A DNA stretch of 35,067 nucleotides from Fibrobacteria bacterium (lineage in GTDB: Bacteria > Fibrobacterota > Fibrobacteria > UBA11236). The translations under genes and the position numbers were made by a program. How positions within the stretch are numbered: position 1 is the stretch's first letter; each line of letters opens with the position of its first letter. Under the pieces are notes generated by a model. That model was not told the origin of the DNA. It did no database searches and was given only the letters and a program-made list of their open reading frames with translations. The stretch lies in contig JAYTHY010000051.1 of assembly GCA_043732185.1 (NCBI GenBank), forward strand, positions 1 to 35,067, written 5' to 3'. Positions 1-35,067 of the stretch are shown here, in pieces.

Positions 1-3000
1 TGATTTGGGAATAAATGTTTGGGCGGAGGAACCTGTAAATGCAAGGGCGCCGGTGCCAGCAGTAATGGCGCCGCCGGATTGGAAGTCCGCATTTCCGGAG
101 TTGATGGTCAGGGTGTTGCTGGAGAAACTAAATGTACCGGTATATCCGGAAGTAAACGTAATGGCTTTGACAGAAGCTGCGACATCCAGGGTGGCAGCCG
201 ATGATGTTGCATTAAAGGAAACGACGTCCGTAGTGGCCGGGACATAATCGCTGGTCCAGTTATTGGCCGAGGACCAAAGACCATCGCCTGCTCCGCCGTC
301 CCAACCTACGTTAAAAATCCAGTTATTATTGCTGCCCATATTGGCGCAACTCGTGCAAGTGCCGGGACCAGTTGAGGTGGAGGCGTCGCTGAAATCCACG
401 GAGGCAAACGACCCAGTGAGGGCGCCAGTTACAGTTAATGTCCAAGCCGCGCCAGGGTTGAGGTTGATGCGGTTGGCACTGGAAGTTCCGGTGAAGGAAG
501 CTGCGCCACCTACCGTTAAGGTGCGCCCTGTTATACCAGTGAAAGTGGTGGCCGTACCATTGGTCACGGTGAAGTTGCCGGTAGTGGTGATATTGCGGCC
601 ATTGAAATCTAAGCTGCCTGCATTTTGCGAGAAGGAGGCGCAATTGAGAGTATTGGTGGCAAGCTGCAGGGTACCGGCGCTGTTATGGGTGATGGCCGGA
701 TGGGCAACGGTGACCTTGGGGGTTAAAATCTGGGTGCCACTGGATTTATTCAACGCCAAGATGCCGGTACCGGGAGTCAGGGTGCTAAGGCCAGCCAAGT
801 TGGCATCGCCAGAGACTTGCAAAGTGCTGGTACCGAAGTTAAGTGTCCCGGCAGTCGTGGCCAGCGCCGTGACCTGGTGAGTAAGACCGGTTCCCAGGGC
901 GAAGGTGCCGGAGGTGATGGTCAAAACATCCGCGGTGAGGTTGTTGGTGGCGATAGTAGTTCCGCCAGCGCCATTTTGATTGAGGCTCGGATGTGTGGTA
1001 GAAGCCTTGGGCGTAAAGGTCTGGGCAGAGCCTCCGCTGAACTCCAAAGTGCCGGAAGTATTTGAGAGGGTGGTAAGCCCATTCAGGTTGACAGTGGCGG
1101 CAGCGACCTTAAACGTGGAGGAAGAGAAGTCAAGGCCACCACCGGTTATGGTCAAGGCGGTAGAGACAGTATGCACGCGACTGGTTCCAAGGTTTAGTGT
1201 ACCAGCGGTAATGGTGAGGGTGGGAGTGGTGAAATCGTACGAACTTACAGTAGTGCCGCCTGCGCCGTTCTGGGTCAGGTTCAATGCCGTAACCGAAGAC
1301 TTGGGTGTATAGGTTTGGGCAGAACTGCCGGTGAAGGTTAATGTGTTGGAAGAAGTTGCCGTGATGGTGGCACTGGAGAGATTGACATTTCCAGTGGCAT
1401 TGAGGTTGGACGAGGCGAAGTCGAGCCCACCGGCACCTGAGATGGCTGCAACGGTATGCGTGAATCCGGCTCCCAAGTTCAAGGTACCGGAGGTCAAGTT
1501 AAGATTTCCGGCCGTCAAGGCATTGATGGTAATGGTAGTTCCGCCCGCGCCGTTTTGGGTGATGGTGGGGAAGGTGGCTCCAGATTTGGGAATAAAGGTT
1601 TGAGCTGAGCTGCTGGTAAAGGCCAGCGTTCCAGTACCGGCCGTGAGGGTACCACCGGAACTGAAGTCGGCATTGCCATTGAGGATACTGAGGGTATTGG
1701 AAGAGAAGCTAAATGTACCCGTGTAGCCGGAAGTAAAAGAGATAGATTTAACACTGGCAGCCGCATCCAAAGTGGCAGCAGTGGCTGTGCTATTGAAGAT
1801 AACGGCATCCAACGATGTGGGGACTGAGTTGCTGGCCCAGTTGGTGGCTGTGGTCCAGTTGGCATCTCCTCCGCCACCGGTCCAGGTCACTCCGAAAGTC
1901 CAGTTGGTAGTGCTGCCGCCATTGGCACAGTTGGAACAGGTAACGGTACTGTAGCCACTCGCATCGCTGTAATCGACGCTGGCCAAAGAAACGGAGGCTG
2001 TTCCAGTGGTTCTCAGATACCACGGCGACCCCGGATTCAAATCAAGACGATCGGAACTGGAAGCGCCAGATAATGTTGCATTTCCCGCGACTGTAACAAT
2101 GCGCCCCACCAATCCGCTTATGCTGGTGGAGGTGCCATTGTTGAGAGTGAAATTTCCACTATTATTCGTGGTAAAATTGTAACTGTTGAAATTAATTGTG
2201 CCCGCGGATTGGGTGAAGCTTCGGCAAAGCATACTGGCATTCATCAATCTGAGCGTGCCGGCGCCGGTATGAGTGATGTGGGGATGTGTGGTAGCAGCCA
2301 AAGCTTCCACGCTTTGAATTCCTGATGCAGCCGTAAATCCCAAAGTGGAACTGGCACCAGCCGTCAAGGTGGCCAAACCGGAGAATACGGCGTTTCCAAC
2401 AGTAACATTGAGGGTACTGGTACCAAAGTCCAAAGTCGCTACTCCGCCTGAACTGGTGACGGATCCGATGGAATGCGTGAGGGACCCCATATCCAGTCCG
2501 CCGTCGGTGAGTGACAGGATGGAAGCTACCTGCAGGGGATTATTCACCACCGTCCAGGCGCCACCGGAACCGTTGACGGTCAAATTATACAGCGTTGGAA
2601 AGATGTCCAAATTCTTTCCCGTAGCGGTGCCATTCAAAACGAGTGTCCCGTTGTTATGGACAAGCGTGGATCCAGAGGCGATGGTCAAACTGCCGGTAAC
2701 AGAAAAGGTTCCCGATGGTGCACTCAATGTGCCTGAGGTCATGGAAACATTGCCATTTACAACTAAGGCGCCGTTGCTGGCAGTGAGTGTTCCTGTCGAT
2801 ACAGCTAGGTTGCCTGATACCGTGACGGTGCGTGTGCCAATATTAAATTCACCTGCTGTTACATTTAGGTTTCCCGATAAGAGATCATAGCTGGACAAGG
2901 TGGTTGTTCCGGTTCCCGATTGAAGTATTTGCGGAAGAGTGTAGGTGGATTTCGGTGTAAAGGCTTGGGCGGAGCTTCCCGTGAATTCCAGTGTCCCGGT

Positions 3001-6000
3001 GCCAGCTGTCACGCCGGATAGGGAATTAAAATTCACTGTCCCACCCGCCAACCGCAATGTCGAAGAGCCAAAATCTAAGCTGCCACCGGTAAAACTAGGT
3101 GAAGCAGTAAAGATGTGAATCAAGGAGGCGCCAAGATTTAAGGCGCCATTAGTCAAGGTCAAGGCCGAACCGGTGATTCCGTTTGTTACCAGGGTCCAGC
3201 CTCCGCCTGAACCTGCAAAGGTAAGGTTATTTACGGTCGAGAGAATATTTACGGTTTTTCCCGTAGCCGTGGCATCAAAAGTAATGGTTCCGCTGCCTGG
3301 GGTTAAGCTGCCCCCGGTTTGAGCAAAATTTCCTCCTGCATAGAAGACCCTGGCGCCTCCCGGACAGGTCAAGGTACCGGCGGTCATTGTGAAATTACCA
3401 TTAACGTCCATGTCACCGGTGGAGGATGAAATCGTTCCGCCTGTTTGATTGAAAGTATTAACCGTAAGCGTTCGCACATTGGTGGAAAGGTCCAACGTGC
3501 CTGCAGTCATGGCAAAGGTTCCGTTTACGGTAAGGTGTGAAGTTGCCGTCCAGGCTCCGCCAATTCCATTGAGCGTTAGATTGTTGAAGCTTCCGGCCGC
3601 ATCAATTGATTTTCCCGTGGCCGTTCCATTGAAAACCACCGTTCCGGAATTCATATTAACCGTCGCTCCTGAATGGGTATAGGAGCCCCCGATTGAGAAG
3701 CTACCACTGGGATTTGTTACAGTACCTGAGCTGAAAGTGACATTACCTGCGATACCTAAAGAACCACTTCCTGCATCCAGGAAACCGCCGTTGACTTGCA
3801 AATTTCCGCTGGCTGTTATCGTTAAGGCATTCGTAGAAATGTCAAAGGCACCGGCCGAAATATCCAAGTTGGCGGTGGACAGGTTGTTTGAAACCAGCAC
3901 AACCGTTCCGGAACCGGATTTAGCAATGGAAGGAAAGGTGGAACCGGCTTTGGGTGTAAAAGTCTGGGCGGAACTTCCTATGAAATTGAGCGTACCTGTG
4001 CCAGGGGTAAGCGTACTAAGTAAATGCAAATCAACTGTCGCGGCCTGCACACCTAAAGTCGAGGAACCAAAATTAAGTTCGCCTCCCGTCAAAGACAATG
4101 TGTTGGAAACAATATGGGTAAGACCGGTTCCCAAGTTCAGGACACCGGCAGTCAGAGTAAGACTGTTGAGTGAATTGGCGCTGGAAAGCGTCCAGGTTCC
4201 CGTGCCCACTTTTGTCAAATCGCCGGTACCCGAACCAAGGACGCCTGCAAAGGTACCACCGCTGCTACCTCCCAGCGTCAATCCGAAGGCTGCGCCGGAA
4301 ATGGTACCCGTATTGCTCAGGGCAATGGTGCCGGATTGACCTACAATACTGGTAGCCCCTGCTAGGGAAATTTGTCCTACAAAAGTTGCCGGCGTGGCGC
4401 TGGTATTGATCAGCGCGCCTTCAGTGGATACGCCAGTTCCATTCAGATTCAATGTTTCGGTCGTGGTATAATTCTGCCCGTTGAGGTCTAAATTGGCTCC
4501 GGTAGAAACATAGGTGCCTGAGGCATTGCTCCCTAATGCGGAGGTGCTGCCCAATTTTAAGCTGCCTGCATTGACGGAGGTGGAACCGGTGTAGGTATTG
4601 GCACCGGACAAGGTAAGTGTGCCTGTGCCGGATTTTGTCACATAGCCGGTTCCGGAAATAACACCGGCATAGGCCCCTGGACTGCTATTGTCTCCACCAA
4701 TGGTAAGCGTTGCTGCCCCCAGGGTAATGTCACCACCGGTTGCACCGCCGCCGGTTAAGGAGCCTATGGAGTTAGCATAACCGGTTATATCTAGACTGGT
4801 GCCAGCGACATTGGCCAGCGTCACAGCGGAATTGACACCAAAGGCCTGGGCTGAACCGGCTGCCAAGGTTCCTGCGTTCACGGTGGTTGACCCGGTATAG
4901 GTGTTGGCCCCGGAAAGTGTCCAGCTTCCAGTTCCAGCCTTAGTCAAGCTTCCCGTGCCTGTGGATATTATTCCGGAAAGGGTACCATTCGCGCTCCCTG
5001 ACAATGTCAAATCGAAGGTCCCGCTGATTGAACCGGTCAATGAAATCTGTCCACTAGCGGCTACTATGCTACTGGCACTTGCCAAGGTGATGTTTCCTGA
5101 AAGGCTTGCCGAGGTACCAACGCCATTCATTATTGCACCACCGCTGGAGATGCCGGTACCATTCACGGTTATCGCTTCTGCACCCACAGTTTGGCCATTT
5201 AAGTCCAAGGTCCATCCGGAAGCAATTGTGGTTCCTCCACTTGTACTTCCCAAGGCAGACGCACTCCCCATTTTTATTTTTCCGGAACTGATAGTGGTCT
5301 GGCCCCCATAGGTATTGGCCCCCGACAGAGTGAGGGTGCCTCCACCCAGCTTGGTAACATCTACGGTACCAGAACTATTGCCGATGGTTCCGGAAAAGGT
5401 CGTAGAAGTGCCGTCACTGCCAATCGAAAGAGTATAAGTACCCGCTCCGCTGGTATTGTTTACCGTACCTGATCCGGCCAACGACCCGATTCCTTCAGTA
5501 TAGCCACCTAGATCTAACGTGCCGTTAACGGTTACGGCGCTTCCATCATAAATAACCCCTGCGGCCCCTAGTTTCAGTGTTGATCCAGAGTTAATTGTTG
5601 TTGCACCGGTGTAGGTATTTGTTCCGTTTAGAATGAGAGTGCCGGCGGCACCCATTTGGGCCACGGCGCCCGTACCAGCGATAACGGTTGCAAAATCTGT
5701 ACCTTGCGTGATGGTATTGGTGCGGTTGAAAGCCAGCGTTGCATTGTTGGTAATGCCGCTGCTCGAGGAAAGAGCGCCAGTCGTTCCACCATTGCCGATT
5801 TGCAGCGTGCCGGAAGACACTGTGGTTGCACCCGTATAAGTGTTTGTGCCGGTAAGCGCTAGAGTGCCTGATCCAGTCTTTGTCATTGCTCCGGTTCCAG
5901 AGAGGACACCAGCATAGGCCGCCGGACTCGTGCCGTCGCCGCCTATTGTCAAAGCAGCTGCCCCAAGGATGACATTGCCCCCAGATCCGCCTCCTCCAGT

Positions 6001-8256
6001 CAAGGACCCAATGGAGTTGGAGAAGCCGGTGATATTGAGGCTGGTGCTTGCGGCATTGGCTATAGTCACTGCGGAGTTGACACCAAAAGCTTGTGTCGAT
6101 CCCGCCGCAAGGGTTCCTGCATTCACGGTTGTCGTACCCGTATAAGTATTGGACCCTGACAAAGTCAAAGTTCCCGTACCGGTTTTGGTCACTCCCCCGG
6201 TGCCGGATATGATTCCACTATATGGCCCAGGGCTACTATTGTCCCCGCCTACGGTCAAGGTCGCGGCCCCCAGAGTCACGTCACCGCCTGAGCCACCGCC
6301 ACCTGCCAAGGATCCAATTGAAGTGGAAAACCCCGTGATATTGAGTAGCGCACCTGCGGCGTTGATCAGCGTTACCGCCGAATTCGAACCAAAGGCTTGG
6401 CTCGAACCGGCCGCCAGGGTTCCTGCATTCACGGTTGTTGCTCCAGAGTAAGTATTTATCCCATTTAACATTAGGGTTCCTGTCCCCGCCTTGGTAATGC
6501 CGCCCGTTCCGCTGATTACCCCGCCTAGAGTCAAAGTGGAGGCCGAGACTGTGATTTGTCTTGCCCCTGAACCCAAAGAAATGGCACCGGTTCCGATGTT
6601 CAGTGCCTGTGAACCTGAAAACGTAAAGTTGCCAGTCCATGTTTGTGGATTATTAGAGGTGAGGGTTATGGAACCGGCAGAAGTATTATCAAGGGTCATA
6701 CCAGCTGCAATAGTTAAAGTACTGGCAGAACCACCCAAAGCCGTGGTGCTGTTGACGTTTATGGTACCGGCATTCAAATTAGTTCCACCAGTATACGTAT
6801 TCGCGCCACTTAATGTCCAAGTACCGGTCCCGGCCTTCGTCACTGCAGTGGTGCCGGAGCCATTAACTATAGTGCCTGAAAGTACTCCCCCACTGGCTGT
6901 AGAGCCTTGCAAAGTCAGGATCTTGCTACCCACTCCAGTCGCAGTAAGCGCACTGGTGAAAGTCAAAGTACCCGATCCGCTTTGATCTACACTGCCGCCA
7001 CCAGTGGTACCTGCTAGATTGAGAACCCGATCGGTGGATTGGACCGCGCCCGTATATACAAGTGTGCCTGTCGTTGTTGTGCTGCCCAATGCGATGGTGC
7101 CATTGCCTGCCGTGGTTGGCGCACCCAGAGCACTTGATCCGGCCGAAACGGATTTTATAGTATTTACACTCAGTATGCCGTCAGCGATGATGGTTATCCC
7201 CGTATAAGTATTCGAACCGGACAATGTCCAAGTACCCGGGTCCTGCTTAGTGAGAGACCCTGTTCCTATTCCCACCACACCGGAAATGGATCCACCTGCC
7301 CCACCGCCCAGCGTCAGATTTAAACTGGACGCGGAAACACTTCCGCTGATATCGATAGTTCCGCCGCCGCCTTTGATACTGGCTGCGGTGCCAAGGGTTA
7401 TGTTACCCGCATACGTCGCGGGTGCGGCACTGTCATTCACAAGGGCACCAATATTTCCAGGGCCCAGGCCATTCAGAGTGAGGTTTTCCGAGGATAAATA
7501 AACTTGGCCATGTAAATCCATGGCAGCACCAGTTGAAATGGTTGTCCCACCGGAAGTGGAGCCTAAGGCCGAGGCATTATTCAATATCAGTTTTCCACTG
7601 GAGACGGAAGTTGAGCCTGAATACGTGTTGGCTCCGTAGAGAACCAAATTTCCAGTGCCGGATTTTGTCAAGTTGCCGCTTCCACTGATGATTCCATCCA
7701 ATTCGGTATTGCCATTACTGGACACAGTCAATGCAAAGCTTCCCATCGATATCGCGCCAGTGATGACCAGCAGTCCTCCTGAAGTTGTGGCGATGGTGGC
7801 GCCGGAGGTGGTGATCGTTATGGCATTGGAAATTGTCATCACGCCACTTGAAACGCTGCTGGAGATGGCCGTGGCCCCGCCACTCAGTTGTAACGAATTG
7901 CCTCCAATGACAAAAGGGCCGGAGCCGCCACTAAAACTAATCGAGTTGAATGTAGTGCCCGAAGTAAAATCATTGTTAGGAGTCAATCGTGTAGTTCCAG
8001 CGAAAACGATGTCGTCACCGGCTGATGGCGCAACACTTCCGACCCAATTTGCCGCCGTAGTCCAGTTGTCGCTGGCGCCGCTGCCATTCCATGTTCGCGT
8101 AACCGCAGAAGCAAATCCGACAAGTATAAAAAGGATAAATATTGATTTTGACATTAGGGGCACTCGAGAAATTCTATAGTCACGATTGTGACCGAAAAGA
8201 CCAGCAATGGCCCAGTTGCTTTCCGGTTTTTGAATTTTCCAAATGCGATGAATCAT
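1..8256 (-). CDS. Giant secreted beta-helix / PATR-repeat adhesin-like protein, 5' part only (>2752 aa, open through position 1)
   Basis: One frame stays open from ATG 8256 (AGGA SD just upstream) or ATG 8154 to the window edge, which is why the track omits it. Signal peptide MSKSIFILFILVGFASA is followed by TRTWNGSGASDNWTTAANW. The protein is G/T/S/A-rich with about 11 xTKxGxGTLxLSGxNTYTGxTxVxxGxL motifs. Confidence 0.93.
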   Translation of the reverse strand, partial: MIHRIWKIQKPESNWAIAGLFGHNRDYRISRVPLMSKSIFILFILVGFASAVTRTWNGSGASDNWTTAANWVGSVAPSAGDDIVFAGTTRLTPNNDFTSGTTFNSISFSGGSGPFVIGGNSLQLSGGATAISSSVSSGVMTISNAITITTSGATIATTSGGLLVITGAISMGSFALTVSSNGNTELDGIISGSGNLTKSGTGNLVLYGANTYSGSTSVSSGKLILNNASALGSTSGGTTISTGAAMDLHGQVYLSSENLTLNGLGPGNIGALVNDSAAPATYAGNITLGTAASIKGGGGTIDISGSVSASSLNLTLGGGAGGSISGVVGIGTGSLTKQDPGTWTLSGSNTYTGITIIADGILSVNTIKSVSAGSSALGAPTTAGNGTIALGSTTTTGTLVYTGAVQSTDRVLNLAGTTGGGSVDQSGSGTLTFTSALTATGVGSKILTLQGSTASGGVLSGTIVNGSGTTAVTKAGTGTWTLSGANTYTGGTNLNAGTINVNSTTALGGSASTLTIAAGMTLDNTSAGSITLTSNNPQTWTGNFTFSGSQALNIGTGAISLGSGARQITVSASTLTLGGVISGTGGITKAGTGTLMLNGINTYSGATTVNAGTLAAGSSQAFGSNSAVTLINAAGALLNITGFSTSIGSLAGGGGSGGDVTLGAATLTVGGDNSSPGPYSGIISGTGGVTKTGTGTLTLSGSNTYTGTTTVNAGTLAAGSTQAFGVNSAVTIANAASTSLNITGFSNSIGSLTGGGGSGGNVILGAAALTIGGDGTSPAAYAGVLSGTGAMTKTGSGTLALTGTNTYTGATTVSSGTLQIGNGGTTGALSSSSGITNNATLAFNRTNTITQGTDFATVIAGTGAVAQMGAAGTLILNGTNTYTGATTINSGSTLKLGAAGVIYDGSAVTVNGTLDLGGYTEGIGSLAGSGTVNNTSGAGTYTLSIGSDGTSTTFSGTIGNSSGTVDVTKLGGGTLTLSGANTYGGQTTISSGKIKMGSASALGSTSGGTTIASGWTLDLNGQTVGAEAITVNGTGISSGGAIMNGVGTSASLSGNITLASASSIVAASGQISLTGSISGTFDLTLSGSANGTLSGIISTGTGSLTKAGTGSWTLSGANTYTGSTTVNAGTLAAGSAQAFGVNSAVTLANVAGTSLDITGYANSIGSLTGGGATGGDITLGAATLTIGGDNSSPGAYAGVISGTGYVTKSGTGTLTLSGANTYTGSTSVNAGSLKLGSTSALGSNASGTYVSTGANLDLNGQNYTTTETLNLNGTGVSTEGALINTSATPATFVGQISLAGATSIVGQSGTIALSNTGTISGAAFGLTLGGSSGGTFAGVLGSGTGDLTKVGTGTWTLSSANSLNSLTLTAGVLNLGTGLTHIVSNTLSLTGGELNFGSSTLGVQAATVDLHLLSTLTPGTGTLNFIGSSAQTFTPKAGSTFPSIAKSGSGTVVLVSNNLSTANLDISAGAFDISTNALTITASGNLQVNGGFLDAGSGSLGIAGNVTFSSGTVTNPSGSFSIGGSYTHSGATVNMNSGTVVFNGTATGKSIDAAGSFNNLTLNGIGGAWTATSHLTVNGTFAMTAGTLDLSTNVRTLTVNTFNQTGGTISSSTGDMDVNGNFTMTAGTLTCPGGARVFYAGGNFAQTGGSLTPGSGTITFDATATGKTVNILSTVNNLTFAGSGGGWTLVTNGITGSALTLTNGALNLGASLIHIFTASPSFTGGSLDFGSSTLRLAGGTVNFNSLSGVTAGTGTLEFTGSSAQAFTPKSTYTLPQILQSGTGTTTLSSYDLLSGNLNVTAGEFNIGTRTVTVSGNLAVSTGTLTASNGALVVNGNVSMTSGTLSAPSGTFSVTGSLTIASGSTLVHNNGTLVLNGTATGKNLDIFPTLYNLTVNGSGGAWTVVNNPLQVASILSLTDGGLDMGSLTHSIGSVTSSGGVATLDFGTSTLNVTVGNAVFSGLATLTAGASSTLGFTAASGIQSVEALAATTHPHITHTGAGTLRLMNASMLCRSFTQSAGTINFNSYNFTTNNSGNFTLNNGTSTSISGLVGRIVTVAGNATLSGASSSDRLDLNPGSPWYLRTTGTASVSLASVDYSDASGYSTVTCSNCANGGSTTNWTFGVTWTGGGGDANWTTATNWASNSVPTSLDAVIFNSTATAATLDAAASVKSISFTSGYTGTFSFSSNTLSILNGNADFSSGGTLTAGTGTLAFTSSSAQTFIPKSGATFPTITQNGAGGTTITINALTAGNLNLTSGTLNLGAGFTHTVAAISGAGGLDFASSNLNATGNVNLSSATITATSSNTLTFTGSSAQTYTPKSSVTALNLTQNGAGGTTVSSYDFTTPTLTITAGTLNLGTSRVHTVSTALTITGGGLDFSSSTFKVAAATVNLNGLTTLSNTSGTLEFSGGSAQTFTPKASTTHPSLNQNGAGGTTIATNNLTADVLTITSGTFALGTGLTHQVTALATTAGTLNFGTSTLQVSGDANLAGLSTLTPGTGILALNKSSGTQILTPKVTVAHPAITHNSAGTLQLATNTLNCASFSQNAGSLDFNGRNITTTGNFTVTNGTATTFTGITGRTLTVGGAASFTGTSSANRINLNPGAAWTLTVTGALTGSFASVDFSDASTSTGPGTCTSCANMGSNNNWIFNVGWDGGAGDGLWSSANNWTSDYVPATTDVVSFNATSSAATLDVAASVKAITFTSGYTGTFSFSSNTLTINSGNADFQSGGAITAGTGALAFTGSSAQTFIPKS
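301..1884 (-). repeat. One complete 527-aa super-module of the giant protein, containing ~95-98-aa sub-repeats
   Basis: The boundary motif CxxCANxGSxxNWxFxVxWxGGxGDxxWxxAxNW occurs at 1927-1938 (CSNC) and 346-357 (CTSC), exactly 1581 nt apart. SAQT(F/Y)xPK-type motifs recur at ~1590, 1305, 1010 and 720. Confidence 0.85.
4190..7680 (-). repeat. Array of ~11 passenger-associated transport repeats (autotransporter-associated beta-strand repeat)
   Basis: Examples: LTKSGTGNLVLYGANTYSG (~7670), VTKAGTGTWTLSGANTYTG (~6845), VTKTGTGTLTLSGSNTYTG (~6190), LTKAGTGSWTLSGANTYTG (~4950), VTKSGTGTLTLSGANTYTG (~4640). The last copy (~4220) is degenerate. Confidence 0.9.
4600..6455 (-). repeat. Three closely related ~101-aa units within the PATR region (~6150-6455, ~5845-6150, ~4600-4905)
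   Basis: Each unit reads TTVNAGTLAAGSxQAFGxNSAVT...SIGSLxGGGxxGGxxxLGAATLTxGGDxxSP; the similarity is also visible in the DNA (repeated 'ggttcctgc(a/g)ttcacggt'). Confidence 0.85.
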
Positions 8257-8294
8257 CCAATTCCTAAAATCCCGGGTTGTCGGGACCTTAGATT

Positions 8295-8321
8295 GTATCG
8301 GCAGGAAGCAAAATTAGGGAA
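8295..8321 (-). promoter_or_regulatory. Possible sigma-28 (FliA/WhiG)-type -10 element for the giant gene
   Basis: GCCGATAC at 8302-8295 (consensus GCCGATAA), 38 nt before ATG 8256; the -35 match is poor. Confidence 0.4.
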
Positions 8322-9012
8322 GAACTAATAGTAGCCAAAGGCAAATCAATCGAATTTCTGTGACATGGATCACCCAAAATCTCATGAGAAAATTTGATGC
8401 CCTGGTGCGCCTATCAGTAAAATACTGGATTATAAACCAGCCCATTTATCCTCCTGCGTCAATATTTTTGTGGATAGTCACCCCAAAAGCCCAATTCAAA
8501 ATTACCTGAGCTGCTAGTTTCCACCTGATTTTGACCTTTTTAACAGGATCACTCGTGGGATTGACTAGCCTGATTTTGGGGGGAATGCCATGCCCGGTCT
8601 GTGAATTTATCCATCTAGAATGATGCTGAATTGTCCAAGCTGACTAGTGGATTATTTTGATTACTTCATGAGTTGATAGGGAATGAGATCCGGGACAAAT
8701 CCTTTTCGCATTAAATTTTTGTTTTTGGTAGGCAAAAATGACTCCTTTAGGGCAAGGATATTGCACTAAAAATGGGTTTTTTTAGTACTTAAGATATTAC
8801 TGCCGGGGTGGCGGAAATAAATACCACAAAAAATTTATGAGTTAAAAAAAATATTCTTTAAATTTCTAAATGTGGGTGTTTATACCCTTTCATACTCTAT
8901 GGTTTGATCGCTTCAGAGCATTCCTGGAAACCTATAATCATATAGGGTGTCTTACGCGCTACCTGTCCTGTTAAAAATCATGATTATTTTACTTGGCTAA
9001 TCTTCCTGCCGA
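8298..9012. repeat. 11-bp perfect inverted repeat bracketing the divergent promoter region
   Basis: tcggcaggaag at 8298-8308 and cttcctgccga at 9002-9012; an additional attag/ctaat match lies just inside, with a 4-nt offset. Confidence 0.75.
8750..8765 (+). promoter_or_regulatory. Possible sigma-54 -24/-12 promoter
   Basis: gGGCAaGgataTTGCA has exact GG-N10-GC spacing and 2 mismatches to TGGCACG-N4-TTGCW; it lies ~385 nt upstream of pilin 1. Confidence 0.3.
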
Positions 9013-9083
9013 GTTCCATACTTTAATCATGCGCAAATATCTGTGGGTGCATAAAAAAGGACAATTTATTTTTGGAAAACATC

Positions 9084-9111
9084 TCAAGTCAGCCAAAAAG
9101 TAAACCGATAG
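9084..9111 (+). promoter_or_regulatory. Possible sigma-28-type promoter for the pilin operon
   Basis: TCAAG-N15-ACCGATAG, ending 37 nt before ATG 9149. Confidence 0.45.
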
Positions 9112-9148
9112 AATATGTACTCATCAACCTCAACTAAGGAGAATCAAA

Positions 9149-9739
9149 ATGAGTAAATTGAATTGGAAAAATTTCAGGACAACTGCGGCGGCGATAGCTA
9201 TAGCAGCGTCCATTTCTCATGGAGCCGTGGCTACGGTAGGTGGTAACGTGCAGGTGACCAATCTTCTCAACAGCAATGCTCAGTTGGGTTTGGATTTGAC
9301 ATCAGCCGGTACGCTTATCGAAATCGCCAATTTTACCATCACTCAGAATACTACCTCATATGACTTGACAATGGTGTTTGCAAATGGAGGTCGGTTTCTG
9401 CGTGTGGGCGGCGGCGGCACGGCTGGTGAGCGTATTGATATGACGGCGCTTACCATCAACCCAATTAGTGGTACTTTAGGCACCAGCATTGCAGCACTAA
9501 ATCCAGCTTCAGCGGTTACCCTTGCTGGTCCAACTCCTTGGACTACTGTAACTGGTGGATTGCTTACTGGTGCTCTCGTACCAGGTACGTCGCAATCCAT
9601 TACGTGGAATCCTGCCAATCAGATCACCCCGACTGTCGGCTATATATTGTCGCTACGGGCATCGTGGGCAGCAGGCACAAACGTGATGTCCGGGTTGTAT
9701 ACGGAAACGATCACTGCCACACTAACTGCGACGCTTTGA
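9149..9739 (+). CDS. Chaperone-usher pathway major pilin-like subunit, copy 1
   Basis: Strong SD (TAAGGAG), 25-aa signal peptide, beta-rich 171-aa mature part, C-terminal GLYTETITATLT motif typical of CU pilins; lies upstream of chaperone and usher. Confidence 0.82.
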   Translation: MSKLNWKNFRTTAAAIAIAASISHGAVATVGGNVQVTNLLNSNAQLGLDLTSAGTLIEIANFTITQNTTSYDLTMVFANGGRFLRVGGGGTAGERIDMTALTINPISGTLGTSIAALNPASAVTLAGPTPWTTVTGGLLTGALVPGTSQSITWNPANQITPTVGYILSLRASWAAGTNVMSGLYTETITATLTATL

Positions 9740-9781
9740 TTCTGCCTAACGCGTGATTTTTAAAAATGAAAGGAATTTAGT

Positions 9782-10372
9782 ATGGGCAACTTGACTTTGA
9801 AAAGGTTAAGAAATTCAACTCTGGCTTTGGCTATTGCAGCTTCTCTATCCCATGGTGCAGTGGCTACTGTCGGAGGTAACGTACAGGTGACTAATCTGCT
9901 GAACAGCAATGCTCAGTTGGGTTTGGATCTGACATCGGCTGGTACACTTATTGAGATTGCAAATTTCACTATCACTCAAAATACCACGTCATATGATTTG
10001 ACAATGGTGTTTGCCAATGGTGGACGGTTTCTCCGTGTGGGTGGTGGTGGCACGGCCGGTGAGCGAATTGATATGACGGCACTTACCATCAATCCCATTA
10101 GTGGAACTTTGGGCACCAACGTTGTGGCCCTAAATCCTGCTTCTGCAGTTGGACTTACGGGTCCAACTCCTTGGACTACGGTAACGGCAGGTCTGCTAAC
10201 TGGCGCACTTGTTCCAGGTACCTCGCAATCCATTACGTGGAACCCTGCCGATCAAATTACTCCAACGGTCGGTTATATATTATCGTTGCGGGCATCGTGG
10301 GCAGCAGGCACAAACGTAATGTCCGGCTTGTATACCGAAACGATTACTGCCACCTTAACAGCCACCCTTTAA
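9782..10372 (+). CDS. Chaperone-usher pathway major pilin-like subunit, copy 2
   Basis: Same length as copy 1; the mature region differs at only 7 residues; SD AAGGA. Confidence 0.82.
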   Translation: MGNLTLKRLRNSTLALAIAASLSHGAVATVGGNVQVTNLLNSNAQLGLDLTSAGTLIEIANFTITQNTTSYDLTMVFANGGRFLRVGGGGTAGERIDMTALTINPISGTLGTNVVALNPASAVGLTGPTPWTTVTAGLLTGALVPGTSQSITWNPADQITPTVGYILSLRASWAAGTNVMSGLYTETITATLTATL

Positions 10373-10404
10373 GCACTTTTTAGTCGGCTTTTATGGGTTT
10401 TTTA

Positions 10405-10440
10405 AAAAGGGAGGGGTCTTTCCCCTTCCTTTTACATTTT
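10405..10440 (+). terminator. Intrinsic terminator / attenuator after the major pilins
   Basis: Stem AAAAGGGAGGGG, loop TCTTT, stem CCCCTTCCTTTT, followed by ACATTTT. Confidence 0.75.
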
Positions 10441-10444
10441 TCAA

Positions 10445-10978
10445 ATGATAAAATTTAAAACGATGGTCAAGAGAATTGGATTTAGATGGAGACCCAAATG
10501 GGGGGGGTGGGGTCCGTGCTGCCTGCTTGCCTTCATGCCGATACAAGCCGCGGTTGGAGATAACACTGTAAACTCACTGCAATGTCAGGGCGTCTTTGGC
10601 ATAGTTTTTAATCAGGCTGCTGTAGCACAACAATTGGCTGTTTATTTGATCAACAACGACTATACTAACGCGTTTGACGTAACTTTTCATTTCGCTAATA
10701 AGGGAAAGTTTAAAAGTGGAAGCAATGAGATTGCAATCTCTTCTATAATATTAAACAAGCTTTCCGGCACACTGGGCGCGGGTCTAACAAATCCAGCTAC
10801 AAATCTTGCAGTGACACTGGATGGATCCGGCGACTGGATTTGGAACCCTGGAACGACTCAGACCACCGAGACTACTTTACTACTTCTAGAACTCAAAGCA
10901 AGCTGGCCAGATGGTTCCAATTCCATGGCCGGTTTTTATTCGGAGACCATAACTGCCACAATTTCAGTGGGTTTGTAA
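10445..10978 (+). CDS. Minor pilin-like subunit (divergent paralog of the two major pilins)
   Basis: Shares FANxGxF, SGTLG, WNP, LxASW and GxYxETITAT with the major pilins; atypical signal peptide; start could be 10463. Confidence 0.75.
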   Translation: MIKFKTMVKRIGFRWRPKWGGWGPCCLLAFMPIQAAVGDNTVNSLQCQGVFGIVFNQAAVAQQLAVYLINNDYTNAFDVTFHFANKGKFKSGSNEIAISSIILNKLSGTLGAGLTNPATNLAVTLDGSGDWIWNPGTTQTTETTLLLLELKASWPDGSNSMAGFYSETITATISVGL

Positions 10979-11012
10979 AATTTTGGAGACATAAATTCTT
11001 TCAGGAGTCCTT

Positions 11013-11819
11013 ATGACAAGGCTGTATTTGGGTTTAATGGTCGGATGCCTTTTGGTAGTCCGCAGCTGGGCGGTTAGTTTTTCATTGGATACATGGATAA
11101 TCACCCTCGAGCCGGATTTAAAAAAGTCCAGTCAAGTGATCACGCTCAAATATGTCGGAAGTGAATTTAGCGGGCCCAAATCTGCTGCAAAATCCCTCTT
11201 GCCTATACCTGTGGAGTTTTCCATCTACCCACGTTTCATTGATTTGGATGGCAAGGTCACTTATGATACATCCAAGGGAGCACCCGAATTCATGATCTAC
11301 CCTTCTCAGGTCATCTTATATCCTGGGGATATTCAAAAGATTCAGATCCAATGGATATCTGATAAACCTCTTACCAAAGAAATAATTTTTGGACTCATTG
11401 CCCTCCAGGTGCCAGTAAACCTTGAAGGCAATGCCAAAGACTTAAAAACACCGCAAGGCGGTGTGACTATTTTGACACGGTATGAGGGAATAATTGTGGT
11501 TAGGCCAAAAGGTACAAGGGCGGAAGTCGTTGTTGATACTCTTTATCCAATAATCGATAGCGTCGGCAACGCCACTTTGGTCATGCTTCTTAAAAATAAT
11601 GGTACCGGTATGCAATTGACTAAAAATATGCGGTTGACTGTTGCGCCTTTGGATGCCAACGGTCGTATCATCCTAAAAGATAAAATCAATTTCGTCCCCG
11701 AATTGAGCTACACTGCCACTAAGCACGCGCTTTTTGCAGGCCAAACTCGGCGTTACATGCTGCCGTGGCCAAAACAAATTCCTGTGGGCCGCATTCAGGT
11801 CATTCCTGAATTCCCATAA
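11013..11819 (+). CDS. Periplasmic pilus assembly chaperone (PapD/FimC/CsuC-like)
   Basis: SD AGGAG, signal peptide ending SWA, and motifs IYPSQVILYPGDIQKIQIQW, QVPV, RYEGIIVVRP, LKNNGT. Confidence 0.85.
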   Translation: MTRLYLGLMVGCLLVVRSWAVSFSLDTWIITLEPDLKKSSQVITLKYVGSEFSGPKSAAKSLLPIPVEFSIYPRFIDLDGKVTYDTSKGAPEFMIYPSQVILYPGDIQKIQIQWISDKPLTKEIIFGLIALQVPVNLEGNAKDLKTPQGGVTILTRYEGIIVVRPKGTRAEVVVDTLYPIIDSVGNATLVMLLKNNGTGMQLTKNMRLTVAPLDANGRIILKDKINFVPELSYTATKHALFAGQTRRYMLPWPKQIPVGRIQVIPEFP

Positions 11820-12021
11820 TTATTTTTCCTAATTTCAATTCATAATAGAGTTAGCACTCTAAAAACATCCCTGAATTGTAATGCCCCTTTGGCTTGATTG
11901 AGAACTTGCTGCAATGGTAAAATATCATTGTCTATTGCGAAGTTTTCGATTTAATTGATTTTTGACATTAAGTTTGGGTTCCCTTTTTTTTAAAGCAGAG
12001 CTCGCATTGTTTGAAAAGAAT

Positions 12022-15000
12022 ATGTTAAAAACCTTACACCTTTTAGGATTCCTTATCGGCATTTTTGTGTCGCCTTTTCTTCAAGCTGCCGATTCTGGAT
12101 TTCGTCAAGTCGATGCGACTCTAATTGTGAATGGCAAGGCAAAAGGACTAATGCTATTGGAGTGGTTTCCGGGAAAAGGTCCATTCCATTTTCCTGGTCC
12201 CTTGGTTCTCATGGCACTATCTGATCTTGTTCCCCCTCGGTTGATACTGGAACTTGATTCTAAACTTTCCTCGGCAGGATTTCTGACCAGCGACGATTTG
12301 CGTCAACTTGGTATTGGTGTAGAATATTCAAAGGTAAAATCCGAATTGCAGCTTTCCTACAAGGGTATTAAGGGGATATCTAAGTTGGTAACCGGAGATC
12401 CAAATTTACCAGAAACAAAATCCGGTCCTGAGAAATTATCTCCTTCCGCGTATAGGCAAGATACTATGAAGGCGACTTTAAACGATTCTTTGGATTTTCA
12501 GGTTCCTTTTTCGCAACCACCTGAACTCGTTACGAGCAAATTAGCCCATACCCCGAAGGAAGTTGAAAATCATATAGGTCTAAACCCAGTGCCCAACCCA
12601 GTGCCCAACCCAGTGCCAGCGCCTGACGCATTTGTTTCAAAGTCTAAATCGGTGCCAAATGCGGCACTGGCCCCCGCGACACCATTAACGGAATCAAAAG
12701 TACTCCCTGCAACTCCAATGGCCTCATCACAGGTAGTTGAAAAATCCGATGCAGCATCCCCTAAGTCCGTTGACACTTTATCTGAAAAACCAATAATGTC
12801 GACTTATTCCTATCCGGAATCCAGAGATGCACTTTTTAAATCGGTTTTTAAATCACAACCCCCTCCAATACCCGTAGATGTGGAGGTTTCCCTCCTGGTT
12901 GATGGGAACATTTGGGGGAAGGTTTGGATCAAGTTGACTGCACAAAAAGATGAGTTTTTTGTTTCTATGGATAAAATAAATTTGGCCTTGGAAGGTAGAG
13001 TATCCTCTGAAAATTTAAAAAATCTTGCTTTAACTAAAACTAAGGATGGCGTGGTGTCTGGAAAATCGATTTTGGCCCAAGGAATTGTACCTACTTTGAA
13101 GGCGAATGAATTCGAGTTGAATTTGCAATTGCCTAGCCAACTGCTCGCCACTCAAACACATAATCTCAGCAGCAGTGGTGACACCTTTGATCCGGCCGAT
13201 TATGATCAGCCAGCTTTTATTTCTGGGTATATCAATAGTCGCATAAAGCAGCTTTTACAATACCGTGAAATATCACCCAATGCTACAGTGAGCCAGACAT
13301 TTGCCTCAGCATACTTGAAGGGCAAAAACGATCACTTTCGACCGCCTTGGGTTTTGGATTTTAATGGAGCGATAAATATAAAAGGCGTGGTACTAGAAAG
13401 TCGGGCAACTTATGTTGAGCCTCAGGAGAATATACCATCGGAATTAGTGAGAAACGATATTCGTGTGGTTTATGATCAACCTAGTCAGGCTATACGATAT
13501 ACCGCGGGTGATTTGCTTTTTCCTACTTCCGGGTACCAAACTGTTCTTAAAATGGGGGGCATCGGAGCCGCACGTGATTTTAGTTTGCAGCCGAATTTAA
13601 TAGTATATCCTACCAAAGATTATGAATTCTATTTAGAAAATCAAGCAGAGGTTAGAATTTACGTAAACGCTACGCTGATCCGTACTTTGATTTTGGAAGC
13701 AGGCTCGCATAATTTGCAAGGAATTCCAATGTCTATGGGAGAAAGTGAAATAAAAATTGAAATATTGGATGCTACAGGGCGTACACAGACAGTGGTCTTC
13801 AATTTTATCCATGAAACGTCCTTGCTGGCCAAAGGTCGCTCGATATTTTCCGGAAATTTTGGATTTCCAGGTCAACTTTATCCTCTGCAGGATAATTGGA
13901 GTATTGTAAATGCGGATTTTGATTTTCTTGGATACCGTTACACGATAGATAAATTAATCACCGCTCTTGCGTACCAGAGAGGATTGACCGATGTATTGAC
14001 TGCCGGCGTTTATTCCCAAACATTGAACCAGGATGGTTTGATAGGCCTTAATTTAACTCGGGCTTTTTCGATTGGAACAATGAACGCAGAAGCCGCCCTA
14101 AGTCAGACGGATTCTATAGGAATAGATTTTGGGTTGAATGTCAGTTATGCTAATGTGCCTAGGCCAACGGAGACAAATAATCCCATTAGCTGGCGGGTTA
14201 AAGGGGAATATATTGGAGAAAACTTTTCCCGTATCCAACCTGTAATTACTAGAAGTACCCAGGCTTGGATTTTTTCATTTGGACTTGGAAAAAATCTGGA
14301 TATTATTGATGTAAATCTCGGGGGAGGCTACAGTATAAATAGGGGCAGAAAAAATGTTTATAATGCTTCCTTTGGCGCCCATAAGAATTTATCCAAAGGC
14401 TTTTCTGGGAATATGATAATCAACCATTTTTTTGATCAAAATGACATCGCCAATACCACCTTTACAGCGGTCTTTGCATATAATTTTTCCAGTGGCATCA
14501 ATAACTTTAGTGCGGGTCAGCGGTTTTTGACTCATCCGCCCGAGGCTTCGGATACAATTTCCGCTGCTGTCACTGCACAACCAGAAAAGTGGGATAACTC
14601 AACCGATATAACATGGGACTATAATAGTTCCGCTCCCTTTCCGGATAACCCAAAGGTTACCGGGAGTGTCAGTCTTGCACCTACCTATAACGACTATAGT
14701 ATCCGTACTGGCTTTCGAGGTAATCAGGGAATGCTGGAAATAAATGGACGTCGAAACGAGCCAGGAAAAAATTATGGAAACATAGTTGAGAATCAATTGG
14801 AGTTCGTCGGCCAATCATCCTTGGTATTTGTAAACGGGAGTTTTGGAATATCGAGACCGGTACAAAACGGTTTTCTACTTGCTAAAGGGGTGAAAAACTT
14901 AAAGCATACCAATATTACCATCAACCAGTTTGAAATCGGATATGATGCGCAATCGAATTTATTGGGTCCCGCTGTTCTGCCTTCCCTTTTTCCCTATTCC

Positions 15001-15384
15001 GCCAAAACTATTCGAATCAGTACCATTGATGCGCCGCTGGGATCGTCCGTGGAAAAAAGCATTTTTTATCTGTACCCTCGCTATATGAGCGGCTTTTTGA
15101 TCAAGGTAGGTACGGATGGCGATGTTATTGCAATGGGGACTTTCAGTGACAGGGTGGGAAAGCCTTTGGAGTATAAGGTCTTAAATTTATACTCTATTGA
15201 CGATTCAAAGGTGGAACCGCTAAAAGCCTTTACCAATGCTTCTGGTCGGTTTCAGTTTCCATCTATGAAACCAGGTAAGTGGCGCTTGGAAGCCGTTGAT
15301 TTGGGTTCCACCACCTTCGTTATTCCAAAAGATATAATTGGTATTTACCAACTCGGGGAATTGAAACTGGACCCACTTAAATAA
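12022..15384 (+). CDS. Fimbrial outer-membrane usher with duplicated N-terminal domain
   Basis: Signal peptide from ATG 12022 (the track's TTG 11962 is probably too early). Usher motifs: RYTAGDL, MGGIGAARDFSLQP, plug-like AEVRIYVN...GSHNL..IPMSMGESEIKIEILDATG, C-terminal FTNASGRF. Confidence 0.88.
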   Translation: MLKTLHLLGFLIGIFVSPFLQAADSGFRQVDATLIVNGKAKGLMLLEWFPGKGPFHFPGPLVLMALSDLVPPRLILELDSKLSSAGFLTSDDLRQLGIGVEYSKVKSELQLSYKGIKGISKLVTGDPNLPETKSGPEKLSPSAYRQDTMKATLNDSLDFQVPFSQPPELVTSKLAHTPKEVENHIGLNPVPNPVPNPVPAPDAFVSKSKSVPNAALAPATPLTESKVLPATPMASSQVVEKSDAASPKSVDTLSEKPIMSTYSYPESRDALFKSVFKSQPPPIPVDVEVSLLVDGNIWGKVWIKLTAQKDEFFVSMDKINLALEGRVSSENLKNLALTKTKDGVVSGKSILAQGIVPTLKANEFELNLQLPSQLLATQTHNLSSSGDTFDPADYDQPAFISGYINSRIKQLLQYREISPNATVSQTFASAYLKGKNDHFRPPWVLDFNGAINIKGVVLESRATYVEPQENIPSELVRNDIRVVYDQPSQAIRYTAGDLLFPTSGYQTVLKMGGIGAARDFSLQPNLIVYPTKDYEFYLENQAEVRIYVNATLIRTLILEAGSHNLQGIPMSMGESEIKIEILDATGRTQTVVFNFIHETSLLAKGRSIFSGNFGFPGQLYPLQDNWSIVNADFDFLGYRYTIDKLITALAYQRGLTDVLTAGVYSQTLNQDGLIGLNLTRAFSIGTMNAEAALSQTDSIGIDFGLNVSYANVPRPTETNNPISWRVKGEYIGENFSRIQPVITRSTQAWIFSFGLGKNLDIIDVNLGGGYSINRGRKNVYNASFGAHKNLSKGFSGNMIINHFFDQNDIANTTFTAVFAYNFSSGINNFSAGQRFLTHPPEASDTISAAVTAQPEKWDNSTDITWDYNSSAPFPDNPKVTGSVSLAPTYNDYSIRTGFRGNQGMLEINGRRNEPGKNYGNIVENQLEFVGQSSLVFVNGSFGISRPVQNGFLLAKGVKNLKHTNITINQFEIGYDAQSNLLGPAVLPSLFPYSAKTIRISTIDAPLGSSVEKSIFYLYPRYMSGFLIKVGTDGDVIAMGTFSDRVGKPLEYKVLNLYSIDDSKVEPLKAFTNASGRFQFPSMKPGKWRLEAVDLGSTTFVIPKDIIGIYQLGELKLDPLK
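12583..12617 (+). repeat. 12-bp in-frame tandem repeat (AACCCAGTGCCC x~3, encoding NPVP) in the usher linker
   Basis: Directly visible in the sequence. Confidence 0.9.
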
Positions 15385-15413
15385 TCCGTAGGTGTGATTG
15401 CCGGGTCGGGGAA

Positions 15414-15489
15414 TGGCGTTCCCAAGGGGAGTCGAACCCCTGTCGGCGCCGTGAAAGGGCGCTGTCCTAGGCCACTAGACGATGGGAAC
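15414..15489 (-). tRNA. tRNA-Glu (TTC)
   Basis: The reverse complement GTTCCCATCGTCTAGTGGCCTAGGACAGCGCCC-TTTCAC-GGCGCCGACAGGGGTTCGACTCCCCTTGGGAACGCCA folds as a 76-nt cloverleaf with encoded CCA. Confidence 0.97.
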
Positions 15490-15577
15490 TAAACCCGACC
15501 GGCCGAAGGATACCTAAACCTCAGGGCTTAGGAATCCTTGCGGAGAGGTTGCAAAGGTAATTCAAAAAGCAGTTTTT

Positions 15578-17506
15578 TCAAGTCTCCGGCACATAGGCGC
15601 GTCCTTCCACAAATATCTTGAACAACTCGGAGTCAATTTTCCCCCCTTTGACTTCGAGTCCAATGATTTCCAAGGCTTTTTCCGTAGGCATGGCCTTTTT
15701 ATAGGGTCGGTCCGAAGCCGCTAAGGCATCGAACATATCGCAAATGGTCATGATTTGGGCTGGCAAGGGGATGGTGTCACCTTTAAGCTGACGGGGATAG
15801 CCGGAACCGTCCAGTTTTTCATGATGGGAAAAGGCGATCATGGCTACCTGGCGCAGGTCCTGGGTCCAAGGAATTTTGGATAGAAATTTATAGGTATGGG
15901 AGACATGGGAGTTGATTTCCACCCTTTCCGTTTCGCTCAGGGTCCCCGAAGGGATGAGCAGCCGGGACAATTCTTCGGACCTTAAAAAGGGTTCCTGTGT
16001 CCCGTCTATTCCCAGGTAGGTATGATTGCCGATGCTTTCCAGGATTTGCAGCATTGCAGAATCGAGACGCGACGGTTCGTTAGCCTTAATAATATGGGAA
16101 TGGCACATGTCGATGCGCGACAGTTTTTCTTTTTCCTCCTCTTCCAGTTTATTCAGCGCGAATTCTATTTCTTCGCGTTGGCCAGTAGAGAGTACATTCA
16201 CCTTAGCCACTGCCGTTTCCCAGTGGATGGTTCTTTTGATAAAGTCCGATCGTTCGCGAATACGATCCATTTCTTCCGGGAAAAGCTTTTTGGCTTTAGT
16301 GAGGATATGCTCCCGCACGCCGATTTTTCCAAAGTCATGCAGTAGGGCGGCGTAGCGCATTTCGCGCATCTGTGGTTCCGTAAGGCGCACTTCCCGAAAC
16401 TTGCCAGTGTTTTCCCGTCCCACGCAATCTGCCAGGCGGACACAATAGGCTGCCACACGATTGGAATGTCCCGAAGTAGTTGGGTCTCGGGATTCAATCG
16501 CACTGACACTGGCGTTGATGAAACCTTCGAAAAGTGCCTGTATATCGAGTTCGTATTGGGCATTGAGCAATGCAACAGATGCTTGTGACGCCAGGGAGAG
16601 GGAGAGGTTGACGTCTTCCAGTCGGTAGGCCACAACCTGTTCATCAGCCGCTTCGATGGACGTGATGGGCCGGTTTTTAAATCGACATTTGTTGATGAGC
16701 TGGATGGCGCCCACTACCTGATTGTGATGATCCAGCATCGGTAGGGTCAGCATGGAACGCGTTCGATATCCGGAAGCTTTGTCAAAGCCGGCATTGTGTT
16801 TGAATTTGGCTGCGGGATCAATTCCATAGACATCGGGAATATTCAGGGCTTGGTTTTCCAGCATGGAAAAGCCAATGATGGAGGCATGATTCGCTTCCAT
16901 CACAATTTCAGAAAAATCGTATGCGACGGATGCATTGCGGGTCAGCTTGAAGCGGATGCGTTTGTCGGCCCAGTAGTCTCCTTTTCCCTCCAATGCGCCG
17001 GGGTTGGTCTCCACCAGAAAAAGGCAACTGGCGTCGCTGCCAGTCAGCTCCATGGCCTTGTCGAGAATCAAACTGAGCAAGGTATCGAGATTTTTCTCTG
17101 ACATCAATGCCACGCCAATCTTATTCAGTTGACGGTTTCTGGCTTCGGTAATGGCGTTGGTATTATGTAGGGTCAGACATTTTTCCTTAAGCTCCAAAAG
17201 GCGGACCATATGCTGACAGGCCAAAGCTATTTCAGTTGGTGTAGGCTGGGCTGAAAGACAGATATCGACCCATTTAGGCACGGCGGTTTCCTCGTCGCCC
17301 TGTGGATTCCAATAAAGTGTCCCGACATGCTGGAAGAGGAATTCAAAGTCCATTTCTTTGGCGAGCGAATCCGGTCCAATGACTAGAATACTGAAGGGAT
17401 AAATATCCTTTAAGTTTTTGGAGGAGCTATAGGTAAATCTTTGTCCTGACAGGAGCTTTTCGGGAAATTGGAGGGCCGTAAAATTATGGATTAAAATGGG
17501 AGGCAA
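15578..17506 (-). CDS. GAF + HD-GYP domain cyclic di-GMP phosphodiesterase
   Basis: GAF motifs (FDKASGYRTRSMLTLPM, GAIQLINK) and HD-GYP motifs (GHSNRVA, LHDFGK, HHEKLDGSGYP, DMFDAL, RPYK). TTG 17506 follows GGAGGTG; the alternative start is GTG 17554. Confidence 0.92.
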   Translation of the reverse strand: MPPILIHNFTALQFPEKLLSGQRFTYSSSKNLKDIYPFSILVIGPDSLAKEMDFEFLFQHVGTLYWNPQGDEETAVPKWVDICLSAQPTPTEIALACQHMVRLLELKEKCLTLHNTNAITEARNRQLNKIGVALMSEKNLDTLLSLILDKAMELTGSDASCLFLVETNPGALEGKGDYWADKRIRFKLTRNASVAYDFSEIVMEANHASIIGFSMLENQALNIPDVYGIDPAAKFKHNAGFDKASGYRTRSMLTLPMLDHHNQVVGAIQLINKCRFKNRPITSIEAADEQVVAYRLEDVNLSLSLASQASVALLNAQYELDIQALFEGFINASVSAIESRDPTTSGHSNRVAAYCVRLADCVGRENTGKFREVRLTEPQMREMRYAALLHDFGKIGVREHILTKAKKLFPEEMDRIRERSDFIKRTIHWETAVAKVNVLSTGQREEIEFALNKLEEEEKEKLSRIDMCHSHIIKANEPSRLDSAMLQILESIGNHTYLGIDGTQEPFLRSEELSRLLIPSGTLSETERVEINSHVSHTYKFLSKIPWTQDLRQVAMIAFSHHEKLDGSGYPRQLKGDTIPLPAQIMTICDMFDALAASDRPYKKAMPTEKALEIIGLEVKGGKIDSELFKIFVEGRAYVPET

Positions 17507-17766
17507 TTCTGATTCACCTCCGCCTTTGGCGTTTTGAGATTGGAAAAGGGGCACGCTGGATTATATCCATTCTCTAGGCCGGTTTCAGCTAGGGTTTCCA
17601 TTGTGCCATTGTCCTTTTACTGTTGGATGGGCGACGGATCCGGATCAATACTCTATAATGGACGGTTAGGCTCCATTCACGAATTGTCAAATGGGCTTTA
17701 TCTTTGGCAAAAAGTATTTTACACTGTAATCAATGAATTCTAATTCTGGGTTCGGGTAGCTACGCC

Positions 17767-18495
17767 ATGAAATACGGTATTTATTCGGATATCCACAGTA
17801 ATTTAGAAGCGCTTGAAAAAGTGCTTGAATCCATGGAGTCCATGGGTGTTGATCGACGGATCTGCCTGGGCGATGCGGTGGGCTACGGAGCCAATCCGAA
17901 CGAATGCGTTAACCTGATTAAAAATATGAGCGCCGTGACCCTCCTCGGCAACCATGATTCAGTTGCCCTTGGTCGTGAGTCTTCGGAAAATTTTAATTTT
18001 TACGCCCGTAAGGCCATTGAATGGACCAAGGAAAATCTGGACTTGGCTTCAACGGAATTCCTCGACAAACTTCCCTATGTGGTTGATGAACCACCCCTGA
18101 CCTTTGTACATGCCAGCCCGCGTTCACCCGTGGATTGGTATTATATAACCAGCTTTGATGATGCCATTGACGCCTTCTCCTTCTTTAGTGAGAAGATCTG
18201 TTTTGTCGGCCACACCCATATTCCGTCCATTGTCATCATGGAAAACGAGCAGTCCTTTTGGGTATCGGAAACGCTGTCCCATAAAGTTTTGGCCAACCAA
18301 AGGGTTCTGGTCAATGTGGGCAGTGTCGGGCAACCTCGCGATCGTTTGCCTCAGGCGAGTTGGTGCCTATGTGACACGGCAACTATGTCGTTGGAAATCG
18401 TTCGTGTCAATTACGATATCCCCAAAACCCAGGAGCGCATGCGCCGTTTGGGTTTTGCAGAGTTCCTGATCAACCGGCTGGCCGAAGGTCGTTAG
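17767..18495 (+). CDS. Calcineurin-like metallophosphoesterase (MJ0912/YfcE-like)
   Basis: DIHSN, GDAVGYG, GNHD, GHTH, NVGSVGQPRD motifs. Confidence 0.93.
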   Translation: MKYGIYSDIHSNLEALEKVLESMESMGVDRRICLGDAVGYGANPNECVNLIKNMSAVTLLGNHDSVALGRESSENFNFYARKAIEWTKENLDLASTEFLDKLPYVVDEPPLTFVHASPRSPVDWYYITSFDDAIDAFSFFSEKICFVGHTHIPSIVIMENEQSFWVSETLSHKVLANQRVLVNVGSVGQPRDRLPQASWCLCDTATMSLEIVRVNYDIPKTQERMRRLGFAEFLINRLAEGR

Positions 18496-18546
18496 CTGGC
18501 TTCAATTAAACGCAAGGCCAGCCCATCGGGATTTAAAAGCACCGAT

Positions 18547-20532
18547 TTGTTGGCTACTTCCCAACGGCTTATCGCCGGTTTGAATCAAGAGCAGGTTTCC
18601 GCCGCCACGGCTGCCATCGGCCCTGTGTTGGTTTTGGCTGGTGCCGGTTCTGGAAAAACTCGCGTACTTGTTACCCGAATCATTCATCTGCTCGCTACGG
18701 TTGCCCAGGGTCATGCGGAAAGCGTGGTGGCACTGACGTTTAGCAATCGCGCAGCTACGGAAATGAAATCGCGATTGAAAGCCTACGCGGGCAAATCTAC
18801 GGATGGCGTTTCCATTTCCACTTTCCATTCCTTGGGCCTAAAGCTGGTGCGGGAATATGCAGAAGCGCTGGGCTTGCAACGCGATCCGACCATTTTGGAC
18901 ATTCATTCCAGACTTTCCATGCTCGTTACTTTGGCGGCCAAGCACGGCGCGAGAAATTCAAAATTTGATCCCATGGATCTGTCTACCGTGTTGGCCAGTC
19001 TCAAAGAAAAGGGACATGTGCCCGCGGATTGTCCGACCGATACACTTTATGGCGCGCGATTACCGCGTATTTATAAGAGTTATGAAAAGGCCAAGTGCAC
19101 GGCAAACATGGTGGACTTCGAAGATTTGATTCGCATGCCGATTCGGTTGTTGCAATCACGTCCGGACTTGCGCGCGTCGCTGCAGGAAAGGTGGCGACAT
19201 ATTTTGGTGGATGAGTTTCAGGACACCAATGGTGCTCAAATGGAATTGCTGCAGTTATTGGTAGGCTCATCCGGCAGCGTTTTTGTGGTTGGTGATGATG
19301 ACCAAAGCATCTACGGTTGGCGCGGCGCCCAAATGCGCAATTTGCTCGATTTCGAAATGCACTTTACCGGAACGAATGTGGTCAAATTACAGGAGAATTA
19401 TCGATCCACAGGCAATATCATTGGCGCCTCAAATGCCGTTATCCACAAAAACACCTTACGTTTACCCAAAGTGGTTTTTACCGGGCAAGCACCTGGTGAT
19501 CCACTTGCCCATTTTATCGCCGAGGACGAAAAAGGGGAAATGGATTGGCTAGTGGCAACCCTTAAGGACCTCAATCGTTCGGAGGGCCTGGATTGGCGGC
19601 AAATGGCCGTCCTAGTGCGAACCAATATTCAGCTGCGCGAAATTATGGATGAGTTCATCATGAACGGTATCCCCTTTTCGGTTAAAGGTGCAAACAACTT
19701 ACTGGAACGGCCAGAAGTCCAGGCGGTCCTTGCTTACGCCAAATTAATGGCGAATCCGCAGGATGAATTATCGTTATCCAAAATTCTTTATTTTCCAAAA
19801 CGGGGGATACCCAAAGATCTTTTAAACTTGATGCCGCGATCCGAGGAACCGGTTTTGCACGCATTGCGCAACCATTGCAAATCGCTCGGCCACCCTTGGA
19901 CAGAATCCCTATTGGCCTTAATAGATGCGATAGAACGGCACGCGGAGCAAGCCTTGGCAGCAACCTTTTACACGCCTTTTGCGGCTTTGTTGAGTTATGC
20001 CGAAGTGGTGGAATGCTTTGCCGAAGGTAGCCGAAAGCGTGAAAATGTCGAAGAATTTCTCCGCCTATTCCAGGATTATGAAAGGCGAAATCCGCAAGCG
20101 CGTCTGGCTGAAGTGTTGGGCGCGTTGGCATTGGGTACATCCATGGAAGAAGACCTTGAAGAAAAGCCCGGCGTGCGCCTGATGACGGTGCATGCAGCTA
20201 AAGGATTGGAGTTTCATACCGTATTCATGCCGCAGCTGGATGACGACACTTTTCCGTCCAAGCCCAATCAAACGGACACGGGCATTGAAGAAGAGCGCAG
20301 GCTCTTTTATGTGGCCATGACTCGGGCCAAGCGTCGGTTGTTCCTATCTTGGCCGGCCACCAAAGTCCATTACCGCGTAGTCCGAGACGTCGTGCCCTCG
20401 CGATTCATCTTTGAAATTCCGGAAGATCGCTGGGATGGGCCCTTGGGCAAGAAGGGCAAAGAGGAAAGAAAGGAGTTCCTGGATAATTTTTTTACCGCAT
20501 TACGCGGCAATTTTTCCGATCAGCAGGTTTGA
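18547..20532 (+). CDS. UvrD/Rep/PcrA-family SF1 DNA helicase
   Basis: AGAGSGKT, DEFQD, VGDDDQSIYGWRGA, NYRS, TVHAAKGLEF, EERRLFYVAMTRA motifs; start uncertain. Confidence 0.95.
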   Translation: MLATSQRLIAGLNQEQVSAATAAIGPVLVLAGAGSGKTRVLVTRIIHLLATVAQGHAESVVALTFSNRAATEMKSRLKAYAGKSTDGVSISTFHSLGLKLVREYAEALGLQRDPTILDIHSRLSMLVTLAAKHGARNSKFDPMDLSTVLASLKEKGHVPADCPTDTLYGARLPRIYKSYEKAKCTANMVDFEDLIRMPIRLLQSRPDLRASLQERWRHILVDEFQDTNGAQMELLQLLVGSSGSVFVVGDDDQSIYGWRGAQMRNLLDFEMHFTGTNVVKLQENYRSTGNIIGASNAVIHKNTLRLPKVVFTGQAPGDPLAHFIAEDEKGEMDWLVATLKDLNRSEGLDWRQMAVLVRTNIQLREIMDEFIMNGIPFSVKGANNLLERPEVQAVLAYAKLMANPQDELSLSKILYFPKRGIPKDLLNLMPRSEEPVLHALRNHCKSLGHPWTESLLALIDAIERHAEQALAATFYTPFAALLSYAEVVECFAEGSRKRENVEEFLRLFQDYERRNPQARLAEVLGALALGTSMEEDLEEKPGVRLMTVHAAKGLEFHTVFMPQLDDDTFPSKPNQTDTGIEEERRLFYVAMTRAKRRLFLSWPATKVHYRVVRDVVPSRFIFEIPEDRWDGPLGKKGKEERKEFLDNFFTALRGNFSDQQV

Positions 20533-20579
20533 AGGATTATGCCTAACTTTAAGCCAGGATTCCAATCAAAGGTAAAAAG

Positions 20580-21041
20580 ATGAAAATCCGGTTAGTGTGC
20601 GTCGGCAAGATGTCCAAGGGGCCGCTACTGACGCTGGTCGAAGACTACCGGAAAAGGCTGGAGCGGCTGTGTGAATTGGAAATAGTTGAAGTCAAAGACG
20701 GGGATGAGAAGGAGGGTGCAAAAAGACTCGCCCGAGAAGGAGAAAGGATTCGTATAGCGGCAGAGCCCTTATCCGAATGTATTTTATGGGACGAGGGAGG
20801 CGAGTCGCTGGGTTCTAGGGAATTCAGTCAATGGATCGACAAGTTGGAAAACAAATCGACCAAACGGTTGACGTTGATTATCGGGTCCTCGCACGGGATT
20901 GCGGACGCGCTTAAGGCGGCTATTCCCCGCAAACTACAACTGAGCGGATTTACTTTGACACATGAATGGGCACGGGCCCTGGCGCTAGAACAACTGTACC
21001 GAGCCTATTGCATTAAGAAAAAAATTCCCTACCACCATTGA
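20580..21041 (+). CDS. rlmH: 23S rRNA pseudouridine-1915 N3-methyltransferase
   Basis: MKIRLVCVGK, IIGSSHG, TLTHEWAR..LEQLYRA, C-terminal PYHH. Confidence 0.95.
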   Translation: MKIRLVCVGKMSKGPLLTLVEDYRKRLERLCELEIVEVKDGDEKEGAKRLAREGERIRIAAEPLSECILWDEGGESLGSREFSQWIDKLENKSTKRLTLIIGSSHGIADALKAAIPRKLQLSGFTLTHEWARALALEQLYRAYCIKKKIPYHH

Positions 21042-21048
21042 AAGAAAA

Positions 21049-22686
21049 ATGACCGGCAATCAAAAAGAAGTACAGGCCACTACGGCTTATGTTTTGCGCG
21101 AACTCGCCATATCCGTTGCCGTTGCCAAACCGGATTTGGCCGGGAGTATCGCGGGGTTTCTGCGGTTGAAGAAGGATCACATTACCGGTGTGCGCATCGT
21201 GCGTAAATCACTGGATTCCCGCAAGCGCAATCAACCCGTATGGCGCTATACCGTCGAGTTCTCTTTTCCAGGAAACATTAAACATCCCAAAGTCCTACTG
21301 GCGGCTGCCGCTGGAAAATCCGGGCCCATTCCCGTCGCAACCTATCGGGCCAGGGGAAATCGCGTTGCCGTTATCGGAAGCGGCCCAGCGGGCTTAGGTG
21401 CGGCCTTGGCATTGGCTCGCAAAGGTTTTGCCGTGCATGTTTTTGAGCAAGGGAATGAAGTGGGGAAGAGGTTTGGAGATATTCGCCGCTTTATGAAGGG
21501 CGATCAATTCAATCCTTATTCGAACATTCTTTTTGGTGAGGGCGGTGCCGGTACTTTTTCGGATGGAAAATTAACTTGCCGGACGCGCACACCTTATACG
21601 GAGGCTTTTCTCCGGGAGCTTGTGGCATCAGGTGCGAATGAGAATATCACTTACCTATCCCATCCTCACATCGGCTCAGATCAGCTGCAATTCATCATCA
21701 AAGGATTTCGTGAACAATGTGAAGCGGCGGGATGCCGGTTCCATTTTAATGCTCATGTCTCTGACCTTCTCTTTTCCGATGGTAGGATTTCCGGTATCTT
21801 GAGCGGCGGCGTAGAAGAGAAATTCGATGCGGTTGTGCTGGCAGCAGGGCATTCTTCTCTAGCGCTGTATCATAAGTTACGGGAGCATGGAGTGGCCATG
21901 GAACGGAAACCTTTTTCCGTTGGAGTGCGCGTGGAACATCCACAGTCCATGGTTAATGCGCGCCAACTGGGCGATCGAGTGGATACCTGCTTGACTGGGG
22001 CAGCAGAATATTATTTGACTTGGAATGCCGAAGCAGAAGGCTTATCCGCCTATTCTTTTTGCATGTGTCCGGGTGGCTTAGTTGTCCCGTGCGCGGATGC
22101 AGAAGATGGATTGTTTACCAATGGCATGAGTTATTCCAATCGCGCCGGCGCCTTTGCCAATTCGGCTGTGGTGGTGCCTATTGCTCCACAAGATCTCCCG
22201 GGAGATGCCGTTCTCGCTGGATTGGAGTACATCCGCGACTTGGAGGTGAAGGCGTTTGCCATGGGTGGGGGAGGGTTTACTTATCCTGCGCAAACCATAC
22301 AGGCCTATATGGAAAATCGTATTGATACGAGCGAGATCCCAAAGACGTCCTTTTCAAAGCCGCTCAAGTGGGCAAATTTTAGGGATTTATTTTCGCCTAA
22401 GGTGGCTTTGGCTTTGCAAGAATCGTTTCGCAACTTCGATCAGAAGCTGCCCGGATTCATCGCAAAAGGATTGATTATCGGTCCGGAATCACGCACCTCC
22501 TCTCCCGTCAGAATTTTGCGCCATCCAGTGACGCAAGAGTCCCTGTCTACCCCTGGATTATTTCCTTTAGGTGAGGGGGCCGGATATTCCGGCGGGATTG
22601 TCTCTTCCGGAGCCGATGGCTTACGCATGGCCGAAGCCTGGTTGCCGGCGGAATTAGCATCTCAACCCGGTAAGGATGGAATCTAG
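21049..22686 (+). CDS. Conserved FAD/NAD(P)-dependent oxidoreductase of uncharacterized function
   Basis: VIGSGPAG, FGEGGAGTFSDGKL, FCMCPGG, NGMS, ESRTSSP, GEGAGYSGGI motifs. Confidence 0.9.
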   Translation: MTGNQKEVQATTAYVLRELAISVAVAKPDLAGSIAGFLRLKKDHITGVRIVRKSLDSRKRNQPVWRYTVEFSFPGNIKHPKVLLAAAAGKSGPIPVATYRARGNRVAVIGSGPAGLGAALALARKGFAVHVFEQGNEVGKRFGDIRRFMKGDQFNPYSNILFGEGGAGTFSDGKLTCRTRTPYTEAFLRELVASGANENITYLSHPHIGSDQLQFIIKGFREQCEAAGCRFHFNAHVSDLLFSDGRISGILSGGVEEKFDAVVLAAGHSSLALYHKLREHGVAMERKPFSVGVRVEHPQSMVNARQLGDRVDTCLTGAAEYYLTWNAEAEGLSAYSFCMCPGGLVVPCADAEDGLFTNGMSYSNRAGAFANSAVVVPIAPQDLPGDAVLAGLEYIRDLEVKAFAMGGGGFTYPAQTIQAYMENRIDTSEIPKTSFSKPLKWANFRDLFSPKVALALQESFRNFDQKLPGFIAKGLIIGPESRTSSPVRILRHPVTQESLSTPGLFPLGEGAGYSGGIVSSGADGLRMAEAWLPAELASQPGKDGI

Positions 22687-23746
22687 CATGCTCATTGAAG
22701 TGCCCGTAAATATCAACGATGCCGGCCAGAGGGCGGAACGATTTCTCCGCAAGTATTTCCCTTTCATGAGTTTGGATAGGCTTCAATCTTTATTTCGTCG
22801 AAAGGAAATTAAAATTGCGCGTAAGCCCATTCAGCGTGAGTACAAATTGCAACCCGGCGATTTTTTGCAAGTCTACGGTGTGCGAGAAGAAGATTTGGTA
22901 GAGCCCAAGCTTGGGGAAGAGCATGCCGTTACACAAGGGGATGCTCGACCCCGGGAGCCTATATCAGCTCGCCCGGCTCGCGCGTCCAGCAAACCACCAG
23001 CGTGGGTGCAATCCTTTTCCATTCCCATTCTTTTTGAGGACAAAGAATTACTGGTGTTGGATAAGCCTTCCGGAATGGCCGTGCACCCGGGAACCGGAAT
23101 TTCGACCGGGGATTCACTCATCGAAAAAGTTTGGGAATATCTCGCCATCGAGCGCACACCGGGAGAATTGTTCCAACCTTCCCTGGTGCATCGGTTGGAC
23201 AAGGATACCTCAGGTGTCCTCGTGGTAGCTAAAACCGGTGGCTGTTTGCGGCGATTGAATTCTGCCATGCGTGAAGGGGCTTTCAAGAAACGGTATTTGG
23301 CATTAGTGGAAGGAACCATGAGTCCGCCGATGGGCGAAATTTCCGGTATGCTGCATCGAGTTGACAGCCGTGATGGGGGAGCCAAGACTATGGTGGCGGA
23401 ACCGGATGGGGAAGGGAAATGGTCCATAACCCGCTATAAAACGGTCAAAGAATTCGAGAATTTCAGTCTGTTGGGAGTTATCATTGAAACAGGTAGAATG
23501 CATCAGATCAGAGCACATTTTGCGCATGTGGGACACCCATTGGCTGGCGATTCCCGCTATGGGGATTTTGAAAAAAACCGAACCTATCGCAAAACCTTGG
23601 GATTGAAACGCACCTTTCTCCACGCTGCCGATTTGGATGTGGATCTCGGAAAAGGCGGCAAGGTCTCTTTTCATGCTCCACTGCCTTCCGATTTGTCCAA
23701 AGTAATTGAGACGCTGAATAATCGGGGATCCGTATCACTTCCCTAA
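22676..23746 (+). CDS. RluA-family pseudouridine synthase with S4 domain (RluC/RluD-like)
   Basis: N-terminal S4-like domain, KPSGMAVH, HRLDKDTSG, TGRMHQIR, FLHA; start may be ATG 22688. Confidence 0.93.
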   Translation: MESSMLIEVPVNINDAGQRAERFLRKYFPFMSLDRLQSLFRRKEIKIARKPIQREYKLQPGDFLQVYGVREEDLVEPKLGEEHAVTQGDARPREPISARPARASSKPPAWVQSFSIPILFEDKELLVLDKPSGMAVHPGTGISTGDSLIEKVWEYLAIERTPGELFQPSLVHRLDKDTSGVLVVAKTGGCLRRLNSAMREGAFKKRYLALVEGTMSPPMGEISGMLHRVDSRDGGAKTMVAEPDGEGKWSITRYKTVKEFENFSLLGVIIETGRMHQIRAHFAHVGHPLAGDSRYGDFEKNRTYRKTLGLKRTFLHAADLDVDLGKGGKVSFHAPLPSDLSKVIETLNNRGSVSLP

Positions 23747-23769
23747 ATCCCAATCTAGGAGCCTCCTCC

Positions 23770-26481
23770 CTGGTTGCCGTCCAAGTAGGTGGCAGACTGG
23801 GAAAGTACGTTATCCTTTCTGAGTTGGGTCGCGGCGGTATGGCGGTTGTTTTCAAGGCCCACCAGCCTGATCTCGATCGACTGGTAGCTATCAAAGTTCT
23901 TTTCGGTGCTGTACTGCAACAACGCTTTGTGGAACGGTTCCAGGCGGAAGCCCGCGCGTTGGCCAAAATGAATCATCCCAATGTGATCCGAATCTTTGAG
24001 GTTGGCGAACAATCCGGCATCCATTATTTGGTTATGGAATACATTCAGGGTGCGGACTTGCTTGCCTATTTGCATGAAAAGAAACCCAGTTTCAACGATG
24101 TAATTGAAATCGTCAGTCAGGTGGCTGAGGCACTTGCATATTGCCATCACCAGGGAATCATCCACCGGGATTTAAAACCGACCAATATCCTGATGCGGGG
24201 TACCACTCCTATTGTCATAGATTTCGGACTTGCAAAATCCGTGGACCCGGCGCTTGATGTTACCTTGACCCTGACGGGTGAAGTCGTGGGTTCACCCGCC
24301 TACATGTCGCCGGAACAGGCGCAAGGTCAACTGGTGGGAACTTTTTCCGATATCTGCTCGCTGGGCATCATCATGTACGAATTGATTTCGTTCAAGAACC
24401 CCTTCCTGGATCCTCGTTCCTTGCATCAAACTGCGCTAAATGCCATCAAGGCCGAACCGGTACCGCTGCGTTACCTCACTCCCTGGCTCGATCAGGACTT
24501 CGCCGCGATTGTCAGTACGTGCATGGCGCGCGACTACCGGGATCGCTACCAAAGTATCGATATGGTACTCAAGGATTTGTACTCGTATCGAAACGGAATG
24601 CCCATACTGGCCAAGCCTCCCAGTACCATGAACTTGGCATGGCGATTCATCAAGGCCAATCCGATTCTCTATTTAGGAGCAGGATTCTTGTTGGTCATGG
24701 CGGGCTTGATACTGGGCTTTATCAGTATCCAGCAAAAGAGTAAAGAGGAGCCTTGGGGCCTGGTTCAGGAAGAAACTTTTTCTAAGGTAGATTCCGGTTT
24801 GAAGTTCCAATCTTATGATCGAGTCGGCAACTCCTGGCAGTCTTCCACATCCTGGAAAGTGGCACGCGGCCGCTTGGAGGCTTTTTCCACGGGTCAATCT
24901 TTTGTGGTTGCCAATCAGGAGTTCTTCGGTGATGTTAAGATCGAATTTACCGTAAAGGGACTTAACGGCAGCAATAATGACTTCAACGCCTTCCTATTCG
25001 GGTCCACTCCTGAAGAAGGATTCCGGTTTTCGCTCGGCGAATGGGGAAGTTCTGACGCAACCATTGAATATGGTGGCTACACCCGTTACCCCTTCCATCC
25101 CACTCCGGTAAAGTTGAACAGCGGAGTCACCTACAAAGTTACGCTGCTCAAGGAACGGGACCTGCTCAAGTTCTACTTGAACGATGTGCTTCTCGTCAGT
25201 CGGTTTTATACCTTGCCCGTCAAAGTGGAACGCGGCAGTCGCTTCGGGTTTTACACTTGGAACTCCAGTCTGGCCATCGATGATTTGCGTATTTACAAAA
25301 AGGCCGTGGCTCTATCCGCCAAGCCAACTGTAGTTGCCGATGCGTACCTGGAAGAAGGTTTCATTTCAAATAGCATACCCGCGTATAAACATGTGATTGA
25401 TGCCTATCCCAATCGAAGCATCAGTTATGAAGCCCATTTAAAAATGGGAAAATGTTTTATGGTGCTTAAAAATTACAGTCAGGCGATTCAAAACCTCACC
25501 CTTGCTGCCAGTCATTCCAAAGATCCGGAAGTTGTGCCGGAAGCCCTCTTTCACCTGGCCCAATGTTATTTCGATTTGGGTAAGCCGACATTGGGATTTG
25601 ACAGGCTGAAGCTCTTGCCCGCATCGTACCCGGAATCGGAAATGAATGAAGTCGTTGTTCAATCCCGCGTGGAAGCGATTTACCTTTGTCTGAATAGCGG
25701 CGAGAATCCCGATCATTGTGCCTCCAAAATGGTAGATGAATTCCATTTTCTGATTGAAGTTGAAGATGGCCGGAGGCAGTTATTCGGTCGGTACTACGCC
25801 GATCTGACGGAGATTTTTCGCAGACTTGGCCAAACCATTCCTCTACAGAACGCCCAACATCTGCTGACTTATTTTCAAGAGAATGAGGACATTACCGCTT
25901 CCCTACACTTGACATTAGCCCGGTACTACGTAGGATTGGGAGACATGGCCAATGCCAATTTGATGCTGGAGGGGATGCCTCACAGTGAAAACCAAGCTCG
26001 GGAGATCAAGGCCCAGAGCGATTTTTTAACCGCCCAGATTTCCTTTCTAAATGGGAAAAACTCGCGTGCGGCAGAGCTGTATGAAAGTACCTATCGTCAA
26101 TTCAATTCAATGAATGGCTTGGCCTTCAAATGCATGCTGCATTCCATGGTCATCAAAGCCTTGGTGGATATTCCCGTTTTAGCTATGGATAATACTCTTT
26201 TTCTCAACGAAGCGGTTTCACGAAAAGAGCGAATCCAGCTCAGTTATGTGGCCGATAAACTTCAGTCGAACGCTATCGATGGCAATGTACCCGCGGGAAT
26301 CGGTCCCCTGGAATCGCTTGAAGATGCATTGGTCGCATTCTTGAAAATCAACGCCACAGAAGGACCAGCCAAAGTCGCCGCAAATGTTTCTGTATCCTTG
26401 TCCAGATTCCCCAAGAATTCATTTGAGTATTACTATTTGGAGTTCCTGCTTAAGCGTTATAAAGAGGAAAAAAGAGTCTGA
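23770..26481 (+). CDS. Hanks-type Ser/Thr kinase with TM helix, ConA/LamG-like beta-sandwich and TPRs
   Basis: GRGGM, AIK, HRDLKPTN, DFG, SPE motifs; TM ILYLGAGFLLVMAGLILGFISI; TPR-like ALFHLAQCYFDLGK. Start placed at CTG 23770 (see findings); the track uses TTG 23824. Confidence 0.9.
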   Translation: MVAVQVGGRLGKYVILSELGRGGMAVVFKAHQPDLDRLVAIKVLFGAVLQQRFVERFQAEARALAKMNHPNVIRIFEVGEQSGIHYLVMEYIQGADLLAYLHEKKPSFNDVIEIVSQVAEALAYCHHQGIIHRDLKPTNILMRGTTPIVIDFGLAKSVDPALDVTLTLTGEVVGSPAYMSPEQAQGQLVGTFSDICSLGIIMYELISFKNPFLDPRSLHQTALNAIKAEPVPLRYLTPWLDQDFAAIVSTCMARDYRDRYQSIDMVLKDLYSYRNGMPILAKPPSTMNLAWRFIKANPILYLGAGFLLVMAGLILGFISIQQKSKEEPWGLVQEETFSKVDSGLKFQSYDRVGNSWQSSTSWKVARGRLEAFSTGQSFVVANQEFFGDVKIEFTVKGLNGSNNDFNAFLFGSTPEEGFRFSLGEWGSSDATIEYGGYTRYPFHPTPVKLNSGVTYKVTLLKERDLLKFYLNDVLLVSRFYTLPVKVERGSRFGFYTWNSSLAIDDLRIYKKAVALSAKPTVVADAYLEEGFISNSIPAYKHVIDAYPNRSISYEAHLKMGKCFMVLKNYSQAIQNLTLAASHSKDPEVVPEALFHLAQCYFDLGKPTLGFDRLKLLPASYPESEMNEVVVQSRVEAIYLCLNSGENPDHCASKMVDEFHFLIEVEDGRRQLFGRYYADLTEIFRRLGQTIPLQNAQHLLTYFQENEDITASLHLTLARYYVGLGDMANANLMLEGMPHSENQAREIKAQSDFLTAQISFLNGKNSRAAELYESTYRQFNSMNGLAFKCMLHSMVIKALVDIPVLAMDNTLFLNEAVSRKERIQLSYVADKLQSNAIDGNVPAGIGPLESLEDALVAFLKINATEGPAKVAANVSVSLSRFPKNSFEYYYLEFLLKRYKEEKRV

Positions 26482-26510
26482 TTCGGCACTATCCCTTCTC
26501 ACGCCTTATT

Positions 26511-27344
26511 TTGAAACTATTTCCTTGCTTACTACTGGGCTGCTGCTTGTTTTTGGCCTCTTGCGAATTCAAAACATATCGGCTCGTTTACCGATTCGAT
26601 CATAAAAACGAGTACCGCATTGAATACTCCGCTAGCCTTCAGGGAAAACAGGAAGGGAGGTTGGGTGGCCATCGCTACCGGACCACCGCAGATGCTGTCT
26701 TTATCGTCCGAGAATCCTTCGATAGCGCGAAGGGTCAAGTCGATCTTGGAATGACGATTGAACATCTTGAATTTCATAGTGCAGAGAGGGCAAAGGACGA
26801 AGACGCTTACATGACCGGGCTGCTGAGTAAGTATCACATGCATGTGCTCGCAACCAATCGAGGTCAAGTATTGTCGATGACCGAAGAGCCTCATTTGCCT
26901 CCGGTGGAATTTTCACCGCTTAATTTTGGGCGACTGCTCCTTTTTGCACTGGCGACCTTTCCTGACTCGGATCTCAAAGTTGGCGGACACTGGGAGTCGG
27001 AACAATCCCTTTTGGATTCGTTTCACCCGGAAGCGAGGCTGAAGAGGTCTTTCAAGCTAACCTTAGTCCGGGAGGCGACCCAAGGATCCATTGCGGAAAT
27101 TGAAGTCGTTTTTAAGGCTTTTCTGGAAGCTGGGCTTGGCCATTCGCCTGCCGACAGCCTTTCCAACTTATCGGGCAAGGGAAAGCTGGAGTTCAACTTG
27201 AATACCGGCCACTTGATTTTTTCGGATTTAAGGATGGAAGGCCATTTTATGGGCCAAACGGCGGACAAGGCTACTGATTCCTCACAATTTGAGACCCTAC
27301 CCTTGTACCTGCAGGAAAACCTGCGCCTCCACTTTTCCGAGTAA
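26511..27344 (+). CDS. Putative lipoprotein, beta-rich, unknown function
   Basis: MKLFPCLLLGCCLFLAS-C lipobox; TTG start. Confidence 0.7.
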   Translation: MKLFPCLLLGCCLFLASCEFKTYRLVYRFDHKNEYRIEYSASLQGKQEGRLGGHRYRTTADAVFIVRESFDSAKGQVDLGMTIEHLEFHSAERAKDEDAYMTGLLSKYHMHVLATNRGQVLSMTEEPHLPPVEFSPLNFGRLLLFALATFPDSDLKVGGHWESEQSLLDSFHPEARLKRSFKLTLVREATQGSIAEIEVVFKAFLEAGLGHSPADSLSNLSGKGKLEFNLNTGHLIFSDLRMEGHFMGQTADKATDSSQFETLPLYLQENLRLHFSE

Positions 27345-27396
27345 AACCGACTTCTGGGGGGCGAAGATCGAGCATCCGTTTTTAGGGGTCTTGGAG

Positions 27397-27426
27397 TTGG
27401 ACCGGGAACGGATTATCTAATATATT
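27397..27426 (+). promoter_or_regulatory. Possible sigma-70 promoter for the three-gene cassette
   Basis: TTGGAC-N18-TATATT in the 92-bp gap, ending 10 nt before TTG 27437 (no SD, so possibly near-leaderless). Confidence 0.35.
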
Positions 27427-27436
27427 TGGACTCCTA

Positions 27437-28351
27437 TTGAGCCATCGATTGTTCCAGACCTACCAAGCCTTTACCTCCAAAGTCTGGCAACAGAATGCGG
27501 ATGCATCAACCGATCCCCGCCGAATTCTGGGTTTTGTTTCAAGTCTTACGGACCCGAACCACACGGTCCTTTTGCGCGCACTCCTGGATAGGGAACATCA
27601 ATTCCGTCAACACACATCCAGCCTGGAAGGTGTGTCGGATTTGTCGGCAGGTCCAAAGGCTTATGCCTTGGCGCAAGATCGCCTCGAGTGGGTTAAAGAA
27701 GAAAACGGTTTGAAATTCTTTGAGTTCCGGGAAAAATGGCGTAAGCGTTTGGCTTTTGTACAGCTCCATCCCTTCCTGCAGAGAAACCAATGGTTTGTAA
27801 AGAATGATGCAGGGTTCGTCGTGTTGGGCAAAGGTACACGCAAGGAAAGCAAAATGCTGTATTTGCAAACCTTGCACGATATGGCTTCAGATGCGGAGCG
27901 GCAGGTCTCTTCCATCACCGGACATTTATTCCGGTTGCAAACGGAAGTTGCCACGGTTTGGCACCAGGAATCGGTTACCGACGACCGCAGCCGGTTATTG
28001 CCGGTTCTTGAAGAAGCGTTGCGGCCGGGCGAGGCGGAAATGTGCAAACGCGTTCGTCTGTCCATCGGTGATTTGGCTTCGGAGACTTTTATCGATCGCG
28101 TAGGAAAATGGGATAAGCGCAGCCATGCCACGGAAGCGGAATTGTTCCGTCAAATTGCCTGGCCATGGTATCATGCCCGTTACTCCAGCGGTTTTGAAGG
28201 CTTCATGGAATCTTTCGCAGATTTGGTAGAAGCCGTGAGCAATTCCATGATCAGGCATTATCAAGGCAAATGGGACCTATTCCTACGCGGATTAGCGCCT
28301 TTGGCAGACACGCCACCACAAATTTCATCGGGAGAAATAATCCATGTCTAA
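27437..28351 (+). CDS. Helical hypothetical protein, tentatively a distant DUF3348 (Zorya III accessory) relative
   Basis: 304-aa ORF overlapping the next gene by 8 nt; the helical pattern is colinear with recalled DUF3348 consensus; position upstream of the ZorA-like gene. Confidence 0.5.
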   Translation: MSHRLFQTYQAFTSKVWQQNADASTDPRRILGFVSSLTDPNHTVLLRALLDREHQFRQHTSSLEGVSDLSAGPKAYALAQDRLEWVKEENGLKFFEFREKWRKRLAFVQLHPFLQRNQWFVKNDAGFVVLGKGTRKESKMLYLQTLHDMASDAERQVSSITGHLFRLQTEVATVWHQESVTDDRSRLLPVLEEALRPGEAEMCKRVRLSIGDLASETFIDRVGKWDKRSHATEAELFRQIAWPWYHARYSSGFEGFMESFADLVEAVSNSMIRHYQGKWDLFLRGLAPLADTPPQISSGEIIHV

Positions 28352-29807
28352 ACGGAAAAATTACGGACCGTACTTCCTCATCGCCAGTTTGGTCTTGGGC
28401 GTACTCTTGCTGACCGGCTCGTTCATCTGGATGGCGGACAAGTCCAATATGCTTTTAGCTGTCTTCGTGCTCATCCTTTACGGTGTGGGGCAGTGGATTA
28501 CCGTGGTGTATTGGCAGAATATTCAAAATGATTGGGAAGCGACCGGAGTGATTCTGGGTCGTCTACAAGCAGCCGTCAGCGATATTCCCACCGCCTTGGA
28601 CAGCAATTTAAAGGCGATTTCCCAGCACCTTTTGGATGGACAGCGCGTCGCTCTTGCCAGTCTTCAATCCGAAGTCACCGGTACCGCTCAACAAACTTTG
28701 CAGCAAGGCGCTTCGCTCATTTCCTCTAGCCTGGAAAAAAACTTGGTAGCCCCGCTTGAGGCCATTCAAACCTCCCTGAACGCCTGGCGCAATCAAGCCG
28801 ACACTCAGGCGCAAGCCACACTTGACTTCAGCAACGCGTTACGAAAATCACAATCGGAATGGAGCCAGCAAACTCAAGGCCTGGTGACCGGTTTGACATC
28901 GGACCTCAATAAATTGGTCGTCGCGCAGACGGCTGAACTTAAGGGCCTGGTTACAGGACAGACTTCTGAATTCAAAAGTTTGGCAGCCGTACAAGCGACG
29001 GAACTCAAAGGGCTGGTTGTTGGTCAGACCACGGAGCTTAAAGGATTAGTTTCCGGTCAGACCACGGAACTTAATGGTTTAGTCACTGGGCATACTGACG
29101 AAATAAAATCTTTGTCTGCTTCCTTCACAGCAGAACTCAGCGGTTTGGTAAGCGCGTTGACTGCTGAATTCACAGCCTTGGCCAGTGCCAGCAGCTCGGC
29201 CGGTGAGCAGTTGCAGCAGGCGTGGTCTGATAAGGCCGCCGAACTTCAGTCCGAATGGGAAGATAAAATGCAGAAAATGCAGGTGGGCTTGGTCGCCGCC
29301 GTAACCGCTGAAAGTGCCAAGCTGGGTTCTACGATTTCAGAAGGTACCGAAGCATTCCTGTCCCGCGTTGAGGGGCTTCAGTCCACTCAGGTGGAAATTC
29401 AAGGTGAGGCATTGGAAAAGGTGATGGCGGGAATCGAGTTGCAAAGTCAATCAGACCAAAAGGTAACGGAAAGAATTTCCGACCTGACGGAACTGATGAG
29501 TTTGGGGACTAAGGATTTTCAAGAGTTGGCCCAGCTCGCCCAGGTCAATCAAGTGGAAATGCAGGCCGGTGTGGGGATGCTCAATGTGGGACTTTCCACC
29601 ATTCTGGAACGGCTGGAAAAACAGGCCAATGCCGGTGATGGATATCAAAATTTCATGTCCGACTTGTCTCGGGCGCTCGCCAGTTTCCAAAAGGGCGCAT
29701 CAGATGTATTGATTGAAAACGCCATGAAAACTCAGGAAATCCTGATGGAAGTGCTCAGTCAGGCAGAACGCAAAAATGATTCCGAGGCTGTGGCCTCGAT
29801 TTCCTGA
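28344..29807 (+). CDS. Two-TM membrane protein with long coiled-coil tail; DUF802/ZorA-III-like but lacking MotA channel helices
   Basis: SD GGGAG; TM helices at ~aa 10-30 and 36-57; ~430-aa Q/A/L/S-rich helical tail with 11-aa repeats; C-terminal LASFQKGASDVLIENAMKTQEILMEV. Confidence 0.6.
   Translation: MSKRKNYGPYFLIASLVLGVLLLTGSFIWMADKSNMLLAVFVLILYGVGQWITVVYWQNIQNDWEATGVILGRLQAAVSDIPTALDSNLKAISQHLLDGQRVALASLQSEVTGTAQQTLQQGASLISSSLEKNLVAPLEAIQTSLNAWRNQADTQAQATLDFSNALRKSQSEWSQQTQGLVTGLTSDLNKLVVAQTAELKGLVTGQTSEFKSLAAVQATELKGLVVGQTTELKGLVSGQTTELNGLVTGHTDEIKSLSASFTAELSGLVSALTAEFTALASASSSAGEQLQQAWSDKAAELQSEWEDKMQKMQVGLVAAVTAESAKLGSTISEGTEAFLSRVEGLQSTQVEIQGEALEKVMAGIELQSQSDQKVTERISDLTELMSLGTKDFQELAQLAQVNQVEMQAGVGMLNVGLSTILERLEKQANAGDGYQNFMSDLSRALASFQKGASDVLIENAMKTQEILMEVLSQAERKNDSEAVASIS
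28869..29198 (+). repeat. Ten tandem 11-aa (33-bp) hendecad repeats
   Basis: QTQGLVTGLTS DLNKLVVAQTA ELKGLVTGQTS EFKSLAAVQAT ELKGLVVGQTT ELKGLVSGQTT ELNGLVTGHTD EIKSLSASFTA ELSGLVSALTA EFTALASASSS. Confidence 0.92.
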
Positions 29808-29838
29808 ACCAAAAATAAAAGCTTAGAGCAAAAGCCCA

Positions 29839-30651
29839 ATGGAAAACCATCCCCTGATGCCCGTGACTGAAGCGATTGAAGCAGTTGCAGGGACTAAAGC
29901 GTCCGAAGCGTCCGGTACGACTGAAATGTCTGTGGTAGCCGATGAGCTGGCAGGGAAACTGACACGTTACCCAGGGCCATCTTATCGGAAAGCCTATTTT
30001 ACCAACCTACTGGCAAGTGGCAGCCGCTTACATGCCGCTGGGGAAATCCGCGCCGGCGCCTACTGCTTTGAAAAAGTTGCTGAAGCAATGCTGGAAGTGT
30101 CTTCGCAGGTTACGGAAAATGCTCCAACGGCCGATGCCGCCGCTCATATTGTTCCAACTCCGACCTCAGAGTTGGAACAAGCCTCGCCTCTAGAAACTAT
30201 TCGGCACCGAATGCGTAAGGATCACTTCACTACGGCAGAGGCCATATTGCGCAAGCAAGCCCGTCGACTGTCCACTTTAGAGAATCAAATCTATCGTGAA
30301 AAACTGGATGCACTTAAGTCTGCTGGGGATGCGGCCGACACTCTCGCACAGGTTTCCAAGATAGATGATAAGCTCTTGGACCTTCGTCGCAAATTGTATA
30401 CGCGCATTCTCAAGGCTCAAAAAACGGCCCTGCGAAGCCGGCGTGTACGGCACACAACCGTGTTGCAAATTCAAGGACCGGAAGCCGCTGCTGCTCCGAA
30501 GTTTATCGTTGGACCCTACAATGATGTGTACAATCTTGGGGACCTATTGTCCTTAATCGGCAAAACCGATTCCCCCTGGGTGGAGGAGTTTTTGGATTTG
30601 TACCGCAGCTTTGGAAGTCTTAAAGGCTTGACCCCGGTGGGTCCAGCTTAG
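29839..30651 (+). CDS. Helical hypothetical protein with C-terminal DUF2894-like motif
   Basis: C-terminal GPYNDVYNLGDLLSLIGKTDSPWVEEFLDLYRSFGSL matches the recalled GP(L/Y)N...L..(M/I)...SP.(Y/W)L..F..Y..L pattern. Confidence 0.6.
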   Translation: MENHPLMPVTEAIEAVAGTKASEASGTTEMSVVADELAGKLTRYPGPSYRKAYFTNLLASGSRLHAAGEIRAGAYCFEKVAEAMLEVSSQVTENAPTADAAAHIVPTPTSELEQASPLETIRHRMRKDHFTTAEAILRKQARRLSTLENQIYREKLDALKSAGDAADTLAQVSKIDDKLLDLRRKLYTRILKAQKTALRSRRVRHTTVLQIQGPEAAAAPKFIVGPYNDVYNLGDLLSLIGKTDSPWVEEFLDLYRSFGSLKGLTPVGPA

Positions 30652-31403
30652 TGGGCCTTGGTGGTGCGGGATTGGATTCCCGTTCCCAGGAATATGCCAG
30701 ACACTCCTGAGAATTTTTCTCCGACCTGTAATCCGCCTACTTCGATTTTATATTCGCGAATGTCTTTGTCGTGGTCGCTTCCACGCATTTTGAGCACCAT
30801 CAAACAACGTTTGATCTCGGAATCCATTTCGAGATAACGCAGCAAAATATAGGTATCCACAATAAAAGGGATTTTATTGGTGGCCACATCCCATTTGCCC
30901 AGGACGTTGGCGTTTTCCTTGAGAAAGATGGCGGTCATGCCCTCGCGCTTCACGGCGTTGACTATTTCCGTTTCAATCGTGCGGAGTTGTCCAATATCCC
31001 GGGAGAGCCGTTCAAAATGGGTGATGCTGTCCAGTACAATGCGCTTGGTATTATGGACGGATAGAAGTTTGGCCAATTTTCCGTTAGGGTCGTCGATCTC
31101 TTCCAAAAACTCATCAGGAGTGGTAAAGATGACTTTGATTTTGTCTTCATTTTGCAAAGCGCGCAAATCCCAGCCAAGTTCACCGGCACAGTCGTAGTAC
31201 TGCTCCGGGTATTGCTCGAAGGTGAAAATAATCCCGTGTTCCTTTTCCTTAACGCCCTGCATGATGAATTGCATTGCCAGGGTGGTTTTTCCGGTGCCGG
31301 CGGAACCTTCAATGAGGGTGGCTGAACCTTCCAGCAGTCCGCCTTGCAAGACTTTGTCCAGTCCCGTGCAGCCTGTTTTGACTCTTCTCGTGGTAACGGT
31401 CAT
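30648..31403 (-). CDS. Single-domain KaiC-like RecA-superfamily ATPase
   Basis: KTGCTGLDKVLQGG, GSAGTGKT, TFEQ, VLDSIT, VLKMRGSDHD; SD AAGGAGG. Confidence 0.92.
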   Translation of the reverse strand: MTVTTRRVKTGCTGLDKVLQGGLLEGSATLIEGSAGTGKTTLAMQFIMQGVKEKEHGIIFTFEQYPEQYYDCAGELGWDLRALQNEDKIKVIFTTPDEFLEEIDDPNGKLAKLLSVHNTKRIVLDSITHFERLSRDIGQLRTIETEIVNAVKREGMTAIFLKENANVLGKWDVATNKIPFIVDTYILLRYLEMDSEIKRCLMVLKMRGSDHDKDIREYKIEVGGLQVGEKFSGVSGIFLGTGIQSRTTKAH

Positions 31404-31468
31404 AGGACCCTCCTTGACTTCAACTTATCGATGCTTTGCTTAGAACGATGCTTTGCTTAGAAAATAGA

Positions 31469-32440
31469 TTAAACCATTCCCGCGAAGGCCATTTCAACCT
31501 CGAACCGATGCGGATATTGGCCTCGTTTCAGCTCAATCTCCAGTCTTGCCAACCGGGACAGAAGTTTTTTCCAAGTTTCCGCACTTCGGGTGCGCGCCTG
31601 TTCAAAGTAGCGCTCCTTCTGAACGATGAAGGAAGGACGTTTGATGATGGGAATGATTTCCGATTCCCTCACCCCTTCGTCCAATAGCGTTCTGATCCTC
31701 AATAGAGTCAGAAAATGGTTGAACAAAATTTGGGCCACCACAAAAGGCGCGTCCTTGAATTCATTTTCCAGCAGGTTTCTGAGCGTGGGCAGCATATCCA
31801 CTTTTATGCGAAGTCCCATGGTCTTCTGAAACTCAAACATACCGGCCACTTTTAAGGGGCTGACGAGATCGTGAATATCTACGGCCGTAATGGCCGCACC
31901 TTTGGCCAGAAAAGTGTCCAGTTTTTCCAGCTCATGGTCCAAATCGGTCAGGTTTTTGCCTACGATATCGAGCAGGAGTTGGGCGTCGATGAAGTTTAGC
32001 CTGCGACCGTATTTTTGCTGCGCGCGTTGTTTCAGCCAAGGCGGAATTTGATTCTCGTACGGAACCTTGAATTCTTGGACCTTCCCTGCCGCGGTTAAGG
32101 CTTTGCGGAGCGACGAACGGCCATCCCATTTTTCCGCCATTAAAAACACGGCTACACTGGAATTGTCTCCCCGGAAGACCTCCTCCAGATTTTTTTGATG
32201 GGAAGCATGCAGCTTGTCCCAATTTTTAATGATGATGGACTTGCGTGATGCGAAAAGATCTTGGGTTTGAAAGGATTCCGCTACGGATTCCCAGCGCATA
32301 TCCTCTCCGAAATAAACTTCACGCAGACAATCTTGGCCAGTGACTAGACCTGATTCAGCGGCCTGCCACTTGGTCAGAGCCGCGTCCAAAGCCTCTTGCT
32401 TGCTGATGTCATCGTCCCCCAGAAAGGCGAACAAATTCAT
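31469..32440 (-). CDS. holA: DNA polymerase III subunit delta
   Basis: LFAFLGDD, DLFASRKSIIIK, LLDIVGKNL..LDHELEKL, EIELKRG; size 323 aa. Confidence 0.85.
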   Translation of the reverse strand: MNLFAFLGDDDISKQEALDAALTKWQAAESGLVTGQDCLREVYFGEDMRWESVAESFQTQDLFASRKSIIIKNWDKLHASHQKNLEEVFRGDNSSVAVFLMAEKWDGRSSLRKALTAAGKVQEFKVPYENQIPPWLKQRAQQKYGRRLNFIDAQLLLDIVGKNLTDLDHELEKLDTFLAKGAAITAVDIHDLVSPLKVAGMFEFQKTMGLRIKVDMLPTLRNLLENEFKDAPFVVAQILFNHFLTLLRIRTLLDEGVRESEIIPIIKRPSFIVQKERYFEQARTRSAETWKKLLSRLARLEIELKRGQYPHRFEVEMAFAGMV

Positions 32441-32442
32441 AT

Positions 32443-32916
32443 TCAGCGGTAGTCCAGGATTTCCAGTTTGAGGGTGCCTTTGGGGATTTGCACTTCCACG
32501 ATGTCGCCGGATTTCTTACCCATAAGTCCTTTTCCGATAGGGGAAACGGATGAGATTTTTCCAGACTCAACATCCACGTCTTCGGTTCCGACCAAGGTGT
32601 ATTGCAGGACTTTTTTGGTGTCTAGATTTTTAACGGAGACCACCGCCCCAAAAATAATATGGTCGCTCGAAATGGGATCGGAAGAATAAATTTCTCCACG
32701 GTGGATTTTGTCTTCCAGCTCGCGGATTTTATCTTCAATGACTCCCTGCTTTTCCTTGGCAGCGTGGTATTCCGCATTCTCGGACAAATCCCCCTGGGCC
32801 CTGGCAGTGGCAATTTCGGAAATAATATCCGGACGGTCCACCTTTTTCAGGGTTTCCAATTCCTGGCACAGGCGATCGTAAGCTTTTTGGCTCATGGGAA
32901 TTCTTTGATTCGACAT
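32443..32916 (-). CDS. greA: Transcription elongation factor GreA
   Basis: ARAQGDLSENAEYHAAKE, ISSVSPIGKGL; ATG 32916 preceded by GGAG. Confidence 0.97.
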   Translation of the reverse strand: MSNQRIPMSQKAYDRLCQELETLKKVDRPDIISEIATARAQGDLSENAEYHAAKEKQGVIEDKIRELEDKIHRGEIYSSDPISSDHIIFGAVVSVKNLDTKKVLQYTLVGTEDVDVESGKISSVSPIGKGLMGKKSGDIVEVQIPKGTLKLEILDYR

Positions 32917-32940
32917 ATTTACTCCAAGCAATCCTAATTA

Positions 32941-33082
32941 CCGAATGGCCAATAAAGCCCACGGTAGGTTGACGACAACCCACAATGAAGACTTTCTCTT
33001 CATTAGGTTTTCGGGAAATAAAAAACCAGGTCAACTTCGTGAAGTAGTCAACACTCACGACCGGCCCTTTAGCCGACCCGTC
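32941..33082 (-). promoter_or_regulatory. Structured greA 5' leader (several hairpins and a U-tract; possible attenuator)
   Basis: Hairpins AATGAAGA/TCTTCATT (32984-33004) and GTGGGTTG/CAACCTAC (32964-32983); upstream stem ends just before TTTTTTATTT (33025-33016). Confidence 0.45.
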
Positions 33083-33192
33083 AAATAAGTAGAAAATTAT
33101 CCGCTTTTGCGTATAAATACCTATCTATTTCGCATATTTTCCCACGAAAAACGCCTTTTTTGAGGCAAAACGGATTGTTGAGAGGAGTGACT

Positions 33193-34380
33193 TTGGCAGA
33201 ATACCATGTCTCTTATCCTAAAGGCTTCAAGGCCTGGGGATTGGCTTGCGGGATTAAAAAGACGGGGAAACCGGATTTGGGCCTCTTGGTGTCCCAGCCA
33301 CCCGCGCAGATTTTTGGAGCCTTGACACAGAATTCCGTTAAGGCCGCACCTGTTTTATACTGCCGAAAAATATTGGATTCGGGTAAAAAGGTCAGCCATG
33401 TACTCGTCAACAGCGGCAACGCTAACGCGTGCACGGGTTCCCGCGGGTATGAGGATGTTTTGCTCGAAGTTGCTCTGCTAAGAGAAATGGCGAAACCGGA
33501 AGGCGAAGTCATGGTTTCTTCAACCGGCGTCATAGGCGAATATTTGCCGATGGAGAAATTGAAAGTAGGCATTGGCAGACTCTTCTCAGACGAAAATCAG
33601 GCCGTTCCGTTCCAGGAAGCCATCATGACAACGGATACTTTTGAAAAAAAGTTTCAACTCGCGTTAAACCTGGATGGAAAGGAAGTACGCCTCGGTGGGG
33701 TAGCCAAAGGCGCGGGAATGATCCGCCCCGATATGGCCACCATGCTGGCCTATTTGACGACGGATATGGAACTCGATGCCACCTACCAGGAACGCTTTCT
33801 GTCCATTGTAAATAAATCGTTCAATTCCATTTCTGTCGATGGGGATATGAGCACCAACGATACCGTGCTATTGCTGGCCAATGGGGCCTCGGGAGTCCAG
33901 TATGCTGGACTTTCTCAGACAGCGCAACTTGCCTTTGACGAGGGTCTGCTTAAGCTCATGCAGGAACTGGCGAAAAGCATTATTCGCGATGGGGAAGGAG
34001 CCACTAAACTTGTCACCATCAATGTTGCCGGGGCGGCTTCAATGGCGGATGCCCAAGCGATTTGTCGCGCTATCGCCAATTCCCCTTTGGTCAAAACCGC
34101 TTTTTTCGGCTGCGATGCCAACTGGGGCCGGGTGCTGGCTGCGGCCGGCTCAGCGGGGGCTCAGTTGGTGCCGGAAAAATTAGTTCTGGAGTTCTGTGGC
34201 GTGCGGGTTTTGGAAAAGGGTGGCGCGATTGTGTATGACGAACGGGATCTTTCGGAAAGAATGAAGGCCCCGGAGGTTTCCGTCCAGCTTGCCTTGGGAA
34301 TTGGGGAACATGCCTGGACCTATTGGACCTGTGACCTAAGCTACGACTACGTCAAGATCAACGCGGCCTATCGAACCTAG
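33193..34380 (+). CDS. argJ: Bifunctional ornithine acetyltransferase / N-acetylglutamate synthase
   Basis: [55 protein letters not shown] 33193 after GAGGAG. Confidence 0.97.
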
Positions 34381-34427
34381 GGCCTGATTTTCTACCTTTC
34401 CCCGCTCACAGTAAAGGGCCAAATAGC

Positions 34428-35067
34428 ATGAAAAACCTCAGGGAAACCGACCCGGAAATCTTCTCCATCATCGCCAAAGAAGCCCTTCGTCAAGGGGACG
34501 GCTTGGAACTTATCGCCTCCGAAAACTTTACCAGTCAAGCGGTAATGGAGGCCATGGGTTCGGTGCTCACGAATAAATATTCGGAAGGATATGTGGGCAA
34601 GCGCTATTACGGCGGCAATGAAGTCATCGATGAAATGGAAACCCTGGCCATTGCGCGCGCCAAGGAGTTATTTGGAGCGGAACATGTGAATGTACAGCCC
34701 CTATCCGGCTCGCCCGCCAACCTCGCCGTGTATATGGCGGCCGTCAAGCCCGGTGATAAAGTGCTGGGTCTCAAACTCGATCATGGTGGCCATTTGTCAC
34801 ACGGCCACCCGGTTAACTTTTCCGGTCTCAACTACAGCTTTTCCCAATATGAAGTAGATGAGAAAACCCAGCGCATCGACATGAACAAAGTGCGTGAAGT
34901 GGCATTGCGCGAGCGCCCCAAAATGATCATCGCAGGTTTTTCCGCTTACTCCCGTGACATCGATTGGAAAGCTTTCAAATCTATTGCCGATGAAGTCGGT
35001 GCAGTGACCTTTGCCGACATCGCGCATATCGCCGGACTTATCGCCGGCAAGGCTTTGGAAAATCCCG
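34428..35067 (+). CDS. glyA: Serine hydroxymethyltransferase, 5' part (runs off the window; not in the ORF track)
   Basis: [51 protein letters not shown]. Confidence 0.97.

What the first reader, a model, noticed from the sequence alone, without database searches (positions are those of the whole stretch)
12100..13135. Usher with two tandem N-terminal domains joined by a ~170-aa Pro/Ser/Thr-rich linker
Seen: VDATLIVNGKAKG...LMALSDLV...LGIGVEYSKVKSELQL (~12109-12360) aligns without gaps to VEVSLLVDGNIWG...NLALEGRV...QGIVPTLKANEFELNL (~12880-13131), with 17 of 84 identities by hand count. The low-complexity linker contains the NPVP repeat and makes the usher ~1120 aa, well above the usual ~800-900. 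Established: the single usher NTD recruits chaperone-subunit complexes. Inference: a second NTD on a long tether could pre-capture subunits, span a wide periplasm, or handle an unusual substrate.
Basis: partly seen in the sequence, partly recalled or inferred. Interest (0 to 1): 0.7.

Follow-up and report, generated by a model that had tools for sequence, protein, structure and literature searches.

The report
Pilus usher with duplicated docking domain
The outer-membrane pore that assembles pili in this uncultured Fibrobacteria bacterium carries a second copy of its substrate-docking domain on a long floppy tether, a layout kept in its close relatives that we did not find described in the papers we searched.

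Summary
ORF 12022-15384 (+) encodes a 1120-aa, very divergent chaperone-usher pore. It follows three pilin-like genes and a PapD-like chaperone.

Residues 28-113 (NTD1) and 286-371 (NTD2) align without gaps at 17 of 84 identities. BLASTP sees nothing, but the ungapped score lies 5.7 SD above shuffles. Profiles from orthologs match at 98.7-99% probability (E 1e-16 to 1e-18). Both AlphaFold models have the same strand/helix order. Both have solved usher N-terminal domains (Caf1A, FimD, PapC) as their top structural matches.

NTD2 is the canonical domain and keeps the family's conserved N-terminal tail motif. NTD1 is a tail-less copy held by a ~140-aa Pro/Ser/Ala-rich, poorly conserved linker.

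The layout recurs in every usher of this type found in one Fibrobacterota family (11 genomes, 3 genera). It occurs in 9 of 154 proteins of the wider usher family (query plus the best 153 hits), with probably one independent duplication.

NTD1 evolves about 3-5 times faster than NTD2 but is maintained.

The function is inferred, not shown. The most likely role is an auxiliary tethered docking site for chaperone-pilin complexes. This is a new variant of a known machine, and five literature searches found no description of it.

The parts
9149..9739 (+). pilin-like subunit A (196 aa)
   Evidence: Signal peptide and a conserved C-terminal strand. Homologues lie upstream of the chaperone in related loci. 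No Pfam family matches.
9782..10372 (+). pilin-like subunit B, tandem paralogue of A (90% identical)
10445..10978 (+). pilin-like subunit C (177 aa), the best conserved subunit, always next to the chaperone
11013..11819 (+). periplasmic PapD-like chaperone (268 aa)
   Evidence: PapD_N at E 0.0087 in the window protein; 6 of 11 orthologues match, best E 2.6e-5. It lies directly upstream of the usher in all related loci that have flanks.
12022..12087 (+). signal peptide of the usher (aa 1-22); ATG start preferred over the upstream in-frame TTG at 11962
   Evidence: Read from the sequence; cleavage site inferred.
12103..12360 (+). NTD1: distal, tail-less copy of the usher N-terminal domain (aa 28-113)
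   Evidence: AF2 pLDDT 84.5. The top 10 VIA matches are all usher NTDs, Z 7.7-5.6; the next unrelated match has Z 4.2. hhalign to NTD2 and to single-NTD profiles.
12361..12804 (+). low-complexity Pro/Ser/Ala/Thr-rich linker (aa 114-261)
   Evidence: Composition. Identity to orthologues is 6-29% with 4-33% gaps, against 20-57% and no gaps in NTD1. Spacing in relatives (end of the NTD1 match to start of the NTD2 match) is 12 to about 260 aa.
12583..12617 (+). NPVP x3 repeat inside the linker (12-nt unit, 2.9 copies)
12805..12876 (+). conserved N-terminal tail motif of the canonical NTD (aa 262-285; S-R-D/E-x-L-F-x-x-V/I-F-K ... P-P-x-P)
   Evidence: Conserved in orthologues (21-75% identity). 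In single-NTD relatives it sits directly after the signal peptide. The solved NTDs align only from their residue ~28 onward, so this stretch takes the place of their N-tail.
12877..13134 (+). NTD2: canonical, pore-proximal usher N-terminal domain (aa 286-371)
   Evidence: AF2 pLDDT 75. Foldseek: ranks 1-14 all usher NTDs, E from 2.5e-3, probability up to 1.00. VIA: Z 8.9-4.9 for 13 usher entries.
13135..15384 (+). rest of the usher: barrel, plug and C-terminal domain (aa 372-1120, with stop)
   Evidence: phmmer to 3503 family members, of which 21 of 33 scanned reach the Pfam PF00577 cut-off. Weak TcfC E-set hit at aa 556-609 and CarboxypepD_reg-like hit at aa 1063-1119 of the 1140-aa TTG-start frame, i.e. 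aa 536-589 and 1043-1099 of P0001.

Best explanation
Window 9149-15384 is a very divergent chaperone-usher pilus operon of an uncultured Fibrobacteria bacterium. It encodes three pilin-like subunits, a PapD-like chaperone and an usher.

The usher arose by duplication of its periplasmic N-terminal domain. The pore-proximal copy (NTD2, with the family's conserved N-tail) is the canonical docking site for chaperone-pilin complexes. The distal copy (NTD1) is a folded usher NTD without an N-tail. It hangs at the mature N-terminus on a ~140-aa disordered Pro/Ser/Ala-rich tether.

Shown: homology, shared predicted fold, the tether's composition and poor conservation, and conservation of the layout in one clade.

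Inferred mechanism: NTD1 is an auxiliary, probably lower-affinity or more selective docking site. Because it sweeps a large periplasmic volume, it collects chaperone-pilin complexes, or one class of them, raises their local concentration at the pore and passes them to NTD2.

My odds are about 0.95 for the anatomy and about 0.4-0.45 for this mechanism. The confidence given below is for the mechanism.
For: Usher identity:
- 3503 relatives at E <= 1e-3.
- 21 of 33 scanned relatives reach the PF00577 gathering score, and 27 of 33 list it at E <= 0.01.
- The operon order subunits-chaperone-usher is conserved in related loci.
- The chaperone matches PapD_N in 6 of 11 orthologues.

Duplication:
- Ungapped alignment z = 5.7.
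- hhalign 98.7-99.0%, E 1.8e-16 to 7e-18, with controls at 0.2-0.3%.
- The NTD1 profile also matches the single NTD of ~830-aa ushers at 98.8%, E 1e-16.
- The only second hit of the NTD1 profile in the whole genome is NTD2.

Fold:
- Both models have the element order b-b-b-a-a-b-a-b-b.
- NTD1: the top 10 VIA rows are all usher NTDs (Caf1A-N Z 7.7, rmsd 2.9, 84 aligned; FimD-N Z 7.6), and the next unrelated row has Z 4.2.
- NTD2: Z 8.9 to Caf1A-N (rmsd 3.0, 89 aligned) and 8.3 to FimD-N (rmsd 3.1, 91 aligned).

Maintenance:
- NTD1 is gap-free and 20-57% identical across orthologues, against 6-29% for the linker.
- dN/dS is 0.20-0.52.
- The layout is present in all 11 genomes of family f1 that hold the usher (3 genera) and in 10 further database proteins.
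- A probably independent duplication in P0128 gives the same layout, again tail-less.

Role of an usher NTD: it recruits chaperone-subunit complexes (PMC12122975 introduction, passages read; PMC9452303, passages read).
Against: - NTD1 has no N-tail: only ~5-7 residues precede its first strand (about 7 after the inferred signal-peptide cut; 4 ahead of the first residue aligned to the solved NTDs). In classical ushers the N-tail gives about 60% of the binding surface (PMC9452303, Extended Data Fig. 8 legend). Equal-strength binding is therefore unlikely.
- NTD1 accumulates amino-acid changes 3-5 times faster than NTD2 among five same-genus orthologues (dN 0.30-0.58 against 0.07-0.16). dS is near saturation, so the ratios are rough.
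- No binding evidence of any kind exists.
- Structural Z scores of 7-9 are middling by the tool's own note. The case rests on the clean separation from unrelated rows together with the profile homology.
- The models were built from alignments of only 10 sequences.
Confidence: 0.42

Rival explanations
1. NTD1 has been repurposed. It no longer docks chaperone-pilin complexes. Instead it binds another partner, such as the usher's own plug or C-terminal domain (gating or auto-inhibition), a second usher protomer, or another periplasmic or inner-membrane component. In that case it would act as a regulator or anchor.
For: NTD1 lacks the N-tail that dominates binding in classical systems (PMC9452303 passage). 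It evolves faster and has a long stem branch after the duplication. Other members of the family carry unrelated modules (SH3_3 x3, DUF5666) at the same tethered position, so the position is not reserved for substrate docking.
Against: No candidate partner is evident. The operon content in double-NTD loci and in the single-NTD locus L029 looks alike. The globular part of a classical NTD still supplies about 40% of the chaperone contact (PMC9452303 passage).
Confidence: 0.28
2. Division of labour: NTD1 and NTD2 each recognise a different class of chaperone-pilin complex (for example the A/B-type against the C-type subunit, or initiator against rod). The duplicated domain would then set the order or stoichiometry of subunits rather than simply increasing capture. 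This is a special case of the best explanation, listed apart because it predicts selectivity.
For: The operon encodes two clearly different subunit classes, conserved across relatives. NTD1 and NTD2 have diverged to 17-20% identity.
Against: The single-NTD relative L029 still has a pilin-like gene, a chaperone and an usher. No data on specificity exist.
Confidence: 0.15
3. NTD1 is a functionless relic of a duplication, kept only as a folded cap on a spacer.
For: It evolves faster than NTD2 and has lost the tail motif.
Against: It has been kept without gaps or stops in 3 genera and in more than 20 independent assemblies. dN/dS is below 1. The model is confident, pLDDT 84.5. The same layout probably arose a second time in P0128.
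Confidence: 0.1
4. The similarity is due to chance or composition, and there is no duplication.
For: BLASTP finds nothing between the two segments, and identity is only 20%.
Against: as set out above.
Confidence: 0.02

Closest known systems
Classical chaperone-usher ushers FimD, PapC and Caf1A (solved: 1ZE3, 3BWU, 3RFZ, 6E14, 7LHG, 4B0E, 4B0M)
   Same: Same machine type: N-terminal docking domain, barrel with plug, C-terminal domain(s), and an operon with a PapD-like chaperone and pilins. Both NTDs of this protein have these solved NTDs as their best structural matches.
   Different: The known ushers have one NTD; this one has two, 150 aa apart. Sequence similarity is too low for a direct match: there is no PDB hit with the family profile at E <= 1, and no PapC_N or PapC_C match in the query (E <= 1) or in 33 relatives (E <= 0.01). 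The C-terminal domain resembles CarboxypepD_reg instead.
P-usher CupB3 of Pseudomonas aeruginosa
   Same: It is an usher with an extra N-terminal periplasmic domain that widens what the pore can handle (PMC3031594, introduction passages read, citing Ruer et al. 2008, which I did not read).
   Different: The CupB3 extra domain is POTRA-like and serves a TpsA-like passenger. Here the extra domain is a copy of the usher's own NTD on a long disordered tether, and no TpsA-like gene lies in the operon.
Archaic (sigma) chaperone-usher systems, e.g. CsuC-CsuD of Acinetobacter and CupE
   Same: Phylogenetically widespread non-classical CU systems found outside Enterobacteria. The usher NTD is modelled as the recruitment site there too (PMC9452303, passages read).
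   Different: Membership is not established. The 16 subunit homologues scanned hit no Pfam pilin family, including spore-coat-U, which I recall as the archaic subunit family. No double NTD is mentioned in the passages read.
Single-NTD members of the same unnamed usher family (e.g. P0002-P0004, P0018, P0033; ~800-870 aa)
   Same: Same barrel, C-terminal domain, NTD and N-tail motif.
   Different: They lack NTD1 and the linker, and their N-tail follows the signal peptide directly.

Membership tests
Outer-membrane usher of the chaperone-usher pathway (Pfam PF00577) | Sequence match to the usher barrel/plug model PF00577 | tested here: met
   The query itself gives no PF00577 hit at E <= 1. It matches 3503 proteins at E <= 1e-3. 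Of 33 of these that were scanned, 21 reach the PF00577 gathering score (up to 84.8 bits), including P0006 (36.4 bits; E 4.7e-188 to the query). Membership therefore holds by transitive homology, not by a direct hit.
Outer-membrane usher of the chaperone-usher pathway | Periplasmic N-terminal domain with the usher-NTD fold | tested here: met
   NTD2: Foldseek ranks 1-14 all usher NTDs (E from 2.5e-3); VIA Z 8.9 to 4B0E (rmsd 3.0, 89 aligned) and 8.3 to 1ZE3 (rmsd 3.1, 91 aligned). NTD1: VIA Z 7.7 to 4B0E (rmsd 2.9, 84 aligned) and 7.6 to 1ZE3 (rmsd 4.3, 88 aligned), with the top 10 rows all usher NTDs. These are predicted models, not experimental structures.
Outer-membrane usher of the chaperone-usher pathway | Encoded with a PapD-like periplasmic chaperone and pilin subunits | tested here: met
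   Chaperone: PapD_N at E 0.0087 in the window protein (below the Pfam cut-off); 6 of 11 orthologues match, best E 2.6e-5. Three secreted ~180-aa paralogues lie upstream, and the order is conserved in relatives. That the subunits are pilins is inferred; no family match was found.
Outer-membrane usher of the chaperone-usher pathway | Plug and C-terminal domains | tested here: inconclusive
   Only weak hits in the query: TcfC E-set (E 0.018) and CarboxypepD_reg-like (E 0.0041). Stronger CarboxypepD_reg hits occur in relatives. The full-length fold was not predicted.
Classical usher sequence families PapC_N / PapC_C (Pfam names and accessions recalled) | Sequence match to the classical NTD and CTD models | tested here: not met
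   Neither family is listed for the query at E <= 1 or for any of 33 relatives at E <= 0.01. The fold is shared but not the sequence family.
P-usher (CupB3 type) | POTRA-like N-terminal domain and a TpsA-like passenger gene in the cluster | tested here: not met
   NTD1's top structural matches are usher NTDs, and no POTRA entry appears among the rows shown. No large TpsA-like ORF lies in the operon.
Archaic (sigma) chaperone-usher systems | Subunits of the spore-coat-U / Csu type (family recalled) | tested here: inconclusive
   None of the 16 subunit homologues hits any pilin family in Pfam at E <= 1, and there is no PDB relative by profile. The subunit fold was not predicted.

The most novel reading that the evidence does not exclude
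The tethered NTD1 is the first stage of a two-stage substrate relay. A periplasm-sweeping 'fishing line' on the usher catches chaperone-pilin complexes far from the pore and hands them to the pore-proximal NTD2. This solution evolved at least twice in this usher family. It is one instance of a general habit of the family of hanging periplasmic modules (NTD copy, SH3, DUF5666) ahead of the N-tail.
Probability: 0.3. Interest if true: 0.75.

Novelty: new variant of a known kind. Interest (0 to 1): 0.55.

Why it matters
The usher NTD is the entry point of the chaperone-usher cycle, and all mechanistic models assume one NTD per pore. A natural usher with two NTDs, one stripped of the N-tail and held on a long tether, is a ready-made experiment on two questions: how much the globular part of the NTD contributes on its own, and whether recruitment limits pilus assembly.

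It also shows that a large, unnamed usher family (about 3500 detectable members) is modular at its N-terminus. That family escapes the classical NTD and CTD sequence models, and here it occurs in Fibrobacterota, a phylum in which the two papers that mention both terms do not treat chaperone-usher pili.

The practical gain is better annotation. These proteins are mostly labelled 'hypothetical protein' in the sources.

Tried and rejected
- BLASTP of the two segments: no alignment at E <= 100. Pairwise local search is too weak here; profiles were needed.
- Pfam and NCBIfam on the query usher: no usher model hit.
- Profile searches of the usher, chaperone and subunit alignments against PDB sequences: nothing meaningful. 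There were 0 hits, 1 chance hit at E 0.89, and 0 hits.
- First genome-contig scan with the single protein: found nothing. The permitted second scan with alignment A3 gave 12 loci.
- Complex prediction with chaperone + subunit A + NTD1 as partner: verdict 'no answer'. Runs scored 0.00, 0.49 and 0.47, and one control with an unrelated partner scored 0.32. I use it neither for nor against binding.
- Foldseek E-values for NTD1 are all above 0.1. The usher NTDs were already on top but not significant, so I relied on the VIA second look together with the profile homology.
- P0032 and P0092 entered my first NTD1 set by a coordinate rule, although they are single-NTD proteins. I removed them and repeated the comparison (then).
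- P0140 looked by eye like a double NTD, but the profiles detect no second NTD in it. I dropped it.
- Earlier notes of this scan: none for this place and none relevant by words.
- Rows left out: L009 and L011 were left out of the Python sets as duplicates of P0008 and P0009. The tree used 50 rows of about 99 columns, and 24 of its 47 inner branches are unresolved.
Full report
WHAT IS THERE

The finding lies in a 1120-aa ORF (window 12022-15384, +; P0001). The ATG at 12022 opens a typical signal peptide. An in-frame TTG at 11962 would add 20 residues.

Upstream on the same strand lie three secreted paralogues of 196, 196 and 177 aa (9149-9739, 9782-10372, 10445-10978) and a 268-aa protein with a weak PapD_N match (11013-11819; E 0.0087).

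The large protein gives no usher hit in Pfam or NCBIfam. An exhaustive phmmer search nevertheless finds 3503 relatives at E <= 1e-3, 1636 at <= 1e-10 and 559 at <= 1e-30. Of 33 relatives that I scanned, 21 reach the gathering score of PF00577 (Usher) and 27 list it at E <= 0.01. None lists the classical PapC_N or PapC_C models, and the C-terminal domain resembles CarboxypepD_reg.

The order subunits-chaperone-usher is conserved in related loci, and 6 of 11 chaperone orthologues match PapD_N (best E 2.6e-5).

So this is a real but very divergent chaperone-usher operon. It holds the only usher of this kind in the 4.46-Mb genome. Related records are titled 'Fibrobacteria bacterium' MAGs.

CHECK OF THE OBSERVATION

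The two segments are at the stated coordinates and share 17 of 84 identities without gaps. BLASTP reports no local alignment at E <= 100.

The ungapped BLOSUM62 score is +34, against -76.8 +/- 19.5 for 20,000 shuffles; none reached it. It is the best off-diagonal offset in the whole protein, the next best being -15.

With the query's NTD1 alone, phmmer hits the NTD2 of relatives (P0010, E 1.7e-8; P0006, 8.9e-5) and the only NTD of ~830-aa ushers (P0033, 3.5e-7). The query's NTD2 hits the NTD1 of relatives (P0007, 1.7e-6). These E-values are for a file of about 165 sequences.

Profile against profile:
- The NTD1 set (15 sequences, after I removed two single-NTD proteins that had slipped in) matches the NTD2 set at 99.0%, E 7.3e-18, over 99 columns.
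- It matches a set of 18 single NTDs at 98.8%, E 9.9e-17.
- A reversed alignment and a C-terminal-domain alignment give 0.3% and 0.2%.

In a six-frame search of the window's own genome, the NTD1 profile hits only NTD1 and window 12877-13158, which is NTD2 (E 1.5e-6).

FOLD

AlphaFold2 models were built from A1 and A2:
- NTD1: mean pLDDT 84.5, pTM 0.73.
- NTD2: mean pLDDT 75.0, pTM 0.57.

Both show the same element order, strand-strand-strand-helix-helix-strand-helix-strand-strand. NTD2 has an extra N-terminal helix.

For NTD1, Foldseek against the PDB puts Caf1A-N and FimD-N on top, but at E 0.12-0.43 and TM about 0.5. The VIA second look gives usher NTDs in all of the top 10 rows:
- 4B0E: Z 7.7, rmsd 2.9, 84 aligned.
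- 1ZE3: Z 7.6, rmsd 4.3, 88 aligned.
- Down to Z 5.6, then a drop to Z 4.2 for unrelated chains.

For NTD2, Foldseek ranks 1-14 are all usher NTDs (E from 2.5e-3, probability up to 1.00). VIA gives Z 8.9 (4B0E, rmsd 3.0, 89 aligned) down to 4.9 for 13 usher entries, then 4.5.

Z values of 7-9 are middling by the tool's own note. The argument is their clean separation from unrelated rows plus the independent profile homology.

THE TAIL AND THE TETHER

The solved NTDs align to NTD2 only from their residue ~28 onward (model residues 22-117), and to NTD1 from model residue 5. The 21-24 residues ahead of NTD2's first strand (aa 262-285, motif S-R-D/E-x-L-F-x-x-V/I-F-K ... P-P-x-P) therefore take the place of the classical N-tail.

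This motif is 21-75% identical across orthologues. In the single-NTD relatives it follows the signal peptide directly.

NTD1 has nothing comparable. The second NTD of P0128 likewise matches the canonical profile only from position 25.

In classical systems the N-tail supplies about 60% and the globular part about 40% of the chaperone-binding surface (PMC9452303, Extended Data Fig. 8 legend; passage read).

Between NTD1 and the tail lie about 140 residues with P 15%, S 12%, A 9% and T 7%, including NPVP x3. They are 6-29% identical to orthologues with 4-33% gaps. By contrast, NTD1 (20-57%) and NTD2 (23-58%) align essentially without gaps.

The spacing between the two domain matches in relatives ranges from 12 aa (P0009) to about 260 aa (P0158). 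That the linker is disordered is inferred from composition, poor conservation and variable length; no call predicted it.

DISTRIBUTION AND HISTORY

- Close relatives: among 61 genomes, 12 (with the window's own) hold the usher, all in family f1 (11 of 31 other genomes; genera g1, g3, g5). Wherever the contig allows, the open frame is 1076-1201 aa.
- Phylum: across 296 genomes, the NTD1 profile gives two hits in one frame only in f1. Eleven genomes of four other families give a single hit, E 1e-6 to 1e-12, in frames of 1022-1296 aa, which I did not examine further.
- Protein database: ten further proteins match the NTD1 profile. Nine are 1062-1207 aa. Three are named by their sources as hypothetical proteins of Fibrobacteres/Fibrobacteria, three carry a JGI name (two 'outer membrane usher protein', one 'hypothetical protein') and four carry no name. 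One is a 237-aa ORF that stops in the linker.
- Wider family: of the query plus the best 153 members of the wider family, 9 have two NTD-like regions, 134 have one and 11 have none at i-E < 1e-3. Eight of the nine are the query and its closest relatives, which also trained the NTD1 profile. The ninth, P0128 (28% identical), is independent.
- N-terminal additions: twenty-four of 143 members have 150 aa or more ahead of the canonical NTD. Besides the NTD copies these include SH3_3 repeats (P0099) and DUF5666-like repeats (P0019).
- Tree: in a tree of 50 NTD sequences (99 columns; 24 of 47 inner branches unresolved), 12 of 16 NTD1s form one clade (support 99/97). P0128's NTD1 groups with its own NTD2 (95/82), together with the long-branched NTD1 of P0010. 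This suggests one old duplication in the Fibrobacteria clade and a separate one elsewhere, but the tree is rough.
- Rates: among five same-genus orthologues, NTD1 has dN 0.30-0.58 (dN/dS 0.20-0.52) and NTD2 has dN 0.07-0.16 (dN/dS 0.03-0.11). dS is near saturation, so the ratios are approximate.

HOW IT MOST LIKELY WORKS

Established for classical ushers: the NTD binds incoming chaperone-subunit complexes and hands them to the C-terminal domains (PMC12122975 introduction; PMC9452303).

NTD2, with its tail and its position next to the barrel, should do this here.

NTD1 is a maintained, folded, tail-less copy at the end of a long flexible tether. My preferred reading (odds about 0.4) is an auxiliary docking site of lower affinity or narrower specificity. 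It would gather chaperone-pilin complexes from a large periplasmic volume and feed NTD2.

The alternatives are:
- a repurposed domain with another partner (0.28);
- a strict split of subunit classes between the two NTDs (0.15);
- a relic (0.1).

No step of binding is shown. The single complex prediction returned no verdict and is not used.

COMPARISON WITH WHAT IS KNOWN, AND NOVELTY

The nearest known machines are the classical ushers FimD, PapC and Caf1A (one NTD) and the P-usher CupB3, which has an N-terminal POTRA-like domain for a TpsA-like passenger (PMC3031594, passages read).

Five full-text searches found no paper describing an usher with two NTDs. The term sets were:
- usher / chaperone-usher / N-terminal domain / duplicat;
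- P-usher / CupB3;
- Fibrobacter / chaperone-usher;
- usher / archaic / sigma-fimbriae / N-terminal extension;
- outer membrane usher with four phrasings of 'second/two/additional/tandem N-terminal domain(s)'.

For those searches I saw only listings and the cited passages. Subscription papers are outside the library, so prior description cannot be excluded.

I rate this a new variant of a known kind. The interest is moderate for a specialist and would be higher if the relay idea holds.

Noticed in passing
P0099, P0019, P0020, P0047 (relatives): Other members of the same usher family carry unrelated modules ahead of the conserved N-tail: three SH3_3 domains (P0099), DUF5666-like repeats (P0019, P0020) and an unnamed repeat (P0047). 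24 of 143 members have 150 aa or more ahead of the canonical NTD.
   Followed up: partly
P0128 (1044 aa): A distant family member (28% identical, high-GC) has its own tail-less second NTD and a Pro/Ser-rich linker. In the tree its NTD1 groups with its own NTD2, which suggests an independent duplication.
   Followed up: partly
P0164 (237 aa): A database ORF consists only of signal peptide, NTD1 and linker, and ends inside the linker. It may be a split gene, a frameshift in the repeat-rich linker or a truncated gene call.
   Followed up: no
window 9149-9739 and 9782-10372: Two tandem pilin-like genes are 90% identical at the protein level. None of the 16 subunit homologues matches any Pfam pilin family, so the subunits form an unnamed family.
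   Followed up: partly
window 1-8256 (-): A giant protein (more than 2751 aa, running off the window) has at least 10 PATR repeats (PF12951, E 2.8e-67). It is transcribed divergently from the pilus operon.
   Followed up: no
window 15578-17554 (-): A GAF + HD-GYP-type (HD_5) protein, probably a cyclic-di-GMP phosphodiesterase, lies convergent with the usher. A link to pilus or biofilm control is possible but untested.
   Followed up: no
L021:10274-10786:-, L024:10169-10660:-, L023:9646-10155:- and others: In several relatives a weakly pilin-like ORF lies just downstream of the usher on the opposite strand. The window has no such gene.
   Followed up: no
L027, L028: A record titled 'uncultured Bifidobacteriales bacterium' carries the Fibrobacteria-type double-NTD usher. 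The title or the binning of that MAG is probably wrong.
   Followed up: no
G086-G295: Eleven genomes of four other families of the phylum have one NTD hit each, inside frames of 1022-1296 aa. These are long ushers whose extra length is not a second NTD; I did not examine them.
   Followed up: no

Follow-up and report, generated by a model that had tools for sequence, protein, structure and literature searches.

A motor-less three-gene cluster of the class Fibrobacteria, probably descended from a Zorya type III-like machine

Zorya type III systems comprise a DUF3348 gene, zorA3 (DUF802), zorB3 and a DUF2894 gene, an order that we confirmed on three annotated plasmid records. To our knowledge, nothing has been reported on the roles of the two type III partner proteins or on how they meet the ZorA tail. 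Payne et al. 2021 (PMC8565338) reported that E. coli carrying a canonical type III system of Stenotrophomonas nitritireducens showed reduced plaquing; this was the sole type III system tested there, in that host. Zorya type I is described by Hu et al. 2024 (PMC11946911) as a proton-driven 5:2 rotary motor, ZorA5B2, whose tail relays a signal to soluble effectors; its partners are ZorC, which binds DNA, and ZorD, a nuclease. In the literature outside subscription journals, our search met with no account of a Zorya III-like system that lacks zorB or that comes from Fibrobacterota.

Here we analyse a cluster of three genes in a stretch of 35,067 nucleotides from a Fibrobacteria bacterium (the window). 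The cluster probably derives from a Zorya type III-like machine, inherited vertically in the class Fibrobacteria, whose motor has been lost.

The cluster and its surroundings

The features of the region are as follows.

26511 to 27344, + strand: upstream gene for a predicted lipoprotein of 277 aa, with lipobox ..FLASC at aa 14–18
27398 to 27426, + strand: weak promoter-like site, TGGACC-17-TATATT, with 9 of 12 sigma-70-like matches
27437 to 28351, + strand: gene 1, open reading frame with a TTG start, 304 aa; soluble, all-helical protein, encoded where Zorya III has its DUF3348 gene
28344 to 29807, + strand: gene 2, open reading frame of 487 aa; putative ZorA derivative
29839 to 30651, + strand: gene 3, open reading frame of 270 aa; soluble, helical protein, encoded where Zorya III has its DUF2894 gene

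The ends of genes 1 and 2 share 8 nt, and between genes 2 and 3 lie 31 nt without an open reading frame. A sequence-only reading of the window had described three tightly linked, intact genes with no room for zorB between the second and the third, and the open reading frame calls agree with it on both points. It had also given the cluster a possible dedicated promoter; the sigma-70-like site exists, but its assignment is weak because 8 such sites were observed in the region against 4.4 ± 1.9 expected. Housekeeping genes flank the cluster (Ser/Thr kinase, KaiC-like ATPase, holA, greA, argJ and glyA). Its GC content, 0.50–0.52, is similar to that of the surroundings, 0.47–0.53, and it does not lie in a defence island. 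The three genes are real and not chance reading frames, as orthologues of gene 1 are found in 203 of the 296 genomes of the phylum and dN/dS lies between 0.016 and 0.245.

One homologue of the upstream lipoprotein gene matches DUF6263 (E 5e-7). Homologues lie directly 5' of gene 1 in the same-genus loci L011, L012, L019 and L020 and in families f5 and f8, and none was seen upstream of gene 1 in L013, L014, L017 and L044–L048; the lipoprotein gene is possibly an associate of the cluster.

Four-gene relatives and the relation to Zorya type III

Five more families of the class (f3, f5, f6, f7 and f8) have the orthologous cluster with four genes, the additional one lying between genes 2 and 3; the order there is gene 1, a gene for a four-TM ZorA3-like protein, ZorB3 and gene 3. 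The fourth gene encodes 212–229 aa and was located between the gene-2 and gene-3 orthologues of loci L015, L016, L018 and L049–L054. In the first three of these, which were scanned with PADLOC, it is ZorB3 (E 1.2e-40 to 1.8e-44), and the best ZorA3 match of gene 2, covering aa 13–543, has E 6.4e-15. Alignment by hhalign of 8 four-gene ZorA-like proteins with 7 canonical ZorA3 proteins gave Prob 97.5% and E 5.1e-12 over 192 columns, and the ZorB aspartate (F-T/G-D-L) is present in 8/8 Fibrobacteria and 4/4 canonical sequences. It is through these orthologous clusters, with their ZorB3 and ZorA3-like protein, that the window cluster is linked to Zorya, and by this route its proposed type III-like nature holds. 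For the label 'fimbrial protein' or 'fimbriae-associated', attached at NCBI to a Fibrobacter ZorA-like protein, no support was found.

Gene 2 appears from its sequence to be a ZorA derivative that keeps the TM1–TM2 hairpin and a long tail with a conserved tip but lacks TM3–TM4. Its parts are the following.

28374 to 28508, + strand: TM hairpin, aa 11–29 and 37–55, from the hydropathy scan
28509 to 28514, + strand: junction at aa 56/57, between ..VVY and WQN.., from alignment A6
28998 to 29071, + strand: 11-residue tandem repeat in the tail (Tandem Repeats Finder: period 33 nt, 2.2 copies)
29466 to 29807, + strand: tail tip, aa 375–487, the best-conserved part of the protein

A Kyte–Doolittle scan found hydrophobic segments at aa 11–29 and 37–55, as expected for the 2-TM protein with a very long tail that had been proposed; the ~430 residues past TM2 contain no further TM segment and correspond to the long cytoplasmic tail of Zorya type III. 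The hairpin aligns with TM1–TM2 of both the four-gene ZorA-like proteins and canonical ZorA3. At the junction the four-gene relatives hold ~170 additional residues with TM3 (LLGLLGTFxGL) and TM4 (GIFGTSLCGL). Indeed, columns 106–268 of alignment A6 have residues in the 8 four-gene sequences only, and by alignment and hydropathy TM3 and TM4 are confined to four-gene forms and absent from all three-gene forms. Pfam gave no MotA_ExbB match in gene 2; neither the A-subunit channel helices nor the B subunit of the MotAB, ExbBD and TolQR 5:2 motors is present in the cluster. In 5:2 motors, contact with the B subunit is made through the segment that is lost here. By analogy with the solved ZorAB and MotAB motors, the TM3–TM4 segment would have formed the ion channel around ZorB.

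In Pfam, gene 2 has compositional helical matches, to apolipoprotein-like repeats, and these together with the 11-residue repeats suggest that the tail is helical. The closest relatives of gene 2 are 487, 476 and 465 aa long, and the differences, at the tail repeat, are of exactly 11 and 22 residues. In the tip, Q403 and L467 are invariant and 11 more positions are at least 90% conserved among 38 sequences, and even minimal gene-2 forms of 180–209 aa retain it. The tail and tip share 47–49% identity with four-TM ZorA-like proteins over aa 394–476 (tblastn, E 9e-16 to 5e-17). Similarity of the tip to the canonical ZorA3 tail was insignificant (hhalign, P 0.018), and no DUF802 (PF05650) repeats were found in gene 2 at E<=1 in Pfam, where canonical ZorA3 scores 2e-32 to 8e-33. 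The assignment of gene 2 to ZorA rests on orthology and synteny because its robustly ZorA-homologous part is gone.

For genes 1 and 3, neither Pfam nor PADLOC gave a match to DUF3348 or DUF2894 at E<=1, the same searches with genes 1 and 3 of the four-gene relatives were blank at E<=0.1, and an NCBIfam scan of both genes gave no match. With the same Pfam and PADLOC libraries, canonical Zorya III proteins score 1e-66 to 1e-97 (in Pfam, canonical DUF3348, PF11828, 1e-94; canonical DUF2894, PF11445, 8e-70). By hhalign with deep alignments, gene 1 is weakly similar to DUF3348 (P 0.007 over 195 collinear columns; P 0.097 with small alignments, the better value being obtained with deep ones only). 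Gene 3 is weakly similar to DUF2894 (P 5.9e-4 over 105 columns that include GP.N...(W/Y)(V/L)..F), and four cross controls of the pairings gave P 0.15–0.26. The gene-1 profile apparently does not spill into the large DUF3348 family, since an exhaustive search with it returned only 68 representatives at E<=1e-3. Homology of gene 1 to DUF3348 and of gene 3 to DUF2894 is thus only probable, and of the likeness to DUF3348, DUF802 and DUF2894 put forward earlier, what survives is the weak but pairing-specific similarity of genes 1 and 3, the family models giving no match.

Gene 1 is conserved among orthologues from its first residue. Gene 3 ends in GPYNDVYNLGDLLSLIGKTDSPWVEEFLDLY and includes one further feature.

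30511 to 30603, + strand: C-terminal motif of gene 3, aa 225–255, GPYN...WVEEFL.LY

G225, Y227 and N228 are invariant in 25/25 orthologues and D244 and W247 nearly so; the ending GPYN...WVEEF..Y, singled out in the sequence-only reading, is as described. The motif aligns with AGPLNS...YLqqF of DUF2894. AF2 models had pLDDT 90.3 and pTM 0.87 for gene 1, and pLDDT 79.7 and pTM 0.47 for gene 3. Foldseek against the PDB at E<=1e-3 gave 0 matches for either model. A fold lead, for gene 1 alone, points to the stalk domains of dynamin and Mx family proteins. A protein atlas had no DUF3348 or DUF2894 among the nearest clusters. The names that it offered, PglZ and DUF7863, were set aside, as each belongs to a minority of cluster members with scores <0.9; the other nearest clusters are nameless.

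It could be argued that the cluster has nothing to do with Zorya: a coiled-coil membrane protein of other origin would be accompanied by two helpers, and the resemblance would be compositional. The sole direct match to a Zorya model is that of the gene-2 tail to PADLOC ZorA3, which is weak (E 4e-5) and falls in a low-complexity helical region, and Pfam sees apolipoprotein-like repeats there. We consider this very improbable, given that the three genes are orthologous, in identical order, to clusters with a ZorB3 and ZorA3-like motor, and that the weak similarities of genes 1 and 3 appear in the expected pairings only.

Loss of the motor and maintenance of the remaining genes

Gene 1 is found in 203 of the 208 genomes of the class and in 0 of the 88 genomes of the phylum's other classes. 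A ZorB3-like gene is present in 137 of the 208: in f3 (1/1), f6 (2/2), f7 (2/2) and f8 (2/2), among others. It was not found in f2 (0/6), f4 (0/12), genus g23 (0/14), the 31 relatives in the window's family f1 (0/31) and, likewise, the window's genome. Gene 1 is kept by 30 of these 31 relatives and by 6/6 f2 genomes. A survey of homologue neighbourhoods showed the zorB-less arrangement recurring in both families, with the three-gene form in each f1 and f2 locus read (L002–L014, L017, L019, L020, L055 and L056). On an unrooted gene-1 tree of 21 rows the three-gene label takes 3 changes, of which well-supported branches force at least 2. With the four-gene form inferred to be ancestral from the canonical four-gene systems, the tree being unrooted, the motor was lost at least two times independently.

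Purifying selection acts on each of the three genes (dN/dS about 0.02–0.25), with values of 0.016–0.031 for gene 1, 0.069–0.084 for gene 2 and 0.16–0.245 for gene 3. The cluster is single-copy and syntenic with greA–holA across genera. The proposal of a stable zorB-less variant is thus borne out.

The existence of four-gene relatives and the faster evolution of gene 3 than of gene 1 might suggest a decaying remnant, that is, a Zorya III-like operon caught soon after a deletion and heading for loss. The likelihood of this is close to negligible: the fixation of the three-gene form in f1 and f2, where gene 1 is kept, the intact frames and a dN/dS far below 1 largely refute it, and tail length varies in whole 11-residue units only. 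Four-gene relatives, which had been named as a sign of recent decay, are indeed present in the class; even so, the form with three genes is old, fixed and under purifying selection.

A motor might alternatively be supplied in trans, the tail protein docking on another stator of MotAB, ExbBD or TolQR type and still being ion-driven. The genome, which is 100% complete, has 11 MotA_ExbB and 11 OmpA/MotB-like matches, with adjacent pairs on contigs C50 and C6. None of these candidates is a ZorB3 orthologue. The best ZorB-like protein in the genome scored 58 bits with our own profile, against 160–391 bits for true orthologues, the best PADLOC ZorB3 match was 63 bits, and the proteins are generic MotB/OmpA. 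ZorA3, DUF3348 and DUF2894 matches or second copies of the genes were likewise not found elsewhere in the genome, so the search for an orphan zorB or a full zorA came out as the motor-less reading predicts. In addition, the missing segment is the B-subunit contact, zorB and TM3–TM4 are gone jointly in all three-gene lineages seen, and in none of the three-gene loci read is a stator gene linked to the cluster. A motor in trans is thus unlikely.

Predicted complex, possible role and comparison with known systems

We modelled gene 1, gene 3 and the tail tip as a complex. The score was 0.83 (0.83, 0.84 and 0.82 in the separate runs); of three controls the best reached 0.29 and the remaining two 0.00. 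The mark for this score is passed by 116 of 157 solved complexes and by 2 of 215 mismatched pairs, a calibration that is only rough here, with custom alignments and three chains, and the score expresses a model's confidence. At least 63% of contacts agree between runs and partner pLDDT is at least 64. In the model, gene 3 aa 229–266 contacts gene 1 aa 187–213 and 267–288, and tip aa 454–478, so that the gene-3 C-terminal motif is the interface with gene 1. The model supports binding of gene 3 to gene 1 and to the tail tip.

These observations suggest the following scheme. The ancestor would have had gene 1, a four-TM ZorA-like protein whose long tail lay in the cytoplasm and bore a conserved tip, a MotB/OmpA protein of ZorB3 type with a conserved TM aspartate, and gene 3. 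The window's lineage would then have lost zorB together with the ~170-residue ZorA segment, leaving a protein in which the TM1–TM2 hairpin may serve as an anchor from which the tail extends into the cytoplasm. The prediction is that gene 1, gene 3 and the tail tip assemble into a single complex, with the GPYN...WVEEFL motif docking on the most conserved gene-1 helices and gene 3 touching the tip too. The three proteins may thus form a static, membrane-tethered platform, which would retain the ancestral output half, the tail and its partners, without ion-driven activation.

What such a platform does in the cell can be stated with less confidence. We give a housekeeping function at the inner membrane close to an even chance. 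An anti-phage function, constitutive or differently triggered, with tail, gene 1 and gene 3 acting as a sensor–effector pair that needs no motor, has a substantial chance that falls short of even, and something else accounts for the small remainder. In favour of defence, the S. nitritireducens type III system is reported to have cut plaquing in E. coli (PMC8565338) and the type I tail passes its signal to soluble effectors (PMC11946911); gene 3 is also the fastest-evolving of the three. Against it, the cluster is single-copy and keeps its greA–holA synteny across genera, it lies in no island and its GC equals that of the surroundings. Moreover, Pfam, PADLOC, NCBIfam and Foldseek found no nuclease or other effector domain in any of the three proteins. 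Its near-universality in the class (203/208) makes it unlike a typical defence island. A broader proposal, which we put forward tentatively, is that the Fibrobacteria Zorya III-like machine is a core inner-membrane apparatus and not a mobile immune module, in which the complex of tip, gene 3 and gene 1 would be essential and the motor accessory. If so, type III partners (the kin of DUF3348 and DUF2894) would assemble in the cytoplasm into a complex that needs no motor and has a role in the cell, and Zorya-type defence may derive from a housekeeping machine, or the reverse.

Under our preferred reading, of a motor-less descendant, the cluster offers a natural separation-of-function experiment, in which ZorB and the channel helices of ZorA, which make up the motor, disappeared at least two times while tip and partners were kept. 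It can be tested whether tail and partners work without rotation, and whether the partners bind one another and the tail tip via the conserved residues named above. Standard defence finders overlook this Zorya-like system in 203 of the 208 genomes of a class, and its class-wide presence prompts one to ask if systems of this kind serve immunity in every case.

Among known systems, Zorya type III is matched by the window cluster in the sizes of the flanking proteins and in gene order, with an upstream partner, zorA and a downstream partner on one strand at tight spacing; the canonical order that had been assigned to genes 1, 2 and 3 agrees with the three plasmid records. The cluster differs in having no zorB, TM3–TM4 or DUF802 repeats, and its genes 1 and 3 fall under all family thresholds. 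Type III is patchy, whereas the Fibrobacteria cluster is a class-wide core. The four-gene Fibrobacter locus has orthologues of all three window genes, with the same conserved tip of the tail and the same C-terminal motif in gene 3, but has kept the motor, ZorB3 and TM3–TM4. In families f5 and f8 the four-gene locus belongs to a compact array of six genes, where it follows a lipoprotein gene and a gene for a secreted beta-helix protein; of these two, the window has kept the lipoprotein gene alone. Zorya type I likewise combines a membrane protein, a long cytoplasmic helical tail and recruited soluble partners; in contrast to it, the window cluster is motor-less and its partners have no recognisable enzymatic domain.

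The three genes and their surroundings

The three same-strand open reading frames (ORFs) that the sequence-only reading had placed in the window are present there. We call them genes 1, 2 and 3; in the canonical Zorya type III order, gene 1 stands at the DUF3348 gene, gene 2 at zorA and gene 3 at the DUF2894 gene:

27437-28351, + strand: gene 1, ORF with a TTG start, 304 aa
28344-29807, + strand: gene 2, ORF, 487 aa
29839-30651, + strand: gene 3, ORF, 270 aa

The end of gene 1 overlaps the start of gene 2 by 8 nt, and 31 nt lie between genes 2 and 3. Hydrophobic segments occupy aa 11-29 and 37-55 of gene 2; the roughly 430 residues after them hold no transmembrane (TM) segment. The C-terminal end of gene 3 is GPYN...WVEEFLDLY. 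A Ser/Thr kinase with TPR repeats and a 277-aa gene of no assigned family lie upstream. Downstream, and convergent, are a KaiC-like ATPase, holA and greA, then argJ and glyA. The cluster has housekeeping neighbours and a similar GC content (0.50-0.52, and 0.47-0.53 around it), as originally described. The names that homologues carry point to the Fibrobacterota as the organism's phylum. The KaiC-like gene (30648-31403, - strand, 251 aa) converges on gene 3, with the stop regions overlapping by 4 nt; in most loci of f1, the family of the window, it adjoins the cluster.

The proposal that the cluster is a stable variant was borne out by dN/dS (Nei-Gojobori, against the two closest genomes), which was 0.016-0.245 across the three genes: 0.016-0.031 for gene 1, 0.069-0.084 for gene 2 and 0.16-0.245 for gene 3. 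The KaiC-like neighbour gave 0.00-0.01 and the upstream lipoprotein gene 0.29-0.45 (both partial). These values indicate that the three genes are maintained, not decaying. A dedicated promoter had also been proposed. One site, at 27398-27426, matches the consensus at 9 of 12 positions, but the region holds eight such matches, against 4.4±1.9 expected, leaving the site as weak evidence for such a promoter.

Elsewhere in the window, an open frame of at least 2752 aa (1-8256, - strand) runs off its start. The stretch at 8001-15400 has a GC content of 0.41-0.46, compared with about 0.50-0.55 elsewhere, and may be foreign DNA; Pfam gave no match at E<=1e-5 for its five same-strand ORFs (177-1140 aa).

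Four-gene relatives and the link to Zorya

The proposed likeness of genes 1, 2 and 3 to DUF3348, DUF802 and DUF2894 was not recovered by Pfam, which had no match of any of them to these families at E<=1, an NCBIfam scan of the three being blank as well. In PADLOC, gene 2 matched ZorA3 weakly and in the tail only (profile positions 239-579 of 780 aligned to aa 76-430, E 4e-5), and genes 1 and 3 drew a blank. As positive controls we used canonical proteins from annotated plasmid records, three of which show the order DUF3348, DUF802, OmpA, DUF2894. In Pfam, DUF3348 scored E 1e-94 to 5e-97, DUF802 2e-32 to 8e-33 and DUF2894 8e-66 to 8e-70, and ZorB3 scored 1e-114 in PADLOC; the libraries therefore do contain the relevant models. 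We use domain names because PADLOC-DB 2.0.0 (PDLC00652-00658) calls DUF3348 ZorG and DUF2894 ZorF, while the text of PMC8565338 has the reverse.

Deep alignments were also compared with hhalign. Gene 1 paired with DUF3348 (52 and 125 sequences) at P 0.007 over 195 collinear columns, and gene 3 with DUF2894 (22 and 126 sequences) at P 5.9e-4 over 105 columns, compared with P 0.15-0.26 over 14-38 columns in four cross controls. The paired motifs, LLPxLEaaLRxxE with LDAVLDqALaaRE and vGPYN...DPiWVeDFlelY with aGPLNS...SPeYLqqF, are the best-conserved ones of their families. Taking profiles, position and gene order together, we consider it fairly probable that genes 1 and 3 are homologous to DUF3348 and DUF2894.

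The order of genes 1, 2 and 3 was kept in all ten larger loci first compared (L011-L020). In three of these, L015, L016 and L018 of family f5, an additional gene of 212-216 aa sits between genes 2 and 3. In Pfam its product is an OmpA protein, with MotB_plug matched weakly, and in PADLOC it matches ZorB3 (E 1.2e-40 to 1.8e-44). In the same loci gene 2 is 547-597 aa long and matches ZorA3 models up to E 6.4e-15 over aa 13-543. Six more loci (f3, f6, f7, f8 and two further f5 genera) have the same four-gene form. Across 192 membrane-domain columns, hhalign aligned eight of these Fibrobacteria ZorA-like proteins with seven canonical ZorA3 (Prob 97.5%, E 5.1e-12), and the ZorB aspartate (F-T/G-D-L) is present in 8/8 Fibrobacteria and 4/4 canonical sequences. 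Judged by these comparisons, it is the relatives' loci that supply the link of the window's cluster to Zorya.

In f5 and f8 (L015:2306-7729; also L016, L018 and L052-L054) the Zorya III-like genes lie within a tight six-gene array, with gaps of at most 14 nt in L015: predicted lipoprotein (DUF6263-like), secreted beta-helix protein, gene 1, zorA, zorB, gene 3. The window, where the beta-helix gene is absent, keeps the lipoprotein gene:

26511-27344, + strand: predicted lipoprotein gene (the 277-aa upstream gene), lipobox FLASC

Distribution and probable loss of the motor

Of the phylum's 296 genomes, 203 gave one match each to the gene-1 profile: 203/208 in the window's class and 0/88 in other classes. 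An exhaustive search of 1.84 billion representatives returned only 68 at E<=1e-3, and the family is therefore small and closed. A Fibrobacteria ZorB profile matched 137 of the 208 class genomes (E<=1e-25). The ZorB3-like gene was not found in the window's own genome or its f1 relatives (0/31), nor in f2 (0/6), f4 (0/12) and g23, a genus of f5 (0/14); it occurs in f3 (1/1), f6, f7 and f8 (2/2 each) and nearly all members of other f5 genera. The gene-1 and ZorB tallies include 14 same-genus genomes, among them the unpublished G011, whose gene-3 orthologue also supplies one row of the 25 in alignment A5, used for the gene-3 model and the complex job; no claim is made on G011 alone.

The three-gene form recurs in the neighbourhoods surveyed, in f4 (three loci) and g23 (two loci). 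In g23, gene 2 (L047:6519-7061, L048:7183-7812) is reduced to 180-209 aa, with one TM and the conserved C-terminal tip, making this a second, more extreme motor-less form. Genes 1 and 3 of g23 are shortened too, on long branches. A maximum-likelihood gene-1 tree, unrooted and with all 21 rows retained, nests g23 within a four-gene f5/f7/f8 clade; four-gene f3 falls in one clade with f1, f2 and f4. The three-gene label needs three changes, and well-supported branches force at least two. We treat the four-gene form as the ancestral one, following canonical type III, which has four genes. The sequence-only reading had held that four-gene relatives would mark the window's copy as a recent, decaying deletion; such relatives exist, but the low dN/dS in all three genes speaks against recent decay.

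No spare motor was found in the window's genome (100% complete, 139 contigs). The PADLOC ZorB3 model gave only generic OmpA/MotB proteins genome-wide (at most 63 bits), in line with the proposed lack of zorB, and our own ZorB-like profiles reached at most 58 bits, compared with 160-391 bits for true orthologues. Canonical ZorA3, DUF3348 and DUF2894 profiles matched none of the genome's ORFs, and neither gene 1, gene 3 nor the tip is duplicated in it. MotA_ExbB matched 11 genes of the genome, all of the ordinary stator or Exb/Tol type.

An N-terminal TM pair is common to four-gene ZorA-likes and canonical ZorA3, as is a second pair near residues 100-195, with LLGLLGTFxGL and GIFGTSLCGL. This second segment, a block of about 170 columns in alignment A6 of gene 2 and ZorA-likes, is filled in the eight four-gene sequences only and absent from all three-gene forms compared; zorB and the channel-forming ZorA helices are thus missing jointly. 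In the window's gene 2, TM2 (..VVY) joins the tail (WQN..) directly. The best-kept part is the tip (about aa 385-480): across 38 sequences Q403 and L467 are invariant and 11 more positions are at least 90% conserved. The tail also contains an 11-residue repeat (..TELKGLVxGQT.., 28998-29071). Among the three closest genomes it differs by exactly 11 and 22 residues inside this repeat, and its length therefore changes by whole repeat units.

Predicted complex and known systems

The gene 1 model is a helical bundle with a small hairpin (pLDDT 90.3, pTM 0.87) and that of gene 3 is helical (pLDDT 79.7, pTM 0.47); Foldseek matched neither to a PDB entry at E<=1e-3. The three chains modelled together were gene 1, residues 375-487 of gene 2 (the tip) and, as the scored partner, gene 3. 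The score was 0.83 (0.82-0.84 in three runs), compared with 0.29 when gene 1 was replaced and 0.00, twice, when gene 3 was. In a benchmark, which is only a rough guide for own alignments and three chains, 116 of the 157 solved complexes reached this mark, as did 2 of the 215 mismatched pairs. At least 63% of contacts are shared between runs, with a partner pLDDT of 64 or more. In the model, gene 3 (aa 229-266) contacts gene 1 at aa 187-213, 267-288 and 17-77, the most conserved positions of gene 1, and reaches the tip at aa 454-478. Such binding of gene 3 is a prediction that the model supports.

Our reading is that the window's cluster probably descends from a Zorya III-like machine and has lost the motor. 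The tail protein would be held in the membrane by its TM hairpin, and the tip, gene 3 and gene 1 would most likely form a static membrane-tethered complex. The three-gene form may serve phage defence or a housekeeping role. The cluster is single-copy, class-wide and syntenic with greA-holA across genera, which sets it apart from typical defence islands; the three annotated canonical loci also lie amid metabolic and transport genes rather than in obvious defence islands. A plasmid collection yielded a ZorB3-like gene in 187 plasmid or chromid records, 135 being Ralstonia megaplasmids. By product names and numbering, the only basis of this mapping, the run FSU_0284-FSU_0288 of F. succinogenes S85 may correspond to the cluster. 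It comprises FSU_0284 (uncharacterised cytoplasmic protein), FSU_0285 (putative MotB), FSU_0286 ('fimbriae-associated' protein with an ExbB/MotA domain) and FSU_0288 (uncharacterised), and PMC6851124 reports all four in the envelope proteome of pure cultures.
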